Shown here: positions 1 through 51,766 of the stretch, piece by piece | Numbering within the stretch: the stretch's first letter is position 1 | Layout of the letters: the number at the start of each line of letters is the position of its first letter | DNA from: Nanobdellota archaeon | Lineage (GTDB): Archaea; Nanobdellota; Nanobdellia; Pacearchaeales; GW2011-AR1 | Assembly (NCBI GenBank): GCA_022703705.1 | Contig: JAKLDD010000003.1 | Coordinates: forward strand, 1 to 51,766 | Length of the DNA: 51,766 bases | Direction of reading: 5' to 3' | Notes under the pieces: generated by a model | Told to the model about the DNA's origin: nothing | The model's input: the letters and a program-made list of their open reading frames with translations, nothing else | Databases searched by the model: none | Program-made: the position numbers and the translations under genes

Positions 1-1
1 A

Positions 2-655
2 ATTTGAACCATGGGAATTAAAGCAGTTTCCACAATTTTTTCCGCAAACTTCATCACATTCATGCCCTAAAGAAGAACAAGTGTCCACACAACTAATTAC
101 ACATTTTCCTAAACTGCACACCATCTCTCCAGAACACTCTCCACAGCTGCCCTTGCACCCGTTATCTCCACAAATTCTATCTGTGCAATTGGAAGTACAT
201 CTATAAATATCAGAAGAAGAATCCCAAGTATACCCTACATCTCCTTTAATCTCCCTTCCAGACTTTAACGCAATTATTGGAAGCACTGTGATATTCTGCA
301 AATTGTTTGGATTAATTTTTTTAAAAGTAAAATTAAAAGACTTCATCCCAAATTCTTCAATTGAAATTTTTTCTTTAAAAGATTCTGATTTTGAACCATC
401 ACAAAATTCAAAATTTAATCCAACAAATGTTCCCCCACCCAAATTTCTTTTAAGAGTAAAAAAAAGCTCATTATCGATTATTTGAACATTTTCAATTTTT
501 AAATTAAAAGAAGAATCTCCCAAGGGAACAGAACCCCCCCTTATAAAACTATTAATTGCAAGAAAAAGAATACCTACTGAAGCAAAAAAAGAAAAAATAA
601 TTAAAATTGCTATTATTGAACGAGGTATTCCCCTTTTATCCTCTTTTAACTGCAT
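2..655 (-). CDS. Partial (3' end cut by window edge) membrane-anchored Cys-rich secreted/surface protein
   Basis: Absent from the ORF track because it runs off the window. My reverse-complement translation from ATG 655-653 stays open to position 2. It starts MQLKEDKRGIPRSIIAILIIFSFFASVGILFLAINSF (N-terminal TM anchor) and ends in a CxxC-rich module, CTSNCTDRICGDNGCKGSCGECSGEMVCSLGKCVISCVDTCSSLGHECDEVCGKNCGNC. Confidence 0.6.
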   Translation of the reverse strand, partial: MQLKEDKRGIPRSIIAILIIFSFFASVGILFLAINSFIRGGSVPLGDSSFNLKIENVQIIDNELFFTLKRNLGGGTFVGLNFEFCDGSKSESFKEKISIEEFGMKSFNFTFKKINPNNLQNITVLPIIALKSGREIKGDVGYTWDSSSDIYRCTSNCTDRICGDNGCKGSCGECSGEMVCSLGKCVISCVDTCSSLGHECDEVCGKNCGNCFNSHGSN

Positions 656-712
656 TAGATAACAAATAAAAATGTATTAATAAATATACCTAAAATGTAT
701 TAAAAATAAGAT

Positions 713-976
713 TTATTTTAGCTTTTTAAAGTCAGATTCTATTAAATCCAAATCTTTGGTTATTTCTAAAATAGCATCATTTAATGCTTTTTTAGCTGCT
801 TTTCCTTTTGTTTTAACGAGCATAATTGGGTTTTTTGTTATGTGTTCTCTTTTCCAAGCAGCAAAAGTTACTGAAGAGTCTTTATTGAGATATACTCTTA
901 AAATTTCCACTAAAGTAAGATTATCTGATTGAAACTCTATTTCTTCCTTGGAATTTTTAAGAATGTTAATTTCCAT
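713..976 (-). CDS. rpoL: DNA-directed RNA polymerase subunit L (Rpo11)
   Basis: 87 aa. The pattern MEINILK..EIEF..DNLTLVEILRVYL..D..V.FAAWKREH....P.MLVKTKG matches archaeal RpoL/Rpo11 in size and layout. Confidence 0.8.
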   Translation of the reverse strand: MEINILKNSKEEIEFQSDNLTLVEILRVYLNKDSSVTFAAWKREHITKNPIMLVKTKGKAAKKALNDAILEITKDLDLIESDFKKLK

Positions 977-1010
977 AATAAATTAGAATAAAATTAGTTT
1001 TTAAAGCTTA

Positions 1011-1796
1011 TTATTTATCATTTTCACCAAATAAAATTTCATCTGTTTCTTCTTTGGTAATCTCTTGTTCATCTTCAGAAGATTCTTTTTTATTTTCATC
1101 TTTCTTCTTTCTTTTAAAAAATGAAAAAATCCCTTTTTCCTTTTTTTTAGTCATGTTCTGCAAATCTGAAATAGTAAGTGCATTGGTAGTTTCTTCATTA
1201 AATTTAGCATCTTTTTCAAAATCTTCTTTTAATTTTTGCTTGTTTAAATCTTCTAAACTTAATCCAAACCCCTCTTTAAAAAGTTTAATCTTAAAATAAT
1301 CCTCAAGTTTTTTAACTAATGTATCTGATGTGTTTACAATATGCCCTTCTTCAGCCATTCTTATTGCAATCTCAGATTCTCCAATATATTCGGCTAATTG
1401 TTTTTGAGAAATTTTTTTGGACCTTCTTGCCATTTTAATCGCCCAGTGAAAGTTTTCAATTAAATCGGTTCTTTGTTCAGAATTAATTGAGACTTTTTTT
1501 GCAAAATTCTCATCAACAATATCTTTTAAAGTTTTATTCTGTCTTTGTCTTTTAAGTGCTTCTTCTCTTTCTATTATTCTCCCCTTATGCTTTTCAGGAT
1601 CAAGATGCGCCATTGATGAAAGTCTTTCATAAACTGTTTTTACTTTTTCTGGTCTATCAAGATAATCTTTTCCAATTAATGGAAATTCTTCTACCTCATT
1701 ACACTTCTTACAAATTTTAACAAGTCCTTTTGAAGAAATAGCATCAAACAACATTTCTTTTTCATCTGAAACACCGCATCTAATACATTCTACCAT
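1011..1796 (-). CDS. Zinc-ribbon + XRE-type HTH protein (MBF1-like) with K/E-rich C-terminal extension
   Basis: N-terminal CIRCG...CKKC zinc ribbon. Central HTH ISQKQLAEYIGESEIAIRMAEEG followed by LVKKLEDYFKIKL, as in archaeal MBF1. Confidence 0.45.
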   Translation of the reverse strand: MVECIRCGVSDEKEMLFDAISSKGLVKICKKCNEVEEFPLIGKDYLDRPEKVKTVYERLSSMAHLDPEKHKGRIIEREEALKRQRQNKTLKDIVDENFAKKVSINSEQRTDLIENFHWAIKMARRSKKISQKQLAEYIGESEIAIRMAEEGHIVNTSDTLVKKLEDYFKIKLFKEGFGLSLEDLNKQKLKEDFEKDAKFNEETTNALTISDLQNMTKKKEKGIFSFFKRKKKDENKKESSEDEQEITKEETDEILFGENDK

Positions 1797-1860
1797 TAAA
1801 AAACAAGAAAATTCCCCTTTTTTAAGATTTAGATAGTGAAAAATATAAAGAACTAATAAT

Positions 1861-2559
1861 TTATGGCTTTAAAATTATAATTTTTTTTACTTCTTCAGGA
1901 TTGAATATTTGTTCTTCAAGGTCTTCAAGAGTAGTGATTTCATCTAAAACAAGAGATTCATCAATAATTAAAGAGGGTGATTGGATTATATTATAACTTT
2001 CTTTAATCATATTTACAGAGCCTAAATCCAAATTAGCTGCTATTGGAAGCAAAAGAATTTTTTCAGAATTTTTTCCTTTCAAATCCATTAAAATCAAACT
2101 AAATACTGTCTGTTTTGATTTAACTTCCACATCTTTAGAAGAATAATCAAAAAAATACAGAACAGTATGAAAATCCTCCCCACATCTATCTCTTAATTCC
2201 AATGATTCTAACCAAAGATTAACTCTCAACAAATCATATCTTTTATGAAGAATTTTTCTTTGTTCTTCTGTAAGTTTAGACTGGGCGCTATTTTCTTCAA
2301 ATTCCAACGCTTCTGCATAAATTTCATCGGCAAAATCAAATAGATTTTGTTTTGCACTCTCACAACTTAAATTAAGTCTCCCACTTAATTGAGAAGTTTT
2401 TATTTGTTGGTCTAAAAAATCCACTTCTGAACTCCTAATTAAAAAATCAGATTTATTAACATTAGAAAGCTCTATGTAAAATCCCAAAATAAGCCCAGCT
2501 GCAAAAACAAAGATAGTTACTATCAAAGCTTGCCAAAATGCGTTTTTACTATTTACCAT
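1861..2559 (-). CDS. Hypothetical protein with N-terminal TM anchor
   Basis: 232-aa ORF with an N-terminal hydrophobic helix (ALIVTIFVFAAGLILGFYI). No recognisable catalytic motif. Confidence 0.5.
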   Translation of the reverse strand: MVNSKNAFWQALIVTIFVFAAGLILGFYIELSNVNKSDFLIRSSEVDFLDQQIKTSQLSGRLNLSCESAKQNLFDFADEIYAEALEFEENSAQSKLTEEQRKILHKRYDLLRVNLWLESLELRDRCGEDFHTVLYFFDYSSKDVEVKSKQTVFSLILMDLKGKNSEKILLLPIAANLDLGSVNMIKESYNIIQSPSLIIDESLVLDEITTLEDLEEQIFNPEEVKKIIILKP

Positions 2560-2560
2560 T

Positions 2561-3805
2561 TTACCACGAATATTTTTTTATTGCGAGTTTATACAATGAA
2601 CTAATCATCACCAAAGGATAAATCATTAGGTACAAGGTCAAAAAGAAGATGAGATTAAAAAGATTTATATTCTTGAGATTAAGTTCTTTCATAGTCATCA
2701 AAGCAAACAAAGTATAAAAACACCCCAATAAAAATAAACTTATCCCAAAGAAATTTAAAATAGTTGGATTAAAACTAAGAGAAATTAATCTGGTAACTGC
2801 TTCATTTGCAACAATAGAATAATGAGTTGAAAAATAAGTTAATAATAAACTTCTAGTGATTAAATATGTAAATAAAATAATTCCTATAACCCCAATAAAT
2901 AAAGACATGCTAAAAAAGGGTATAACAAACATTCCAAGCATATTTTTTCTGAGAGCCCATTTTTTATATTTTAAAATTGTTTGAGTCCCTCCAATATTCC
3001 ACCTAACTCTTTGTTTCCACCATCTCTTAAATGTTTTTGGGGTAACAGTATAAATCTTTGCATCTAAAGACATTCTGGCTTTATATCCATGTGACATCAT
3101 TCTCCAAACAATTTCAATATCCTGAGTTAGATTTTTTTTATCAAACAATCCAATTTCAAGCAAGACTTTTTTTCTATACAATGCAAATGGACCGGGAGTA
3201 ACATACACAGCATCAACGTAATCCAAAAGTTTTCTTGCAAAACAAATAACAACATATTCAAGATATTGAAGTTTTTGAGCAAAACTATGTGCCTCTTTTG
3301 CTAAAACAGCTCCAGTTACTCCCCCAATTTCCTTATCTTTTTGCAAAAATCCAATCATTTTAAGCAAGGCATCTTTTTCAGGGTAAGAATCTGCATCTGC
3401 AACTGCAATATAATCAAATTTTGCTGCTTTAATTCCAATATTTGTAGGTTCTGCTGCTCCTCCGGAATTTTTTTTATTTACAATTAATCTAACGTTCTCA
3501 TATTTTTCAGCATAAGTTTTCACAATTTCAACAGAATTATCTTTAGAGCAATCATCAACAATAATAATTTCAAGCATATCTTTTGGATAATTTAAATTTA
3601 AAAGATTATCTATTGCTTTTCCAATATTTTCCCCCTCATTATAACAAGGCATAACAATACTCACAGGTTCTGGTTTGCCTTCATGATAAAAAAACATTTC
3701 TTTTCTGTGCGGGAAATAAACTATAATCATCAAAACAAGCATATACAATCCTATAAAAGTATAAAAAAAGAAGATAAAATCAACAAAATTCATTTCATTC
3801 TCCAA
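2561..3805 (-). CDS. Family 2 glycosyltransferase, processive (cellulose/chitin/NodC-like) membrane enzyme
   Basis: VSIVMPCYNEGENI, IIVDDCSKDNS, ADADSYP and the QxxRW motif (QRVRWNIGG), flanked by N- and C-terminal TM helices. Confidence 0.8.
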   Translation of the reverse strand: MENEMNFVDFIFFFYTFIGLYMLVLMIIVYFPHRKEMFFYHEGKPEPVSIVMPCYNEGENIGKAIDNLLNLNYPKDMLEIIIVDDCSKDNSVEIVKTYAEKYENVRLIVNKKNSGGAAEPTNIGIKAAKFDYIAVADADSYPEKDALLKMIGFLQKDKEIGGVTGAVLAKEAHSFAQKLQYLEYVVICFARKLLDYVDAVYVTPGPFALYRKKVLLEIGLFDKKNLTQDIEIVWRMMSHGYKARMSLDAKIYTVTPKTFKRWWKQRVRWNIGGTQTILKYKKWALRKNMLGMFVIPFFSMSLFIGVIGIILFTYLITRSLLLTYFSTHYSIVANEAVTRLISLSFNPTILNFFGISLFLLGCFYTLFALMTMKELNLKNINLFNLIFFLTLYLMIYPLVMISSLYKLAIKKYSW

Positions 3806-3871
3806 AAATAATACTAAATTTATTCATTTTATTAATTCGAATTTTCTTTTTTTAAAGATAATTGTGATGAA

Positions 3872-4477
3872 TTATTCTTCTTTAATTCTATTAATTTCTT
3901 CCTCTTCAACCTCTTTTTCAGCAAGTTCAATTTCGCGATTTAATTCATCGCTTAATTTTGGGGGAGATGTTCTTTCACTTTCAGAAATACTAAAATAATC
4001 ATAAAAATCATCACTTAGACTTAATTCATGCGTGTGTCCTGTTTTTTTCTTTTTTATTAAATCCAAATCAGAAAATTTTTTTATATGGTCATATGCTTTG
4101 TTTCCGCGTATTTTTATTATAACAGATTGTTTTATTGGCTGTTTAAATGCAATTATTGCAAGAGTTTCCTGTTCTGCTTTTGTAAATTCAGAACTCCCTG
4201 TTGCAAGCTTGTTTATAATGTGAGAATATTCTTGTCGAACATCCATTTTCCACAGCCCATTTTTTTCAATAATTTCAATTGCTAAATCATTTTTTTCATA
4301 TTTATCTTTAAGCTTATCAATTAATCCCCGAATAAGTATCGGATTTAAATCACTTAAAGAAATCAATTCTTGCATACTCAAAAATCTTCCTGAAATAAAA
4401 AATACTGCTTCTAAAATCTTCAAATCTTCATTTTCTTTTGCTTCATCAATCTCTTCTATTGTTTTGCTTCTAACCAT
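3872..4477 (-). CDS. scpB: Segregation and condensation protein B (ScpB)
   Basis: LEAVFFISGRFLSMQEL and TKAEQETLAIIAFKQPIKQSVIIKIRG are the two ScpB winged-helix signatures. Confidence 0.7.
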   Translation of the reverse strand: MVRSKTIEEIDEAKENEDLKILEAVFFISGRFLSMQELISLSDLNPILIRGLIDKLKDKYEKNDLAIEIIEKNGLWKMDVRQEYSHIINKLATGSSEFTKAEQETLAIIAFKQPIKQSVIIKIRGNKAYDHIKKFSDLDLIKKKKTGHTHELSLSDDFYDYFSISESERTSPPKLSDELNREIELAEKEVEEEEINRIKEE

Positions 4478-4507
4478 AATAAATAAAATAGGGGGGAGTT
4501 TATAAAA

Positions 4508-6415
4508 TTAATCAGATTTGAGATAATTTGAATTAAAAATAATCAATAAAAAAAATCCAAAAATGCTCAAAAAAATAGAAAAATAATCAAGAAAATTAGT
4601 TTTATAATAAATCAAAACCCCATTAGAATTTTCTTTAGGATAAATCGCCATAACACCTGGACCAACTTCTTTAATATTCAAAACCTCTCCAGAAGACAAA
4701 TCTTTTGCTCTCCAATTCTTATGATAAAATTCTTTAAATAAAACAACATCATCTCCATCAAAATTATCATAAGTTATTTTCAATTTATCAGGATGAACTC
4801 TTTGAACATTAGATTTTTTTATTTCTCCAAAAGCATCTTCATTTAAATTATCTACTAAAGAAATTATTGGTTTTGCATCCAAATATTCAAATAAAACAAA
4901 ACTATATCCTTTTGGATTGAATTGTTTAATAAGTTTAAATCTGTTATCATTTTCAAATTTTTCTATGAAGTCTACATCCTCATTTGCTTCAAAATATTTT
5001 ATCCCAAACCAATCAAGATAATATATAGATTTGTTTATTTCTTCAGATTCCCAAATGGTTTTAATAAAATCTCTATGAATATCTATATTTAACATACCTA
5101 CATCTTGGTATCCAAAAGTATGCTGAACGTTCGGCATAAAATAATTAATTGTCTCTCCAAAGACATATCTTGAAGTACCAAAACGATAATTAGAAAACGC
5201 GTTTTCAATTGGAAAATCTGAATCGAGAATTATTTCTTGTATAATTTCATACCTGCTTCCTTCCCTACAATAAGAATATTCATTAAAATTTTTATTTATA
5301 ATGGTAAAATTCCAAAGGATTCCGAAAAATAGAATTATCAATAATAAAAACAAGAGTATTTTCTTTGATTTTTTGATTTCATTAACAATCAAACCAAGAA
5401 AAATAGCCAATAAGATGGAAAAAGGTAAGATTATTCTAACAGGATCCATTCCAAAAGGGTAATGATTGCTTAATCCTCCAAAAAGCAGAAATGCAAAAAC
5501 AAATATCGACAACAAAATAAAAAGTAAAAATTGTTTTTTCCACAATTTTTTAAAAAAGAAAATTACCAGAGAAAAAACAAATAGAAAAGAGAGAATTCCG
5601 ATTCCACCTGCCTGCAATCCCCAACAACACTCATCAAATCCAAATAAAAATTGAATAGAAGGGACATATCCAGAAGAAGTCTCAGAAGAATTAGAATAAA
5701 AAATAAAAGGAATAAACCAAAAAGATGCTAATAAAACTGGAATTCCTCCACAAATTAAAATTTTTTTAATATTTTTTAAATTAATGCCTGTGACTAAAAA
5801 ACGAAGAATCATTAAAACTCCTATAAGAAAACCGATTAAGATATGAGTTAGAATACCTATAAAAAAAGTAAGACAATACAAAACAAAAAATTTCTTTTTT
5901 CTTTCTTTAATAAATAGTTCAAGAAAGTATAATGAAAAGGGCAAGGCCCATAATGCTGAAAAATATGGCAAATTTCCTGTAGCTATCCAATAATACGAAA
6001 TACTCAAAACAGTTAAGAAAATTAATCCAGAAAATAAAGCAATTTTCTTATTTTTAGTTAAATAATCTAAAAGCAAATATATTCCAAAAACTGCAAAAAG
6101 CAAACTTAAAAAACAAATTAAATTTGAAACAAAAAAGATATTAGAAAAAATTAAAGAAAAAAAGGCTACAAAATAATAAAACAAAGGAGAATACAATTTT
6201 AAAAATAAAGTTCCAGAATACCAGGACATATCCCAATTAGCAAAAGGGTATTCTAAAATATAAGAAACTTTGCTTAAATGACCCAAACTATCTAATCCTA
6301 ATGGTAAATTTGAAAATAAAGGCTTATAAAATAAAAAAAAAGTGAATCCAAAAAGAATCAAAAAATAAATCCAATTTTCCTTGAAAAACTTATTCATAAA
6401 GAATAAAGAACACAT
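4508..6415 (-). CDS. Large polytopic membrane protein, possible GT-C-type glycosyltransferase
   Basis: 635 aa with more than 10 predicted TM helices followed by a soluble C-terminal domain. It lies inside a glycosylation cluster. An alternative ATG at 6397 (MNKFF) is possible. Confidence 0.5.
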   Translation of the reverse strand: MCSLFFMNKFFKENWIYFLILFGFTFFLFYKPLFSNLPLGLDSLGHLSKVSYILEYPFANWDMSWYSGTLFLKLYSPLFYYFVAFFSLIFSNIFFVSNLICFLSLLFAVFGIYLLLDYLTKNKKIALFSGLIFLTVLSISYYWIATGNLPYFSALWALPFSLYFLELFIKERKKKFFVLYCLTFFIGILTHILIGFLIGVLMILRFLVTGINLKNIKKILICGGIPVLLASFWFIPFIFYSNSSETSSGYVPSIQFLFGFDECCWGLQAGGIGILSFLFVFSLVIFFFKKLWKKQFLLFILLSIFVFAFLLFGGLSNHYPFGMDPVRIILPFSILLAIFLGLIVNEIKKSKKILLFLLLIILFFGILWNFTIINKNFNEYSYCREGSRYEIIQEIILDSDFPIENAFSNYRFGTSRYVFGETINYFMPNVQHTFGYQDVGMLNIDIHRDFIKTIWESEEINKSIYYLDWFGIKYFEANEDVDFIEKFENDNRFKLIKQFNPKGYSFVLFEYLDAKPIISLVDNLNEDAFGEIKKSNVQRVHPDKLKITYDNFDGDDVVLFKEFYHKNWRAKDLSSGEVLNIKEVGPGVMAIYPKENSNGVLIYYKTNFLDYFSIFLSIFGFFLLIIFNSNYLKSD

Positions 6416-6454
6416 CTATTTATAAAAGTTAATAATCTTTTTATAAATATCAAA

Positions 6455-6850
6455 ATGAAAATTCCAAAAATTGTTAAAAAAATTTTCTTTTTTGGAGCCA
6501 CAGGGGGAATTGCTACATTAATAGACCTTCTTTTTTTTAATTTATTTTTTATAATCTCTTCGATGTTTGTTTTATCAAGAATCCTGGGAATTTTAATTTC
6601 TATGATATTCAATTTTACTTCAAATAGAAATATAACTTTTAATGCGAGAAAAGGAAAAGTGCCTAATCAAGCAATTAAATTTTTAATTTTGTATGGCATT
6701 TCTATGGGGGCAAATGTTTTAACCGGAAAATTTATTTTGTCTCTATTGGAAGAATCTTTGTTTTCTGCAAATATTGCAGCAATTTCGGGGCTGGCGGTTT
6801 CAATACCAATAAGCTTTTTTGGATTAATGTTTTGGGTGTTTAAAGAATAG
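6455..6850 (+). CDS. GtrA-family membrane protein (glycan-lipid translocation)
   Basis: 131 aa with 4 TM helices. FFFGATGGIATLIDLLFFNLF and NFTSNRNITF match the GtrA family pattern. Confidence 0.7.
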   Translation: MKIPKIVKKIFFFGATGGIATLIDLLFFNLFFIISSMFVLSRILGILISMIFNFTSNRNITFNARKGKVPNQAIKFLILYGISMGANVLTGKFILSLLEESLFSANIAAISGLAVSIPISFFGLMFWVFKE

Positions 6851-7537
6851 TCTATATTTTATTAATGATAGAATTGAATTAATTCCCTTAAGAGTAGTAA
6901 GGTGTGAACCCACACAATCCTTCCAAGAAATAGGAAATTCTTTTATTTTGTATTTTCTTTTTTTACAAAGATATAATAAATCAACATCAAATTCCCAGCC
7001 TTTTTCTGTTAAATTTTTTGAAAGAAATTTAGCAACATCTTTTTTAAATAATTTTGCCCCACATTGAGTATCTTTAAATTTAAGCCCAAACAAAATCCTA
7101 ACAAAAATGTTAAATAAAAAACTGCTCGTTCTTTTTTTAATTTCTCTTTTTGGAAAAATTTTAGCTCCTTTCATTTTTCTAGAAGCAATTATACCATCAA
7201 ATTCCCCAATATTTTTGTATAATTTGTAAAATTCTTCAGGAGAAGTACTTTCATCAGAATCAACAAACCCAATTAAATTTCCTTTTGCCAATTCAAATCC
7301 CTTTATTATAGCCCCCCCTTTTCCAACATAACAGGGAATATTATAAACAAAAATATTTTTCTTATTAAAAGAAAATTTCTTTACGATTTCAAAAGTTTTA
7401 TCTGAGCAATTATTTGGAATTACAATAAATTCAAAAGAACTTTTTAATTTTTCTTTAAAAAAATTATAATAATTTTCTAAAATAGGTATAATTCTTTTTT
7501 CTTCATTATATGCAGGGAAGATTATTGATAACTTCAT
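6824..7537 (-). CDS. Family 2 glycosyltransferase (dolichyl-phosphate hexose synthase-like)
   Basis: MKLSIIFPAYNEEKRI, a DxD-like motif in GFVDSDESTSPEEF, and a size typical of Dpm1/AglK-like enzymes. Confidence 0.75.
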   Translation of the reverse strand: MKLSIIFPAYNEEKRIIPILENYYNFFKEKLKSSFEFIVIPNNCSDKTFEIVKKFSFNKKNIFVYNIPCYVGKGGAIIKGFELAKGNLIGFVDSDESTSPEEFYKLYKNIGEFDGIIASRKMKGAKIFPKREIKKRTSSFLFNIFVRILFGLKFKDTQCGAKLFKKDVAKFLSKNLTEKGWEFDVDLLYLCKKRKYKIKEFPISWKDCVGSHLTTLKGINSILSLIKYRLFFKHPKH

Positions 7538-7625
7538 ATAATATTATAAAATTAAGATATTAAAAGAATTTGCATCCTTATCAATAATTATTTAACTATA
7601 AAAAACATGAAAAAATGGTAAAGAA

Positions 7626-8183
7626 ATGAAAAGAAAGAGAGTAAAAAAAAGAATAAAAAGTAAGAAGAGAAAAAATAAAAGAAATTTTTTATATATTATC
7701 TTGCTAATTTTACTTACTCTGATTTTAATTCTATTTTGGGTAAGATTGGTATCCCCAACAGAAATAGATGATGTTACTCCTGGGATATCTTGCCCCGAAA
7801 TTGAGATTTATAATCCGGATATTTTATATGTAATACCGAATTTTGAAAACAATCCAATTTCAGAAAATGCTGAATGGTGTGATTATATTTCTTCACTTAA
7901 CAAAACCTTAAGAATGCACGGAATAAAACATACTTACAAGGAATTTTTATATAATGAACTTTCTCAAGAAGAGTTAGACTATGGAATTTCAGAATTTGAA
8001 AAATGTTTTGGGTTTGTTCCAAACAGTTTTAAATCCCCTCAACTTGAAACTTTCTATGAAAATAAACAATTAATAAAAGAGAATAATTTAAAATTCATGT
8101 CAATATTTAATCAAATAACTCATAAAGTTTATCATTGTGATGATTCTACTTTTCCATACAATAAAGTGATTAATCTTTTCTAA
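7626..8183 (+). CDS. Membrane-anchored hypothetical protein (possibly DUF2334/deacetylase-like)
   Basis: Basic N-terminus plus TM helix. LRMHGIKHTYKEF resembles the HGxxH..EF motif of DUF2334. Weak call. Confidence 0.35.
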   Translation: MKRKRVKKRIKSKKRKNKRNFLYIILLILLTLILILFWVRLVSPTEIDDVTPGISCPEIEIYNPDILYVIPNFENNPISENAEWCDYISSLNKTLRMHGIKHTYKEFLYNELSQEELDYGISEFEKCFGFVPNSFKSPQLETFYENKQLIKENNLKFMSIFNQITHKVYHCDDSTFPYNKVINLF

Positions 8184-8206
8184 ATAGAATTTAAAATTCA
8201 GATTTT

Positions 8207-9733
8207 TTAAAATTTAAATCTAAGCAAAGCGCCAATTCCAGATAAATTGAAAAACTGCCTGCCCTCTTCTGTATCCGTTGAGACCATCTCAACTTTAGCT
8301 CCAGTATCATCTGCAATCTTTTTAAGTTCTTTTATTATATTTCTATCACAATCTTTTGATAGAAGCAAAGTATCCACTGCCCCGTATTCAAGTGCTTTCC
8401 TTACTGGGGATTCCTTATAAACTACAAAATCTGGTTTCTCTCCCAATGTTTCAAAAAACTTTTCCATTAATTTTTTTTCATAAACAATTTCCTGATTTGC
8501 TAGAATATCCTGCGATTTTTCAACTAACTCTTTTAAACCAGATTCATCACTCCCCCCAATATCAATTTTCCCAAGAACTTTTTTTTGCAAAAGAGTTGGC
8601 AAATATTCTCCATCTAAAAATTCATCTTTTGTAGGAATTGGGCCTCCAATTAAAATTCCCTTTAATTTTTTATTTTCATAAAAAAGATTTTTCATCTCAT
8701 CAGCTATTCTTTTATAAAATTCTTTGGTTAATCCTTCTGTTATCCTGTGAAACCTTTGAGAAGAATTATGAACAACAACGTCATTAGCAAAAAACTCACC
8801 ACATTGAACTTCAATATCTATTAAATTAAATTTACCCTTTTTTATCTTAATATCTTTAATAGCGATTTTTTCTCCAAAATTTTTCAATAAATAATCTCCT
8901 GTTTTTAATTCCTCTGCAGGAATTTTATCCACCTTTATAGTGCGAGTAATTTTATTCTTTGACCAGTTATTATTACGATCATAAATAAAAAAAAGATGAT
9001 CAGAAGAACATTCAATAGTGCTATTGTCTTCTAAAATAATTATATAAAGCAAATTTTTTTCAACTTCCCACCTTTTTAATACTTTATTATAAAAATCATG
9101 TTCTTTATCCATATGATAGGAAGAAATATCATCTCCTACAGCAACCTCATTTATAAAAATTTTGCCTTTATCTTGAACAACTACAGTAGTATCTGGACTT
9201 AAACACTGTCCACCTGCTCTTACCTTACTAGGAACTCCTGAAGTCATTTTTTGCAAAACTTCTATTCTTTTACCTTCCAAAATTCCTATTGCAGCTTCTT
9301 TTCTATCCATTACAAGCAATGCATAAATCTCTGATACTTCAAGCATCTCTTTTAATGCATCAAGAACAAATTCCTTATCACATCGATATAATCGTGATTT
9401 TAAAGGCATTGGAGGTTCAATACCCCAAATCTGTAAATCATCCTGCCCTTCTATTTTTGAAATATTTCCACAAAATATAGCCATCCCATTTTCAGGATTT
9501 CTCTTCAAATCTTTAATATATCTGACAATTTTATCCAAAGCATCCACTACATTTTTCCTTGTCGAACTGGATTTAATATTTTTAGCAGTGGATTTTTCAG
9601 CTTCAATTTGTTTTTGCACTGAAACAGCATCATAATCTGCAGGAATATAAACAGTAATAAGTTCTGTATGTCTTCCCTTGTGCTTGCTTAATTCTTCCAG
9701 CAAAATCTCTAATTCATATTTTGAAATTGCCAT
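8207..9733 (-). CDS. prf1: Peptide chain release factor aRF1, interrupted by a mini-intein
   Basis: NIKS motif (TAKNIKSSS), YRCDKEF and GGQ (VRAGGQ). The extein resumes with SSQRFHRITE after a 147-aa insertion. The C-terminal domain is typical of aRF1. Confidence 0.9.
   Translation of the reverse strand: MAISKYELEILLEELSKHKGRHTELITVYIPADYDAVSVQKQIEAEKSTAKNIKSSSTRKNVVDALDKIVRYIKDLKRNPENGMAIFCGNISKIEGQDDLQIWGIEPPMPLKSRLYRCDKEFVLDALKEMLEVSEIYALLVMDRKEAAIGILEGKRIEVLQKMTSGVPSKVRAGGQCLSPDTTVVVQDKGKIFINEVAVGDDISSYHMDKEHDFYNKVLKRWEVEKNLLYIIILEDNSTIECSSDHLFFIYDRNNNWSKNKITRTIKVDKIPAEELKTGDYLLKNFGEKIAIKDIKIKKGKFNLIDIEVQCGEFFANDVVVHNSSQRFHRITEGLTKEFYKRIADEMKNLFYENKKLKGILIGGPIPTKDEFLDGEYLPTLLQKKVLGKIDIGGSDESGLKELVEKSQDILANQEIVYEKKLMEKFFETLGEKPDFVVYKESPVRKALEYGAVDTLLLSKDCDRNIIKELKKIADDTGAKVEMVSTDTEEGRQFFNLSGIGALLRFKF
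8765..9205 (-). mobile_element. Class 1 mini-intein (147 aa, no homing endonuclease domain) inserted directly after GGQ of aRF1
   Basis: Codon TGT at 9205-9203 gives Cys1 (CLSPDTTVVV, block A). ECSSDHLFF matches block B (TxxH-like). The insertion ends FANDVVVHN (blocks F/G) with Asn at 8767-8765, and the +1 extein residue is Ser. Confidence 0.85.
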
Positions 9734-9770
9734 GATTAAACGATGAAAAAGTAGATTTTAAAGTTTGGGG

Positions 9771-10427
9771 TTAAGATAAATAATTCCATACTGGACTAAA
9801 CTCATCAGGATAAAGTACAAGCATTTTACACATATTAACATATTCATAACCTTCTTTTAGAATATTAGAGAATTGAGAATAAGAATTTGATTTAAATATG
9901 TTTAATTTACCTTCCTTTCTAAATATATGCTCTTGATTTACAAATTTTCTCTCTTTGCAATTAAATTTATTATAAAACAAACCAATTCCAGAAGGAGTAA
10001 CACATAACCCGGAGAAACCAATTATTGTTAACTCTTTATTTACTTTTCTTAAATTTTGGATAACTTCATTCAAACCATTTAATGAATCTTTATAAAAATC
10101 TTTTTTACCAGATAATCTTTCAATATGATAAATATGCAATCCAATTTCTTTATCCCTTGAATTATCAAAAAGGGTTTTGGAATTTAAATCTGCCTCAGAT
10201 AACTTTCCACTAATCAATTTATTCCAACCATTTTTATTTAAGGGTATTGTAATACACATTCCCACAAGTTCTCCTTTGTCATTTTCAAAAATCATTCCAA
10301 ATTCTGGATTTTTTTTATACCAATTACTTAAAATCTCTGATGTCACAGGATTATCAGTAGGATAAACTTTTTTATCAAGTTTAAGAAGCAATTCATAATC
10401 TTTTTTAGATATTGAACGAAATTTCAT
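9771..10427 (-). CDS. Hypothetical protein, possibly GNAT-like acetyltransferase
   Basis: 218-aa ORF. ELVGMCITIPL...IGLHIYHIE has a weak GNAT-like layout. Confidence 0.3.
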   Translation of the reverse strand: MKFRSISKKDYELLLKLDKKVYPTDNPVTSEILSNWYKKNPEFGMIFENDKGELVGMCITIPLNKNGWNKLISGKLSEADLNSKTLFDNSRDKEIGLHIYHIERLSGKKDFYKDSLNGLNEVIQNLRKVNKELTIIGFSGLCVTPSGIGLFYNKFNCKERKFVNQEHIFRKEGKLNIFKSNSYSQFSNILKEGYEYVNMCKMLVLYPDEFSPVWNYLS

Positions 10428-10482
10428 CCAACCTTAAAGAAAACTAAATGGGTTTATAAAATTTGGTTAATTAAAAAATAAT

Positions 10483-12858
10483 TTAAACAAATTCGACTTC
10501 AAACCCTTTTCCTTCTTTTGTTACCTTAGCATTTGAAACATTTTTCAAATCTTCCAAAACAGATTTTATTTCTTCATAATCTTCTTTTCTTAATGTCAAG
10601 GCAATCTCTGAATTCATTGGTTTTTGTTGTTTAGATTTTTCTTGCCTTATTTGCGAGATAATAAAATATAATTTATCTAATATTTCTGAATCTTTTTTAT
10701 TTTCTTTTTCCTTATTATTAAATTCTGGCCAACTAGATAAATGAATAGATTTAATTTTTTCATTTCTCTTAAAATATTCCTGATAAATTTCTTCACTAAT
10801 AAAAGGCATTATTGGGGAAATCAGCTTTAAAATTGTTAAAAGAGATTTATACAAAGTATATTGTGCAGATAATTTTAAATTTCCCTCTCCCTGGTAGATT
10901 CTCTTCTTTACAATTTCTAGGTAATTATCGCAAAAATCTTTCCAAAAAAATTGTTCAACTTCCTGTTTAACTCTTGAGTATTCATATTTCTTAAATTCAT
11001 CTGTACAATTTTTAACAAGATAATTAAGTTTATTTAAAAAAAGTTCATCTAATTTTTCTAATTTTTTTGGTTTTTTGAAATGATAATCACCTAAATTCAT
11101 AAAAACAAATCTTGAAGCATTAATTATCTTGTTTATCATTTTTGTCCCAGCCATCAAATCTTTTTCTTGGTAATCCAAATCATTTCCAAGCTTGCTTCCT
11201 GCTGCCCAAAATCTTAAAGCATCTGAACCATACTTATCCATAATATCTATAGGAGAAACAACATTTCCTTTAGACTTCGACATTTTTTCTCCCCCTAAAG
11301 AAACATTTCCAGAAATAACAATCTCTTTCCAAGGGATTTTATTTTCATGCAAGTAACTTTTAACAATTGTATAAAATGCCCAAGTCCTGATTATATCATG
11401 TCCCTGGGGCCTCAAAGAATAAGGAATAACAACTTTATTTTTAATAAGAGAACTTGCAATTTGAGGAGTTAACGAAGAGGTTGCCCAGGTATCAAAAACC
11501 ATTTTTTCTGGTTCTGCTTCAGATTTACATTTAGGGCAATTTTTTTTGATTTGCAAGGGATCAACAGGCAATTCTTTTTCTTTAGCAAGAATTATTTCAT
11601 TGCATTTTCTGCATTTCCAAACAGGTATTGGAACTCCAAAATGTCTATTTCTTGAAATAGACCAATCCCACTCCAAACCATTAACCCAATTATCGTATCT
11701 TTTATGCATAAATTCAGGATACCATTTAATTTTATTTCCCTGTTCAATAAATTTTTTCTTTTTATCCAATATTTTTATGAACCATTGATTTGTAGGAATA
11801 AACTCTATTTCCTGCCCGCATTTATCATGACAATTAACAACATGATTTATTTCTTTTTGCTCTAAAATCAAATTTTCTTTCTTTAAATCCTCGAGGATTT
11901 TTTTTCTGGCTTCTTTAATTTTTAGCCCCTTATATTCTCCAAAATTCACTCTTCCAGATGTATCCAAAATTATTTTAGGGATTAACTTATGCCTATTTAT
12001 GGCATCAACATCATATTTATCTCCATATGAACAAACCATTAATGCCCCTGTTCCTTTATTTGGGTCAGCCGATGCATCTTTAATTATCGGAACTTCAAAA
12101 TTAAACAGGGGAACTCTAGCCTTTTTTCCAACAAAATCAGAATATTTCTTATCTGAAGGGTGCACAAAGACTGCCACACAAGCCCCTAAAAGTTCTGGCC
12201 TTGTTGTTGCTATCGGCAAATTTTTATTTTCACAAGAAAATTTCAAAGTTGAAAACAAACTTTTTTCATTTTTATCTTCAAGTTCTGCTTGAGCAATTGA
12301 GGTTTGACATTCTGGACACCACATTGTAGGAAATTCTTTCTGGTATGCTTCTCCAGATTTGTACAAATCAATAAAAGATTTTTGAGAAATTTTTCTTGAA
12401 TTATCATCTATTGTAGAATAATAAACATTATAATCTGCAGATATTCCCAAGTTCTTAAAATCCTGAATACAATCAGGAGTTATTTCTTTTAAGGTTTTAA
12501 TGCATAAATCAATAAAATCTGCTCTTCCCATATTTTTACTCTTTACATTTTTTGTTTTTTCTATAAATCTTTCTGTTGGCAACCCATTGTCGTCTGTCCC
12601 AAAAGGATAAAAAATACCTCCATTCTTATTTGCTAAAAACATTCTTTGAAACCTTATGATAAAATCCTGTTGAGAATAACTAAAAGCATGACCAATATGC
12701 ATTTTTCCTGAAATATATGGGGGAGGAGTATCAATTGAATAGATATTTTTTTTGTTTATTGGATTAAATTCAAATATTTTTTCTTTTTCCCAAAAGTTTT
12801 TCCATTTTTCTTCAATTTCTTTGAAATTATATTTTGAATCAGCCATGTATAAATCCAT
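10483..12858 (-). CDS. valS: Valyl-tRNA synthetase
   Basis: HIGH motif (PPPYISGKMHIGHAF), KMSKS (KMSKSKGN), the CP1 editing region, and FFWKDFCDNYLEIVK typical of ValRS. Confidence 0.85.
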   Translation of the reverse strand: MDLYMADSKYNFKEIEEKWKNFWEKEKIFEFNPINKKNIYSIDTPPPYISGKMHIGHAFSYSQQDFIIRFQRMFLANKNGGIFYPFGTDDNGLPTERFIEKTKNVKSKNMGRADFIDLCIKTLKEITPDCIQDFKNLGISADYNVYYSTIDDNSRKISQKSFIDLYKSGEAYQKEFPTMWCPECQTSIAQAELEDKNEKSLFSTLKFSCENKNLPIATTRPELLGACVAVFVHPSDKKYSDFVGKKARVPLFNFEVPIIKDASADPNKGTGALMVCSYGDKYDVDAINRHKLIPKIILDTSGRVNFGEYKGLKIKEARKKILEDLKKENLILEQKEINHVVNCHDKCGQEIEFIPTNQWFIKILDKKKKFIEQGNKIKWYPEFMHKRYDNWVNGLEWDWSISRNRHFGVPIPVWKCRKCNEIILAKEKELPVDPLQIKKNCPKCKSEAEPEKMVFDTWATSSLTPQIASSLIKNKVVIPYSLRPQGHDIIRTWAFYTIVKSYLHENKIPWKEIVISGNVSLGGEKMSKSKGNVVSPIDIMDKYGSDALRFWAAGSKLGNDLDYQEKDLMAGTKMINKIINASRFVFMNLGDYHFKKPKKLEKLDELFLNKLNYLVKNCTDEFKKYEYSRVKQEVEQFFWKDFCDNYLEIVKKRIYQGEGNLKLSAQYTLYKSLLTILKLISPIMPFISEEIYQEYFKRNEKIKSIHLSSWPEFNNKEKENKKDSEILDKLYFIISQIRQEKSKQQKPMNSEIALTLRKEDYEEIKSVLEDLKNVSNAKVTKEGKGFEVEFV

Positions 12859-12897
12859 CCACCAAACTTTTAAAAACTATCTTTTTCTAAAATAATA

Positions 12898-13056
12898 ATG
12901 GCATCCGACAATAAAATCAATCTCCCTGGAAGCTTTGGGGGTTTAATGAGATTCAGTGAAGAATACTCTAGTTATATTAATCTAAAACCAGCACACGTAA
13001 TTGCATTTGTAATTTTAATAATTGCAATAAGAGTTATTATGCCTTGGGTATTTTAA
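12898..13056 (+). CDS. secG: Preprotein translocase subunit Sec61-beta (archaeal SecG)
   Basis: 52-aa ORF below the track cutoff: MASDNKINLPGSFGGLMRFSEEYSSYINLKPAHVIAFVILIIAIRVIMPWVF. GGLMRF plus a single C-terminal TM helix is the Sec61-beta pattern. Its stop is 1 nt before the NAC start. Confidence 0.7.
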   Translation: MASDNKINLPGSFGGLMRFSEEYSSYINLKPAHVIAFVILIIAIRVIMPWVF

Positions 13057-13057
13057 C

Positions 13058-13390
13058 ATGTTTTCAGGGATAAATCCAAAGAAGATGCAAGCCATGATGA
13101 AACAAATGGGTATTTCTCAGCAGGAAATAGATGCTTCCCGGGTTATAATTGAAAAAACTAATGGGGGAAGAATAATAATTGAAAACCCTTCTGTAACAAA
13201 AATAGTAATGCAGGGGCAGGATACATTTCAAATTGCTGGAGACCATTTTGAAGAATCTGTAAAAGAAGAAATTTCTGAACAAGACATAAGAACAGTTATG
13301 GAAAAAACAGGAGTTTCAGAAGAAGAAGCAAGAGAAACACTTGAAAGAACAGGAGATTTAGCTGAAGCAATTCTTGAATTAAGTGAATAA
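13058..13390 (+). CDS. nac: Nascent polypeptide-associated complex protein (NAC, with UBA domain)
   Basis: NPKKMQAMMKQMGI, a NAC beta-barrel segment, and a C-terminal UBA-like region VMEKTGVSEEEARETLERTGDLAEAI. Confidence 0.85.
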   Translation: MFSGINPKKMQAMMKQMGISQQEIDASRVIIEKTNGGRIIIENPSVTKIVMQGQDTFQIAGDHFEESVKEEISEQDIRTVMEKTGVSEEEARETLERTGDLAEAILELSE

Positions 13391-13391
13391 A

Positions 13392-13586
13392 ATGACAACA
13401 ATAATAAACAAAACCCAAGAAACAATAGAAGAACTAAAAAAACAAGGTAAAATTGAAGATGTTGATTATAAATTACTTGAAAAAATAGATAATCTAAATA
13501 AAGAAGTAAACAGAGACTATCTTATCAAAGAACATAACTCTTGGATAAACTCAGAAAATTGTTATGTTTTCCAAAATTTTAATTAA
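13392..13586 (+). CDS. Small hypothetical protein (tandem paralog 1)
   Basis: The first ATG (13392) lies just after the NAC stop; the track start at 13383 is GTG. Begins MTTIINKTQETIEELKKQGKIEDVD. Confidence 0.4.
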   Translation: MTTIINKTQETIEELKKQGKIEDVDYKLLEKIDNLNKEVNRDYLIKEHNSWINSENCYVFQNFN

Positions 13587-13587
13587 A

Positions 13588-13806
13588 ATGACAAAACTAA
13601 TTAACCCTATAGAAAGAATGGTTAAAAGAATGATAAAAAAAGGAGAAATAAAAGTACTAGACAAACCAGAAGACTTGGAAATGATAAATATAACATGGAA
13701 TGAAATTGAAAAAGATATGGAAGAGTATAAAACAATGGATAATTATAGAAAAGGTCTTTCATCAATTGAACCAAATAAAATATTAATTTATCAAAAAATT
13801 AACTGA
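13588..13806 (+). CDS. Small hypothetical protein (tandem paralog 2)
   Basis: ATG at 13588 lies 1 nt after the previous stop. MTKLINPIERMVKRMIKKGEIKVLD parallels the N-terminus of the preceding ORF. Confidence 0.4.
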   Translation: MTKLINPIERMVKRMIKKGEIKVLDKPEDLEMINITWNEIEKDMEEYKTMDNYRKGLSSIEPNKILIYQKIN

Positions 13807-13943
13807 TTTTATATTTTTCATCAAAAAATTTCCAAAAAACTTTCACTCCTATAAAACAGCAAAAGATATATAAATATCGAGTACTTGATAAATTACACTT
13901 CTAAACCGAACATTTTGAGCAGGAGGGGAAAGTCTAAAAGTTA

Positions 13944-14387
13944 ATGGAAGATATCATACAAGAAAAAATAAGCGCCGATCACCTTTTATATGTAAGTTTA
14001 AAATACACCAAGACTTGTGATGTAATAAAAAATCTTATTCTTAGATGGAGAAAGATGATTGAAACCAGTATAGAAGAAATTCTTAAACATGCAAAAAAAA
14101 GAAAAAAAATTTCTTCAATTCCATCTAATCCTTTAGGAAAACTTGAAGAAGTGAGAAAACTCTTCAAAAAAGAAAAAAACTTTTTAGAAATAATTGAAAT
14201 GTATGAAATGTTCAGAAAAATAGATGAATTAAGGACAGAAAGAATAGGGGAATTTAGAAAAAATGTAACCTTGCGTATATATTATCAAGGAAAAGAGATT
14301 AACATTAATCTGGAAAAATTAAAAGAATACGCTGAAAAGTTAGAAAGATTTATAAGCCTCACAAAGCAATTTTTAGTATCCAAATAA
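13944..14387 (+). CDS. Hypothetical protein
   Basis: 147-aa ORF with ordinary K/E-rich composition. No motif recognised. Confidence 0.45.
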   Translation: MEDIIQEKISADHLLYVSLKYTKTCDVIKNLILRWRKMIETSIEEILKHAKKRKKISSIPSNPLGKLEEVRKLFKKEKNFLEIIEMYEMFRKIDELRTERIGEFRKNVTLRIYYQGKEININLEKLKEYAEKLERFISLTKQFLVSK

Positions 14388-14412
14388 ATCAAATATATCT
14401 AATAAATTTAAA

Positions 14413-15180
14413 ATGAATAAAATAATTGTTATTACCTCTGGAAAAGGGGGCGTTGGAAAAACAACAACAGCTATAAACTTGGGTGCTGCAATTAATTATT
14501 TTGGAGGGGATGTTTTAGTGGTTGATGGAAATTTATCAACTCCAAATATTGGGGTATATCTTAATTCTCCAGAAGTCCCTGTAAACTTAAATCATGTTCT
14601 TTCAAATAAGGCAGAACCCAATGAAGCAGTTTATGAACACGAATCTGGAATGAAGATAATGCTTTCTTCTCTTTCTATAAAAGAATTGAAAAAAATAAAA
14701 CCAGACAGAATTAAAGATTTTAAAAAAGATTTTAAAAAAATATCTAATTATGTAATTGTAGATAGCTCTGCTGGATTAGGAAATGAAGCGATTTCTACAA
14801 TTGACTTAGCAGATGAAATAATAATTGTCACAAATCCAGAAATTCCTGCAATAACAGATGCATTAAAAACAATAAAACTTGCCAAGCAAATGAATAAAGA
14901 TGTAAAAGGAGTTATAGTCACAAGAGTCAGAAAAGATGATATAGAAATGACTCCTGAAAATGTTAAAGATATGCTTGAAGTTCCAATTTTAGGAATGATT
15001 CCAGAAGATAATTATGTAAAAAAAGCTCTCAATAAAAAAGATGCTATAATTCATGTTTATCCCAAATCAAAATCTGCAAGAGCGTATAAAGAAATTGCAG
15101 CCCAAATTCTTGATGTGGATTATGATTCAAGAAAAGATGCACCTTCAATTTGGGAGATTTTGTTCAAAAAAGAAAATTAG
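14413..15180 (+). CDS. minD: MinD/ParA-family P-loop ATPase (archaeal MinD-like)
   Basis: Deviant Walker A IIVITSGKGGVGKTTTAINLG, a Walker B-like VIVDSSAG, and a length of about 255 aa. Confidence 0.8.
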   Translation: MNKIIVITSGKGGVGKTTTAINLGAAINYFGGDVLVVDGNLSTPNIGVYLNSPEVPVNLNHVLSNKAEPNEAVYEHESGMKIMLSSLSIKELKKIKPDRIKDFKKDFKKISNYVIVDSSAGLGNEAISTIDLADEIIIVTNPEIPAITDALKTIKLAKQMNKDVKGVIVTRVRKDDIEMTPENVKDMLEVPILGMIPEDNYVKKALNKKDAIIHVYPKSKSARAYKEIAAQILDVDYDSRKDAPSIWEILFKKEN

Positions 15181-15231
15181 AGTTCAACTATTACCGGATT
15201 TTGAAATTATAATAAATACTTAAATTAAGGT

Positions 15232-15573
15232 TTAACTTATTTTGCTACCATTTTCAATATCTTTTTCGGGGCAAATTAAAACCACCTTAGAATGATCCTC
15301 TGAGACAGCAGCAAGCAACATTCCCTGGCTTTCAATTCCTTTCATTAATCTTGGTTTAAGATTAACAAAAACAACAATCTTCTTGTTTTGCAATTCTTTT
15401 TTAGAATAATATTCTTTAATTCCTGCACAAATAGTTCTCTTGCCAATTTCCTTTCCAACATCAACACTCAACTTGTAAAGTTTATCTGCTCCAGAAATAT
15501 CCTCAATTTTCTTAATCTGAGCAACTCGCAAATCAATCTTCTGCCATTCATTAAATTCAACAATTCCTTCCAT
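15232..15573 (-). CDS. Stand-alone tRNA-binding domain protein (Trbp111/CsaA/MetRS C-terminal-domain-like)
   Basis: IDLRVAQIKKIEDISGADKLYKLSVDVG...RTICAGIKEYY...KKIVVFVNLKPRLMKGIESQGMLLAA is the EMAP/Trbp111 OB-fold pattern. Confidence 0.8.
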   Translation of the reverse strand: MEGIVEFNEWQKIDLRVAQIKKIEDISGADKLYKLSVDVGKEIGKRTICAGIKEYYSKKELQNKKIVVFVNLKPRLMKGIESQGMLLAAVSEDHSKVVLICPEKDIENGSKIS

Positions 15574-15630
15574 TTTTATTGATATTCATAAATTAAAAAA
15601 ATGAACTTTAAAAGATTTTAGATAATCTGC

Positions 15631-16206
15631 TTAAATACAACGCGGACCTGCAAGGATATATGTTTCTTTAACATAATTTGTTGCAGCAGTACATGAACAT
15701 TCAACATAAGTACTACCAGAACCACAAGATCCTGCAGCAGTATAACTTACATCATTCCCACCTGCACAAGAACTACTAAACTCTCCTCTACAAGCAATCC
15801 CTGCACAAACAGAACCACAAATAGTACTTAATGTATTCGAAGGAAGTGAGCTACAAACAGCCCCATAATTCACACTTCCATAAAAAGCTTGATTACAATA
15901 TTCGGTTTCAAATTTACAAGTAGCAGGTGCATTATAACATAATCCACTTCCATTAATCCAAAATCTTGAATCAGTTGCACCAGGTGAAGTGCAAGCCCAA
16001 GCACTTCCTGTCCAAGTTAAAACCTGATTTGCTGAACATGAAGTAGGCGGAGCTAATTCTCCAGCACTATGTCCAAAAACAGAAGGGTTATTTGTTCCAA
16101 GAGCATAAACTCCAATAGCTAATAAAACCACCATGCAAAGGGTAATTATAGTATATGCAAATTTATTAGATATATTCTTGAACATTTCCCTCTTTTTCTT
16201 TTGCAT
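15631..16206 (-). CDS. Cys/Gly/Ser/Ala-rich secreted or membrane-anchored protein
   Basis: Basic N-terminus plus TM helix (FAYTIITLCMVVLLAIGVYALG). The mature part is rich in Cys and almost free of Lys/Glu, and is visibly more G+C-rich than its neighbours. Confidence 0.6.
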   Translation of the reverse strand: MQKKKREMFKNISNKFAYTIITLCMVVLLAIGVYALGTNNPSVFGHSAGELAPPTSCSANQVLTWTGSAWACTSPGATDSRFWINGSGLCYNAPATCKFETEYCNQAFYGSVNYGAVCSSLPSNTLSTICGSVCAGIACRGEFSSSCAGGNDVSYTAAGSCGSGSTYVECSCTAATNYVKETYILAGPRCI

Positions 16207-16250
16207 AATTAAAATAAAGAAATACTATTTAAATACTTTTTGATGATTAT

Positions 16251-17663
16251 TTAAGTTTTTCTGAATAAGATTTCATTTTTCTTTATTTTTACATCCTTAT
16301 TTAAAGGATTTTTAATCTCACTAAATAAAATTTTAAATTCAAACTGCTTTGCAATTTTTTCTGAAGTTTTCGGAATAAAAGGCCAAAGTAAAATTCCAAT
16401 TGCTTTTATTGAATCAGCGAGTTCATAAAGAATTTTTTTATCTTTAGTTTCCCAAACTTTATTTTTTTGCACATATTCATTACAAACATCAATAAATGCA
16501 AAAATTTCATTCAAGACCTTGTCAAATTCATAATTTTCAAATAATTTTTCTATTTTACCCAATTTTAGATTTTTCAAAAGTTTATTATCACATTTTTGAA
16601 TTCCATTTTTTTCTATTAAAGCAGAAACTCTTGAGATCAAATTTCCAAGTTTATCTGCAAGTTCATTATTATGCCTTTTTATCAAAAGTTCTTCAGAATA
16701 ATCTGAATCATAAAAAACAGGACATCTCAATAGAAAGTATCTTACAGAATCTTCCCCATATTTTTCAGCAAGTTCAACTGGATTAACTACATTCCCTTTA
16801 CTTTTGCTCATTTTACTTCCTCCAAAATTAATATAACCATGAACTAAAAGTTTTTTTGGAAGTTTTATTCCGGCAGATATCAAAATTGCGGGCCAGATTA
16901 CAGAATGAAACCAATTGATTCCTTTCCCTACAACATGGACATCTGCAGGCCAGTTTCCATTTGCCCCAGAATAATAATTTATTAAAGCATCAAACCAAAC
17001 ATAAATTTTAAATTTATTGTCAATAGGATTATCAATACCCCAATTTAAATTAGCCCTTGCAACGCATAAATCTTTTAATTCTTCATTTTTTAATCTTGAT
17101 AAAATTTCATTTTTCTTTTCTTTAGGAATTATATATTTTTCTGCGAGTTTTATTAGTTTATCTTTGTATTTACTAAGTTTAAAGAAATAAGAATCTTCTG
17201 AAAGATATTCTGGTTTTATGTTGTGGTCTGGGCACTTCCCATTAACCAAATCTTTTTCTGTAATAAATGCTTCACATCCAACACAATAAAATCCTTCATA
17301 TTTTCCTTTGTAAATATCTCCTTTTTCAAATACTTTTTTAAATATCTCTTGAGATATTTTCTTGTGCTCTTTTTCAGTTGTTCTAATAAATCTATTATAA
17401 TCTATGTTTAATTTTTTGCATAATTCAATGAACAATTTGTGGTTTTCATCGACAAACTTTTGTGTTTCAATACCTTTTTCCCGTGCAGCACGGGCATTTG
17501 TTTGTGCATTCTCATCTGTTCCAGTTAAAAACCATGTTTCCTGTCCCTTAATTTTTTTCCATCTGATTATAGCATCTGCTATAACTTTTTCAAATGCATG
17601 CCCTATATGAGGAGCAGCATTAACATAATCAATTGCAGTTGTAACATAAAATTTTTTTGCCAT
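16251..17663 (-). CDS. metG: Methionyl-tRNA synthetase core (no C-terminal tRNA-binding domain)
   Basis: HIGH (APHIGHAF), a CxxC zinc knuckle (FYCVGCEAF..GKCPDH) and KMSKS (KMSKSKGN). At 470 aa it ends after the anticodon-binding helical domain. Confidence 0.85.
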   Translation of the reverse strand: MAKKFYVTTAIDYVNAAPHIGHAFEKVIADAIIRWKKIKGQETWFLTGTDENAQTNARAAREKGIETQKFVDENHKLFIELCKKLNIDYNRFIRTTEKEHKKISQEIFKKVFEKGDIYKGKYEGFYCVGCEAFITEKDLVNGKCPDHNIKPEYLSEDSYFFKLSKYKDKLIKLAEKYIIPKEKKNEILSRLKNEELKDLCVARANLNWGIDNPIDNKFKIYVWFDALINYYSGANGNWPADVHVVGKGINWFHSVIWPAILISAGIKLPKKLLVHGYINFGGSKMSKSKGNVVNPVELAEKYGEDSVRYFLLRCPVFYDSDYSEELLIKRHNNELADKLGNLISRVSALIEKNGIQKCDNKLLKNLKLGKIEKLFENYEFDKVLNEIFAFIDVCNEYVQKNKVWETKDKKILYELADSIKAIGILLWPFIPKTSEKIAKQFEFKILFSEIKNPLNKDVKIKKNEILFRKT

Positions 17664-17702
17664 ATAAAAATAATAGAAATAGAATATAAAAAGTTAATTA
17701 TC

Positions 17703-18077
17703 TCAAGAATTATTAGAATAACGATCAGCAACATAATCTTCGACATTTCTTCTTTTCCTTTCATATAAATCTTTATCTTTAAATGCGTTTTTGAATAGCT
17801 TATTCATATTCAATAAGGTAGGAGAATAAAAAGTATCATAACTCTCAAAAAGATACCTAAAATCTGTTCCTTCAACTTTTCCTTCAACACTTCTTATTTC
17901 AACAAAAGAATAGCTAGAAGAAATTTCAGAAGATATTGAATCAAGTATTTTCCTTATTTTTCCTTTCCGGTCTTTATCATCAACAACAACAAAATGATAC
18001 CTTACAAGTTCAAAATCATCTGGGGATTTTTCCCAATTCCACCTTATATGTCTTTCTTTTTTATTTATTTTTCCCAT
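17703..18077 (-). CDS. Hypothetical protein
   Basis: I prefer the ATG at 18077 (MGKINKKERH) because a TTTATATA-like box sits about 30 nt upstream (leaderless layout). The track start at 18125 is also an ATG. Confidence 0.4.
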   Translation of the reverse strand: MGKINKKERHIRWNWEKSPDDFELVRYHFVVVDDKDRKGKIRKILDSISSEISSSYSFVEIRSVEGKVEGTDFRYLFESYDTFYSPTLLNMNKLFKNAFKDKDLYERKRRNVEDYVADRYSNNS

Positions 18078-18172
18078 ATCACTAAAGAAAAGATGAAATA
18101 TATAAAAATTGTTATAACCAATCATATAATATACATAAACCTTTTAAAACAATCTTTCTATAAAATATAACC

Positions 18173-18856
18173 ATGTTTTCAAAAAAAAATTGCAAAAAAT
18201 GTGGAGAGAAATTAAGCAAAAGATATGACTTTTGCCCCATTTGTGGGACTCCTGTAAATACAAATAAAAGAAATGAAGAGGATGGATTTGGATTACTTGG
18301 AAAAAACGATTTTTTTGAAAATTCCGATTCTCTTTCAACTTCATTATTCGGAGGATTAAGTGGAGGGATAATGAATAAAATGTTAAACAATGCAATGAAA
18401 ATGCTTGAAAAAGAATTACAACAAAATATGAGAGTTCAAAATTCCGCAAAAAATAATGAAAATATTCCTAGAACAAAATTTAGATTAATGATAAACGGAA
18501 AAGAGGTTAATCTCAATGATGGAACCCTGATTAAAAAAAATCCTCCAAAAAAAGAACCTTTAAAAAAAGATAATTTTAATGAGTTTACAGAAGAGCAAAA
18601 TGAGCGATTTTCTAAATTAAAAAAAATAATGCCTGAAAGTCATTTAAAAAGAATAGATGATAAAATAATTTATGAAATTGAACTTCCGGGAGTGGATTCT
18701 TTAAAAGATACTTCCATTATACAACTTGAAGATGGAATAGAAATAAGAGCCCTTTCAGAAAAAAAAGCCTATCTTAAAAGAGTTCCCCTTAACTTATCAA
18801 TATTAAATTATTATCTTTCAAAAAATCTGCTTATTCTTGAATTTAAGGGAAATTAA
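18173..18856 (+). CDS. Zinc-ribbon protein with C-terminal Hsp20/alpha-crystallin-like domain
   Basis: N-terminal CKKCGEKLSKRYDFCPICG. The C-terminal IIYEIELPGVDSLKDTSIIQLEDGIEIRALSEKKAYLKRVPL resembles an alpha-crystallin core. Confidence 0.45.
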   Translation: MFSKKNCKKCGEKLSKRYDFCPICGTPVNTNKRNEEDGFGLLGKNDFFENSDSLSTSLFGGLSGGIMNKMLNNAMKMLEKELQQNMRVQNSAKNNENIPRTKFRLMINGKEVNLNDGTLIKKNPPKKEPLKKDNFNEFTEEQNERFSKLKKIMPESHLKRIDDKIIYEIELPGVDSLKDTSIIQLEDGIEIRALSEKKAYLKRVPLNLSILNYYLSKNLLILEFKGN

Positions 18857-18885
18857 CTACTCACAATCTCTCCCTTGGAAATATA

Positions 18886-18977
18886 TGAGGCTGCACAGAT
18901 TTGAACTGTGGACCCCTGCCTTACTGATTTTTTGAAACTATCAGAGCAGTGCTCTAACCAGACTGAGCTACAGCCTC
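18886..18977 (-). tRNA. tRNA-Ile (anticodon GAU) with 17-nt canonical intron
   Basis: Hand-folded cloverleaf. Acceptor GAGGCTG/CAGCCTC plus discriminator A. D arm GCTC-AGTCTGGTTA-GAGC. Anticodon stem CTGCT/GGCAG with loop CT-GAT-A...A. T arm CACAG-TTCAAAT-CTGTG. CCA is not encoded. Confidence 0.85.
18922..18938 (-). other. tRNA-Ile intron (position 37/38, bulge-helix-bulge compatible)
   Basis: The intron is GTTTCAAAAAATCAGTA. Its ATCAG pairs with the anticodon-loop CTGAT, leaving 3-nt bulges at both junctions. Confidence 0.7.
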
Positions 18978-19043
18978 ATATGATTTTGTAGGCAGGATGG
19001 TTTGTTCATAGAACTTTAACCAGACTGAGCTACAGCCTCATAT
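18978..19043 (-). repeat. Leader module: direct repeat of the tRNA-Ile 5' 23 nt (19039-19017) plus 39-nt spacer (19016-18978)
   Basis: GAGGCTGTAGCTCAGTCTGGTTA occurs twice, 23/23 identical (27/27 counting the preceding ATAT). The spacer is AAGTTCTATGAACAAACCATCCTGCCTACAAAATCATAT. Confidence 0.9.
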
Positions 19044-19062
19044 AAAAATCAAATTTAAACAA

Positions 19063-19070
19063 TTTATAAA
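19063..19070 (-). promoter_or_regulatory. TATA-box-like element upstream of the tRNA-Ile leader module
   Basis: TTTATAAA is centred about 27 nt upstream of repeat copy 1. No comparable box lies inside the spacer. Confidence 0.5.
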
Positions 19071-19081
19071 AGTTACCTAAA

Positions 19082-19570
19082 TCACTTTTTAGAAATTTTA
19101 TTAAGTTCCCGGATAATTTCTTTCATTCCCGTAGAACCAAAGCTCTTTTTTCCTCTTTCTGTATCTGAAAGTTTTTTTACCTCTTGTATTTTTGCTTTTA
19201 CAACAGGGAGAAGTATTATTTGTGCAACCCTCATTCCTTTTTCAATTTCAACTGTTTTTTCATTCATATTAACGAGCATTATGGAAACTTCTCCTCTAAA
19301 CCCGCTATCAAAAGTTCCTGCAACAGTATGAACATTCATTTTTTGAACAATTCCTGCCCTATCTCTAACTAATCCTACATGCCCTTCAGGAATTTCAATT
19401 GCTATGCCTGTCCTTAAAGTTTTTTGTTCCAAGGGAAATAAACTTACATTTTCAATTGCTTTTACATCAAAACCCACATCTGTACCAAAAGCATATTCTG
19501 GTGTTTCTGCATTTTTTGAAAGTTTAAGAAATTTAAGCAAAACCTCTGAATTCTCTTTTTTCCTCTCCAT
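19082..19570 (-). CDS. dut: dUTP diphosphatase (trimeric dUTPase)
   Basis: FGTDVGFDV, GLVRDRAGI, FDSGFRGEV and the C-terminal RGKKSFGSTG are dUTPase motifs 1-5. Confidence 0.8.
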   Translation of the reverse strand: MERKKENSEVLLKFLKLSKNAETPEYAFGTDVGFDVKAIENVSLFPLEQKTLRTGIAIEIPEGHVGLVRDRAGIVQKMNVHTVAGTFDSGFRGEVSIMLVNMNEKTVEIEKGMRVAQIILLPVVKAKIQEVKKLSDTERGKKSFGSTGMKEIIRELNKISKK

Positions 19571-19665
19571 TTTATAATAAAAATAAGAACCATTATAAAA
19601 GTTTCGCCTCCCAAAACCTCAAGCTTTTTAAATGAACTTTTTCTAAAATAAACATGGTCAATGGT

Positions 19666-20256
19666 ATGTATCATCAAATAAGAGAAGCTTGGAAAAAACC
19701 AGATTCAGCAATTCTAAGAAAAAGAATGGTTGAATGGAGAAAATCAGAAGCTCAGGTTAAAGTTGAAAAACCCTTGAGATTAGATAAAGCAAGAGCTTTG
19801 GGATATAAAGCAAAAAAAGGTTTTGTTATAATAAGAATTAGATTAAAAAGGGGAGGACATAGAAAAGAAAGACCTATAAAAGGAAGAAGAGGAAAAAGAA
19901 TGCATACCCGAAAAAATTTAATGATGTCTTATCAGTGGATTGCAGAACAAAGAGTGCAAAAAAGATACCCTAATTTAGAAATATTAAATTCTTATTTGAT
20001 TGGAAAAGATGGAATTTATGCATTTTATGAGGTTATTTGTGTTGATCCTCAAAGACCAGAAATAAAAAACGATAAAACTATTAATTGGATAAGCAATCCA
20101 AAAAACAAAAAGAGAGCTTTTAGAGGGCTTACAAGTTCTGCTAAAAAATCAAGAGGATTAAGAAATAAATCTCCAACAACTAAGAGCAGACCAAGTAAAA
20201 AAGCAGGAAAAAAACTAAATCCTCCTTCTGGAAAAAGATATATTTTACATAGATAA
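19666..20256 (+). CDS. rpl15e: 50S ribosomal protein L15e
   Basis: MYHQIREAWKKP...RLDKARALGYKAKKGFVIIRIRLKRGG. I prefer the start at ATG 19666, four codons inside the track ORF. Confidence 0.9.
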   Translation: MYHQIREAWKKPDSAILRKRMVEWRKSEAQVKVEKPLRLDKARALGYKAKKGFVIIRIRLKRGGHRKERPIKGRRGKRMHTRKNLMMSYQWIAEQRVQKRYPNLEILNSYLIGKDGIYAFYEVICVDPQRPEIKNDKTINWISNPKNKKRAFRGLTSSAKKSRGLRNKSPTTKSRPSKKAGKKLNPPSGKRYILHR

Positions 20257-20313
20257 ATATATATCTAATTTAATATAGAAATTCTTAAAAGTAATCACAT
20301 CTAAAGGTATTAA

Positions 20314-20607
20314 ATGAAATCAGTAGATAAACTTGCTAAAGGGGATTACATAGCATTTGGTTTTAATTATAATGGTGGAGAACCCAATGAGATAATAGTA
20401 GACAACATAACTGAAATTTACGAGCATAAAGTATTGGTTCATTTCTTATATGGACATCATTCCTTATCTGAATTTATTAAAAAAGAAGATATACTCGCAA
20501 TAGGAAATTCGCAAGGCAAAGGAGTGATAAAAGGGTGTACTGGAACTTATGATATCTTGGAATCTAAGAAGATTAGTGAAATTCTAGCCAAGGATAAATA
20601 TAAATAA
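20314..20607 (+). CDS. Hypothetical protein
   Basis: 97-aa ORF. No motif recognised. Confidence 0.4.
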   Translation: MKSVDKLAKGDYIAFGFNYNGGEPNEIIVDNITEIYEHKVLVHFLYGHHSLSEFIKKEDILAIGNSQGKGVIKGCTGTYDILESKKISEILAKDKYK

Positions 20608-20649
20608 TTTTCCCAAAACATATTTAAATAGAATATATCTTTCACATTT

Positions 20650-21231
20650 ATGAATTTAAAAGGGAGTGAAACAGAAAAAAACCTTCTAAAAGCATTTGCT
20701 GGTGAAAGCCAAGCAAGAATGAGATATACCTATTTTGCATCTGTTGCAAAAAAAGAAGGATATGAACAAATATCTGCGATATTTACAGAAACAGCAGATA
20801 ATGAAAAAGAACATGCAAAAATATTTTTTAAACATTTAGAAAAATCACAAGGATTACCTGTTGAAATAACTGCGAGTTATCCTGCAGGAAAAATAGGAAC
20901 AACAAAAGAAAATCTTCTTGCAGCTGCAAATGGAGAACACGAAGAATGGGGAGAATTATATCCTAAATTTGAGAAAATAGCATTAAAAGAAGGTTTCAAA
21001 GATATTGCAGAATCTTTTCGTGAAATAGCAGAAGTTGAAGAGCAACATGAAAAAAGATACAGAAAACTTTTAAAAAATGTGGAAGAAAAAAAAGTTTTCA
21101 AAAAAGAAAAAGTTGTAAGATGGAAATGTAGAAACTGTGGATATGTTCATGAGGGAAAAGAAGCCCCAGATGAATGCCCGGCTTGCAAACATCCTCAAGC
21201 GTATTATGAATTATTTGAAGAAAATTATTAA
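20650..21231 (+). CDS. rbr: Rubrerythrin
   Basis: Ferritin-like ExxH pairs ([16 protein letters not shown]) plus a C-terminal rubredoxin-like CRNCG...CPAC. Confidence 0.9.
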
Positions 21232-21236
21232 AAATT

Positions 21237-21611
21237 ATGTTTAAACCTAAAATGACAGAAAAAAAAGAAATTTACAAATGCGAAATTTGTAGAAATATTG
21301 TTGAAGTATTGCACGAAGGACCAGGAGTTTTAATTTGCTGTGGACAACCAATGAAATTACAAAAAGAAAACACTATTGATGCTTCAAAAGAGAAACATGT
21401 TCCAGTAATTCAAGGAAAAAAAGTAAAAGTAGGTTCAATTGCTCATCCCATGATAACAGAGCACTACATTGAATGGATTGAAGCTACATCCGAAACAGGA
21501 GAGACTGCAAAAGTATTTCTAAAACCAAATTCAAAACCAGAAGCAAAATTTTCATTTAAACTTGTTTCAGCAAGGGAATATTGTAATTTACATGGATTGT
21601 GGAAAAAATGA
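21237..21611 (+). CDS. dfx: Desulfoferrodoxin (2Fe superoxide reductase)
   Basis: N-terminal desulforedoxin CEICRN...CCG. The SOR domain shows [17 protein letters not shown] and CNLHGLW. Confidence 0.85.
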
Positions 21612-21925
21612 AAAATAAAAAAACAAATGTGCTTAAATTTGTAACAAGAATTCTAGCAGTCATTTACATTTTATTTATCACTATATTTGCGTTTGATTCC
21701 AAAAATCTAACTGAATTCTTAATTCATCTTATTCCAACATTAATTTTTTTAATATGTTTGATAATCTCTATTTTTAAACCAAAAATAGGGGGCATTTTAT
21801 TTGTTCTTGTTGGAATAGGAACAATAATATTTTTCAGCACATATGCTAAAATTACAAGCTTTATATTAATCTCAATGGTGCCTATTATAATTGGATTGGT
21901 ATTTTATTTAAGCAAAAAGAAATAA
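21608..21925 (+). CDS. Small integral membrane protein
   Basis: Three to four TM helices. The ATG at 21608 overlaps the dfx stop (ATGA); the track start at 21599 is GTG. Confidence 0.5.
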
Positions 21926-21949
21926 AAACTTATTTTTCTTAATTAATTA

Positions 21950-23674
21950 ATGTTGTATAAAAAACTTGCAGAATTATATGAATCTCTTGGGGGAACAACA
22001 AAACGTCTTGAAAAAATAGATATCCTTTCAAAATTCCTAGAACATTTATCTGATGAAGATAGGGAGATCATTTATCTACTTGAAGGAAATATTTATCCAG
22101 AATATGATGAAAGAAAAATTGGAATTTCAAATCAACTTGCAATAAAAGCAATTTCAAAAGCAACAGGAATAAATTCAAAAAAAGTAATTCAGGAATGGAA
22201 AAAAATAGGTGATTTGGGGGAAGTTGCAAAAAAATTAACTTCTGAAAAAAAGCAAAGAACTCTTGCATCTCACATATTAACAACAAAAAAAGTTTTAGAA
22301 AATTTAAGAAAACTTCCTGAGTTAGAAGGAAAAGGGACAGTTGATAAAAAGATTGCACTTATAACAGAATTATTAACTTCTGCTGAACCAACTGAAGCAC
22401 TTTATCTTGTAAGAACTCTAATAGGCGATTTAAGAATTGGAACTCAGGAATCAACTATAAGAGAATCTTTAGCAAAAGCTTTTTTTGAAAATATAGATGA
22501 AGCTCCTGAAAAAATACAGGATGCAATTGATAAGTCTAATGATACTGTAGAGGTTTTTGATTATTGTAAAAAAAGAAAAATAAAGGAACTTGAAAAAATA
22601 TCAATGCAAATTGGAAAACCAATAAAAGCCATGCTTGCACAAAAAGTTTCAACAATTGAAGAAGGATTTAAAGCATTGGGAAAACCCTGCGCAATTGAAT
22701 ACAAATATGATGGTTTCAGAATGATAATTCATAAGAAAAATTCTGAAGTAAAGCTTTTCACAAGAAGTCTTGAGAATGTAACTCTCCAATTTCCAGAAGT
22801 TGTTGAGTATATAAAACAATTTGTAAAAGGAGATTCATTTATATTAGACTCTGAAGCAGTAGGATATGATAAAAAAACAAAAAAATATACTTCTTTTCAG
22901 AACATAAGTCAAAGAATAAAAAGAAAATATAATATTGAAAAACTACAAGAAGAACTTCCTGTGGAAGTAAATGTATTTGATATTCTATTTTATAATGGAA
23001 AATCTTTGCTTGAAAAACCGTTTGAAGAAAGAGCTAAACTTGTAAGAAAAATAATCTCTCTTCACCCATATAAAATAATCTCTTCCAAACAGATAATAAC
23101 TTCAGATGAAAATAAAGCAAAAGAATTTTACAAAGAAGCTCTTAGAAATAATCAAGAAGGAGTAATGATGAAAAATCTTAAAGCACCCTATAAACCTGGG
23201 AGGAGAGTTGGAAATATGCTTAAAATGAAACCAGAAGAAAAAGATTTGGATTTAGTAATTACGGGTGCAGAATATGGAAAAGGAAAACGTTCTGGATGGT
23301 TTTCAAGTTTTATTATTTCCTGTAAAGGAGATAAATCTGGAGAATATTTGGAAATTGGAAAAGTGGGAACAGGAATTGTTGAAAAAGAAGAAAATAAAGA
23401 AGATAATGAAAAAGTTTCTTTCGGAGAGCTTACAGAAAAGATAAAACCCCTAATAAAAAAAGAAGAAAAAGAAGGAGTGTGTATAAAACCTAGAATAATT
23501 GTATCGGTAACTTATCAAGAAATACAAAAATCTCCAAATTATAATTCTGGATGGGCATTAAGATTTCCAAGAATAACAAAATTAAGGCCAGACAAACTTC
23601 TTTCAGAAATTGCTGATTTAAAAGAGATTGAAAAAGATTTTAACAATCAAAAAAGAAACTGGAGATATGGATAA
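21950..23674 (+). CDS. lig: ATP-dependent DNA ligase
   Basis: Adenylation motif EYKYDGFR, then LDSEAV, EGVMMK and LKMKPE, with a C-terminal OB domain. 574 aa. Confidence 0.9.
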   Translation: MLYKKLAELYESLGGTTKRLEKIDILSKFLEHLSDEDREIIYLLEGNIYPEYDERKIGISNQLAIKAISKATGINSKKVIQEWKKIGDLGEVAKKLTSEKKQRTLASHILTTKKVLENLRKLPELEGKGTVDKKIALITELLTSAEPTEALYLVRTLIGDLRIGTQESTIRESLAKAFFENIDEAPEKIQDAIDKSNDTVEVFDYCKKRKIKELEKISMQIGKPIKAMLAQKVSTIEEGFKALGKPCAIEYKYDGFRMIIHKKNSEVKLFTRSLENVTLQFPEVVEYIKQFVKGDSFILDSEAVGYDKKTKKYTSFQNISQRIKRKYNIEKLQEELPVEVNVFDILFYNGKSLLEKPFEERAKLVRKIISLHPYKIISSKQIITSDENKAKEFYKEALRNNQEGVMMKNLKAPYKPGRRVGNMLKMKPEEKDLDLVITGAEYGKGKRSGWFSSFIISCKGDKSGEYLEIGKVGTGIVEKEENKEDNEKVSFGELTEKIKPLIKKEEKEGVCIKPRIIVSVTYQEIQKSPNYNSGWALRFPRITKLRPDKLLSEIADLKEIEKDFNNQKRNWRYG

Positions 23675-23736
23675 ATACTCACGTCGGGATATTTAAAAAC
23701 CTTTATAAACCCAAATTTCATTTATAAATAATTAAA

Positions 23737-24294
23737 ATGGCAGCCGGACAAAGCAATTATAAGATACAAAACATTGTTGCAACCGCTTCTTTAGGAAAAC
23801 CAGTTCCATTAACAAAACTTGCAAGAACTCAGCCAAACACAGAATATAATCCAGAAACTTTTCCAGGTTTAGTTCTAAGGGTTAAAGAACCAAAATCAGC
23901 TGTTCTTGTATTCTCATCTGGAAATTTAGTTTGTACAGGAACAAAATCCTTAACTCAAGTTCGAGAGGTTATTGATGCTGTAATAAAACAGCTTAAAAAA
24001 ATAAGTGTAAACATTACTACAAAACCAAAAATAACTGTCCAAAATATAGTTGCATCTGGGACAATTGAATTAAAATTAAACCTTAATTTTTTGGCACTTG
24101 AAATGGAAAATACAGAGTATGAACCAGAGCAATTTCCCGGATTGGTATACAAATTAGTAGAACCAACAGCAACATTTCTTCTTTTTTCAAACGGAAAACT
24201 TGTTTGCACAGGAACAAAAAACAAAGAACAACTTGAGGACAGTATGGACCAGCTTTTAAAAAATGTAAAAGCTGCACTTAAAAATTATAAATAA
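23737..24294 (+). CDS. tbp: TATA-box binding protein
   Basis: Two direct TBP repeats: IQNIVATASLG...FPGLVLRVKEPKSAVLVFSSGNLVCTG and VQNIVASGTIE...FPGLVYKLVEPTATFLLFSNGKLVCTG. Confidence 0.95.
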   Translation: MAAGQSNYKIQNIVATASLGKPVPLTKLARTQPNTEYNPETFPGLVLRVKEPKSAVLVFSSGNLVCTGTKSLTQVREVIDAVIKQLKKISVNITTKPKITVQNIVASGTIELKLNLNFLALEMENTEYEPEQFPGLVYKLVEPTATFLLFSNGKLVCTGTKNKEQLEDSMDQLLKNVKAALKNYK

Positions 24295-24442
24295 ATGATT
24301 CTATTTTAAAAGTTCAGAAATTCTTAGAATTATTCGTGAAGTTCATGTTAATTTATTGGTATTTATTCTTAAAAACCAAGATAAATTAATACATTTTATA
24401 GTATATACAAATCTATAAAAAAGCAAGCTTTCTTTAAGGGTT

Positions 24443-26518
24443 ATGGAAAACGAGGAAGGATATTCAGAAGAAGATTATTCGTCAAGTATGCTGGAAAATG
24501 CTCCAAAAAAGAAGCCAAAATCAGAAGATTTAATAATTGAAGCTAAAAATTTCTTTAATTTTAATAAAGAAGATTTAGGGGAATCAATACGAAAAAGGAC
24601 AAATGTTGTTTTTCTTGATTTTATGAAACTTACAGAATTTTCAAATAAACTCTCTGATGAAATAATTATCAATCCAGAAGAAACCTTAAGCCTTATAGAA
24701 CAAGGAGTTGAAGAACTAGGTTTAGTAAAAAATGTACGAATTAGATTAAAAAATCTTTCAGATGCGCACCAAATTAAAATAAGAAATATACGTTCAAAAC
24801 ATCTTAATGAACTTATAATCCTAGAAGGAATAATAAGGCAGGCATCAGATGTTCGTCCACAAGTAGTAAATGCAAAATTTGAATGTCCAAGCTGTGGAAC
24901 AGTTATTTCTGTGTTACAAATTGAAAAAAAATTCCGGGAACCAAGCAGATGTTCCTGTGGGAGAAGAGGAGGATTTAGATTAATTTCAAAAGATATGGTT
25001 GATACTCAAAGATTAGTTGTAGAAGAACCTCCAGAATCTCTTTCAGGAGGAGAACAGCCAAAAAGAATTAATGTTTTTGTCAAAGAAGATTTAGTTGAAC
25101 CAAAAATGGAAGATAAAACAACTCCTGGAGCAAGAATAAAAATAATAGGAATATTGAAAGAAGTTCCTGTTCCATTAAGCACAGGAGGATTATCCACCAG
25201 ATTTGAATTAGCTGTTGAAGCAAATAACATAATTCCAATGGAAGAAACATTTGAAGAATTAGATATAACAGATGAAGATGAAAGACAAATTCAGGAACTT
25301 TCTGAAGACCCAAAAATATTTGAAACATTAGCCAAAAGCATAACTCCAAGTGTTTGGGGATATGATGAAATAAAAAAAGCATTAGTTTTGCAATTATTCG
25401 GGGGAGTTCAAAAGCAAATGTCAGATGGTTCAAAATCAAGAGGAGATATACATATTCTTCTTATAGGAGACCCGGGAGTTGCAAAAAGCGTAACTTTAGT
25501 TTTTATGTCAAATATTTCCCCAAAAGGAAGATATGTTGTAGGAAAATCAACATCAGGGGCAGGTTTGACAGCAACTGTTGTGCGTGATGAATATCTAAAA
25601 GGATGGAGTTTAGAAGCAGGAGCAATGGTTCTTGCAAATAAAGGGCTTATATGCATAGATGAATTAGAAAAAATGGACCCTCAAGACAGAAGTGCCATGC
25701 ATGAAGCAATGGAACAGCAAACAGTAACAATCTCCAAAGCAAATGTTCAAGCTACATTAAAAGCTCAAACATCTGTCCTAGCTGCAGCAAATCCAAAATT
25801 TGGAAGATTCGATCCTTTTATGCCAATACCTCAACAAATTGATTTACCCCCAACACTAATAAATAGATTTGATATAATATTTACATTAAGGGATATTCCA
25901 GATAGAAATAAAGATGAAAGAATTGCAACACATGTTTTAAAAGAACATCAGAAAGAAACAAAAGAGGTTTTAATTGATTCTAATTTATTCAGAAAATATG
26001 TCGCATATGCAAAGCAAAAAATAAATCCAAAATTAATCCCAGAATCTGTGGAAGAATTAAAAAAATTTTATATTGAACTGAGGAATAAACCAGTTACATC
26101 TGAAAGTGCAATGCGCCCAATACCAATTTCAGCAAGACAATTACAAGCATTAATTAGAATGTCAGAAGCATCAGCAAGAATGAGGTTAAGTGAAGAAGTT
26201 TCAAAAGATGATGCAAAAAAAGCAATTGAATTAATGACATATTATCTTACCCAAGTAGGTTATGATTATGAGTCAAAGACTTTTGATATTGACAAAATAT
26301 CTGGGAAATTTTCCTCATCACAAAGAAACAAAATACTCATGGTAAAAGAAGCAATAACCGCTCTTGAAAGCAAAATGGGAAAAATGATTCCGTATGAAGA
26401 AATTGAAAAAGAACTTGAAGAAAAGATAAGTAAAGATGAACTTGAAGAGGTAATAAACAGATTAATTAGGGATAATGAGATTTATCGCCCAAAAAAAGGA
26501 TACATTGGAGTTTTTTAA
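24443..26518 (+). CDS. mcm: MCM replicative helicase
   Basis: Zn finger CPSCG...CSCG, Walker A GDPGVAKS, Walker B CIDELEKM and arginine finger NRFDIIF, plus a C-terminal winged helix. No intein. Confidence 0.95.
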   Translation: MENEEGYSEEDYSSSMLENAPKKKPKSEDLIIEAKNFFNFNKEDLGESIRKRTNVVFLDFMKLTEFSNKLSDEIIINPEETLSLIEQGVEELGLVKNVRIRLKNLSDAHQIKIRNIRSKHLNELIILEGIIRQASDVRPQVVNAKFECPSCGTVISVLQIEKKFREPSRCSCGRRGGFRLISKDMVDTQRLVVEEPPESLSGGEQPKRINVFVKEDLVEPKMEDKTTPGARIKIIGILKEVPVPLSTGGLSTRFELAVEANNIIPMEETFEELDITDEDERQIQELSEDPKIFETLAKSITPSVWGYDEIKKALVLQLFGGVQKQMSDGSKSRGDIHILLIGDPGVAKSVTLVFMSNISPKGRYVVGKSTSGAGLTATVVRDEYLKGWSLEAGAMVLANKGLICIDELEKMDPQDRSAMHEAMEQQTVTISKANVQATLKAQTSVLAAANPKFGRFDPFMPIPQQIDLPPTLINRFDIIFTLRDIPDRNKDERIATHVLKEHQKETKEVLIDSNLFRKYVAYAKQKINPKLIPESVEELKKFYIELRNKPVTSESAMRPIPISARQLQALIRMSEASARMRLSEEVSKDDAKKAIELMTYYLTQVGYDYESKTFDIDKISGKFSSSQRNKILMVKEAITALESKMGKMIPYEEIEKELEEKISKDELEEVINRLIRDNEIYRPKKGYIGVF

Positions 26519-26565
26519 CTCATAAAACCTTATAAACATCCAAAATTTTTAGAGAATATAAAAAG

Positions 26566-27195
26566 ATGGCAGAAACAGGACAATTTAAAAGAAACATTGC
26601 ATATAAGTTAAGAATAAGTGATATTTTTCTTGGAAAGCCAGTTATTGCAGATGAAAGATTTTCTTTTTTGGAATTGGGAGATAAAAAAATAATAAGAATA
26701 AACTTAATAGGAAATATTGTGGATAAATTTGAAAGTGAAGGAGAAAGAAAATATATATTTTTTAAATTGGATGATGGTTCTGGACAAATAAGCTTAAAGG
26801 TTTTTGGAGAGGATATTGCAAAGTTTAAAGAAATTACACAGGGATTAACAGTTATTGTAATAGGGGTTTTGAGGCATTGGAATAATGAAACTTATATTCA
26901 ACCAGAAATAATAAAGGAACAGGATGCTAAATATCTTCTTGTAAGAAAATTGGAACTTGAAAAATTACAGCCTCAAAGAACAAGCCATATTGAAAAATCT
27001 CAGATAATTGCAATAAAAGATAAGATTCTTGAACTCATAAAAAATGCAGAAGAAGAGGGGGGAATTGAAAAAGAGCAAATAATTCTGAAATTAAAAGAAA
27101 CTTCTCCAGAGATAATAAATCAGGAAATAAAAAAATTTCTTGAAGAAGGAATAATATTTGAACCCCGACCTGGAAAAGTAAGGTATTTAGGTTAA
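26566..27195 (+). CDS. OB-fold + C-terminal winged-helix protein (RPA2/Stn1-like ssDNA-binding candidate)
   Basis: The layout INLIGNIVDKF....YIFFKLDDGSGQISLKVFG....VIVIGVLRHW is an OB-fold pattern. The C-terminal ILELIKNAEEEGGIEKEQII...GIIFEPRPGKVRYL looks like a winged helix. Confidence 0.45.
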   Translation: MAETGQFKRNIAYKLRISDIFLGKPVIADERFSFLELGDKKIIRINLIGNIVDKFESEGERKYIFFKLDDGSGQISLKVFGEDIAKFKEITQGLTVIVIGVLRHWNNETYIQPEIIKEQDAKYLLVRKLELEKLQPQRTSHIEKSQIIAIKDKILELIKNAEEEGGIEKEQIILKLKETSPEIINQEIKKFLEEGIIFEPRPGKVRYLG

Positions 27196-27524
27196 TTATT
27201 TATGGGATAAGATGATTGATTGACAGTAACTTCTTTTTCAAAAAATTCTTCGTATTTATCCGCTAATTTTATTGCCTGTTCAAAATAATTTTTCTCATAA
27301 ACTGTAAAACTATTATCATCCGATCTAATGGTGAAAAGTATAGGAGGTTTTTTATTAAGAACAAGTTTATCAAAAAGACTAACCTTTCCTCTAATACTAA
27401 TCATACTTTCAACTGAATTTATCAAAAAAAGATCTCCAAGAGTTTTTTTGGCTAACAATTTGGTTTTACCTATCTTCAACTTCTTATGTAGCTTTTTTGT
27501 ATCCCTAAAATCTTCAATTTTCAT
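27192..27524 (-). CDS. Hypothetical protein
   Basis: 110-aa ORF. No motif recognised. Confidence 0.4.
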   Translation of the reverse strand: MKIEDFRDTKKLHKKLKIGKTKLLAKKTLGDLFLINSVESMISIRGKVSLFDKLVLNKKPPILFTIRSDDNSFTVYEKNYFEQAIKLADKYEEFFEKEVTVNQSSYPINN

Positions 27525-27584
27525 AATAATCCTTTTATGAAGTTATTTATAAAAATTTATATAGTCAATTTCCAGCATAAATTA

Positions 27585-27995
27585 ATGGAAACCTACGAAA
27601 AACTCCTTGAAGAAGCATATTCCAAGGTAAAGCAAATTGAAGGAAATGGGGAAAGATTTGAAATTCCAAAAATAGAAGGGCATATAGAAGGAAAAAAAAC
27701 AATCTTAACAAATTTTCTGCAAATAGCATCTTACCTAAGAAGAGATATTGAACATTTTCAAAAGTTTATATTAAAAGAACTTGCAACTTCTGGACAAAAA
27801 GAAGGAGATAGATTAGTTCTAAATAATAAAATTTCAAGCGCAAAAATAAATTTAAAAATAGAACAGTATGTAAGAGAATTTGTTTTATGTAAAGAATGCG
27901 GAAAACCAGATACAGAATTAAAAAGAGAAAATAGATTAAATTTTCTTCATTGTCTTGCTTGTGGGGCAAAACACCCGGTAAGAGAAAAAATTTAA
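27585..27995 (+). CDS. eif2b: Translation initiation factor aIF2 beta subunit
   Basis: METYEKLLEEAY...RFEIPK...TILTNF plus the zinc ribbon CKECGKPDT...CLACGA. A TTTATATA box lies about 27 nt upstream of ATG 27585. Confidence 0.85.
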   Translation: METYEKLLEEAYSKVKQIEGNGERFEIPKIEGHIEGKKTILTNFLQIASYLRRDIEHFQKFILKELATSGQKEGDRLVLNNKISSAKINLKIEQYVREFVLCKECGKPDTELKRENRLNFLHCLACGAKHPVREKI

Positions 27996-28025
27996 ATAAT
28001 ATTAATAAATTACAAATAAATTCTA

Positions 28026-28307
28026 ATGGGAATAGAAGATATAAGCGAAAAATTTGATATATTTAAGACAATTAAATTAAACTTAGATAGCTCAATAAAA
28101 GACAAGAGAAAAATTATTGAAGAAAATAAAAATAAAAAAGCATTAATAGAGTTGAAAGATGCTCCAGATAAATATCTTTTAGGAATAATAAAACCAAAAA
28201 ATTCAATATTCTTTGGATTAAATTCAATAGAAAACAAAGAAAAATATCCTTATTCAGAAATAATTAAATATGAAGAGTTATCCAAAATTATGATATGTAG
28301 GGGTTAA
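28026..28307 (+). CDS. Hypothetical protein
   Basis: 93-aa K/E-rich ORF. An overlapping antisense ORF of similar size makes the strand choice uncertain. Confidence 0.3.
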   Translation: MGIEDISEKFDIFKTIKLNLDSSIKDKRKIIEENKNKKALIELKDAPDKYLLGIIKPKNSIFFGLNSIENKEKYPYSEIIKYEELSKIMICRG

Positions 28308-28395
28308 AACCTACAAAATATAAAAAAATAGAAAATCTAAATGTTTATAAAAGAATTTTTCTTGAGAAAATAATAAAAATTCAAATTAAACAAAT

Positions 28396-28401
28396 GGAGG
28401 T
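28396..28401 (+). promoter_or_regulatory. Shine-Dalgarno sequence GGAGGT
   Basis: GGAGGT lies 5 nt upstream of ATG 28407. Confidence 0.6.
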
Positions 28402-28406
28402 AAAAA

Positions 28407-28601
28407 ATGGTAGAAGCTTATTGTGTTAAGTGCAAGAAAAAAGGACAAAAGATGAAAGATGCTGTAATGAACCAAACAGCAAAAGGCGGATTTATGGCAA
28501 AAGGAAAATGTCCTGATTGTGGAACAGTTATGTGCGCTATGATGTCTAAAGAAAAGGCAGAAAAAGCAATCAAGTCTGGTGAAGCAAAAAAAGGATACTA
28601 A
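28407..28601 (+). CDS. Small zinc-ribbon protein (DUF5679-like)
   Basis: CVKCKKK...TAKGGFMAKGKCPDCGT pattern with a strong SD upstream. Confidence 0.6.
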   Translation: MVEAYCVKCKKKGQKMKDAVMNQTAKGGFMAKGKCPDCGTVMCAMMSKEKAEKAIKSGEAKKGY

Positions 28602-28633
28602 AAAATTAATTATTTTTTGATTAATATATTAAA

Positions 28634-28930
28634 ATGTTTGTAAATATAATAAAATCTTACAGAAATGTAGTTGCAGTTTGTGATAAAGAATTAATAGGAA
28701 AGAGATTCGAAGAAGGAAAATTTCAACTTGATGTAAAAGAAAATTTCTTTAAGGGAAAAGAAGTTTCAGAAGAAGAAGTATTAAGAATAATGAAAAATAT
28801 GAAACTTGAAGATTCTACTTTTAATATTGTTGGAAAAAAAGCAGTGAATATTGCAATCAAAGCAGAAATAATAACAGAAGATGGTGTAGGAAATATTGCA
28901 AATATTCCTTTTGCACTTGTACTCATGTAA
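28634..28930 (+). CDS. DUF424-family archaeal protein
   Basis: VVAVCDKELIGKRFEEGKFQLDV..FFKG......NIVGKKAVNIAI........NIPFALV matches my recollection of DUF424. Confidence 0.5.
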   Translation: MFVNIIKSYRNVVAVCDKELIGKRFEEGKFQLDVKENFFKGKEVSEEEVLRIMKNMKLEDSTFNIVGKKAVNIAIKAEIITEDGVGNIANIPFALVLM

Positions 28931-29036
28931 AAGTGCGAGCTAATTTTAATATCGTTTAAATTAAAACTTGAAATCAGTATCTAAAAAAGATATAATAAAC
29001 CACCAACCTTATAAACTCCTACTTATTTTTTAAAAA

Positions 29037-29351
29037 ATGGAAAACAAAAATGATGAAGAAGTTCAAATAACAAGGGCAAAATTACCTAGGGGGGGAGAAG
29101 TAATAGGGGTAATTGAAGAACGTCTTGGTGGAAATAAAATGAAAGTTAATTGCCTTGATGGGAAAACAAGAAATTCAAGAGTCCCTGGAAGATTAAAAAG
29201 AAAACTTTGGCTTCGCCCAGGAGATATAGTAATCGTAGAACCTTGGGAACTTGATAAAACAAAAGGAGATGTAATTTTTAAATACCCTTCCAATCAAATT
29301 GAATGGTTAAAAAGAAATGGTTATCTCAAAACAGAAAAAGAAGAATTTTAA
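29037..29351 (+). CDS. eif1a: Translation initiation factor aIF1A
   Basis: S1-like OB pattern: GEVIGVIEERLGGNKMKVNCLDGKTRNSRVPGRLKRKLWLRPGDIVIVEPW. Confidence 0.9.
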   Translation: MENKNDEEVQITRAKLPRGGEVIGVIEERLGGNKMKVNCLDGKTRNSRVPGRLKRKLWLRPGDIVIVEPWELDKTKGDVIFKYPSNQIEWLKRNGYLKTEKEEF

Positions 29352-29417
29352 TTTTTAATTCAAATATTTAAAAATAACATAAGATAATTATATAAATTAA
29401 ATCTACTATTTTAGATT

Positions 29418-29930
29418 ATGATAAAATTGATTTCAGAAAAGATTACAAGGATAATCAAAAATAAAAAAAATCTTGAAAAAGATTTAAATGTAAAGATAAA
29501 AAACAGGGGCAAAGAGATATACCTTTCTGGAGAACCGGAGGATGAATATATTGCAGAAAAAATTATTGAAGCTCTTGAATTTGGATTTCCTTTTTCAACA
29601 GCAATGCTAATAAAAAAAGAAGATTTTGATTTTATGGCAATAAACATAAAAAGTTGTGCAAATCAAAAAAATCTTGAAAGAGTGCGGGGAAGAATTATAG
29701 GAAAAAACGGAAAAACTCTTAAAACCCTTTCAAATTTAAGCAATTGTAGTTTTGAGATAAAAAACAATCAAATAGGGATAATTGGAGACCCTGATTGCAT
29801 TAAAAATGCAGAAGAAGCATGTAAATTGCTATTAAAAGGCTCTAAACATGCAAATGTTTATTCTTACCTTGAGAAACATCATCCAGAACCTATTTTTGAT
29901 TTAGGGTTAAAAGAACCTAAAAAAAGATAA
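29418..29930 (+). CDS. KH-domain RNA-binding protein (Dim2/Pno1-like)
   Basis: Two KH-like units and a GXXG loop in RGRIIGKNGKTLKTL. It follows aIF1A, which is the usual archaeal position. Confidence 0.7.
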   Translation: MIKLISEKITRIIKNKKNLEKDLNVKIKNRGKEIYLSGEPEDEYIAEKIIEALEFGFPFSTAMLIKKEDFDFMAINIKSCANQKNLERVRGRIIGKNGKTLKTLSNLSNCSFEIKNNQIGIIGDPDCIKNAEEACKLLLKGSKHANVYSYLEKHHPEPIFDLGLKEPKKR

Positions 29931-29937
29931 ACAATAA

Positions 29938-29946
29938 TTTTAAATA
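29938..29946 (+). promoter_or_regulatory. TATA-box-like element upstream of the tRNA-Asn leader module
   Basis: TTTTAAATA is centred about 31 nt upstream of repeat copy 1 (29973). The spacer contains no comparable box. Confidence 0.5.
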
Positions 29947-29970
29947 AGGTTCTAGCTAACTTTGTATAAG

Positions 29971-30031
29971 ATGCCCTGGTAGCTCAGTTGGTTAAAGTTC
30001 TAAAGAACAAACCATCTTCGCCAAGGTATAT
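29971..30031 (+). repeat. Leader module: direct repeat of the tRNA-Asn 5' 22 nt (29973-29994) plus 37-nt spacer (29995-30031)
   Basis: GCCCTGGTAGCTCAGTTGGTTA occurs at 29973-29994 and again at 30032-30053, 22/22 identical (24/24 with the preceding AT). The spacer is AAGTTCTAAAGAACAAACCATCTTCGCCAAGGTATAT. Confidence 0.9.
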
Positions 30032-30153
30032 GCCCTGGTAGCTCAGTTGGTTAGAGCGCACGGCTGTTAAGCGCGAATAAGTTCGTTCATTCAACAATCT
30101 ATTCGTAAATTGCTGAAACCGTGAAGTCGTAGGTTCAAGTCCTGCCCGGGGCG
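30032..30153 (+). tRNA. tRNA-Asn (anticodon GUU) with ~48-nt intron
   Basis: Hand-folded cloverleaf. Acceptor GCCCTGG/CCGGGGC plus discriminator G. D arm GCTC-AGTTGGTTA-GAGC. Anticodon stem CACGG/CCGTG with loop CT-GTT-A...A. T arm GTAGG-TTCAAGT-CCTGC. CCA is not encoded. Confidence 0.8.
30070..30117 (+). other. tRNA-Asn intron (nominally 37/38; boundaries ambiguous by 1 nt because of flanking A runs)
   Basis: 55 nt lie between the two anticodon-stem strands, i.e. a 7-nt loop plus 48 nt. An internal helix CGAATA (30074-30079) / TATTCG (30100-30105) is visible. I could not draw a textbook bulge-helix-bulge by eye. Confidence 0.55.
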
Positions 30154-30155
30154 TA

Positions 30156-30161
30156 TTTTTT
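30156..30161 (+). terminator. Oligo-T tract after tRNA-Asn
   Basis: TTTTTT starts 3 nt after the discriminator base. Archaeal terminators are typically oligo-T tracts. Confidence 0.4.
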
Positions 30162-30220
30162 CAATTCTAAAAATATTTAAAACTATAAAACGTGATTATT
30201 TTGAATATATTTGAGTAAAA

Positions 30221-30358
30221 ATGAAAAAAGAGATAAAAATAAATGAATTAAAAGAACAAGTGCAAGAAGTAGAAAAAGAGTTACAAAGATTGCAAGTAGA
30301 AAATCAAAGAATAAAAGAACTTTTAAACATAGAAGAAAACGAAGAAGAAACATTTTAA
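30221..30358 (+). CDS. Small coiled-coil protein (45 aa), tentative
   Basis: MKKEIKINELKEQVQEVEKELQRLQVENQRIKELLNIEENEEETF has heptad-like Leu/Val spacing. I prefer it to the Leu/Phe-rich antisense track ORF 30183..30398. Confidence 0.3.
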   Translation: MKKEIKINELKEQVQEVEKELQRLQVENQRIKELLNIEENEEETF

Positions 30359-30401
30359 ATTTTTTAAAAAACCTTTTAACCACTAATTTTCTTATCATTA
30401 A

Positions 30402-31520
30402 ATGAAAGATAAAAACAAAAAAGTTCTTTTAGCAATGTCGGGTGGAGTGGACTCAAGTGTTGCTGCATTTCTTCTTAAAAAACAAGGATATGAAGTTATT
30501 GGGGCATTTATGAAAAATTGGAGTGATACCAAAGACCCTTTAACTGGCAGATGCGCTTGGAGGACAGAAAGAAAAATGGCATTAAAAATAGCTTCTCAAT
30601 TAAATATTCCATTAATAACTCTAGATTTTGAAAAGCAATACAGAAAAGAAGTCATTAACAAGATGTTCGAAAAATACAAAAAAGGAATTACACCTAATCC
30701 CGATATAGATTGCAATCAAAAAATAAAATTCCCCCTTCTTTTAAAAGAAGCCCAAAAAAGAAGCATAAATACAATTGCAACAGGGCATTATGCAAGAGTA
30801 AGAAAAAACAAAAATAGTATTTATGAACTTCTAAGAGGAAAAGATGAATCAAAAGATCAATCATATTTCTTGTATAAAATAACACAAAAAGAGCTTTCAC
30901 ATTGCTTATTTCCAATAGGGGAATATACTAAAGAGCAAATACGAAAAATTGCAAAAGAAAAAAATTTTCCAAACTACAATAAAAAAGGAACAGTCGGAAT
31001 ATGTTTTGTAGGGAAAGTGAATCTAAAAAAATTTCTTCAAAAAAAGATAAAATCAAAAAAAGGAAAAATTCTTAACCCCAATGGGCAAATTATTGGAGAA
31101 CATGATGGAATTTATTATTATACTATAGGGCAAAGATTAGGCCCAAGATATGGATTTGAAATAGACAGAGGAAATAAAAATAAACCCTCCAAATGGTATG
31201 TTGCAAAAAAGGATATAAAAACTAACATAATTACTGCAGCTCCTGAAAACCACCCTTTAAATTTTAGGAAAGAAATAATTGTAAAAGATTTGCATTTAAT
31301 ATCAGAAAAAGAGAATATCTTCAAAAATCAATCAACAAAAGTTTTTTCAAGAATAAGGCATGTTGGAGAATTACTTCCTAGCACACTTTATTATAATAAA
31401 AAAACAAAACAGTTTAAAATAACACTTAATGAAGCAATAACAGGAGTAAGTGAAGGACAAGCGGTGGTTATTTATGAAAAAGATAGGGTTCTTGGTGGAG
31501 GAGAAATAAAATTTAATTAA
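30402..31520 (+). CDS. mnmA: tRNA-specific 2-thiouridylase MnmA (bacterial-type)
   Basis: PP-loop VLLAMSGGVDSSVAAFLL, then NPDIDCN, ATGHYAR, DQSYFL and GICF. Confidence 0.85.
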   Translation: MKDKNKKVLLAMSGGVDSSVAAFLLKKQGYEVIGAFMKNWSDTKDPLTGRCAWRTERKMALKIASQLNIPLITLDFEKQYRKEVINKMFEKYKKGITPNPDIDCNQKIKFPLLLKEAQKRSINTIATGHYARVRKNKNSIYELLRGKDESKDQSYFLYKITQKELSHCLFPIGEYTKEQIRKIAKEKNFPNYNKKGTVGICFVGKVNLKKFLQKKIKSKKGKILNPNGQIIGEHDGIYYYTIGQRLGPRYGFEIDRGNKNKPSKWYVAKKDIKTNIITAAPENHPLNFRKEIIVKDLHLISEKENIFKNQSTKVFSRIRHVGELLPSTLYYNKKTKQFKITLNEAITGVSEGQAVVIYEKDRVLGGGEIKFN

Positions 31521-32851
31521 TTAAGAGAACTATCGATTTCATCCCCGTAAACCTCAAAAGGAATTTTTAGTTCACAAGATTTAACAGCAGTATCATTAAT
31601 AATTAAAATAGTTTCTCCAATTGCAAGAGGTGAGATTGTAGAAGAATTTCCAAAAGAGGGTTCTAATTTTATCACAGAAGAATTTTCTGCTCTCCAGGTT
31701 ATTTTATTTTTATCAGAATATCCCTTTACTGAAAATGTTGTGCTGATAGATCCTCCATAATTAGAAAGATATAAAGACATTCCCTGCAAACTTCCTTGAG
31801 TCAAGCCCAATTTACAATCAAAATTATTTCGAGGGTAACATTCTGCGTTTTCAAAATATTCTGTAGAAAAAGAGCCTTCAGACATATTAAGAAATATTGA
31901 AGTTAATTCATTTCTATTTATCTTGCAAATTTTTTCCTGATTAGTTGTAAAATATTTTTCATAATAGATACATCTTCCATCTTCTGCATACCCTCTTATC
32001 TCATAAGAAACAATAGGGGAAGACATACTAGAAGAACTTAAATTCCAAAAGGTCATAGTGCAGTTTTTTGAAGCCTCAATAAAACACGAATAATCAGAAT
32101 TACTCCCACAATCAATAATTGCTGGGCCGATAATAGTATCGTTTATAGTTACATTAATAGAATTATTAATTGCAGATTTTGTTTTATTAGTTAAATTAGA
32201 ATTGGGGGCACCATTAGATAAATTTGAGGAAAAATTATTGATTACATTTTTTCTTGTGCCATTTTCAAAATAGTTCTCTCCAGCAGACTCTATTTCAGAA
32301 CATTCTCTTTTTTCATAAGGAATATCATCCATTGTTCCGCAAGAATTTAAATCTTCACAAACTCTTGTTTGATTTTTCTCATTGCAATCACTCCACTTAG
32401 AACAATTCCAGTTTTCTTCACAAATTGTTAAGTATAATTTTTTAATTGAAATTACTGCTGTAGAATTTTCTATTTTTATTAATTTAACTTTTATATCATA
32501 GAGAGCATCATTATCTAAATCAATATATTTTGCTTCATTAAGTTCCAGTATAAATGTTACTGGTTCACTAAAAATAGTAATTCCTGCAGAATCAAATCCA
32601 ACAAAATCAATTTTTATTCCATGCTCCTCGTTTCCAAATTTAAATGATTTAGAATCATTATCTCCTAGCTCTAAAGAGGCACCTTTTATCAATTCTTTTT
32701 CTGAAATCTTTTCTTCTCCTTTTGGATTAAAAAGAATAAACAAAAGAATTACAATGCCTATAAAAATTAATCCAAAAAATATAAACCAAAATTTCTTATG
32801 AGTTTTTATATTAGAAACCTCATATTGATTTTTCACCTCTTCATAACTCAT
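31517..32851 (-). CDS. Membrane-anchored extracellular Cys-containing protein
   Basis: The first ATG is 32851 (MSYEEV); the track start is TTG. TM anchor FWFIFFGLIFIGIVILLFILF. It contains a Cys motif CEENWNCSKWSDCNEKNQTRVCEDLNSCG and an N/S-rich region with many N-x-S/T sequons. Confidence 0.6.
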   Translation of the reverse strand: MSYEEVKNQYEVSNIKTHKKFWFIFFGLIFIGIVILLFILFNPKGEEKISEKELIKGASLELGDNDSKSFKFGNEEHGIKIDFVGFDSAGITIFSEPVTFILELNEAKYIDLDNDALYDIKVKLIKIENSTAVISIKKLYLTICEENWNCSKWSDCNEKNQTRVCEDLNSCGTMDDIPYEKRECSEIESAGENYFENGTRKNVINNFSSNLSNGAPNSNLTNKTKSAINNSINVTINDTIIGPAIIDCGSNSDYSCFIEASKNCTMTFWNLSSSSMSSPIVSYEIRGYAEDGRCIYYEKYFTTNQEKICKINRNELTSIFLNMSEGSFSTEYFENAECYPRNNFDCKLGLTQGSLQGMSLYLSNYGGSISTTFSVKGYSDKNKITWRAENSSVIKLEPSFGNSSTISPLAIGETILIINDTAVKSCELKIPFEVYGDEIDSSLN

Positions 32852-32948
32852 TATTAAACAAACAACCAATAATTTATAAATATATTTAAAAAGACCACTA
32901 AAAAGAATAAAACCTTAAATTTAAATAATTAGATTTTCTATAATCTAT

Positions 32949-33503
32949 ATGGATTTAGATAAAACAATTAAGGCAAGAAGAAGCGTAAGAAAATTCAAAT
33001 CTTCTAAACCAAATTGGAGAGATATTCTGGAATGCATAGATGCTATGCGTTATGCTCCAATGGCAGGAAATAATTTTTCTATTAAAACAATTCTTGTAGA
33101 TGAAGAAGATAAAATTAAAGAAATTACAGAAGCTTCGCAACAATCTTTTGTCGGACAAGTAGAATATATTCTTGTTGTTTGCACAACTCCCTCTAGAACA
33201 GAAACTTCTTATGGAGAAAAAGGAAAAATATTTTTAAGGCAGCAAGCAGGAGCTGCAATACAAAACTTTCTTCTTAAAATAACTGAAAAAAAACTTGCAA
33301 CATGCTGGGTTGGATATTTTTCAGAAAAAGAAGTCAAAAGAATCCTTAGCATACCAGAAGAGATGCAAGTAGAAGCTTTGTTTCCAATAGGATATTCTAT
33401 GCAAAAACCAGAATTAAAAAGGAAATTGGAACTGGATGCTTTTTTGTATTTTAATGAATACGGAAATAAGAAAATGAATAAAATACAGAAAATAGATGCT
33501 TAA
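32949..33503 (+). CDS. Nitroreductase-family protein
   Basis: IKARRSVRKFKSSKP, AMRYAPMAGNN and QQAGAAIQN match the nitroreductase fold pattern. Confidence 0.75.
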   Translation: MDLDKTIKARRSVRKFKSSKPNWRDILECIDAMRYAPMAGNNFSIKTILVDEEDKIKEITEASQQSFVGQVEYILVVCTTPSRTETSYGEKGKIFLRQQAGAAIQNFLLKITEKKLATCWVGYFSEKEVKRILSIPEEMQVEALFPIGYSMQKPELKRKLELDAFLYFNEYGNKKMNKIQKIDA

Positions 33504-33910
33504 TCTGAATCACTTAAAAGATTTCTTAAATTATAATTCTTTGTGATCTTTGCATATTCATGCTGATAATCTTCAATCTGTTTTCCATTTAGTTTAAGTT
33601 TTCCTGTAATTAATCCTTTTATACTTTTTATAAATCCTAATTTATCTCCTGTTAATTGCATATACTCCATAACTAAATCACGTTTAGTTAATTCAAAATT
33701 ATCTTTATCAATAACAGTTATACCTTTTATTGCACATATACTTGCTTTACAAGAATCAAGCTCAAGAATCTTAGCCAAATTTTCAGGAGTATTTTTTCCC
33801 ATTAATATGTAAAGTAAAAACACCTTTATAAAAATTATTGTAATAAAAATAAACTTCCTGGAGATTTCTCTCCAGGTTTGAAAAAAATAAAAAAGCCTCG
33901 CGATTTTCAT
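33500..33910 (-). CDS. Hypothetical small protein immediately downstream of ftsZ (start uncertain)
   Basis: ATG 33910 gives a hydrophobic N-terminus (FIFITIIFIKVFLLYIL). ATG 33802 gives a 100-aa soluble form (MGKNTPENL...). The track start at 33919 is TTG. Confidence 0.4.
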   Translation of the reverse strand: MKIARLFYFFQTWREISRKFIFITIIFIKVFLLYILMGKNTPENLAKILELDSCKASICAIKGITVIDKDNFELTKRDLVMEYMQLTGDKLGFIKSIKGLITGKLKLNGKQIEDYQHEYAKITKNYNLRNLLSDSD

Positions 33911-33983
33911 CGGAGGCAATTTAAAAAATCGCTTTTCCGTGTTTTGAGGAAGTTTATAAAAGAAACCAGAAGGTGTCTTTTAT

Positions 33984-35063
33984 TTATCTCCAAACTTCTA
34001 TTCCCAAATCAGTCATTTCTCTTGATGCAGGGAATGTATGTTCGTCTATGTCCTTTCCAAGCACATATGGAGATTTAACTCCAGTCATTATTGTAATAAC
34101 ACGAACTTTACCCATGAACTCTTTGCTAATTCTTGCTCCAATAATAACCTGCGCTTCAGGACCCAAATTTTCTGACACTGTTCTACCAATAATATCAAAT
34201 TCTTCCAATTTCAAATCAGGACCACACGTTATATGAACCAAAGCTCCGCTAGCACCCCGATAATCCACATCAAGTAGAGGATGAGTAAGGGCTTGCCGAA
34301 CTGCTTCATTAACTTTATCCTGAGAATCACTTTCACCAATTCCAATAACTGAAACTCCGCCATTCTTCATTATTGCTGAAACATCAGCATAATCAAGGTT
34401 GATTAATGAAGGCAATGTAATTGTTTCTACAATACCTTTAATCATGGTGGATACAAGTTCATTTGCAACTGCAAAAGCCTGTTCAATAGGCAATTGTCCT
34501 GCAATATCAACTAATCTATTATTGTCTAGAACTATGCATGTGTCTGTAACTTCTCTTAATTCTTGCAATCCAAATTCTGCTTTATCAATTCTTGCTTTTT
34601 CTGATTCAAAGGGCATTGTAACAACACCAATAACTACTGCTCCTGTTTCCTTAGCAATTTGAGCAACAACTGGAGCTGCACCTGTTCCTGTTCCACCGCC
34701 TAAACCAGCTAAAACAAAAACCATATCAGCATTTCCAACTGCTTTTTTCAAATCAACAAGTGCTTCTTTAGCTGCTTCTCTACCTATTTTTGGTCTTCCA
34801 CCAGCACCAAGTCCTCTTGTTAATTCTTTACCAATAAGGATTTTTTCATCAGATTTTGTAACACTTAAATGAAGTGCGTCTGTATTACAAGCATAAATTG
34901 TAGCTCCATTAATTCCTTTGTTAAAAAGCCAAGTAACTGCATTGCTTCCCATTCCACCACATCCCATAACCTTAATATTTGCTTTACCAGCCTTTAATTC
35001 ATCAAAGTTGATGCTATGTGTTGCAGTATTTGCGATTGCCTCTTTTGCAAAATCTAGTACCAT
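33984..35063 (-). CDS. ftsZ: Cell division protein FtsZ
   Basis: Tubulin signature GLGGGTGTGAAPVVAQIAKE, plus IKVMGCGGMGSNAV. I prefer ATG 35063 (MVLDF), which is preceded by AGGAGG at 35079-35074. The track start at 35084 is TTG. Confidence 0.95.
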   Translation of the reverse strand: MVLDFAKEAIANTATHSINFDELKAGKANIKVMGCGGMGSNAVTWLFNKGINGATIYACNTDALHLSVTKSDEKILIGKELTRGLGAGGRPKIGREAAKEALVDLKKAVGNADMVFVLAGLGGGTGTGAAPVVAQIAKETGAVVIGVVTMPFESEKARIDKAEFGLQELREVTDTCIVLDNNRLVDIAGQLPIEQAFAVANELVSTMIKGIVETITLPSLINLDYADVSAIMKNGGVSVIGIGESDSQDKVNEAVRQALTHPLLDVDYRGASGALVHITCGPDLKLEEFDIIGRTVSENLGPEAQVIIGARISKEFMGKVRVITIMTGVKSPYVLGKDIDEHTFPASREMTDLGIEVWR

Positions 35064-35291
35064 TCTTTTTTTTCCTCCTTTCAATTGTATGTATATACGA
35101 TTGATTGGAAATTTTTACATTTCCTCTCCATTATATAAAATTCTGGTATGCAGAATTAAAAAATTAATACTGTTCTTATTTATAAGAATTGTGGAAGTAA
35201 AAAATAGATAATATTTTTAAAAAAATAGAAAAAATTGATTCATATTATTAGTAAAATAAGTTATTAAATACTAGAACATACTTAAAAGAAC

Positions 35292-35699
35292 ATGCAAAGT
35301 GAAATAATTTATCTTGTAAACACCAAAATTTTGACAATAAAAAATAAAGGGAGATGTTATCAAGGAATTATTGAAGGAGTAGAAAAAACCTTTACTAATT
35401 TAGAGCCATTAGGAAGACCTTTTTCAATAATAACAAAATCAAATAAAAATATTCCCTTAGAAGAAACTTTGGAATTCAAAGAGCTTTACAATCCATTTAC
35501 ACCTTTAGAACACTATTTAAGAGAAGCGGAAGTTGAATTTACGCTCTCCAGAAGAGAAAAAAATTTACCTCAATACTTAGGAATAGAATATGGAAATCCT
35601 GCAATCATGGAAGTTATTAATAACTTTGGAAGAGATGGATCCAACATAAAAAGAAGCATTTTTCCTTGCAAGTTTTACCTAATAAAAGATAAATTTTAA
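35292..35699 (+). CDS. Hypothetical protein
   Basis: 135-aa ORF. No motif recognised. Confidence 0.4.
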   Translation: MQSEIIYLVNTKILTIKNKGRCYQGIIEGVEKTFTNLEPLGRPFSIITKSNKNIPLEETLEFKELYNPFTPLEHYLREAEVEFTLSRREKNLPQYLGIEYGNPAIMEVINNFGRDGSNIKRSIFPCKFYLIKDKF

Positions 35700-36262
35700 A
35701 TTGCTTCCTCTAATTTTTCAATCTTACTCCATCCTCTTTTGAGCTTTGCATTAACTTGTTTTACAATTAACTTCAAAAAATCACCATTAACCAGAAGTTT
35801 TCCATTTTTGAAAATTGGAAATTCCAATCTTTCTGTGCTATTTAATTCTAAGACAATATTTCTACCCAAGGCATTTATTCCAGAACGCTTCCAACCAATT
35901 GACTTTGCTTTTTCCAAAAACCAAGAAGCCCCCTCTAAATTTTTAGATGCCACATGCAATATAGGGGGTTCTAATTTAAATTTTATTAATTCTTTCCTTC
36001 TTGAAAGAACTTTTAGAGAACTTTTTAATTCAGAAAAAGAAATCAATTCATGCCAAACTTTCAAAAATAAATCCGGAGATTTTTTATCTTTATCCAGCAT
36101 TATAACAATTCTCCCAGAACAAGAGGAAGTCGTATAAAAGTTTTCTTTGGAATTTATTTTATTGCATAAGGAGATTATTCTTTTATCCCATCCCCCAATA
36201 GAAGACTTATCTAATTTGGAAAGAATTGCTGACTTGCGTTGAAAAAAGAAATCTCTTTGCAT
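35696..36262 (-). CDS. taw3: tRNA wyosine-derivative methyltransferase Taw3/TYW3
   Basis: LDKSSIGGWDKRIISLCNKINSKENFYTTSSCSGRIV contains the TYW3 SSCSGR signature. Confidence 0.75.
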   Translation of the reverse strand: MQRDFFFQRKSAILSKLDKSSIGGWDKRIISLCNKINSKENFYTTSSCSGRIVIMLDKDKKSPDLFLKVWHELISFSELKSSLKVLSRRKELIKFKLEPPILHVASKNLEGASWFLEKAKSIGWKRSGINALGRNIVLELNSTERLEFPIFKNGKLLVNGDFLKLIVKQVNAKLKRGWSKIEKLEEAI

Positions 36263-36267
36263 TTTAT

Positions 36268-36756
36268 TTAAATTCTAAACTTTTTATAAGAAATATATTC
36301 CACATTAATTTTCTTTATTGACTCTTTAGGAAGTTGCCCAGAAACAAGTTCTTTAATTATTTTAACAGGTTTTGGTTTAAACCATTTTGAATAGGCTATT
36401 TCAATTAAAACTCCTTCTGCATAACCCAAACATAAGAGTAAATCAGTTTCTTCATTTAATTTTTCTGGTTGATTTCTCCAAGAATTACAATCAATTTTTT
36501 CACCCAAATCCAAATTGAGCCAAGAATAACCAAATTCTTTATCCTTCAAAGGGATAATAGAATAAACCTTTTTTCCCCCATTATTTAAATATTCTTTAGC
36601 AAAAAATTCAGCTACAGAACCCTTATCAGGAGTAACTACAACCCCATTACCCGAACGTGCAACAAGTTTAGATAATCCTTTAATTATTTTAACAGTATCC
36701 TTATTTACCCCTTCTAAAGAACTTAATTTTGTAGGCCCAATTATTCCTATTTTCAT
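36268..36756 (-). CDS. Rossmann-fold LOG/SLOG-like (TIGR00725-like) protein
   Basis: MKIGIIGPT...GNGVVVTPDKGSVAEFFAKEYLNNGGKKVYSIIP...LLCLGYAEGVLIEI has a weak LOG-like layout. Confidence 0.35.
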   Translation of the reverse strand: MKIGIIGPTKLSSLEGVNKDTVKIIKGLSKLVARSGNGVVVTPDKGSVAEFFAKEYLNNGGKKVYSIIPLKDKEFGYSWLNLDLGEKIDCNSWRNQPEKLNEETDLLLCLGYAEGVLIEIAYSKWFKPKPVKIIKELVSGQLPKESIKKINVEYISYKKFRI

Positions 36757-36862
36757 TTTTTTATGGATACTTCAAAATTTATAAATTTATCACTAAAAAA
36801 TTTATAGCAGACAAGGTAAAGATTTAAATATACATCATAGTTAAATTCTACAATAAAAAAAT

Positions 36863-37975
36863 ATGGAACAAGAAAAAAAAGAGAACTTGGACGAACCCCC
36901 ACCCAATACAAATTATCTGCAAACTTCAAGATTTATTTCTGATATAAATTTACTAAAAAAAGAATTATCAAAAAGAAATATTTTTCTTAGCGAAAATGAG
37001 ATCAAAGAGATAAATGAAGTTACAAAAAAATATCCAATGAGAATTAATTCTTATTATCTTTCACTTATCAGAGAAAAAGGAGATCCTATTTGGAATCAAT
37101 GTGTACCTAGAATAGAAGAAATAAAAAACACTATTGGAGAAGAAGATCCTTTGAGAGAGGAAAATGGAATTCCTTTTTTAACTCATAGATACCCTGACAG
37201 ATGTCTTTTAATTGTTTCAAATACTTGCGCAATGTATTGCAGATTTTGCACAAGAAAGAGAAAAGTCGGAGAAATCTTAAAGAACCCCTCAAAAAAAGAT
37301 ATTTTAAAAGCAATTTCTTACATAAAAGAACATAAAGAAATACGGGATGTAATTTTATCAGGAGGGGACCCTCTTTTATTGAACGATAAATTTCTTGAAA
37401 ACATTTTAATTGAAGTAAGAAAAATACCCCATATTGAAATGATAAGAATTGGTACAAGGGTTCCTTGTGTAATGCCTGAGAGAATAACAGATAAATTATG
37501 CGATTTACTAAAAAAATATAATAAAAACCCTCAACTTTACATAAACACGCATTTTGAACATCCAAGAGAAATAACAGAAGAATCAAAAATTGCCTGTGCA
37601 AAATTAATTGATGCAGGAATTCCCCTAGGAAATCAAAGTGTTTTATTAAAAAACGTAAATGACAAACCTGGGATAATAAAGGAATTAAATCAAAAACTTT
37701 TGTCAATAGGTGTTCGGCCTTATTATCTTTATCAACCGGATTTGGTAAAAGGAACTGCACATTTCAGAGGCCCTGTAAAAAATGGTTTAAGAATAATACA
37801 AGAATTAAGGGGTTTTACAAGTGGTATGGCTGTTCCCCAATTTGTTATTGATTCACCGGGGGGTGGAGGAAAAATACCTCTCCTTCCAAAATATGCATCC
37901 CTAAAAAAAGACGGAAGTGTTAAAATGAAAAACTATCAAAAAAAGACATTTAATTATCCTGCAGATATTAAATAA
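36863..37975 (+). CDS. kamA: KamA-family radical SAM enzyme (lysine 2,3-aminomutase-like)
   Basis: CAMYCRFCTRKR (CxxxCxxC), SGGDPLLL, and the C-terminal PGGGGKIP typical of KamA. Confidence 0.8.
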   Translation: MEQEKKENLDEPPPNTNYLQTSRFISDINLLKKELSKRNIFLSENEIKEINEVTKKYPMRINSYYLSLIREKGDPIWNQCVPRIEEIKNTIGEEDPLREENGIPFLTHRYPDRCLLIVSNTCAMYCRFCTRKRKVGEILKNPSKKDILKAISYIKEHKEIRDVILSGGDPLLLNDKFLENILIEVRKIPHIEMIRIGTRVPCVMPERITDKLCDLLKKYNKNPQLYINTHFEHPREITEESKIACAKLIDAGIPLGNQSVLLKNVNDKPGIIKELNQKLLSIGVRPYYLYQPDLVKGTAHFRGPVKNGLRIIQELRGFTSGMAVPQFVIDSPGGGGKIPLLPKYASLKKDGSVKMKNYQKKTFNYPADIK

Positions 37976-38669
37976 TTACTTTTTTGAATTCTTTTTGTAA
38001 ATATTTGTTCAACAAACTGGGATTTTGTCTGCAAAAATATTCTATCTCACTAGAAGCTTCATGAGCAGTATCATAACTTTCTCCCAAGCACATTAAATTT
38101 CTTTCATGAACTTCGTGCAATAAAACAAACTTTATCTCACGTAAAGTCAAGTCATCATCTAGCCAAATTTCTCCTGCAGGAATAAAGGGATAAACTTTGT
38201 CATGCCCTCCCTCTGTAAAGTCTATAAAAAACAAATCTCTAACCATTCTTCCATCAACAATCCAAACCTTAAGTTTTCTACTGTATTTTTTTAATAATCT
38301 TTTATGAACAGACTCCGCATTTTCTTTTATTTTTCTCTTTGTCTCAATTCCTTTTCTTATTAAGTAATCTTTTATTCTCTCCTTTCTTTCAACAGAATTT
38401 GCCTTATCAACTGCTTCTGTATATTCTATGCCCTTAGCCATTAATCTATTCTCTATGAGCATATTACTTATGTAGAATTTTTCTTCCCCCGGCACTTTCT
38501 GTTTATCTATCCAAAACTCTTTTTCTGGAATAAAATTAAACCTGTAATGTTGCCCATAATTAGTAAACTCTCTATCTATTTTTGAGCGAATATATTCTCC
38601 ATCAACAATCCAAACCCTAAATCCAGAAATATCAGAAAACTTTTTTATGTATGGCTTGCCTCTTTTCAT
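37968..38669 (-). CDS. Internally duplicated protein; C-terminal copy carries HExxH (putative metallopeptidase-like)
   Basis: Repeat 1 is FRVWIVDGEYIRSKIDREFTNYGQHYRFNFIPEKEFWIDK. Repeat 2 is LKVWIVDGRMVRDLFFIDFTEGGHDKVYPFIPAGEIWLDD. HEVHE is present only in repeat 2, where repeat 1 has NMLIE. Confidence 0.45.
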   Translation of the reverse strand: MKRGKPYIKKFSDISGFRVWIVDGEYIRSKIDREFTNYGQHYRFNFIPEKEFWIDKQKVPGEEKFYISNMLIENRLMAKGIEYTEAVDKANSVERKERIKDYLIRKGIETKRKIKENAESVHKRLLKKYSRKLKVWIVDGRMVRDLFFIDFTEGGHDKVYPFIPAGEIWLDDDLTLREIKFVLLHEVHERNLMCLGESYDTAHEASSEIEYFCRQNPSLLNKYLQKEFKKVII

Positions 38670-38716
38670 TTTCTTTTTTTAGATAATATTATTACTAAAA
38701 GATGATTTAAATATCT

Positions 38717-39778
38717 TTAGATAAAAAAATTTATATTATTAATAAGATTCTCTTTAAATTTACTCAAATCTTTTTTTCGAAATATTGCTGAGGCTGCTCT
38801 AGGATGTCCTCCGGCGTTAGAATCTTTCAATCCTTTCACACACTTTTTAAGAAGTTTACCAAGATCTATTTTACCTGTTTGATTTCTAGCACTTAATTTT
38901 ACAAAACCTTTCTTATCTTCCATATCAGAGATTAATACAACTGTATTTTCTCTGAAACTTTCATCAGATAATTTACTCGCTATTACAGAAACTATATTAT
39001 ATTTTGGATTACCATAGGCAAAATACAATTTTTGCTCAGAAAAATACTCTGCTTCTCTCTTAAATTTATCAATCCAGACTTCAATTTCTTTACGTATAAC
39101 CTTATCTGCCCTATTAAGAGAAGTTAAATCTTTTATTAAGACTAAATTATAAATCCTATTAAAATCAGGAGAATAATATATCAAAGCATTATTAATCTTT
39201 TTACCAATTTTACCGGGTTCAGAATCCCATATTGATTTATCCTTGACTATTTTAGGATAAACAGACTTAAGAAATTCAAAATTATCAGGATTTTTATCCC
39301 AAGTATAATCAGAAATTATTGCTGCACTAGCCAACCAACTCCATTTTTTTGTATCAAAAAACTTTCCTTTAAAAGCCAAATCAAATAGAGCATGAGAAGA
39401 ACAATAATTAGATTCTGTCTTAATGATCCCAGATTTATTTTTTAATTCCTCATTAGGGGGATGATGATCAAATACTAAAAATCTGGACTTATTTCTAATC
39501 TCTTCCAAATCTTCAGGATAATTATCTGCATTCCAATCTGTAAAAAACAGAACATCAAATTCTTTTTTAATAACTTCTTTAAGAGTTCCAGGACCATAAT
39601 TAAGAAACTCCATGAATTCTATTTTTAATCCTTTAAATTCAAGTATCTTCTGCAAGAATATCCCAGAGACAATGCCATCAACATCTGTATGTGTAACAAC
39701 CCCAATTTTATCTTTCTTAGAGATAGAATTTACAAATTTATAAAAGTCATCTTCAGAGCCTAAAACATATCCATTCAT
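38717..39778 (-). CDS. DHH/DHHA1-family phosphoesterase (RecJ/NrnA-like)
   Basis: HTDVDGIVSG (motif I), FTDWNAD, FDHHPP (DHH) and AGGHPRAAS (DHHA1 GGH). Confidence 0.75.
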   Translation of the reverse strand: MNGYVLGSEDDFYKFVNSISKKDKIGVVTHTDVDGIVSGIFLQKILEFKGLKIEFMEFLNYGPGTLKEVIKKEFDVLFFTDWNADNYPEDLEEIRNKSRFLVFDHHPPNEELKNKSGIIKTESNYCSSHALFDLAFKGKFFDTKKWSWLASAAIISDYTWDKNPDNFEFLKSVYPKIVKDKSIWDSEPGKIGKKINNALIYYSPDFNRIYNLVLIKDLTSLNRADKVIRKEIEVWIDKFKREAEYFSEQKLYFAYGNPKYNIVSVIASKLSDESFRENTVVLISDMEDKKGFVKLSARNQTGKIDLGKLLKKCVKGLKDSNAGGHPRAASAIFRKKDLSKFKENLINNINFFI

Positions 39779-40440
39779 TCTTTTCTCAATATTTCACACC
39801 TTATATTATTTTCTTCGCATAATTCTTTGAATTCAAAGGCGTCTTTATTTTCACCGATAATAGAACCATAATGCATGGGGATTGCTAAAGTAGGTTTTAT
39901 TAATTTAACTGCCTCAAATGCCTCCTCAGAATTCATAGTAAATCTCCCCCCAACAGGCAAAAGAGCAACAAATTCTTTTCCTGATTGCTTATACCCAGTA
40001 AGTTTTTGCATTTCTGGGATTAAATCGCTATCTCCTGCATGATAAATTAAAATATTATTTATTTTTATTAAATATCCCACCCATGCTTCTTCTTTTGGAT
40101 GAAATTTCTTATCAATATTATATGCAGGTAAAATTGATATTTTAACATCCCCTAAATCAAGTTCTTGTCCAGGTTCAACAATCTCCATTTTAATTGGCAC
40201 ATTAAATCGTGTAATTTTGCTTTGGCAATCTGCAGTTAAAAGAATTTTTGTTCCTTCCTGAATAATTTTCTCAATATCCATAACACTACAATGATCATAA
40301 TGGCTATGGGTTATTAGAATTATATCTGCTTTATCCATTCCGGTCTTTATGTTATATGGATCAATATAAATTGTTTTTGAATTTTTAATCAAAAATCCAG
40401 AATGTCCCAACCATTTAAGATTAACCTCTGAAATTAACAT
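39775..40440 (-). CDS. Metallo-beta-lactamase-fold hydrolase (UPF0173-like)
   Basis: LKWLGHSGFLIK and ILITHSHYDH (HxHxDH). Confidence 0.75.
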   Translation of the reverse strand: MLISEVNLKWLGHSGFLIKNSKTIYIDPYNIKTGMDKADIILITHSHYDHCSVMDIEKIIQEGTKILLTADCQSKITRFNVPIKMEIVEPGQELDLGDVKISILPAYNIDKKFHPKEEAWVGYLIKINNILIYHAGDSDLIPEMQKLTGYKQSGKEFVALLPVGGRFTMNSEEAFEAVKLIKPTLAIPMHYGSIIGENKDAFEFKELCEENNIRCEILRKE

Positions 40441-40518
40441 AAGATAAAAGAAGAAAGATTATTTTTAAAGATTATTGTAGAAAAGAATTTTTAAAATAAG
40501 TATTAATTAAAAAATCAA

Positions 40519-40605
40519 TTAAAATTCTTCTTCATCAAGGTCTTCATCCATATCTTCATCTTCTTCCTCTTCATCTTCAATAGATTCTTCTTTGAATTTA
40601 GGCAT
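40519..40605 (-). CDS. Tiny hyper-acidic peptide (28 aa), tentative
   Basis: MPKFKEESIEDEEEEDEDMDEDLDEEEF. GGAGGT (40617-40612) lies 6 nt upstream of the ATG. The ORF is below the track length cutoff. Confidence 0.4.
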   Translation of the reverse strand: MPKFKEESIEDEEEEDEDMDEDLDEEEF

Positions 40606-40742
40606 TGTTTTACCTCCAAATTTAAGTAAAATCACTTTTCTTTCTATATTTTTAAACATATTGTTACACTCAAAAATAGATAAAAAAGTCAAGAAAAGTT
40701 TAAAAAAGCAAAAATGCTAGACGATTACTAAAAAATAATAAA

Positions 40743-41129
40743 ATGGAATCAAATTCATATATTGACGCTTTAAGAAACTCGAAAACGAGCGATACTCTTA
40801 TGAGGCTATCTCCAAGAAGACAAATTGTTGAAAAACAAAAAAGAAGATGTTATATGTGCGAAAAAACACTTGAAAACATAACCTGTTATTTCTCTGTTGT
40901 TGAAGGTCCAGATATGAACACAGGAATAAATTCTAAAGAATTGAGAGCTATTTGCCCATCTTGCTTTTTTGCATTAAAGGAAAATCCTGTAAAGGAAGTT
41001 AAAAAGTCAAAAGATGCAGAAAGAGAAAAAGCAAAACAAAAAAAACAGGAAGAAGAAGAGGTTAATTTATTCAAGGAGCTTAAACTCAAGCACAGCACAA
41101 AGGATGAGATGTACGATCAGTGGAATTAA
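40743..41129 (+). CDS. Hypothetical CxxC...CxxC protein with K/E-rich tail
   Basis: RRCYMCEKTL ... ICPSCFFAL suggests a zinc ribbon or degenerate HNH-like fold. Confidence 0.4.
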   Translation: MESNSYIDALRNSKTSDTLMRLSPRRQIVEKQKRRCYMCEKTLENITCYFSVVEGPDMNTGINSKELRAICPSCFFALKENPVKEVKKSKDAEREKAKQKKQEEEEVNLFKELKLKHSTKDEMYDQWN

Positions 41130-41277
41130 AAAAATTCTGATATAATTAATTTTCAATCATTTCTCTTATCCTATTAAAATTTTAAGTTATCTGTAACAGT
41201 TATCTCAAATTAAATGATAATGTTGATTAAAAGTCGAACAAGAGTATGATTTTACACACATTAACTAAATATCGAAT

Positions 41278-42579
41278 TTAAGGTGTAAATCTTGCCATTG
41301 TTCTAGGAAATGCAATTGCATCTTTTATTGTATCTAAACCGCATATCCAAGAAATTATTCTTTCAACACCCATTCCAAAGCCCCCGTGAGGAACACTTCC
41401 ATATTTTCTTGTATCTAAATAAAAAGAATATTGTTCTGGCTTTTCTCCCATTTCAATTAATCTCTTTTTAATCTTATTAGGATCTGCTTCTCTTTCACTT
41501 CCCCCAATTAATTCTCCATAACCTTCTGGTCCAATAAAATCACATCCATTAACAACTTTAGGATTTCCTTCTGTCTCTTTCATATAAAACGCTTTAACTT
41601 CTTTTGGATAATTTGTAACAATTATGGGAGTATCATGCAACTTACTTAATTCATCCTCTTCAATTGTTCTCAAATCTTTGCCCCAAGGAATTTTTATCTT
41701 TGCTTTTTCTTTAAGAATTTTTAAAGCATCATCATAAGTCATTCTTGGAAAAGGTTTTTTTACAGTAGGTTCTAATTTTTTAATATCTCTCTCTAGAATT
41801 TCAAGTTCTGGTTTATTTTCATCCAAAACTTTTTTTACAATATGTTTTATTAATCCTTCACCATAATCTTGAATATCCTTAAAAGTCGCCCAGGCAACTT
41901 CCATTTCATTCATCCATAATTCAGTTAAATGCCTTGAAGTTTTACTTTCTTCTGCCCTAAATGCAGGTGAAATAGTGTAAATTTTTTCTAAAGCAAATAT
42001 TGCTGGCTCAGCATACAATTGCCAAGTCTGAGCTAAAAATACTCCTTTCTTTCCAAAATAATCTACATTAAATAAGCTACTTCCCCCCTCACACTGAACT
42101 GCTTGAAATATTGGACTCTGATATTCATAAAATCCATTTTTTCTAAAATATTCATGTATTGCATTAAATACAGTGCTTCTTATCTTAAGTATTGCGGTCA
42201 TCTTTCTGCTTCTTAACCATAAATGCCTTCTATCTCCAAGCAATTCTTCATTTAAGTCTTTATTAATAGGGTAATCTTCTGCAATTTGTATAATATTTAT
42301 TTTCTTAACCTGAATTTCAAAACCTGTTGGGGCTCTTTTGTCTTCTTTTACTTCTCCAATTATTTCGAGAGAGCTTTCAATTTTTATTTTATCTATCTCA
42401 TCCCACTGCTTTTCAAAATTTTTCTTTTCAAGAACACATTGAATAATATTAGAACTATCTCTCAATACAATAAATTTCATAGCATTGCTTCCTCTTTCTC
42501 TATAAACCCATCCGCGAACTGCTACTTCTCCCTTCTTCTTTTCAATTGCTTCTTGTATTGAAATAAATTTATGAACCAT
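41278..42579 (-). CDS. asnS: Asparaginyl-tRNA synthetase
   Basis: Class IIb enzyme with an N-terminal OB domain. AFRAEESKTSRHLTELWMNEMEVAW is AsnRS-type motif 2, and GGFGMGVERI is motif 3. Confidence 0.75.
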   Translation of the reverse strand: MVHKFISIQEAIEKKKGEVAVRGWVYRERGSNAMKFIVLRDSSNIIQCVLEKKNFEKQWDEIDKIKIESSLEIIGEVKEDKRAPTGFEIQVKKINIIQIAEDYPINKDLNEELLGDRRHLWLRSRKMTAILKIRSTVFNAIHEYFRKNGFYEYQSPIFQAVQCEGGSSLFNVDYFGKKGVFLAQTWQLYAEPAIFALEKIYTISPAFRAEESKTSRHLTELWMNEMEVAWATFKDIQDYGEGLIKHIVKKVLDENKPELEILERDIKKLEPTVKKPFPRMTYDDALKILKEKAKIKIPWGKDLRTIEEDELSKLHDTPIIVTNYPKEVKAFYMKETEGNPKVVNGCDFIGPEGYGELIGGSEREADPNKIKKRLIEMGEKPEQYSFYLDTRKYGSVPHGGFGMGVERIISWICGLDTIKDAIAFPRTMARFTP

Positions 42580-42659
42580 CTTTAAACATAGAAAAAGGGG
42601 TTTAATAAATTTTATCTATTCTTACTAATCTTTATATATCCGATATTCAAACAATTTTA

Positions 42660-43793
42660 ATGGTATTTGAAATAAAACATAAAGATAAAAAAACATCTGC
42701 AAGGATAGGAATTCTCCAGACAAAAAAAGGAAAAGTTGAAACTCCTTTTTTTATGCCTGTTGCAACTCGTGGAAGTGTAAAAACTTTAGACTCTCATGAA
42801 CTTCAAAAAATAAAAGTTCCAGCTGTTATTTCTAATGCATTAATTCTTTCTCTAAGAGAAGGGGAAACAATAGTAAACAAATTCAAGGGGATTGGAAAAT
42901 TCATGAATTACAAAGGAATAAATTTCACAGATTCTGGAGGATTTCAAATGTATTCTCCCAGCATTTATTTAAAATCTACAAAAGAAGGGATTTTTTTTAG
43001 AAATCCTTTAAATGGAGAAAAAATATTCATGACTCCTGAAAAAAATATGGAATTACAATTAAAAATATCAAGCGAAGTTGCAATGTGTCTTGATTCTATG
43101 CCAATGTATCATAATACAACAAAAAATCAAATTGAAGAAGCTGTAAAAAAAACATCACTTTGGGCAAAAAGATGTAAGCTTCATCACGATGAATTACAAA
43201 AAGATACAAAAACAGACAAACGTCAACTTTTATTTGGAATAATTCAAGGGGGAAAATATGAAGACTTAAGAGGACTCTCAACAAAACAACTTTTAGAAAT
43301 AGATTTTGATGGATATTCTATTGGAGGTTTTGGTTTAGGGGAAACAATTGAAGAAGAATTTAACATTGTCAAAAAAGTAAAACAAATGCTTCCAGAGAAC
43401 AAACCAGTATATCTTATGGGAATTGGAAATCCAGTTGAAATATTAAAAGGAATTTCTATGGGGGTGGATATTTTTGATTCAAGAATGCCAACACAAAATG
43501 CAAGGCGGGGTTCTTTATTCACATCAGAAGGAAAATTGCGTATTCTTAGAGAAGCTTGCAAATTCGACAAAAATCCAATTGACAAAAACTGTAGTTGCTT
43601 TGTATGTAAAAACTACAGCCGTGCTTTCATCCGTTATCAGCTCATCCACGATGAATTTACAGGGAAAAAACTTGCTACATATCATAACATTTACTATCTC
43701 ACAAACCTAATAAATATAGCAAAGGAAAAAATCAAAGAGGGGAAATTCAAAGATTTCATGAAAGAAGTTGAGGGAAAGTATAAAGAAAATTAA
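42660..43793 (+). CDS. tgt: tRNA-guanine transglycosylase family enzyme, short form without PUA/C-terminal domains
   Basis: TPFFMPVAT.GSVK, TDSGGFQ, LFGIIQGGKYEDLR, FDGYSIGG, YLMGIGNP, the zinc site CSCFVCKNYSRAF...H, and HNIYY. Confidence 0.8.
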   Translation: MVFEIKHKDKKTSARIGILQTKKGKVETPFFMPVATRGSVKTLDSHELQKIKVPAVISNALILSLREGETIVNKFKGIGKFMNYKGINFTDSGGFQMYSPSIYLKSTKEGIFFRNPLNGEKIFMTPEKNMELQLKISSEVAMCLDSMPMYHNTTKNQIEEAVKKTSLWAKRCKLHHDELQKDTKTDKRQLLFGIIQGGKYEDLRGLSTKQLLEIDFDGYSIGGFGLGETIEEEFNIVKKVKQMLPENKPVYLMGIGNPVEILKGISMGVDIFDSRMPTQNARRGSLFTSEGKLRILREACKFDKNPIDKNCSCFVCKNYSRAFIRYQLIHDEFTGKKLATYHNIYYLTNLINIAKEKIKEGKFKDFMKEVEGKYKEN

Positions 43794-44086
43794 AGATTAA
43801 CTTTCCATTTATCAATTTGATATCTATCACCTCTTTTAATAACTTTATCTCTTGTACTTTTTTGTAATTTAGATAATCTTGAATTATTAACTTTAGACTC
43901 AATATGCACTTTTCTTACTTTACCAGTCATCCAATTCATCTCGGTAGAAGTAAAATCTTGACCCTTAGGATCTCTTTTAGGAGAAAATCCAAGATTTTTA
44001 ATTTCCCAATTCTTTTTACTTAACTGCTCTCCAATTTTACCTTTAATTTGATTTTCCTTTAATTTCTCTTTAATAGTTTTTTTCAT
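43790..44086 (-). CDS. Small protein with possible PD-(D/E)xK nuclease motif (Hjc-like layout)
   Basis: KGKIGEQL...GQDFTSTE...VHIESKVNN gives an E...D...E-x-K spacing reminiscent of Hjc-type resolvases. Weak call. Confidence 0.3.
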   Translation of the reverse strand: MKKTIKEKLKENQIKGKIGEQLSKKNWEIKNLGFSPKRDPKGQDFTSTEMNWMTGKVRKVHIESKVNNSRLSKLQKSTRDKVIKRGDRYQIDKWKVNL

Positions 44087-44092
44087 TTTAAC

Positions 44093-45364
44093 TCACGGAG
44101 TTAATCTTGTTCTATCTCTTGGGAACATTGTCGCTTCTTTAACATTATCCAACCCACATATAATCTGAGTTATTCTCTCGAGGCCGATACTCCATCCAGA
44201 ATGTGGTGGAGCACCATATCTAAAGCTATCTACATATGCTTTAAAATTATCTGGATTCAATCCCTTAGCTTTCAATCTTGCAATAAGTAAATCTGGAATA
44301 TGTATTCTCTGACCTCCTGAAGAAATTTCAATACCCCCATAAAGAGCATCAAACCCTTCACTTAATTTAGCATCTTTCTTTTCATCTTTAGTCATAATAT
44401 AAAATGGTTTTATTGAAGTGGGCCATGAATGTGTAAAAACTATCTCTCCAGGATACATTTCACAAAGTTTTCTTTCTTCTTCTGGTGTAAAGTCTTCTCC
44501 AATTTTACCCCCAACTTTCTTAAGTGCTTCTTCATAACTTAGGTATACCCCTTTAGGAACTTTCAAATGTTTAATTTCTAAAATTTCAAGTTGATGTTTA
44601 CATTTCTCTAAAACCTGTTTAACAATAAATTGCACAACTTCTTCAAGCTCTTTCATAATAGACATTTGATTTGTAAATGCACACTCAATGTCCATTTGTC
44701 TAATTTCATTGATATGCCTAGTAGTATTATGCTTCTCTGCTCTCCAAACAGGAGTTATAGTAAAAGTGTTACCTAAAGAACATGCAAGCATCTGTTTATA
44801 CAACTGAGGAGATTGTGCTAAATACGCTTTTTGCTCAAAGTACTGCACAGAAAATAATTCAGTTCCCCCTTCTGAAGCTGCACTAATTATACAAGGAGGT
44901 TGTATCTCAATAAAACCTTTATTGTAAAAATGCTCTCTAAAAGAATTCGCAATAACTGTTTGAATTTCAAATATTGCTTGAATCTTAGGTTTTCTTATAT
45001 CCAAAAATCTATAATCTAATCTATTCTGAAATTCAGTTGTAGTTGTTTTTTCATTAACATGAATGGGTAATTTCTCTGCCTTACTTATAACCTCGATACT
45101 TTCAACATCAACCTCAACATCTTCTCTAACAAATTCTGCTTTAACTTTTGCTGATTTTGTTTTTCCCTTTATCTCCACTGCACTTTCAAGGCTTAAATCA
45201 GATAATTTTGATAATTCTTTACCCTGAACAACACACTGAACAATTCCTGTTTTATCCCTAAGCAAAACAAAACCCAACTTAGCAAGAACTCTTATCTCAT
45301 ATACCCAACCTTTCAACAAAACTTTTTTATCTGTTTTTAAATCTTCAACTAAAGTTCTTTCCAT
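44093..45364 (-). CDS. aspS: Aspartyl-tRNA synthetase (archaeal type)
   Basis: N-terminal OB domain, VWRAEKHNTTRHINEIRQMDIECAF (archaeal AspRS motif 2) and GWSIGLERI (motif 3). Confidence 0.8.
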   Translation of the reverse strand: MERTLVEDLKTDKKVLLKGWVYEIRVLAKLGFVLLRDKTGIVQCVVQGKELSKLSDLSLESAVEIKGKTKSAKVKAEFVREDVEVDVESIEVISKAEKLPIHVNEKTTTTEFQNRLDYRFLDIRKPKIQAIFEIQTVIANSFREHFYNKGFIEIQPPCIISAASEGGTELFSVQYFEQKAYLAQSPQLYKQMLACSLGNTFTITPVWRAEKHNTTRHINEIRQMDIECAFTNQMSIMKELEEVVQFIVKQVLEKCKHQLEILEIKHLKVPKGVYLSYEEALKKVGGKIGEDFTPEEERKLCEMYPGEIVFTHSWPTSIKPFYIMTKDEKKDAKLSEGFDALYGGIEISSGGQRIHIPDLLIARLKAKGLNPDNFKAYVDSFRYGAPPHSGWSIGLERITQIICGLDNVKEATMFPRDRTRLTP

Positions 45365-45409
45365 GAAAATAACACAAAAACGGGGTTTTTTAATTTATCT
45401 GGTTTAGAA

Positions 45410-46215
45410 TTATAAATTTATTATCTTATGTCCAGCAACACCAAGATTGTAAACTTCTGTTTTGCCTATTTTTACCTTTCCTTCTCCTTCGTGAATATGC
45501 CCACAAAAAACATATTTGGGTTGATATTTTTTAACATAATCTAATATAACCTTGCTACCAGCATGTTTGCCAATCCAATTCTTAGGGGGATTATATTTTG
45601 AAGAAATTTTATCTAAATAACCATAAGGAGGTTGATGACAAACTAGAATATCCAAGTTCTTAAAATTTTTTAAAATTCTCTTTGCTTTAATTGTTTCTTT
45701 TTTTGCTTTATTCAATCTATTATTATAATCAGAGGGTTTAAACTCCTTAACCCAGCTTGTATCTATAAAATATTCCAGAAAACCAACTCTCAATCCATTA
45801 ATATTTCTTACAACATTTTTAACACGATAAAAATTATTAATTTTACTAATGCCCTTCTTAAGATAAGGCAATTTAATTTTGAATTTATTTTCATCTTTTT
45901 TAACCTCTGAATTCTTTATCATATCCGTTCCGATATTTCCTAAAATAGAATAAGTTTGAGCAATTTTTGAGAGATATTCTAAAATATTTATAGTCGAACC
46001 ATAAATCTCTTGGTAAATTCTCTTAGTATCTAATTTAGTGAACTCCAATTTTGGTAACCCTTCCTTTTGTCTTTTAATATTTTCAAAAACTTTTTGTCTA
46101 ACAAAATCTGATTTACCTAAATCCCCTGTTATTAAAACTAAACCAATTCCATTTAGAGAAATATCCCTTATTTTTTTATATCTCCATGAGGATCTCCTAC
46201 CGCTAAAATTTTCAT
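45410..46215 (-). pseudogene. Metallophosphoesterase (YfcE/MJ0936-like) split by a frame change at an A7 tract (true pseudogene, homopolymer error, or -1 recoding)
   Basis: ATG 46215 encodes MKILAVGDPHGDIKK and then TAA at 46170-46168. The -1 frame continues IRDISLNGIGLVLITGDLGKSD...LGNIGTD...CHQPP...CGHIHEGEG. That puts phosphoesterase motif I upstream of the break and motifs II-V downstream of it. The track ORF 45410..46048 starts at an internal TTG. Confidence 0.7.
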
Positions 46216-46216
46216 C

Positions 46217-47668
46217 TTACTTCTTTTTCACCAATTTATTTATTATCTCCATTGCCTCTTTACCATTAATCTTTCCCTTAAACTTAGCCATAACTAATCC
46301 CATATATGCATTAGCATTTAATCCAGGCTTTTCTTTTATTATCTTCAAAACTTCCCCTTCAATCTCAGAATTATCTGCTTTCTCTATCTTTATTGCTTCT
46401 TCAAAATTCTTTCCATTTACAATATTAATTAAAATATCTTTAACATCTCCTTCACCTATCTTCTTTTTATTTAATAATCTCAAAATATCCCCATAATAAT
46501 CAATTATCTTTTCTTCAATCTTTTCAAATGTTTTATTTTCTTTTGAAGCTATTTCTTTTGGAAATAAAACAATCATCTTAACAATAAAATTAAGATTAGA
46601 ATAAATGTTTGCAAGAGATTTCAATTCTTCAATTTTATCTTCGTTTAAAATTAGCTTAATCATTTCTTCACTTAATCCCTTTTCTTTAAGTTCTCCTGCA
46701 ATTTCACTTCTCAATTTAGGCAAGTCTTTCTTTATTTCATTAATAAATTCTCTGGATATTTTAAGTAAAGGCAAATCTGTTTCAGGATACATTCTATCTG
46801 AACCGGGCATAGGCCTTAAAAATTCAGAAGAACCATCTGGAAGAGCATTTCTAACTTCTGCTTGAGTGGGAGTCTTTTCATCATATAATTCTTTTTGTCT
46901 TAAAACTTCATTTTCAATTGTCTTAACAAAAGTTCTCATATCCTGAACACCTTTCATCTCAACCCTATTTCCATTCAAGATAGATATGTTTACATCTTGT
47001 CTAATTGTTCCAATTCCCCTCTTAACTTTACAACTTCTTAGAACATCTCCAATATGTAATGCAACTTCTTTAGCTTGCTCAGCAGATTTAATATCTGGAG
47101 AGGTTGCAATTTCAACCAAAGGTATTCCCAACCTATCTAAATTCCAATAAACTTTATCTCCTTCTTTTTTAACTTCCCGTGCAGAATCCTCTTCCAAACA
47201 AATTGTATCAATACCAACTCTTCCAAAAGCAGTTTCAACATATCCATCTCTGGCAATTAAAACAGTTCTCTGGAATCCTGAAGTATTACTTCCATTTATA
47301 ACAGTCTTTCTCATAATTTGTGTAATAGGAATAATCTTACAATTAAGAAGTAAAGCAATTTGAAGTGCTATTTTCAAAGCTTCTTCATTAATTTCATGAG
47401 GGGGTTCTTCATCCAATTCAATTAAGCAAGTGCTATTTTTATAACCCTGATAAACAAAAGTTTTTTTTAGAGAAGCCTGATATTCTGCAGCCCTATCAAC
47501 TTTACCTGATTCTCCAGCAACAGCATGAAGTTTTCTCTCAACTAAAAAATCCGGTTCATCATTTCTTAAAACAGAAGGGCAATTACAAAACAATTTATGA
47601 GTATCTAACTGCTGATGTATTTCCAAACCAGATTTAAACTTTAGCTTACTGTAATCAATCTTTTCCAT
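46217..47668 (-). CDS. gatE: Glutamyl-tRNA(Gln) amidotransferase subunit E (GatE), short form
   Basis: GLEIHQQLDTHKLFCNCPS, LHAVAGESGKVDRAA, CLEEDSAR and IRQDVNISI. The first ATG is 47668 (MEKIDY); the track start is TTG. Confidence 0.8.
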   Translation of the reverse strand: MEKIDYSKLKFKSGLEIHQQLDTHKLFCNCPSVLRNDEPDFLVERKLHAVAGESGKVDRAAEYQASLKKTFVYQGYKNSTCLIELDEEPPHEINEEALKIALQIALLLNCKIIPITQIMRKTVINGSNTSGFQRTVLIARDGYVETAFGRVGIDTICLEEDSAREVKKEGDKVYWNLDRLGIPLVEIATSPDIKSAEQAKEVALHIGDVLRSCKVKRGIGTIRQDVNISILNGNRVEMKGVQDMRTFVKTIENEVLRQKELYDEKTPTQAEVRNALPDGSSEFLRPMPGSDRMYPETDLPLLKISREFINEIKKDLPKLRSEIAGELKEKGLSEEMIKLILNEDKIEELKSLANIYSNLNFIVKMIVLFPKEIASKENKTFEKIEEKIIDYYGDILRLLNKKKIGEGDVKDILINIVNGKNFEEAIKIEKADNSEIEGEVLKIIKEKPGLNANAYMGLVMAKFKGKINGKEAMEIINKLVKKK

Positions 47669-47706
47669 AAAAAGATTAAACAAAGAGGGTTTATTAAAAT
47701 TTTGAA

Positions 47707-48327
47707 TTAAAAAGAAGGCTTAATTAAATTTACCATTAAACCACCCTGTTCATTTCTAAAGTATTTAACTTGATTAAAACATTTGTGCATTGTTTTTGTA
47801 CCCACTCCGCTATGTCCTTTTGGAGCATAATGTTTTCCACAAAATGAATAAAAATCATTTGCAGAGTCTAAAGAACCATCTTTTTTATTTTCACGTATTA
47901 AAAATATATAAGGAATAAAATTACCATTAATATTTCCCCCTTCATCCCCCACAACATATTCTAGTTTTTCTTTGGAAAACTTCCTTAACAAAAAAATTTT
48001 TTTACTATTATCCTCCAAATTACCATGCTCATATGCATTCTTAATTGCCTCACAAATACCTGGAATTGTTTGGCTTAAATAAAAATAATTTGCCCCTTTC
48101 TTAGTTAAATCTTCTTCCAAAAGATCAATTATCCTGTCAAGATTAAGGCCCTTTTTAGGGATAAATGAAAAATCCCTAAAATTCTTTGGTGTGCTAAAGC
48201 ATTCGATATCATAATCTTTCAAATTAATTTCTTTATCAAATTCGGTTCTAACTAAAGAATTTAAGTTATTAATATCAAATAATTCGTTGCATAATTCTAT
48301 CATTTTAATTAAGATATAAAGGCTCAT
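47707..48327 (-). CDS. GHKL (HATPase_c)-like ATP-binding protein, anti-sigma/Ser-kinase-like layout
   Basis: N-box-like EAIKNAYEHG, G1-like VGDEGGNI and G2-like GHSGVGTKTM. Confidence 0.4.
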   Translation of the reverse strand: MSLYILIKMIELCNELFDINNLNSLVRTEFDKEINLKDYDIECFSTPKNFRDFSFIPKKGLNLDRIIDLLEEDLTKKGANYFYLSQTIPGICEAIKNAYEHGNLEDNSKKIFLLRKFSKEKLEYVVGDEGGNINGNFIPYIFLIRENKKDGSLDSANDFYSFCGKHYAPKGHSGVGTKTMHKCFNQVKYFRNEQGGLMVNLIKPSF

Positions 48328-48418
48328 TTTACTTATAAATCTTTCTATATGTTACCATGTTTTAGTTACAACTAATAAACAATTAAGCTTATAACTTGAT
48401 TTTCATTTAAATAAAAAT

Positions 48419-48811
48419 ATGGAAAAAGGAGAAAAAGCAAAAGAAGGGGTATCAAAGATAACACGCCCAATTACTTTTGCACAAAAAGCAGCAGATAAAT
48501 TGACACTTGGAATTGGGAGTTGGTCATTTATAATATCCTTTTTAATTATTCTAATAATTTGGATATTTGCGATTATCTTTTTTTCAAAAGAAGTTCTTGA
48601 TTTAGATCATTTTCTTATATTAAACTTGTTTCTATCCTGTGTAGCTGCAATACAAGCCCCTATAATCCTTATGTCTCAGAATAGATCAAGTCAAAAAGAC
48701 AGAAAAAGAATGGAATATGATTATATTATAGACAGAAAAACTGGAAGAGAAATTGAAAAAATAAAAATACAATTGGATAAAATTGAAAATAAACTAAATC
48801 AAAGAAGATAA
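48419..48811 (+). CDS. DUF1003-family membrane protein
   Basis: Two TM helices followed by APIILMSQNRSSQKDRKRMEYDY, which is the DUF1003 signature. Confidence 0.65.
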   Translation: MEKGEKAKEGVSKITRPITFAQKAADKLTLGIGSWSFIISFLIILIIWIFAIIFFSKEVLDLDHFLILNLFLSCVAAIQAPIILMSQNRSSQKDRKRMEYDYIIDRKTGREIEKIKIQLDKIENKLNQRR

Positions 48812-50080
48812 TTATTCTTCCAACCTCTTATTAAATTCTCCAGCAATATTCTCAAGCATTTTTTCTTTTATTTTTTCTTTTGATTTTATCCATTCTTTAT
48901 GTCCTAAAACCCATCCTAATTTCACCAACGCTGTTTCTGCAAGCATATCTCCTAAATAAATTACACCTGCTTCAATAAGTTTTCTTCCACTTGAATAAAC
49001 TAACCCATCTACTCTTCCATTAATACATTGAGAAACCCCGCAAAAAATAATTCCTTTGTTAGATAGTTCATTTATTTTTTTAATGAATTTTGATGAAGCA
49101 TTTCCTATTCCACTTAATTCCAAAATAATTCCCTTATATTTATCTTTAGCGTAATAGTCTAATATTTCTGTAGACTGCCCTGGATAAAGTTTAATCAAAG
49201 CAATTTTATCATTAAATTTTAAATCTAATTTAACTTTTCGATTGTTTCTTAAATTATGCCCATCAATCTTCAGGATAGTATCCTGAGAAATCTTTGCAAA
49301 GGGTTTACAATTTATTGGTTTAAATGCATCTCTTCTAGAAGTATGCAACTTTCTTACTTTTGTTCCACGAATTGCATAACAAAAATTATCTTCTTCTGAA
49401 GCATGTCCAACAAGCATTACTTCTGCAATATCTGAGATTGCGGCTAAAGCAGAACATTGCAAATTTAAATTAGCATCAGAACTTGCCCTATCAATGCTTC
49501 TTTGAGAATAAGTTAAAATAACTGGTTTGTTTAATTTTCCAAGAAAAAAACTCAGGGCTGCAGAAGTATAATGTAAAAAATCAGTTCCATGAGTAATTAT
49601 AATCCCCCTTATATTTGAATCATTAAGAAGTTTTTCTGATGTTCTAGCAATTTTTTGCCAATCTTTGAAATCCATCTCTTCTGAAAATTTCATGAATGGA
49701 ACTTCAACCTTAACAACATTAACTCTTTCAAATAATCCAGGATAAAATCTAAATAAACTTTCGGGATTTGTTAAAGGATGAACTCCCCCTGTTTTTGAAT
49801 CATAACTTGAAGCAATTGTTCCCCCAGTAATTATCATTGCTATGTTTGGCTTTTTATTATCCTTAGAAATTTCAGATTTTTCTTCTTTATCCTCCCCCCT
49901 ATGAATTGTTACAATTTTTAAAATATCTTTCTTATTCAATCCAATATTATATCCATTTTCAAGTTTCAATAAAATTATTCCCTTTTCAGATTCAGGACTC
50001 TCCAAGAATATTCCTTCATAAATAACCTTCCCAAAATGAACTTCAACTAAATCGCCTGGTTTAGCAATAATTTTTTCCAT
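48812..50080 (-). CDS. gatD: Glutamyl-tRNA(Gln) amidotransferase subunit D (GatD)
   Basis: N-terminal GatD-specific domain, then the asparaginase-like motifs IITGGTIAS and ITHGTDFLHYTSAAL. Confidence 0.85.
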   Translation of the reverse strand: MEKIIAKPGDLVEVHFGKVIYEGIFLESPESEKGIILLKLENGYNIGLNKKDILKIVTIHRGEDKEEKSEISKDNKKPNIAMIITGGTIASSYDSKTGGVHPLTNPESLFRFYPGLFERVNVVKVEVPFMKFSEEMDFKDWQKIARTSEKLLNDSNIRGIIITHGTDFLHYTSAALSFFLGKLNKPVILTYSQRSIDRASSDANLNLQCSALAAISDIAEVMLVGHASEEDNFCYAIRGTKVRKLHTSRRDAFKPINCKPFAKISQDTILKIDGHNLRNNRKVKLDLKFNDKIALIKLYPGQSTEILDYYAKDKYKGIILELSGIGNASSKFIKKINELSNKGIIFCGVSQCINGRVDGLVYSSGRKLIEAGVIYLGDMLAETALVKLGWVLGHKEWIKSKEKIKEKMLENIAGEFNKRLEE

Positions 50081-50116
50081 GAAAAATACAAGAATTATGA
50101 ATTTAAAAATATTCCA

Positions 50117-51766
50117 TTAATGATATTCAAATGCTCCAATATCTGGTAACCCCACAACAGGATTTCCATCATAATCTGTTGCTCTTATAGAACTTACATC
50201 TGTTCCTTTGTTAATTGCAGGGCTTGTAGACTGCAGGTGGAAATTATCCAAAGCAGCATTTACAAATAATGGATTACCAGTAACACCATGACTTTCTGTA
50301 CCATATGAAGGTGGAGAATTATAAAATAGATTATAATCATGTGTTCCTCCCTCTATTGAATAATAAGTTCCGCTTTCTCCCCCATAAAAAATATTATTTT
50401 TTGTTATCGCATTTGTAGAGATTCCATACTGAGATTGTGGCGCAACAAAGCTAGACCACGTTGTTAAACCGTGTTTATAAAAAGTATTATGATAAATGTG
50501 CACAGGACCTCTAACTCCTTCCATTAAAATGCCATACATACTGTTATATTTGAATATATTGTTATAAATGTATACATTGGTGATACTTGCTCCATTACCC
50601 TGTATAAATATCAGATTAGAGAGTATAGGAGAAGGGTTCCATGTTGGACTTGTTTCATAAATAAAATTATTTCTGATTGTAACATTATCAATGCTTGAAC
50701 CAGAAACGTCACCACCAACATCTAAATCGACCCCTGTTGTATGAAATCCGTTATAAAGTCTATTCCCTTCTACAAGTATATTTTTAGCTGCAATCCCATT
50801 TCCATATATATCAATTGCAAATCCTCTTCTTCCCCAATCATGTACTGTATTATTTCTAAGAACCATATCAGAATAAACCATTTCTGTTCCATAACCTAAT
50901 TGAGTATTTGTATCATCTCCCCATTTTCCTCCATAAGCTAATTCACCATTTTCAATTATCAACCCAGATGAAGAAACCATCTCTGTAGTATAATCATAAC
51001 TAAAACCAGCCCAACCTGAATAAAGTATGTCAATTCCATTAAAATGCAAATATTCCATCCGATGAAGATTAACTCCATACATTCTTTGTGGCACTTCTAC
51101 ACTTGCATATTTTGTTGCAGGGTTTTCTGAAGAGTAAATATAAACATAGTTTGAACTATATCTCCATTGATATTCTGCTGTTAATGTTGTTTTTCTCCTA
51201 GCCCAAGATGCACTGCCATCTGCATTCACCAAGAAAATATCTGCATCTTGGGGTGGATTAGAAAAAGTTATATCAGATTTCCAGATATTTCCTCCTTGAT
51301 TTGTCCATGTCGTACCTGCTTTTGAACCTAAAATTCTTGGATTTTTACCACTTCCATACGCTCCAAAAGTAATATAATTAGATGAAGTTCCAGAAGAAGG
51401 AACAACTAATGTTTCTCTCCAAACTCCCCCTCTTTCAAATAAAATTGCATCACCTGGCTGAAATGTTCTTCCATTTATTTTAGATATTGTTTTCCAAGCA
51501 GTTGAGGGAGAAGTTCCCACAGCACTATCACTTCCTGTTGTTGAAATATAATATACTGTTCCAGTTGGACAAGCAGGGCAAGGTCCACCACAATCCACTC
51601 CTGTTTCTCCTTGGTTTTGAATTCCATCACTGCAAGTTGGAGTTGCAGCAACACAAGCATTATTTACACAAGTATTTGGGGAGGCACAGGGTAATGTTCC
51701 TGTCATTGTAACAGTTGTACCGCAATTAGTTGTAACACTTCTACTTCCACAAAATGTATTCAAAGC
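50117..51766 (-). CDS. Secreted right-handed parallel beta-helix repeat protein with N-terminal Cys-rich module (5' end probably outside window)
   Basis: The track start is a TTG 3 nt from the window edge and the frame is open to the edge. It contains CSDGIQNQGETGVDCGGPCPACP. Repeated NN-x-(I/V)-x-(D/G) rungs follow (RNNTVHDWG, EGNRLYNG, RNNFIYE, YNNIFKY, YHNTFY, KNNIFYG). Confidence 0.7.
   Translation of the reverse strand, partial: ALNTFCGSRSVTTNCGTTVTMTGTLPCASPNTCVNNACVAATPTCSDGIQNQGETGVDCGGPCPACPTGTVYYISTTGSDSAVGTSPSTAWKTISKINGRTFQPGDAILFERGGVWRETLVVPSSGTSSNYITFGAYGSGKNPRILGSKAGTTWTNQGGNIWKSDITFSNPPQDADIFLVNADGSASWARRKTTLTAEYQWRYSSNYVYIYSSENPATKYASVEVPQRMYGVNLHRMEYLHFNGIDILYSGWAGFSYDYTTEMVSSSGLIIENGELAYGGKWGDDTNTQLGYGTEMVYSDMVLRNNTVHDWGRRGFAIDIYGNGIAAKNILVEGNRLYNGFHTTGVDLDVGGDVSGSSIDNVTIRNNFIYETSPTWNPSPILSNLIFIQGNGASITNVYIYNNIFKYNSMYGILMEGVRGPVHIYHNTFYKHGLTTWSSFVAPQSQYGISTNAITKNNIFYGGESGTYYSIEGGTHDYNLFYNSPPSYGTESHGVTGNPLFVNAALDNFHLQSTSPAINKGTDVSSIRATDYDGNPVVGLPDIGAFEYH

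Follow-up and report, generated by a model that had tools for sequence, protein, structure and literature searches.

A probable class-1 mini-intein in the catalytic GGQ loop of the release factor aRF1 in DPANN archaea

Introduction

How could an archaeon terminate translation when the gene for its release factor, aRF1, carries 147 additional codons in the loop that hydrolyses peptidyl-tRNA? This question is raised by a gene in a 51,766 nt stretch of DNA from a DPANN archaeon, here called the window, in which a mini-intein had been predicted from the sequence alone. The archaeal intein hosts tabulated in a large survey include aIF2/IF-2, RFC, MCM, PolB, RNR and Top6B, and core translation components are stated there to 'contain few inteins' (Novikova et al. 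2016, PMC4760082). Neither its main text nor those of other large intein surveys refer to release factors, and we found no published aRF1 or eRF1 intein in the literature on inteins and release factors or on DPANN archaea. This agrees with the original prediction, which had not counted aRF1 among the classical hosts. Here, we conclude, with a probability of roughly 0.85, that the catalytic GGQ loop of aRF1 is broken by a genuine class-1 mini-intein of the canonical type.

Results

An in-frame insertion after the GGQ codons

The aRF1 precursor is encoded by a single uninterrupted ORF of 508 aa (8207..9733, stop codon 8207-8209) on the minus strand, as are all features described below. It scores 391 bits against TIGR03676 (aRF1_eRF1; cut-off 234.7), the eRF1_1, eRF1_2 and eRF1_3 domains are all matched, and it contains the NIKS motif (as TAKNIKS), the YxCxxxF motif (as LYRCDKEF) and, after conceptual splicing, GGQSSQRF. 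The three domains together with the NIKS, YxCxxxF and GGQ motifs identify the host as aRF1, as had been predicted. There is no second aRF1-like ORF within the 52-kb window.

The insert comprises residues 177-323 (8765..9205), an in-frame run of 147 codons without a stop that reads CLSPDTTVVV...FFANDVVVHN. It lies between Gln176 of GGQ and the conserved Ser, such that ...SKVRAGGQ is separated from SSQRFHRITE..., and both the boundaries and the flanks are those given in the original prediction, which had placed the insertion exactly after GGQ. The N-extein (aa 1-176; 9206..9733, 528 nt) includes the stop-codon recognition motifs NIKS and YxCxxxF, ends with the catalytic GGQ codons (9206-9214) and equals the N-terminal part of alleles that lack the insert, here called empty. 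The C-extein (aa 324-508; 8207..8764, 558 nt, as in the empty alleles) extends from SSQRFHRITE... to the C-terminus and stop codon and includes the rest of eRF1_2 and eRF1_3. Subtracting 147 from 508 leaves 361 aa, as in the orthologues without an intein, and this match is far beyond chance.

Comparison with orthologues that are contiguous across the site revealed a precise difference. BLASTN showed that the window and the syntenic contig L001 are collinear on both flanks with approximately 92% nucleotide identity, and the 441 nt of the insert are the only gap. When exactly these 441 nt were removed and the sequences were compared ungapped, the alignment with the intein-free gene was free of gaps, with identities of 89% (nucleotide) and 95% (amino acid). 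The alignment with intein-less orthologues that had been proposed as a check bears out the predicted boundaries, and conceptual removal of the insert restores the GGQSSQRF of the intein-free type. The extein is 95% identical to that of the empty alleles P0004-P0006, and as the nucleotide identity is only 89% the changes are mostly synonymous. All 48 empty alleles recovered are contiguous and read GGQSSQRF. The interrupted gene occupies the same conserved position, aaRS-aRF1-...-ScpB, as its orthologue.

Family membership and fold of the insert

Searches with the insert alone, another of the proposed checks, returned matches above the cut-offs for Pfam Hint PF01079 (31.8 bits, cut-off 29.7) and TIGR01445 intein_Nterm (29.1 bits, cut-off 24.5). 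PF14890 (Intein_splicing) fell just under its cut-off (33.2 vs 35.8 bits) and PF07591 was also below (23.6 vs 27.7 bits). The Pfam and TIGR profiles revealed no endonuclease domain in the 147 aa, for which the original prediction had seen no room. No other inteins were found in the window with the Hint profile, and the window's MCM is an ordinary protein of 691 aa without a Hint-family match.

A profile built from 27 aRF1 mini-inteins matched about 20 solved inteins in the PDB. The best was gp41-1 (2.7e-15), and PhoCDC21-1, NrdJ-1, PI-PfuI and the KlbA, VMA, DnaX and DnaB inteins were also matched. The AF2 model of the intein has a HINT fold (pLDDT 90.8, pTM 0.83), and Foldseek TM scores of 0.7-0.87 were obtained with solved inteins, with 0.75-0.87 for the gp41-1, NpuDnaB, NpuDnaE, Prp8 and RecA inteins.

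Catalytic residues

The insert contains a position-1 nucleophile, block B, the block F Asp, the block G His-Asn and a +1 nucleophile, which are hallmarks of a class-1 intein. Cys1 (TGT, 9203..9205), which acts as nucleophile in the N-S acyl shift, and the terminal block G pair His146-Asn147 (8765..8770, Asn codon AAT at 8765-8767) are present in 71/71 homologues in which the intein was resolved and in P0072, which was read by eye. Block B is S67-S-D-H70 (8996..9007), a (S/T)xxH motif with Ser where Thr is commoner, and block F includes the conserved class-1 Asp in D130-I-E132 (8810..8818). The first C-extein residue, Ser+1 (TCT, 8762..8764), is the nucleophile for trans-esterification; it is Ser in all intein-bearing alleles, and the empty ones likewise have Ser directly after GGQ. 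In the alignment of 27 aRF1 mini-inteins C1, S67, H70, D130, E132, H146 and N147 are invariant and D69 is at least 90% conserved. Indeed, Cys1, the block B S-x-x-H, the block F Asp, His-Asn and Ser+1 are invariant across all 72 intein-bearing homologues, and C1, HN and Ser+1 are also found in 58 GTDB loci. The residues on which the original prediction rested (Cys1, SSDH, HN and Ser+1) are therefore all in place, and substitution of Cys1, the terminal Asn or Ser+1 in relatives, which it had named as a finding that would count against it, was not seen. Class 3 inteins lack a position-1 nucleophile and use a Trp-Cys-Thr (WCT) triad in which a block F Cys is the nucleophile. Assignment to this class was ruled out, as the insert starts with Cys1, has Asp (D130) instead of Cys at position 4 of block F and lacks a Thr in block G.

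Intein residues 77-88 (8942..8977) form a 12-residue loop, RNNNWSKNKITR, that is missing from the other 42 mini-inteins and is predicted to be disordered; residues 80-87 are the only segment of the model with pLDDT below 50. We rejected the idea that this loop is an endonuclease remnant, as allelic inteins carry their LAGLIDADG domain some 20 residues past this point. In the alignment with the 431 and 511 aa inteins that position falls at approximately residues 108-112, after GDYLL (8870..8884), and is empty here.

Alleles found at the same codon

A survey of related genomes had likewise been proposed as a check. The 120 best homologues comprise 48 empty, 44 mini, 26 LAGLIDADG and 2 HTH+LAGLIDADG alleles, and an intein is present at the aRF1 GGQ site in at least 58 GTDB species. 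The intein is not rare but widespread in public DPANN metagenome data, with clusters from NCBI, JGI, ENA and Logan. PF14528 (LAGLIDADG) was found in homologues of 790-873 aa. The LAGLIDADG inteins (430-432 aa; e.g. P0003, P0007 and P0013) and the HTH+LAGLIDADG versions (P0011 and P0016; 511 aa) share host and insertion codon with the window intein, as well as blocks A, B, F and G (CLSPDT..., S-x-x-H, IDIET, and VHN followed by S). They differ from it in having a two-motif LAGLIDADG endonuclease (PF14528) after GDYL(I/L), and in local BLAST alignments the window intein is only 27-29% identical to them. As it has no nested endonuclease, the window copy is not autonomously mobile and represents a non-mobile stage of the homing cycle. 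Movement is suggested elsewhere in the family, where the inteins of loci L003 and L010 are 80% identical and their C-exteins 58%. The aRF1 GGQ site displays the full homing cycle in DPANN archaea.

The nearest relative of the window intein is 40% identical. As there is no close relative, the estimate of selection comes only from the rest of the family, for which the median dN/dS of mini-inteins is 0.15, compared with 0.18 for the extein, with dS near saturation. A dN/dS of about 0.15 indicates that aRF1 mini-inteins are under purifying selection.

The codon for Ser+1 differs between occupied and empty alleles. TCN was found in 61/64 occupied and 29/77 empty alleles, with AGY in the remaining 48/77 of the empty alleles sampled.

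A subclade without the universal GGQ

In a Woesearchaeota subclade, syntenic aRF1 genes, with or without the intein, read GGW or GGF in place of the 'universal' GGQ, which is more surprising than the codon bias at Ser+1. Shifting the junctions at GGW loci, so that GG is followed by an intein WC...HNS and then QQRY, would restore GGQ, but this was rejected because Gln cannot be the +1 nucleophile. Moreover, the resulting loop would lack two residues, and GGW/GGF genes are also found without an intein. The possibility that these genes are paralogues at another locus is unsupported, as the aaRS-aRF1-ScpB-...-GT2-MTase neighbourhood is shared with GGQ genes, although a second copy may lie elsewhere. 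The downstream MTS methyltransferase, considered as the GGQ methylase Mtq2, shows NPPF in place of NPPY and is retained at both GGW and GGQ loci, and is therefore uninformative. If a GGW/GGF aRF1 proved to be the only release factor, the claim that GGQ is universal would be challenged.

Discussion

The proposed splicing reaction

The reaction that we propose follows standard class-1 chemistry. The 508 aa precursor would fold and Cys1 would form a thioester by an N-S acyl shift, which would then be attacked by the hydroxyl of Ser+1 in a trans-esterification. Cyclisation of Asn147, helped by His146, would release an intein of approximately 17 kDa, and an O-N shift would restore the native peptide bond to give a 361 aa aRF1 with the loop ...RAGGQSSQRF... 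intact. The intact catalytic residues and the family dN/dS of about 0.15 are consistent with autocatalytic splicing. As the GGQ loop has to enter the peptidyl-transferase centre, a precursor that still holds the intein should be inactive, and selection would therefore keep the intein splicing-competent. Termination would then depend on splicing if, as we assume with 52 kb of the genome in view, this is the sole aRF1. In this reading the window element descends from LAGLIDADG-bearing homing inteins aimed at this codon in DPANN archaea.

Other explanations

The intein could instead be regulatory, splicing only in certain redox (via Cys1), temperature or ligand states and so gating termination capacity after translation. 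Its location in the single most function-critical loop, the retention of endonuclease-free mini-inteins under purifying selection in many lineages and the additional cysteines C66 and C135, either of which might pair with Cys1 in a disulfide, are all compatible with this. There is also precedent in archaeal RadA inteins, for which conditional splicing is documented (PMC5238726, PMC5790916, PMC11409957). However, retention would follow just as well if an allele unable to splice were lethal, C66 and C135 are not conserved among aRF1 inteins, and the intein is dispensable, as close relatives with a 95% identical extein live without it. We therefore consider conditional splicing unlikely. In a broader version the intein goes beyond parasitism in these genome-reduced archaea: splicing is a post-translational gate on the supply of release factor, and long occupation of the codon by homing elements has shaped the catalytic loop. 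The latter part would tie in the TCN/AGY dichotomy at Ser+1 and the GGW/GGF subclade. This version seems to us quite unlikely.

A splicing-dead relic in a non-functional aRF1 copy, with the work done by another aRF1 gene outside the window, would fit a view limited to 52 kb and a divergent intein that stands alone and has an unusual 12-residue loop. We judge it very unlikely, as the catalytic residues are all intact, the ORF is uninterrupted, the gene is at the conserved aaRS-aRF1-...-ScpB position and its extein differs from empty alleles mostly at synonymous sites. In addition, DPANN genomes are small and usually have one aRF1. The element might also be an autoprocessing Hint domain of the BIL type that cleaves without ligating, or stays in place, leaving two fragments or a decorated aRF1. 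The Tetrahymena BIL2 domain was the best match in a single-sequence PDB search (1e-6) and ranked first in Foldseek, and the most similar non-aRF1 proteins in an exhaustive profile search were tandem-Hint proteins with PT-HINT signatures. Nevertheless, the full set of intein residues is present, including the +1 nucleophile and terminal His-Asn, a conserved protein is interrupted where orthologues are contiguous, and allelic copies bear homing endonucleases, all of which distinguish inteins from BILs. In addition, no function could be expected of a GGQ loop that is split or decorated. This makes an autoprocessing domain highly improbable. The window is a metagenome-type contig, and a chimeric join of an intein fragment to aRF1, or a gene-calling error, might be suspected. 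We give this next to no probability, as this codon is interrupted in frame in the same way in at least 58 independent GTDB species genomes and in dozens of protein clusters, and both flanks are collinear with L001.

Implications

With the class-1 mini-intein as the preferred reading, a translation termination factor joins the list of intein hosts, and the selfish element itself is of an ordinary type, in a host for which we found no published report of one. By rule, inteins settle in whichever catalytic motif of an essential protein is the most constrained, and this is a very clean case. Every polypeptide release in these organisms would depend on prior protein splicing. The range of natural alleles in many DPANN lineages, which may be empty, mini, LAGLIDADG or HTH+LAGLIDADG, is a good system for the homing cycle, and suits the study of target-site immunity (via the Ser+1 codon class) and of extein-intein co-evolution. 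Many intein-bearing aRF1 genes are named 'hypothetical protein' in NCBI records, while automatic JGI names already read 'eRF1/intein/homing endonuclease'. An unrecognised intein could cause an essential marker to be scored as missing or aberrant when DPANN genomes are annotated.

Comparison with known systems

The gp41-1 intein (PDB 6QAZ/6RIZ, cyanophage-like), the best profile match, is also among the top structural matches (TMt 0.86-0.87, rmsd 2.3-2.4 A) and is, like the window intein, a class-1 HINT domain without an endonuclease, with only 28-29% identity. It uses Cys1 and Ser+1 and is naturally split, in a phage-like helicase gene, whereas the window intein is contiguous, 147 aa long and in an archaeal translation factor. 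The Ssp and Npu DnaB mini-inteins (PDB 1MI8, 4O1R) share the HINT fold (TM 0.73-0.82) and also use class-1 chemistry with Cys1 and Ser+1, but interrupt a bacterial helicase and are 17-20% identical. The Ssp DnaB mini-intein was engineered by deletion of the endonuclease; the window intein is naturally mini.

The BIL/PT-HINT domains (Tetrahymena BUBL BIL2, 6Y75; C. thermocellum BIL, 2LWY) have the same fold. Domains of this type lie at variable positions in non-conserved or secreted proteins, with neither empty alleles nor ligation that depends on a +1 residue. To our knowledge, BILs are not inserted in conserved sites of essential proteins, lack endonuclease-bearing alleles and mostly cleave without ligating. 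Unlike them, the window element has the features of an intein: it is in a conserved site, both empty and endonuclease-bearing alleles exist, and it scores below the cut-off for PF07591.

As for the archaeal inteins tabulated by Novikova et al. (2016, PMC4760082), a selfish intein occupies the most conserved motif of an essential information-processing protein. aRF1 differs from the hosts in that table in having no ATP/GTP-binding P-loop, and the target is instead the GGQ loop for peptidyl-tRNA hydrolysis.

Identification of the insert

The aRF1 gene in the window lies on the minus strand (8207-9733) and encodes a precursor of 508 aa. The whole protein matches TIGR03676 at 391 bits (cut-off 234.7) and contains Pfam eRF1 domains 1-3, the second of which is split in two by an insert of 147 codons with no stop (8765-9205, minus strand). 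The insert, CLSPDTTVVV...FFANDVVVHN, is preceded by ...PSKVRAGGQ and followed by SSQRFHRITE.... The original prediction had placed and read the insert exactly to the base and had correctly named aRF1 as its host. With the insert removed, 361 aa (508-147) remain, the length of intein-free orthologues, and the GGQSSQRF core is contiguous, as had been proposed.

When the 147 residues were searched alone, they scored above the cut-offs for Pfam Hint (31.8 vs 29.7 bits) and for the intein N-terminal splicing region TIGR01445 (29.1 vs 24.5), and slightly under that for PF14890 (33.2 vs 35.8). A profile of 27 aRF1 mini-inteins matched solved inteins strongly, with gp41-1 at the top (2.7e-15) and PhoCDC21-1, Aes PolB1, AceL NrdHF, NrdJ-1, PI-PfuI, KlbA and the TvoVMA, DnaX, DnaB and TFIIB inteins among the further matches. 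An AlphaFold2 model built from the same alignment (pLDDT 90.8, pTM 0.83) is all-beta with a single disordered loop at residues 80-87. Foldseek comparison of this model with the PDB returned HINT-fold proteins only, with TM scores of 0.75-0.87 to the gp41-1, NpuDnaB, NpuDnaE, Prp8, RecA and RadA inteins and also to BIL and Hedgehog Hint domains.

The catalytic inventory of a class-1 intein is complete, comprising Cys1 (block A), S67-S-D-H70 (block B), D130-I-E132 (block F), H146-N147 (block G) and the C-extein nucleophile Ser+1, and includes every hallmark listed in the original prediction. Residues C1, W46, S67, H70, D130, E132, F138, V145, H146 and N147 are invariant in the 27 mini-inteins. 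By its sequence and modelled fold, the insert is an ordinary class-1 mini-intein. A class-3 intein was ruled out, as Cys1 is present and the WCT triad is absent, and a BIL domain was ruled out by the precise, recurrent insertion site seen in the comparative data described below.

Empty and occupied alleles

The insertion site is common to all 120 best homologues. The site is empty, with GGQSSQRF contiguous, in 48 of them, and is occupied by mini-inteins of 133-149 aa in 44, by LAGLIDADG (PF14528) inteins of 430-431 aa in 26, and by 511 aa inteins with both LAGLIDADG and Xre-type HTH domains in two. Cys1, the terminal His-Asn and Ser+1 are present in 72/72 occupied alleles, and thus none of these relatives has a substitution at Cys1, the terminal Asn or Ser+1.

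Comparison with the closest empty alleles (P0004-P0006) revealed 95-95.6% identity in the extein, whereas no other intein is more than 40% identical to that of the window. The window is collinear with L001, a JGI contig carrying an intein-free aRF1, across 1-8761 (92.5% nucleotide identity) and 9207-9740 (91.8%), and the intein is the sole gap. Deletion of exactly 441 nt produces an ungapped 1086 nt alignment with L001 that is 89% identical. This contig and the closest empty alleles could reflect either gain of the intein in the lineage of the window or its precise loss in close relatives.

A scan of GTDB, which covered one genome per species and used one block-F/G peptide pattern, found the aRF1 intein family in at least 58 species, all DPANN archaea labelled Woesearchaeota, Pacearchaeota, Nanoarchaeota or Diapherotrites/Iainarchaeum. 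The site was the same in 58/58 (GG(Q/W)-C...HN-S, hyphens marking the junctions), and the inteins comprised 25 mini-inteins, 32 of approximately 430 aa and one of 502 aa. Of the top 150 matches in an exhaustive profile search, at least 22 were aRF1 clusters (50% identity), whose inserts span 133-510 aa.

Predicted splicing and its consequences

On the class-1 paradigm, and given the intact residues, we infer that an N-S acyl shift at Cys1 would be followed by trans-esterification to Ser+1, cyclisation of Asn147 and an O-N shift that restores the peptide bond. The products would be a 361 aa aRF1 with a native GGQSSQRF loop and a free intein of approximately 17 kDa. GGQ forms the tip of domain M, which must reach into the peptidyl-transferase centre, so a precursor with a 147-residue domain at this tip is expected to be inactive, and this would account for endonuclease-free mini-inteins being kept intact. 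The GGQ motif has been described as universally conserved and essential (PMC2613156). In ten usable related pairs, with dS near saturation, median dN/dS was similar for mini-inteins and C-exteins (0.15 vs 0.18). The overall interpretation offered originally is supported, and we put the probability that the window encodes a splicing-competent class-1 mini-intein in its sole aRF1 at about 0.85.

Probable past mobility of the inteins

Two LAGLIDADG motifs, LGYYLGDG and GFFDAEGY, occur in the endonuclease that the full-length allelic inteins carry after GDYL(I/L), a point that aligns with residues 108-112 of the window's intein. No endonuclease domain is found there, as originally noted, and the intein is therefore unable to home by itself. 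In the two 511 aa inteins (in P0011 and P0016), the HTH (PF01381) lies just ahead of the LAGLIDADG domain and is presumably an added DNA-recognition module. The intein at the GTDB locus L049 is similar to these in length (502 aa).

The 90 nt around the junction (8720-8764 and 9206-9250) are 79-83% identical to the closest empty alleles, whereas the rest of the gene is 84-90% identical. All differences from L001 in these flanks are synonymous, and the diverged stretch could be a co-conversion tract from another donor. The Ser+1 codon, TCT in the window (8762-8764), also tracks allele state. Among 141 resolved alleles of the window and the related loci L001-L146, it is TCN in 61 and AGY in three of the 64 with an intein, and TCN in 29 and AGY in 48 of the 77 empty ones (Fisher's exact p ~1e-13, which overstates the evidence as the sequences are related). 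There was no comparable split at the -1 (CAA/CAG) or +2 codons in the same alleles. TCN and AGY are not connected by any single synonymous step. The split fits target-site immunity, with AGY alleles being poor endonuclease targets that stay empty, and it also fits co-conversion of the flank during homing.

Two GTDB loci, L003 and L010, carry endonuclease-free mini-inteins that share 80% identity (dS 0.57), while their C-exteins share only 58% (dS saturated). This suggests that an endonuclease-free intein was transferred between diverged hosts, for which a trans-acting endonuclease or recombination may be responsible. This contrast points to past mobility, as does that between the window's divergent singleton intein and an extein nearly identical to empty alleles.

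aRF1 genes lacking the catalytic Gln

In L003 and L010 (each 2501-2926), the motif is ...KVGGW-C...HN-SQQRY. When the spliced L003 extein was used as the query, the 120 best matches included GGW without (13) and with (10) an intein, GGF without an intein (15, and none with), and GGQ without (80) and with (2) an intein. A GGF allele with a 498 aa intein was found in P0191. As GGW/GGF occurs both with and without an intein, loss of the catalytic Gln is independent of it. Both motifs are followed by SQ(Q/A/G)RY, and the closest GGQ relatives are approximately 60-64% identical. The subclade is Woesearchaeota-type and includes loci L064:10001-11518 and L065:10001-11092 and proteins P0271-P0299, P0147 and P0191.

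L064 and L065 share with locus L066 the order ValRS-type aaRS, aRF1, ScpB, two ORFs of approximately 470-500 aa, GT2, ..., MTS methyltransferase, and by their position the GGW/GGF genes are orthologous to GGQ aRF1. These genomes could have a second, GGQ-bearing aRF1 elsewhere. Genes flanking the GGW loci use all three stop codons. Bacterial release factor Gln mutants retain substantial hydrolytic activity in vitro because the water is positioned by the backbone at this residue and not by the side chain; replacement by an aromatic residue is therefore chemically conceivable. We found no report of GGW/GGF in the aRF1/GGQ literature, which calls GGQ universally conserved, and its novelty possibly exceeds that of the intein.

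Gene neighbourhood

The gene lies in a conserved DPANN order of class-I aaRS (ValRS-type), aRF1, DUF2334, GT2, ..., ScpB. The window is an AT-rich archaeal fragment (29% GC) that also encodes ATP-dependent DNA ligase, MetRS, two class-II aaRS, GatD/GatE and MCM (24443-26518, 691 aa), a classical intein host that has no Hint-family match here. Neither another Hint domain nor a second aRF1 was found in the 51.8 kb window, so that no gene there besides aRF1 was seen to carry an intein, and ARAGORN detected no tRNA genes across 1-51766.

Collinearity with L001 stops at 9740, and the upstream genes differ. A 218 aa ORF with no Pfam match (9771-10427, minus strand) lies between the ValRS-type aaRS and aRF1. 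These genes adjoin directly in the related locus L062 and are separated by only a 125 aa ORF in L061. The 9741-10482 region is a local rearrangement or insertion beside the intein-bearing gene.

Comparison with known inteins

No paper describing an intein in aRF1/eRF1 was found in the literature on inteins with release factors, GGQ, DPANN or Woesearchaeota; a Bodo saltans virus paper mentions an intein and a release factor together, and is unrelated. The main texts of three intein surveys, that of Novikova et al. on prokaryotes and two on eukaryotes, make no mention of release factors, in keeping with the early impression that aRF1 is not a classical host. The main text of Novikova et al. reports few inteins in core translation components. 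Sequences of aRF1 inteins are plentiful in public data, where JGI automatic names include 'eRF1/intein/homing endonuclease' and many NCBI records are named 'hypothetical protein'.

The related DPANN contig L065 encodes an 831 aa Cbf5/TruB-type pseudouridine synthase (1-1915; DKCLD, TruB_N, PUA) with Intein_splicing and LAGLIDADG_3 matches, apparently a further unusual intein host judging from these domains. LAGLIDADG_3 is also matched weakly by a separate, free-standing ORF nearby (19796-20746). The non-aRF1 proteins closest to the aRF1 intein profile (P0121, P0123 and P0125-P0131; 125-150 bits) mostly have at least three tandem Hint/PT-HINT repeats, in some cases fused to S8 peptidase and PKD, Tim44-like or radical-SAM domains.

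The host and site appear to be the new part, in an element of a type already known. The closest characterised relative of the window's intein is gp41-1, with which it shares 28-29% identity.

Follow-up and report, generated by a model that had tools for sequence, protein, structure and literature searches.

A hairpin insert linked to tRNA genes of DPANN archaea that looks like a previously undescribed miniature insertion element

tRNA genes are classic landing sites of mobile elements, and those of archaea are known for break-up by introns, splits and permutations. The tRNA-Ile(GAU) gene in a 51,766-nt stretch of DNA from a Nanobdellota archaeon (contig JAKLDD010000003.1; the whole stretch is called the window hereafter) raises the question of how a complete tRNA gene came to stand behind a direct repeat of its own first 23 nt and a structured spacer, an architecture that is not described in the literature located by full-text search. 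Three readings had been offered in a first-pass annotation: a long 5' leader removed at the second copy, a D-loop intron, and the footprint of a tRNA-targeting insertion. The locus belongs to a type in which a minute insert duplicates a tRNA terminus and adds an inverted copy of it, as a recurrent outcome at tRNA genes, and in which an almost leaderless tRNA gene becomes a gene with a structured leader of 60-150 nt.

Re-reading of the sequence placed all elements of the tRNA-Ile locus at the minus-strand positions first assigned to them (Table 1), while the gap between the TATA octamer and ATAT, given as about 23 nt, was corrected to 19 nt, 23 nt being the distance from the octamer to the tRNA +1. 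Plain tRNA-Ile genes of two relatives, L010 and L012, have the same promoter at the same distance. The apical motif region of the spacer contains an AAA/A internal loop, and a tail homologous to that of the window is present in L045. The anticodon-loop intron of the functional gene is absent from L010 and different in L012. In a repeat search the direct repeat at tRNA-Ile measured 30 nt at 97% identity (ATAT + 23 + AAG/GAG) with a spacing of 62. A second tRNA gene of the window had been said to show the same arrangement, and this instance was found at tRNA-Asn(GUU) and mapped; its repeat measures 27 nt at 96% identity with a spacing of 59. These two are the only non-A-rich short-range direct repeats of at least 18 nt in the 51.8-kb window. 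The window has exactly two occurrences of their shared spacer motif, AAGTTCTA(N1-2)GAACAAACCATC, against none in 100 shuffles; the Ile and Asn copies have only the 22-nt apical motif in common, the remainder being tRNA-specific. ARAGORN with default settings found neither window tRNA gene.

Table 1. Features of the two tRNA-linked units in the window
Feature	Position	Strand	Remark
TATA box TTTATAAA of tRNA-Ile transcription unit	19063..19070	-	3' end 23 nt upstream of copy 1 +1
ATAT before copy 1	19043-19040	-	
Copy 1 (X), tRNA-Ile nt 1-21/23, GAGGCTGTAGCTCAGTCTGGTTA	19039-19017	-	19017..19043 with ATAT
39-nt spacer, tRNA-Ile locus	19016-18978	-	
Conserved apical motif AAGTTCTATGAACAAACCATC	18996..19016	-	covariance model 56.2 bits
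P3 hairpin GTTC/GAAC	19014-19011 / 19007-19004	-	
P2, AACCA with copy 1 D-loop TGGTT	19002-18998 / 19022-19018	-	
X' AACCATCCTGCCTAC, apparently a decayed inverted copy of copy 1	18988..19002	-	pairs with copy 1 nt 6-21
A-rich single-stranded tail AAAATCATAT	18978..18987	-	joins hairpin to mature tRNA 5' end
Copy 2, first 23 nt of functional tRNA-Ile	18977-18955	-	
Functional tRNA-Ile(GAU) gene	18886..18977	-	Rfam RF00005, 57.4 bits
Canonical 17-nt anticodon-loop intron, tRNA-Ile	18922..18938	-	strict bulge-helix-bulge
TATA-like box TTTTAAATAA of tRNA-Asn unit	29938..29947	+	
Copy 1, AT + tRNA-Asn nt 1-21, GCCCTGGTAGCTCAGTTGGTTA	29971..29994	+	
tRNA-Asn spacer	29995..30031	+	covariance model 58.7 bits
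Apical motif AAGTTCTAAAGAACAAACCATC, tRNA-Asn	29995-30016	+	followed by X' and tail TTCGCCAAGGTATAT
Functional tRNA-Asn(GUU) with anticodon-loop intron of ~48 nt	30032..30153	+	Rfam 55.7 bits

The spacer motif was found at 28 further tRNA genes of five species (Lys, Asn, Ile-GAU, Ile-UAU and Thr) in DPANN genomes and metagenomes. The order of parts is constant at all 28: X (nt 1-21), an apical hairpin AAGTTC-loop-GAACAAACC, X', an A/C-rich tail, and X with the complete tRNA. The genome scan gave 7 tRNA-linked DPANN loci, its 1 further archaeal and 21 bacterial matches being chance matches without a tRNA; the metagenome scan gave 21 tRNA-linked loci and 3 chance matches. A covariance model made 44 strong matches among the collected loci, every one directly upstream of a tRNA. 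Part of the near-invariance of the apical motif comes from ascertainment, as the motif was fixed in the search patterns. Spacers measure 37-63 nt throughout about 30 loci, with the same internal organisation and never kilobases in length, and the units occur singly or as tandem doubles. At each of the five tRNA species the arms of the unit match the host tRNA itself. Furthermore, mirror-image counterparts were found at tRNA 3' ends, sister families differ in apical hairpin and in insertion point (after nt 8, 14 or 15-17), and L011 and L048-Glu combine the same architecture with unrelated apical sequences. The interpretation first given to the locus was upheld in part; it lacked X' as an inverted copy, the wide spread and the 3' mirror-image versions.

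Comparison of relatives revealed filled and empty sites at both loci. At the syntenic tRNA-Ile locus the insert is present in the window and in L045, has a variant form in L011 and L068, and is missing from L010, L012/13, L070/71 and L072. At the syntenic tRNA-Asn locus the window, L036 and L077 (two units) are filled, and L075, L074 and L076 are empty. L075, the closest relative at this locus with a neighbouring protein 92% identical, has the same promoter and no insert. As in att duplication, the insert lies between direct repeats of a partial tRNA, and the tRNA gene has been restored in full. We consider it somewhat probable that the extra 62 nt (Ile) and 59 nt (Asn) are a miniature non-coding insertion that targets DPANN tRNA genes and has a forward-inverted-forward structure. 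The footprint of a tRNA-targeting insertion, as proposed earlier, gains from the empty and filled sites at both loci, but what is found is a complete recurring unit and no scar. Mobility of the unit is inferred only from its presence and absence and from its recurrence at different tRNAs.

In 16 of 20 loci a TATA-like A/T octamer stands at -38..-26 before copy 1, and in 0 of 20 before the functional copy, in agreement with the earlier claim that the only convincing TATA box precedes copy 1, and the leader would accordingly be placed between the promoter or transcription start and the mature 5' end. A promoter internal to the spacer was considered and rejected: no A/T octamer stands at -38..-26, and the distance from the motif to +1 varies from 17 to 44 nt, and hence the motif is no promoter. 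Several lineages have a decayed copy 1: L045 has a G3A acceptor mismatch and a 19-nt nested hairpin insertion, L036/L055 have A9T, and L047 has an altered D-loop; copy 2 is canonical in each of these and never decays. Since the promoter lies only before copy 1, copy 1 decays, and no bulge-helix-bulge (BHB) motif excises the unit (see below), the working 5' end is that of copy 2, and copy 1, outer and non-functional, forms the 5' arm of the leader hairpin. Copy 1 and the spacer presumably constitute a structured leader removed by RNase P, and the first of the three readings, a leader removed at copy 2, agrees with the promoter placement, the rod hairpin and the decay of copy 1. Neither RNase P RNA nor its protein subunits were found in the 52-kb window (Rfam, Pfam), and because of this we only infer the removal of the leader. 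From the units one would predict a dependence on RNase P in these archaea, in contrast to Nanoarchaeum equitans. RNase P RNP proteins have been reported in all archaeal genomes examined, DPANN included (PMC6380272). In most lineages copy 1 is 100% identical to copy 2, lineage-specific D-loop variants included, though the linkers have diverged, a pattern that speaks for gene conversion, for rapid turnover, or for copy 1 being under selection, in which last case a function at the RNA level would be favoured.

Copy 1 and the spacer fold into a rod hairpin in 21 of 21 distinct units, with minimum free energies of -13 to -24 kcal/mol. At tRNA-Ile the energy is -15.2 kcal/mol (RNAfold; z = -3.0), equalled by 4 of 200 linker shuffles, and for 17 of the 21 units the observed energy was reached in at most 6 of 200. 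The GTTC-TAT-GAAC hairpin at the start of the spacer is P3, and two pairings noticed at first sight hold: that of AACCA with the D-loop TGGTT is backed by covariation (T-A, C-G, G-C), and the rest of the spacer complements the acceptor and D-stem 5' strand. Compensatory changes occur in 2 of 9 core pairs, with 98.8% of cells paired, a covariation signal that comes from three sequences; P3 of L068 is GTGC/GCAC, not GTTC/GAAC. The internal loops AAA/A and YY/TY are conserved. Where X and X' oppose each other, 32 G.U stand against 30 A.C, transitions in either direction account for the mismatches, and folding of the antisense strand is at least as good as that of the sense strand, a pattern that points to X' as a decayed, once-perfect inverted copy of X. 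The unit has the form of a folded single-strand site, an imperfect hairpin that mimics the target in the order target, loop, inverted copy, rest, target. Against Rfam 15, at gathering and relaxed E-value thresholds, only RF00005 passed, matches in the leader region having E values of 1-4.5, far below gathering. By eye, the motif was rejected as a hammerhead or K-turn (CUGA is not universal and there are no tandem G.A pairs), as a C/D-box or H/ACA element (no C box, no pseudouridylation pocket), and as a T-arm (a loop lacking a closing pair of the G53-C61 type). The upstream unit was likewise rejected as a degenerate mini-tRNA of acceptor and D arm, because X' also complements the D-loop and nt 8-9/14-15, which are never paired in a tRNA.

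If the unit is a miniature insertion, transcription would begin at the first nt of copy 1 or a few nt before it, driven by the original promoter, and the nascent copy 1 would be locked into the rod hairpin with X', leaving copy 2 without a competitor for the tRNA body. Downstream, the cloverleaf could fold normally and RNase P could cut at -1/+1 of copy 2, freeing a hairpin leader of ~60 nt; the tRNA gene would therefore survive the insertion. The direct repeats would permit precise loss or tandem expansion through recombination or slippage. As for the origin, the order X-loop-X'-rest-X would be the trace expected of folded-hairpin single-strand integration, as for CTX phage and integron attC, and would equally be expected from target-templated fold-back synthesis; under both routes the apical hairpin would be the part recognised by a trans-acting enzyme. 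The tRNA-specific arms are not predicted by a simple cut-and-paste or copy-and-paste element; they call for synthesis templated by the target or for later adaptation. Among the ~60 ORFs of the window Pfam identified housekeeping genes only, and no integrase, transposase or reverse transcriptase. Only tentatively might one go further and propose a new class of non-autonomous mobile elements of ~60-75 nt, integrated as a hairpin or by templated fold-back with a trans-acting enzyme and having 3' mirror relatives. Fold-back synthesis would then be bounded by the 5' end of the transcript and the displaced tRNA terminus regenerated, while the enzyme would recognise the conserved UAAC-type apical hairpin and the 3' mirror-image relatives would share the mechanism.

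Selection by the host offers another explanation, rather unlikely in our judgement, in which a structured 5' leader would contain a functional RNA module, namely the rod hairpin of copy 1 and X' together with its conserved apical loop. Such a module might be a signal for protein binding or processing, an element for pre-tRNA folding or stability, a switch in which X' alternates between the copies, or a stable sRNA of ~60 nt released by RNase P. Predicted transcription from the tRNA promoter, the compensatory changes in P2 and P3, the conserved internal loops, an apical motif near-invariant over five tRNA species and many lineages, and the fidelity with which copy 1 follows lineage-specific D-loop variants of copy 2 despite diverging linkers would all suit this explanation. 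However, the conservation of the motif was partly imposed by the search patterns, the wobble pairs have no sense-strand bias, and the same architecture occurs with unrelated apical sequences (L011, L048-Glu) and in 3' mirror versions. A host-selected leader is also hard to reconcile with patchiness in close relatives, with empty sites in 92%-identical genomes, with a copy number that varies between 1 and 2 units, and with the decay of copy 1 and nested insertion in some lineages.

A spontaneous local rearrangement, by template switching or fold-back at highly transcribed tRNA genes and with no mobile element involved, would account for X-X'-X as the signature of an inverted triplication, for the resemblance of X' to a once-perfect inverted copy, for breakpoints that differ by locus (nt 8, 14, 15-17, 21), and for a left boundary at the predicted transcription start (0-6 nt before +1). 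It is nevertheless improbable, as the same foreign apical sequence of 19-22 nt, which the empty sites lack, marks the first junction in genes for Lys, Asn, Ile and Thr tRNAs across many genomes, whereas a local process would loop native sequence.

Archaeal integrative elements, those at tRNA 5' termini included, are classically recognised by partial tRNA copies that flank the inserted DNA (PMC3293823; PMC9897764), so that the unit could also be the scar of a virus or plasmid that integrated in the 5' part of the tRNA, duplicated its att site and was then nearly all deleted. This history seems quite improbable: spacers of 37-63 nt with one internal organisation recur in about 30 loci, the window holds no integrase remnants, and the inverted copy X' and its hairpin are left unexplained. 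A viral origin was rejected, since the 89-nt unit had no match in phage and plasmid collections (BLAST) and a motif scan of viral contigs gave 3 matches, none with an adjacent tRNA or terminal repeat.

Removal of exactly one repeat unit would also yield a correct tRNA, as in the D-loop intron reading with copy 1 as exon 1 and the spacer plus copy 2 as a 62-nt intron excised by the endonuclease and circularised. P2-AAA-P3 is superficially like a helix-bulge-helix, and the epsilon-2 type endonucleases of DPANN archaea, as may be counted in its favour, are said to accept relaxed motifs. The reading did not hold up, however, and is highly improbable. The best BHB that would cut out 62 nt (Ile) or 59 nt (Asn) has a 4-bp central helix with flanks of only 0-2 bp, whereas the genuine anticodon intron of tRNA-Ile, the control in the same scan, was recovered with helices of 5 bp (outer), 4 bp (central) and 3 bp (inner) and an excised length of 17. 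The rod combines a P2 of 5 bp with a 2x2 loop and one extra A, not two 3-nt bulges 4 bp apart; double units would require nested splicing. The tRNA constraint is absent from the putative upstream exon, copy 1 being altered in L045 (G3A, 19-nt insertion), L036 (T9) and L047 (D-loop), and copy 2 is intact.

An assembly artefact in the form of a collapsed or chimeric repeat can practically be dismissed, for although short exact repeats can mislead assemblers and L040 has an N-gap within a double unit, the 200-nt arrangement is identical in four independently assembled contigs from different pipelines (two JGI, one ENA, one Logan), which excludes the mis-assembly that had been raised as a concern, and the same architecture stands on about 30 unrelated contigs. 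The organism is present in anaerobic-digester samples, for example JGI 3300009771 and 3300025902.

If mobile, the units would rank among the smallest known site-specific elements and would point to a new recombination or templated-insertion activity in DPANN archaea. In practice the units mislead tRNA finders, and their short exact repeats can break or collapse assemblies.

Among known systems, archaeal att duplication by SSV-type and pNOB8-type integrases likewise leaves a partial tRNA terminus and a regenerated tRNA as flanking direct repeats, targets the 5' or 3' end of the tRNA, and permits serial accretion at one tRNA; the 5' fragment of tRNA-Thr in Caldiarchaeum subterraneum is an example (PMC3293823). 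The inserts here differ in being gene-free, of 37-63 nt at about 30 loci, with an inverted copy and a conserved apical hairpin, and in making the tRNA depend on read-through from the original promoter; they are not gene-carrying inserts with an integrase, and the window has no integrase or transposase domain. MITEs and REP/REPIN repeats are also small, non-coding, hairpin-forming, multi-copy and presumably mobilised in trans. Unlike them, the unit has no terminal inverted repeats (its ends are AAGTTC... and ...CATAT), its duplication is 21-27 nt, not the 2-10 nt of a MITE, its site is strictly the termini of tRNA genes, and its arms are copied from the target. A CRISPR array was rejected, as all spacers open with the same 19-22-nt motif followed by the repeat complement, and there are at most 3 repeats, the last one within the tRNA. 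Casposon, CRISPR-adaptation, IS200/IS605, hAT-footprint and bridge-RNA analogies each fail on at least one structural feature, be it terminal inverted repeats, duplication length, unrelated spacers, or the lack of a duplication.

Non-canonical tRNA introns of archaea, for which transposition has been proposed in Thermoproteales, and split tRNAs share with the unit an insert in the tRNA coding region that complements the adjacent exon, and related inserts at several tRNAs; here, by contrast, there is no BHB and the displaced part is replaced by a second copy, giving a leader and not an intron. Inverted triplications of the ODIRA type have the same forward-inverted-forward order with a hairpin-capable junction sequence, but on a scale of kilobases where the unit measures tens of nt, and the unit has a conserved foreign loop common to unrelated loci. 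To our knowledge, there is no description from archaea or from tRNA 5' ends of anything like the CTX-phage attP(+) hairpin, used with XerCD, or integron attC, and no recombinase for such integration was found in the window. The likeness to these sites is architectural only, the unit being far smaller than any known element of the type, and it consists in an imperfect hairpin that has conserved unpaired bases and a stem mimicking the duplex target, in common tandem arrays, and in a predicted order after integration, target, loop, inverted copy, rest and target, that is the order observed here.

Two tRNA genes of the window carry, ahead of their 5' ends, a short unit that is best explained as a miniature, gene-less, tRNA-targeted insertion. 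The first-pass annotation had described a repeat-spacer-repeat before tRNA-Ile(GAU) on the minus strand, which is confirmed, and its second tRNA with an equal arrangement is tRNA-Asn(GUU). In a repeat search of the window, the direct repeat measured 30 nt at tRNA-Ile (97% identity, spacing 62) and 27 nt at tRNA-Asn (96% identity, spacing 59); no further short-range direct repeats of at least 18 nt were found except two A-rich low-complexity ones. The spacer motif AAGTTCTA(N1-2)GAACAAACCATC occurs at two places in the window, both these tRNA loci, and in 0/100 shuffles. An assembly artefact at the tRNA-Ile locus, a concern raised earlier, is ruled out by four independently assembled contigs (JGI twice, ENA and Logan) that are base-for-base identical there. 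Rfam detects both tRNA genes. ARAGORN at default settings found neither, nor any tRNA in the whole window, and with introns allowed it called tRNA-Ile(GAU) 'Thr ggt', or 'Ala ggc' in relatives, because the intron was misplaced.

Positions of the two units and their tRNA genes in the window
Feature	Position	Strand	Remarks
TATA-like box TTTATAAA	19070-19063	minus	
ATAT		minus	19 nt downstream of TTTATAAA, directly before copy 1
Copy 1, GAGGCTGTAGCTCAGTCTGGTTA	19039-19017	minus	
39-nt spacer	19016-18978	minus	
Copy 2, GAGGCTGTAGCTCAGTCTGGTTA	18977-18955	minus	23 nt identical to copy 1; runs into tRNA
tRNA-Ile(GAU)	18886-18977	minus	17-nt anticodon-loop intron; Rfam 57.4 bits
tRNA-Asn(GUU) unit overall	29938-30153	plus	architecture as at tRNA-Ile
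tRNA-Asn copy 1	29973-29994	plus	
tRNA-Asn apical motif	29995-30016	plus	
tRNA-Asn X' and tail	30017-30031	plus	
tRNA-Asn gene	30032-30153	plus	~48-nt anticodon-loop intron

The arrangement recurs at other tRNA genes, where the first-pass annotation had proposed to look for it. Searched across 185,579 species-representative genomes, the pattern AAGTTCTAN{1,2}GAACAAACCA returned 29 loci (handles of the form L021 denote loci compared with the window): 21 bacterial and one archaeal chance matches, none adjoining a tRNA, and seven DPANN tRNA genes sharing the exact architecture, namely tRNA-Lys in L021, L030, L038, L040, L042 and L043 and tRNA-Asn in L036. The pattern GGTTAAAGTTCN{3,5}GAACAAACC yielded 24 loci across JGI metagenomes, 21 of them with the architecture, adding tRNA-Thr(GGU), tRNA-Ile(UAU) and L045, a close relative of the window tRNA-Ile. 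A covariance model of the core gave 44 strong matches among the collected loci, all directly upstream of tRNAs and two of them in the window. Tandem double units (copy-spacer-copy-spacer-tRNA) stand in L021, L040/46/52, L044/48, L051/59/67, L064, L065 and L077. The hosts of the GGTTA-family motif all decode ANN codons (Lys, Asn, Ile twice and Thr) and have a common D arm, GTAGCTCAGYYTGGTTAGAGC.

Every aligned unit consists of five parts in order: the tRNA 5'-end segment X, an apical motif, an inverted copy X', a tail, and X again. Side-by-side comparison showed that X spans tRNA nt 1-21 and terminates at the D-loop GGTTA, that the apical motif is AAGTTC-(3-4 nt loop)-GAACAAACC, that the tail is A/C-rich and 4-15 nt long, and that the second X is the start of the real tRNA in every unit compared. 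With RNAfold, X and X' form a single rod hairpin in 21/21 distinct units (-13 to -24 kcal/mol); for 17 of these units, no more than 6 of 200 linker-only shuffles fold to the energy observed. The X' complement is tailored to each tRNA: CTGAG...GGGC (Lys), CCAAGG (Asn), CTG.CCTAC (Ile), CTGACTATA (Ile-UAU) and CTTAGCTA (Thr). In the core, D-loop NGGTT pairs with AACCN', the N-N' pair among distinct sequences being U-A in 15, C-G in one, G-C in one and mismatched in two, and the apical stem P3 is GTTC/GAAC with the sole exception of L068 (GTGC/GCAC). Core cells are paired at 98.8% with compensatory changes at 2 of 9 pairs, most columns being invariant in part because the search patterns fixed them, so that covariation support for the core is thin but consistent. 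Wobble oppositions lack strand bias (G.U 32 vs A.C 30), and folding of the antisense strand is no weaker than that of the sense strand. This makes X' look like a formerly perfect inverted copy of X decaying by transitions, and its sequence does not appear shaped by RNA-level selection. A host RNA function of the hairpin is still a serious rival to the insertion, favoured by the conserved apical motif and by the identity of copy 1 to copy 2 in most lineages despite linker divergence.

Which copy serves the tRNA is suggested by promoter placement and by decay. In 16/20 loci, copy 1 has a TATA-like A/T octamer upstream of it, at -38..-26; the functional copy has one at that distance in 0/20. Copy 1 of L045 (~8580-8660, minus strand) carries G3A, which breaks an acceptor pair, and a nested 19-nt perfect hairpin, CAGAAGG-TTAGA-CCTTCTG, in the D arm between C13 and A14; L036/L055 carry A9T, L047 an altered D-loop, and copy 2 is canonical at all loci compared. 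The working tRNA 5' end is therefore, judged from sequence, copy 2, and copy 1 with the spacer is predicted to be transcribed as a leader, as the first-pass annotation had proposed from the TATA box upstream of copy 1; its reading of a long structured leader ending at copy 2 fits octamers, decay and rod hairpins alike. In L045, the D-loop base of copy 1 (G) agrees with copy 2, as does its spacer partner (C). Plain tRNA genes of the lineage are almost leaderless because the TATA box lies ~23-27 nt upstream of +1, and the insert is expected to give the gene a leader of 60-150 nt. Its removal would presumably have to fall to RNase P; RNase P RNP proteins are reported from all archaeal genomes examined, with no HARP in DPANN (PMC6380272). 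The apical motif as promoter is ruled out, as its distance to +1 varies from 17 to 44 nt.

A D-loop intron, with copy 1 as exon 1 and 62 nt excised, had also been considered and is rejected on missing bulge-helix-bulge geometry and on copy 1 decay. The geometry sought in both precursors was two 3-nt bulges, a central helix of 4 bp and an outer helix; in the Ile precursor it is matched strictly by the anticodon intron alone (5/4/3 bp, excising 17 nt). Candidates required to excise 62 nt (Ile) or 59 nt (Asn) have, at best, flanking helices of 0-2 bp. The rod hairpin has a 5-bp P2 (the D-loop/AACCN' pairing), a 2x2 pyrimidine loop and an AAA/A loop, and lacks two bulges 4 bp apart. The strict scan also found no motif at the tRNA-Asn anticodon intron, whose bulge-helix-bulge is therefore relaxed.

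Gain and loss of the insert can be read among relatives. Syntenic tRNA-Ile loci, lying between dUTPase and a zinc-ribbon gene, were collected via L15e homologues and are plain in L010 (L15e 86% identical), L012/13 (92%), L070/71 and L072. The L045 insert is homologous to that of the window; L011 (96%) has a 14-nt copy, two apical hairpins, the inverted copy GCTACTCC and a tail before the tRNA; and L068 (77%) has an 8-nt copy 0, a 23-nt copy 1 with variant apical motif, the tRNA and a 3' duplication. In plain L010 and L012/13, and also in L011 and L045, the promoter and the interval between it and the first copy match those of the window. The tRNA-Asn locus, reached via the neighbouring KH-protein gene, is empty in L075 (protein 92% identical, same promoter), L074 and L076; one insert occupies it in L036 and two units do so in L077. 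At each of the two window loci, then, the insert is polymorphic for presence or absence. Empty tRNA-Asn genes have the D-loop GGCTA/GGCTTA in L074 and L076, but GGTTA in L075.

A generic scan of all 44 tRNAs on the collected archaeal loci revealed one further 5' family, confirmed the L068 3' duplication and uncovered 3' counterparts. At tRNA-Glu(CUC) of L048 (minus strand, ~2696-3000), X comprises the first 15-17 nt of the tRNA; behind it come the apical hairpin AAAAGTT-TAAC-AACTTTT, an inverted copy in decay, another hairpin and the full tRNA, which itself carries a ~127-nt intron. The 3' elements mirror the 5' units in their order, tRNA(Y)-tail-Y'-hairpin-Y: Y' is complementary to the acceptor 3' strand or the T-loop, and the last part repeats a portion of the tRNA 3' end. 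Type A (L021, L030, L038 and L058, downstream of tRNA-Lys) has the tail first, then GATTTGAAC, to which the T-loop is reverse-complementary, a hairpin and an incomplete 3' copy with ...CAAATCCCTTCGGGGCCA at its end; L042, L064, L052 and L021 carry Type B, and L011 and L068 additional 3' duplications. Both types can stand in series (L021). The GTT(C)-TAAC-(G)AAC motif recurs in several sister and 3' families. The 5' duplication begins 0-6 nt upstream of +1, about the expected transcription start, and some 3' duplications run through the T-rich terminator; together these hint that transcript ends or an R-loop may define the boundaries.

Housekeeping genes mark the window (G+C ~29%) as chromosomal DNA of a DPANN archaeon; they encode L15e, MCM, ATP-dependent DNA ligase, TBP, eIF-1A, eIF-2 beta, aminoacyl-tRNA synthetases and similar proteins. 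Its named L15e homologues are labelled Nanoarchaeota or archaeon, and motif-bearing contigs from the genome scan carry the record labels Woesearchaeota and Diapherotrites. No integrase, transposase, reverse transcriptase, RNase P subunit or splicing endonuclease was found within the window. In L074, a 77-86% relative, a transposase-like ORF (weak DDE_Tnp_IS240/rve_3) at 1193-2080 precedes the empty tRNA-Asn locus by ~1 kb. The eRF1 gene (8207-9733, minus) is split by an intein (Hint/Intein_splicing domains between eRF1 domains 1 and 2). MCM (24443-26518, plus) has 691 aa and no intein, whereas it reaches 1032 aa in the 86% relative L010 (15614-18712) and 1485 aa with a LAGLIDADG intein in L068 (11507-end), so that mobile inteins also come and go in this lineage. 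tRNA-modification genes, TYW3 among them, lie at 30402-31520, 35696-36262 and 42660-43793; an MnmA-like 2-thiouridylase gene is immediately 3' of tRNA-Asn, MnmA of L074 is broken into 95-aa and 288-aa ORFs, and the window TGT is short (377 aa), lacking the C-terminal domains that archaeosine TGT has. Two class-II Asp/Asn-type synthetase paralogues accompany GatE-like and GatD genes of the tRNA-dependent amidation pathway (41278-42579, 44093-45364, 46217-47683 and 48812-50080, all minus).

In a tRNA-targeted insertion, the displaced tRNA terminus would be regenerated and the leftover copy 1 neutralised inside the hairpin. A remnant of a conventional integrated element is rejected, as all ~30 loci have 37-63-nt inserts of equal organisation and no genes; nothing similar to the insert was found in phage, plasmid and viral collections. 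A MITE is ruled out by missing terminal inverted repeats and a 21-27 nt duplication, and a CRISPR-like array by the motif shared among spacers. Kilobase-scale elements leave partial tRNA copies (PMC3293823, PMC9897764), and the literature also describes split, permuted and intron-bearing tRNAs and a relaxed substrate range of DPANN endonucleases; no description of the unit architecture was found in the literature searched. Insertion into tRNA genes with terminal duplication is known, the unit belongs to that kind as a variant, and the chance of a new mechanism behind it is substantial. Target-primed fold-back synthesis would yield X-loop-X'-rest-X, and so would single-strand integration of a folded hairpin, as at CTX phage attP and integron attC, leaving the order seen here.

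Follow-up and report, generated by a model that had tools for sequence, protein, structure and literature searches.

The window, the 51.8-kb stretch of DNA (51,766 nucleotides) analyzed herein, contains only two tRNAs, and the same cassette architecture was found at both. In each cassette, tRNA nucleotides 1-21 are followed by AAGTTC-loop-GAACAAACC (the module) and then by a variable A/C-rich spacer, after which the tRNA gene itself begins. At the tRNA-Asn locus, the upstream copy of the tRNA 5' end (copy 1), which comprises the acceptor 5' strand, the D-stem 5' strand and the D-loop, lies about 23 nt (23-24) from a TATA-like box. Copy 2 is the first 22 nt of the tRNA-Asn(GUU) gene, and the whole spacer between them, module plus distal part, measures 37 nt (29995-30031). 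The tRNA-Ile locus, on the opposite strand, is laid out in the same way, and the region upstream of its cassette is 95% conserved in L049, one of the relatives compared. The coordinates of all features are collected in Table 1.

Table 1. Features of the two cassette-bearing tRNA loci of the window
Feature	Sequence	Position	Strand	Remark
TATA-like promoter box, tRNA-Asn transcription unit	TTTTAAATAA	29938..29947	+	read directly
Asn copy 1		29971..29994	+	AT + tRNA-Asn positions 1-21 (22 nt); direct-repeat search
Asn conserved module	AAGTTCTAAAGAACAAACCATC	29995..30016	+	
Asn distal spacer, variable	TTCGCCAAGGTATAT	30017..30031	+	contains CCAAGGT
tRNA-Asn(GUU), functional gene		30032..30153	+	Rfam RF00005, 55.7 bits; ARAGORN with introns allowed
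tRNA-Asn anticodon-loop intron, 48 nt		30070..30117	+	boundary ambiguous by 1 nt
Oligo-T directly 3' of tRNA-Asn	TATTTTTT	30154..30161	+	likely transcription stop
TATA-like box, tRNA-Ile unit	TTTATAAA	19063..19070	-	about 24 nt before copy 1
Ile copy 1		19017..19039	-	tRNA-Ile positions 1-21 (23 nt)
Ile module	AAGTTCTATGAACAAACCATC	18996..19016	-	3-nt loop
Ile distal spacer	CTGCCTACAAAATCATAT	18978..18995	-	homologous to L049 spacer
tRNA-Ile(GAU)		18886..18977	-	Rfam, 57.4 bits
tRNA-Ile anticodon-loop intron, 17 nt		about 18922-18938	-	hBHB read by hand

A direct-repeat search returned repeats of 27 nt (96% identity) at tRNA-Asn and 30 nt at tRNA-Ile, spaced 59 and 62 nt apart and perfectly identical over 24 and 27 nt, respectively. 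An earlier note on this DNA had placed TTTTAAATA at 29938-29946 and GCCCTGGTAGCTCAGTTGGTTA at 29973-29994 and 30032-30053, with a 37-nt spacer between the copies; these positions hold, but the repeat identity is longer than noted (29971-29994 and 30030-30053, AT included). The 48-nt tRNA-Asn intron has a homolog in L035 and none in L009, L036, L037 and L040. Default ARAGORN missed both tRNAs of the window and, with introns allowed, misnamed one of them, calling tRNA-Ile(GAU) Thr(GGU).

The cassette was also found in at least seven other archaeal genomes, at five tRNA species in all, and the module is identical or nearly so at tRNA-Asn, Ile(GAU), Ile(UAU), Lys(UUU) and Lys(CUU) of other genomes. 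Its carriers are some tiny (DPANN/Woesearchaeota-type) archaea, in which one or two cassettes per genome were found, each ahead of its matching tRNA; in all archaeal loci examined, the module was confined to this fragment-module-tRNA context. Cassette-bearing strains with complete or near-complete genomes include GCA_043815085.1 and the MAGs CAZTCF01, CAZOAN01 and CAZNIA01, and the organism of the window is present in JGI 3300009771, 3300025902 and 3300009776 and in ENA ERZ795054/55. A chance similarity or an assembly artefact, for which the AT-rich background and nothing more can be cited, is already refuted by these other genomes, by a module pattern expected 0.00 times in shuffles, and by an Asn arrangement that is identical in six independent assemblies from different samples and thus is not a product of assembly. 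The view that the two loci do not represent one repeat family copied around is not supported either, since the D-arm strand and the module form one family and the locus-specific portion is the 7-nt acceptor part only.

The copy number of the cassette is polymorphic at the syntenic Asn locus: there are no copies in L035, L036, L037, L038, L040, L044/45 and L047/48, one in the window and in L009, and two in L039. Two cassettes are likewise present at three tRNA-Lys loci, one of which has diverged spacers and an identical 47-nt copy plus module. Copy 1 of the window occupies the position of the tRNA 5' end in cassette-free relatives, as judged from the empty sites of L035 and L038. In L038, which has a KH protein 92% identical to that of the window and a near-identical upstream sequence, GGTTA runs directly into GAGCGC. 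A promoter box, aacaataattttaaataagg, lies downstream of the KH gene in relatives and, where the L009 cassette is inverted, has moved along with the tRNA, and the homologous box of the cassette-free L035 lies 24 nt before the tRNA itself. Because the box stands at about the same distance from copy 1 in the window as from the tRNA in the cassette-free relative, the sequence comparison shows that 59 nt (29995-30053; module, spacer and a second copy of nucleotides 1-21) constitute a DNA insertion between the promoter and the tRNA-Asn body. Copy 1 has changed in two relatives, by G3A and a 19-nt insertion in L049 and by A9T in L009, and copy 2 is intact.

Two explanations of where cassettes arise were rejected. 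The D-loop sequence GGTTA (versus GGCTA in L035-L037) does not predict a cassette, as GGTTA is present without one in L038, L040, L044 and L047. Nor is the cassette a tandem duplicate of the promoter region, the similarity of the module to each upstream flank being at chance level.

Conservation is unevenly distributed along the insert. The module is 82-100% conserved between orthologs, whereas identity falls to 46-54% when the Asn distal spacer is compared with its orthologs in L009 and L039. No variation is seen in the GTTC/GAAC stem or in most of the module, and differences between modules are located in the hairpin loop, 3 or 4 nt in length, to which the earlier note had correctly confined them. 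In the Asn cassette, GTTC (29997-30000) and GAAC (30005-30008) form the inner hairpin, and AACCA of the module (30010-30014) is predicted to clamp TGGTT in the D-loop of copy 1 (29989-29993). In L049 the latter helix is GGGTT/AACCC instead of TGGTT/AACCA, a compensatory double change from U-A to G-C. The two inner helices are 98.9% paired over ten cassettes. Given the lack of variation in the stem and most of the module, the comparative argument for the structure depends on this one compensatory event, and a single such event was matched by 114 of 500 shuffles. The near-invariance of the module could alternatively reflect recognition by a protein. The proposal that the module is conserved and structured, and not junk, is supported by its near-identity at five tRNA species and with the compensatory change in the D-loop/module helix.

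The cassettes were predicted to fold with energies of -13.5 to -23.5 kcal/mol, and z was -3.0 to -3.1 versus shuffles in the three cassettes tested (window Asn, window Ile and L049). The ensemble energy with the native spacer lay below that with a shuffled spacer (z -0.5 to -6.1). The antisense strand folds as stably as the sense strand, so folding does not distinguish an RNA hairpin from a DNA hairpin and leaves room for a DNA-level or antisense role.

It had further been proposed that the distal spacer pairs with the acceptor strand of its own tRNA in a compensatory, tRNA-specific manner. The pair counts on which this was based are correct (CCAAGGT with GCCCTGG, five Watson-Crick pairs plus one G-U; CTGCCTA with GAGGCTG, five of seven), but they are not statistically unusual, the matches of spacers to their own acceptors (5-6 of 7) having p values of 0.09-0.87 versus random 7-mers. 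Foreign acceptors often pair with a spacer as well as its own acceptor or better; the Asn acceptor, for example, is the better partner of the Lys spacer CAGGGC. In a swap test, the own copy was best in only four of nine cases. Acceptor-specific covariation was thus rejected by both tests, and the reproducible partner of the spacer is the D-arm strand, which is common to all these tRNAs.

When the full precursors were folded at equilibrium, the acceptor 3' strand was paired with copy 1 (P = 0.58-0.99), and the native precursor fold lies only 2-5 kcal/mol above the fold with copy 1 in the acceptor stem. Since copy 1 outcompetes the true 5' strand at equilibrium, a clamp would be needed. Shuffling the module caused no consistent drop in the equilibrium share of the native fold, a share that is already low with the real module.

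Runs of three or more T are absent from all ten cassettes (59-86 nt). The distal spacers contain 11 A-runs and no T-run, versus 16 A-runs and 20 T-runs in the flanks just upstream, and at the Asn locus oligo-T occurs only 3' of the tRNA, the leader from copy 1 onward having no such run. This difference between cassettes and flanks argues for read-through transcription of the cassette as a 5' leader. A second promoter within the cassette was rejected, as TATA-like stretches, read by hand, lie at inconsistent positions (centres at about -21 to -35 nt) where present and are missing from the rest.

In archaeal bulge-helix-bulge (BHB) introns, the two strands each contribute a 3-nt bulge that contains a splice site; a 4-bp helix lies between the bulges and further helices flank them, unless the relaxed BHL form is adopted. 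Were the insert such an intron, the true first exon would be copy 1; the splicing endonuclease would excise the 59 nt through copy 2 as a circle, and a leaderless transcript would need no RNase P. In favor of it, the promoter position suits initiation at copy 1 or immediately ahead of it, tRNA introns are spliced in this organism (each tRNA of the window has one), and equilibrium folding puts copy 1 in the acceptor stem. This reading is nevertheless very improbable. With the BHB topology defined as an outer helix, a 4-bp helix and an NN|N bulge per strand, and with the topology of the window Ile anticodon intron followed by hand, the in-register splice-site flanks are identical, not complementary. 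Only AGCT could self-pair, without flanking helices, and a version anchored in the D-stem fails because it needs AGTT to pair with TTGG. The loops of the module (3x1 and 2x1-2 internal loops, with a 5-bp helix) are not staggered bulges either. Moreover, a copy 1 that is mutated in two genomes, L049 and L009, cannot be an exon. An intron with a BHB in the D-loop or at position 7/8 was ruled out on these two grounds, and with it went the EndA substrate and 59-nt circle that the earlier note had implied. Relatives without a cassette add a further objection: their conserved promoter box often lies 42-63 nt before the tRNA and, if it is their promoter, their leaders would be about 15-40 nt long and the clade would need a 5'-processing activity.

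Comparison with known RNA classes gave no ribozyme or other Rfam family for the cassette, which also speaks against the intron. The cassette alone had no tRNA match, and no other Rfam family was found at E up to 10 except noise. A permissive cmscan of 29930-30040 detected no self-cleaving ribozyme (hammerhead, twister, pistol, hatchet or HDV-like), its only matches being noise (U6atac, E 0.55; a lncRNA, E 4.3). A K-turn was rejected because the bulge precedes GU, not GA; an H/ACA RNA, because a pseudouridylation pocket would not fit into the small internal loops; and a C/D RNA, because there are no C/D boxes. The genes are not split tRNA genes, as every cassette has an entire tRNA gene behind it (Rfam, 55.7-73.9 bits); in the window, RF00005 matches above the gathering threshold lie at 30032-30153 and 18977-18886. 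A CRISPR-like array does not fit, the "spacers" of two-cassette arrays being identical or homologous to each other. The cassette is like non-canonical BHB introns and the split or permuted tRNA genes of Thermoproteales and Nanoarchaeum in that the interruption falls in the D-arm region and a 5' fragment is followed by sequence able to pair near the junction, and like archaeal "intron transposition" in that similar inserts occur in different tRNAs. It differs from BHB-intron and split tRNA genes in having no BHB or BHL at its borders, a whole uninterrupted tRNA downstream, and an upstream fragment that is mutated in some genomes.

A DNA-level origin is more probable than an intron, although we still regard it as unlikely. 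On this view, a recombination system that targets tRNA genes in their 5' part would have left the cassette as its footprint or would use it as a recognition site. The direct repeats would have arisen as att-like or target duplications, the enzyme would bind the imperfect palindrome TGGTTAAAGTTC-loop-GAACAAACCA, and the RNA fold would be incidental. Integration into a tRNA gene classically leaves the inserted DNA between direct repeats of a tRNA segment, an arrangement seen at the borders of the cassette insert. In addition, L009 and L050 show inversion of tRNA cassettes, the neighbours on either side being conserved, L007 and L050 carry short insertions duplicating 13-17 nt of tRNA 3' ends, a LAGLIDADG ORF adjoins the L050 locus, and the hairpin is as stable on the antisense (DNA) strand. 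Against this, no integrase, transposase or other mobile-element gene was found near any cassette-bearing locus examined, where 37-63 nt separate the repeats and the neighbours are housekeeping genes. A copy of fragment plus module was absent from searches of IMG/VR, INPHARED and PLSDB: the IMG/VR pattern scans and BLAST against the other two gave only chance matches, in coding regions or to the tRNA part, in collections where DPANN elements are poorly represented, and offered no support for a viral or plasmid attP. A mobile element would also have to account for a restriction to one or two cassettes per genome, always before the matching tRNA, and for a right-hand part of the insert that is not conserved between tRNAs. 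A loop of 3 or 4 nt would be poorly tolerated by a dimeric DNA-binding site, and the strand-specific absence of T-runs points to a constraint on the transcript.

With the tRNA-targeting integrases of archaeal viruses and plasmids (SSV and pNOB8 types), it is usually the 3' part of the tRNA that becomes duplicated, and the copies enclose kilobases of DNA that include the integrase gene. The cassette shares with these att duplications the tRNA-segment repeats around foreign DNA and the regeneration of an intact tRNA, but no such element or attP-like copy was found in the loci and collections examined. Template-switch (quasi-palindrome) mutations, known from bacterial genetics, create fold-back duplications. 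The cassette, in which a short centre and then an imperfect reverse complement of the D-arm strand stand between two copies of tRNA nucleotides 1-21, resembles such a product, and copy 1 of L049 holds a fresh, perfect 8-bp palindromic insertion; however, the same 15-nt centre at five different tRNAs is not expected from template switching. Full-text literature searches found no description of the architecture, so that the cassette, though real, is apparently undescribed. Its nearest counterpart is the tRNA-Thr-F/tRNA-Thr-II pair of Caldiarchaeum subterraneum (Sugahara et al. 2012, PMC3293823), in which the 5' fragment ahead of the intact tRNA-Thr was tied to the insertion of a mobile element, a 1.9-kb recombinase-bearing segment; this case speaks for a DNA-level origin. 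There, too, a copy of the tRNA 5' part (nucleotides 1-27) stays by the original upstream region, the insert supplies a replacement 5' part, and the state is polymorphic in the population (PMC3293823). The Caldiarchaeum insert is 1,868 bp long, encodes a putative recombinase and occupies several genomic places (PMC3293823), whereas the cassette insert is 59-86 bp long, is non-coding and has no mobile-element gene nearby; moreover, the cassette has a conserved hairpin, fused exactly to D-loop position 21, and can be tandem.

The reading that we favor, at roughly even odds, is a co-transcribed leader cassette with a self-locking hairpin that is removed by a 5'-processing enzyme. In this reading, the site of transcription start, folding during transcription, cleavage by RNase P and a "safety-catch" reason for conservation are inferred. 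Transcription would begin at the old start site, a few nucleotides before copy 1, and the polymerase would pass through the cassette without termination and into the tRNA. The nascent cassette would fold back on itself, the GUUC-loop-GAAC stem nucleating the hairpin; AACCA would clamp UGGUU of the duplicated D-loop, and the next bases of the spacer would zip up part of the duplicated D-stem/acceptor strand. The clamp would stop this decoy 5' strand from rivalling the true 5' strand (copy 2) for the 3' half of the tRNA, and RNase P, or an enzyme equivalent to it, would then remove the structured leader by cleavage at G30032. The need for such an enzyme is suggested by the apparent long leaders of cassette-free relatives. 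No genes for RNase P RNA or protein or for EndA were found within the 52-kb window. The cassette is dispensable; recombination between the direct repeats would remove it cleanly or add a second copy, and the clamp would be under purifying selection for as long as the cassette is present.

A purely "neutralised accident" of this kind leaves unexplained the identical 19-nt core at Asn, Ile and Lys genes. The leader RNA may instead be functional, selected because it regulates certain tRNAs or takes part in their processing, acting as a two-state switch that gates 5' processing with the decoy locked or invading, as a docking site for a sequence-specific RNA-binding protein, or as the source of a stable leader RNA like a tRNA 5' fragment. 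Engineered RNase P riboswitches (PMC7897497) similarly place a leader hairpin by the cleavage site, so that alternative pairings free or block 5' processing, and structured 5' leaders thereby control access of RNase P. Those devices are synthetic and ligand-driven, whereas the cassette is natural, copies the 5' strand of its own tRNA, and has no known ligand or regulator. The module is almost invariant even though neighbouring proteins are 68-77% and the adjacent spacer 46-64% identical, two-cassette arrays persist in three diverged Lys loci, and the two precursor folds are nearly isoenergetic. The host tRNAs serve the two most abundant residues here, Lys (11.3%) and Ile (9.5%), as well as Asn (5.8%), but this association is equally explained by the common D-arm sequence. 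A selected function is nevertheless doubtful: most relatives with the same locus have no cassette, one of them at 92% KH identity; copy 1 is decaying in L049; and no partner protein or target is known.

Partial duplications of tRNA genes are usually read as scars of integrating elements, and tRNA leaders are usually assumed to have no features of note. The present cassette unites a partial duplication with a conserved hairpin in one compact unit that recurs at several tRNAs, has lasted across genus-level divergence, is present in zero, one or two copies, and bears marks of transcription. On the practical side, such cassettes yield pseudo-tRNA fragments and mislead tRNA finders. If the favored leader cassette does nothing but neutralise itself, it would be a natural example of a harmful duplication tolerated in an essential single-copy RNA gene, and a live intermediate for models of how interrupted, split and rearranged archaeal tRNA genes arise. 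More speculatively, and rather improbably, it may be a cis-acting conformational gate on tRNA maturation, in which the hairpin, perhaps with a protein reading the invariant sequence, picks the decoy or the true 5' strand, thereby determining how much tRNA is made for the most frequent codons of these AT-rich genomes with single-copy tRNAs, or releasing a stable, functional leader RNA like a tRNA 5' fragment. If the cassette does gate processing, it would represent a new kind of tRNA regulation.

The description of the two tRNA loci in the earlier note agrees exactly with the sequence of the window. The Asn locus (see the table) ends with oligo-T directly 3' of the tRNA, and the Ile locus is built alike, from a 23-nt 5' segment of its own tRNA and a module unlike that of Asn only in the hairpin loop. 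No other short-range repeats in the window relate to a tRNA; the module is expected by chance 0.00 times, and an identical Asn arrangement occurs in six assemblies, each from different samples. The window (29% GC) is an archaeal fragment with housekeeping genes typical of DPANN (MCM, TBP, DNA ligase, aIF2-beta, aIF1A, KH/PNO1-like, FtsZ and several aminoacyl-tRNA synthetases), and its closest relatives in public data are MAGs labelled Woesearchaeota, Pacearchaeota, Diapherotrites or Nanoarchaeota. Rfam detected exactly two tRNAs and placed them correctly; each has an anticodon-loop intron. ARAGORN found neither by default and both when introns were allowed, but tRNA-Ile(GAU) was then named Thr(GGU) and its intron misplaced.

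Features of the window and their positions
Feature	Position	Strand	Basis or remark
TATA-like box, Asn locus	29938-29947	+	read from sequence
AT + GCCCTGGTAGCTCAGTTGGTTA, first occurrence (copy 1)	29971-29994	+	Asn locus
AAGTTCTAAAGAACAAACCATC, between the Asn copies	29995-30016	+	read from sequence
TTCGCCAAGGTATAT, between the Asn copies	30017-30031	+	read from sequence
AT + GCCCTGGTAGCTCAGTTGGTTA, second occurrence	30030-30053	+	Asn locus
tRNA-Asn(GUU)	30032-30153	+	Rfam
Anticodon intron of tRNA-Asn	30070-30117		48 nt
tRNA-Ile(GAU)	18977-18886	-	Rfam
aRF1 (peptide chain release factor) gene	8207-9733	-	Hint/intein insertion inside
MCM gene	24443-26518		without intein
TGT-family protein	42660-43793	+	377 aa, tRNA-guanine transglycosylase catalytic domain only

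Among related archaeal loci compared with the window, the MCM genes of L036 and L037 carry intein/LAGLIDADG insertions, and that of L035 is larger (1032 versus 691 aa), with no intein domain reported. The archaeal TGT family modifies G15 of the D-loop, a base that is among those duplicated by the cassette.

Gene order KH, tRNA-Asn, MnmA is conserved among relatives, with no cassette in L035, L036, L037, L038, L040, L044/45 and L047/48, one in the window and L009, and two in L039. L038, whose KH protein is 92% identical and whose upstream region is nearly the same, reads ...aagatGCCCTGGTAGCTCAGTTGGTTAGAGCGC and lacks the cassette. The anticodon intron and promoter box aacaataattttaaataagg of the window recur in L035; there the box is 24 nt away from tRNA +1, and in the window it precedes copy 1 by 23 nt. 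This spacing, together with the cassette-free state of L038 and L035, shows that copy 1 marks the former position of the tRNA 5' end and that the module, the spacer and the second copy, 59 nt in all, have been added. The cassette is an insertion, and a dispensable one. Since the Asn spacers of the window, L009 and L039 are homologous (TTCRC...AAGGT), it is of long standing there; its scattered presence is consistent with precise losses on several occasions, and a doubling now and then, through direct-repeat recombination.

Species-representative genomes and metagenome contigs were each scanned once for the module pattern. Cassettes were found at tRNA-Lys(UUU) (two in tandem, in L007, L033 and L034), tRNA-Lys(CUU) (one, L010), tRNA-Ile(UAU) (one, L027) and tRNA-Asn (one, L009, the same as L028); matches beyond tRNA loci were chance matches in coding regions. 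Retrieval by synteny, independent of the pattern, added two loci: L039, with two tRNA-Asn cassettes and a variant module ending in CCTCC, and L049, a tRNA-Ile(GAU) with a variant module. The layout is constant in every case, nucleotides 1-21 of the downstream tRNA being followed by the module, a variable spacer and the complete tRNA, with the module joined directly to the final D-loop base. In ~230 kb of DNA from related archaea, no module was found outside this context. The D-arm TAGCTCAG(Y)(Y)TGGTTAGAGC is common to all host tRNAs; the tRNA-Glu adjoining the L027 cassette has a different D-arm and no module. The leader of this tRNA-Glu(UUC) (L027, 1720-1840) is apparently ~57 nt long, its start (GAGCCTTAAGCC) is similar to the first bases of the adjacent tRNA-Ile(UAU) (GAGCCTATAGC), and it contains TAGGGT, which is complementary to GCCCTG of the Glu acceptor; these resemblances could be due to chance.

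Every cassette is predicted to fold as one long imperfect hairpin, capped by GUUC-loop-GAAC; a 3x1 internal loop comes next outward, and then UGGUU/AACCA, which links the duplicated D-loop with the module. The outermost part is a variable pairing of the duplicated D-stem/acceptor strand with the first spacer bases (CUGAGC with GCUCAG in L010; CUGA or CUG elsewhere). Between orthologous cassettes, identity is 82-100% in the module, 91-100% in copy 1 (50% in L049 owing to an insertion), 46-87% in the distal spacer and 50-95% in the upstream flank, and module variation is confined to the loop (TAAA, TAAC, TAGC, TAT) and the 3' edge. The one informative change is in L049, where tRNA-Ile and its copy 1 have the D-loop GGGTT, not TGGTT, and the module has AACCC, not AACCA, a U-A pair thus becoming G-C. 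The module is rightly regarded as a structured element, as had been proposed. Pairing in the two inner helices reaches 98.9% among 10 cassettes, and a single break stands beside the one compensatory event; this covariation is statistically without force, the same count being reached by 114 of 500 shuffles.

The proposed pairing of each spacer with its own acceptor strand fared less well and is wrong or at least unproven. The best 7-nt match of a spacer to its own acceptor strand has 5-6 pairs, a score reached by 9-87% of random 7-mers, and acceptors of other tRNAs pair with the spacers equally well or better; CAGGGC in the Lys(UUU) spacer matches the Asn acceptor at every pair. Native spacers lower the ensemble energy of the cassette relative to shuffled ones (z -0.5 to -6.1), and much of this gain is due to the D-arm strand, which all hosts have in common and with which the spacers pair. 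In swaps of copies and spacers, the own combination was best in only 4 of 9 cases, so that co-variation with the tRNA-specific part is unproven. Some segments of the spacers, moreover, look like 3' acceptor strands in decay (e.g. CCAAGGTATAT versus CCGGGGCGTAT), so descent fits as well as function.

Release of a 59-nt circle by a splicing endonuclease, also put forward in the earlier note, is wrong or at least unproven. The anticodon intron of the window tRNA-Ile served as the local model of a BHB, in which the anticodon stem continues into a 4-bp helix (CUGA with intron UCAG) followed by NN|N on each strand. An intron joining copy 1 to the tRNA body would have the same sequence in both central strands, of which only AGCT could self-pair, and it lacks flanking helices; a BHB anchored in the D-stem would need AGTT paired with TTGG. 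In the module itself, a 5-bp helix lies between internal loops rather than staggered 3-nt bulges. Copy 1 is moreover mutated in L049 (G3A and a 19-nt perfect-hairpin insertion) and L009 (A9T), so the mature tRNA must derive from copy 2. The L049 insertion (locus positions ~1772-1790) is a perfect 8-bp palindrome, CAGAAGGT-TAG-ACCTTCTG, which separates C13 from A14 in copy 1; the 38 nt upstream are 95% identical to the window, and it looks like a recent hairpin-type (template-switch) event. A permissive Rfam scan of the cassette revealed no ribozyme or other family. The tRNA-Asn anticodon intron of the window has a homolog in L035, has as counterpart only an unrelated 14-nt intron in L039, and is absent from L009, L036, L037, L040 and L047. 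No canonical hBHBh' could be drawn for it, and a broad-specificity endonuclease may be needed.

Transcription of the precursor probably includes the cassette. T-runs of three or more are missing from all 10 distinct cassettes (59-86 nt), and no promoter was found by hand-reading at a constant distance before copy 2, TATA-like stretches being centred at ~-21 to -35 nt or absent. Distal spacers have 11 A-runs and 0 T-runs of three or more (T 23%, C 20%); flanks just upstream of copy 1 have 16 and 20 (T 45%, C 7%). As oligo-T is a termination signal for archaeal RNA polymerase, this strand-specific absence is the outcome expected of selection for read-through. The sense and antisense strands fold with equal stability; the evidence for read-through makes it likely that the hairpin forms in RNA, with a DNA hairpin as the less likely alternative. 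Cassette-free relatives often have the conserved box 42-63 nt before the tRNA. If it is their promoter as well, leaders of ~15-40 nt are normal in the clade, and a 5'-processing enzyme must exist; none is encoded in the 52-kb window. Unrelated small hairpins lie between this box and tRNA-Asn +1 in the cassette-free L037 (CAGCAT-gaa-ATGCTG, ending at G+1), L044 (TAAATC-cttt-GATTTA) and L040 (GGCT...AGCC), and leaders with structure may be usual here.

Whole precursors, from copy 1 through the discriminator base, were folded at equilibrium. The acceptor 3' strand pairs with copy 1 at a probability of 0.58-0.99, and no more than 2-5 kcal/mol separates this from the less stable native fold, whose acceptor stem contains copy 2; the native fold is the minimum for the Asn precursor with 3 nt of trailer. 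A free copy 1 would therefore be a real competitor. Because the cassette hairpin is complete before the tRNA 3' half is made, we infer that it would trap this decoy strand co-transcriptionally, which would give a reason for purifying selection on the pairing of AACCA with the duplicated D-loop while the cassette is present. The all-or-none pattern, with cassettes intact or cleanly absent and the decoy of L049 disabled, agrees with such trapping. With shuffled modules, the equilibrium shares of the precursor folds showed no consistent change. The most likely reading, to which we give about an even chance, is that the cassette arises by partial duplication, locks itself in the co-transcribed leader and leaves with it. 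A selected regulatory role for the cassette and a DNA-level role in recombination are less likely rivals, each of the same weight.

As to its origin, the surroundings of the cassette-bearing loci contain no gene for an integrase, a transposase or another mobile-element protein, fragment plus module was not found in virus and plasmid entries of IMG/VR, INPHARED and PLSDB, and comparison with upstream flanks ruled out a diverged copy of the local promoter region. The identical 19-nt core before five tRNAs sharing the D-arm suggests that cassettes may pass between such genes, the acceptor part then being converted by the neighbouring tRNA. The nearest published case is in Caldiarchaeum, where a 1.9-kb recombinase-bearing insertion left a tRNA-Thr 5' fragment upstream of the intact gene (PMC3293823); no description of the cassette architecture was found in the literature. 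Other rearrangements occur among the relatives. The tRNA-Asn unit (promoter, cassette and tRNA) is inverted between KH and MnmA in L009 (250-920) and L028 (5560-6320), unlike in the window and all other relatives. In L050 (1700-2440), from the same genome as L039, tRNA-Ile is inverted relative to dUTPase and adjoins a free-standing LAGLIDADG_3 ORF (1982-2437); the upstream repeat, at a distance of 45 nt, covers no more than the 7-nt acceptor strand of this tRNA, and the final 13 nt of the tRNA (CTGTGCAGCCTCA) recur ~70 nt downstream. L050 and L007 have short insertions next to which 13-17 nt of the tRNA 3' end are duplicated. The latter is 85 nt long (~5500-5585, minus strand), lies directly 3' of tRNA-Lys(UUU) and is absent in the related L033; it ends with a 17-nt duplicate of the tRNA 3' end (AAATCCCTTCGGGGCCA), holds the T-loop region in inverted form (GGATTTGAAC) as well as AGGTGTCGAG as a degenerate direct copy, and is a 3'-side counterpart of the 5' cassette. 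The cassette is real and conserved, undescribed as far as the literature searched shows, and it resides in genomes whose tRNA loci are clearly restless.
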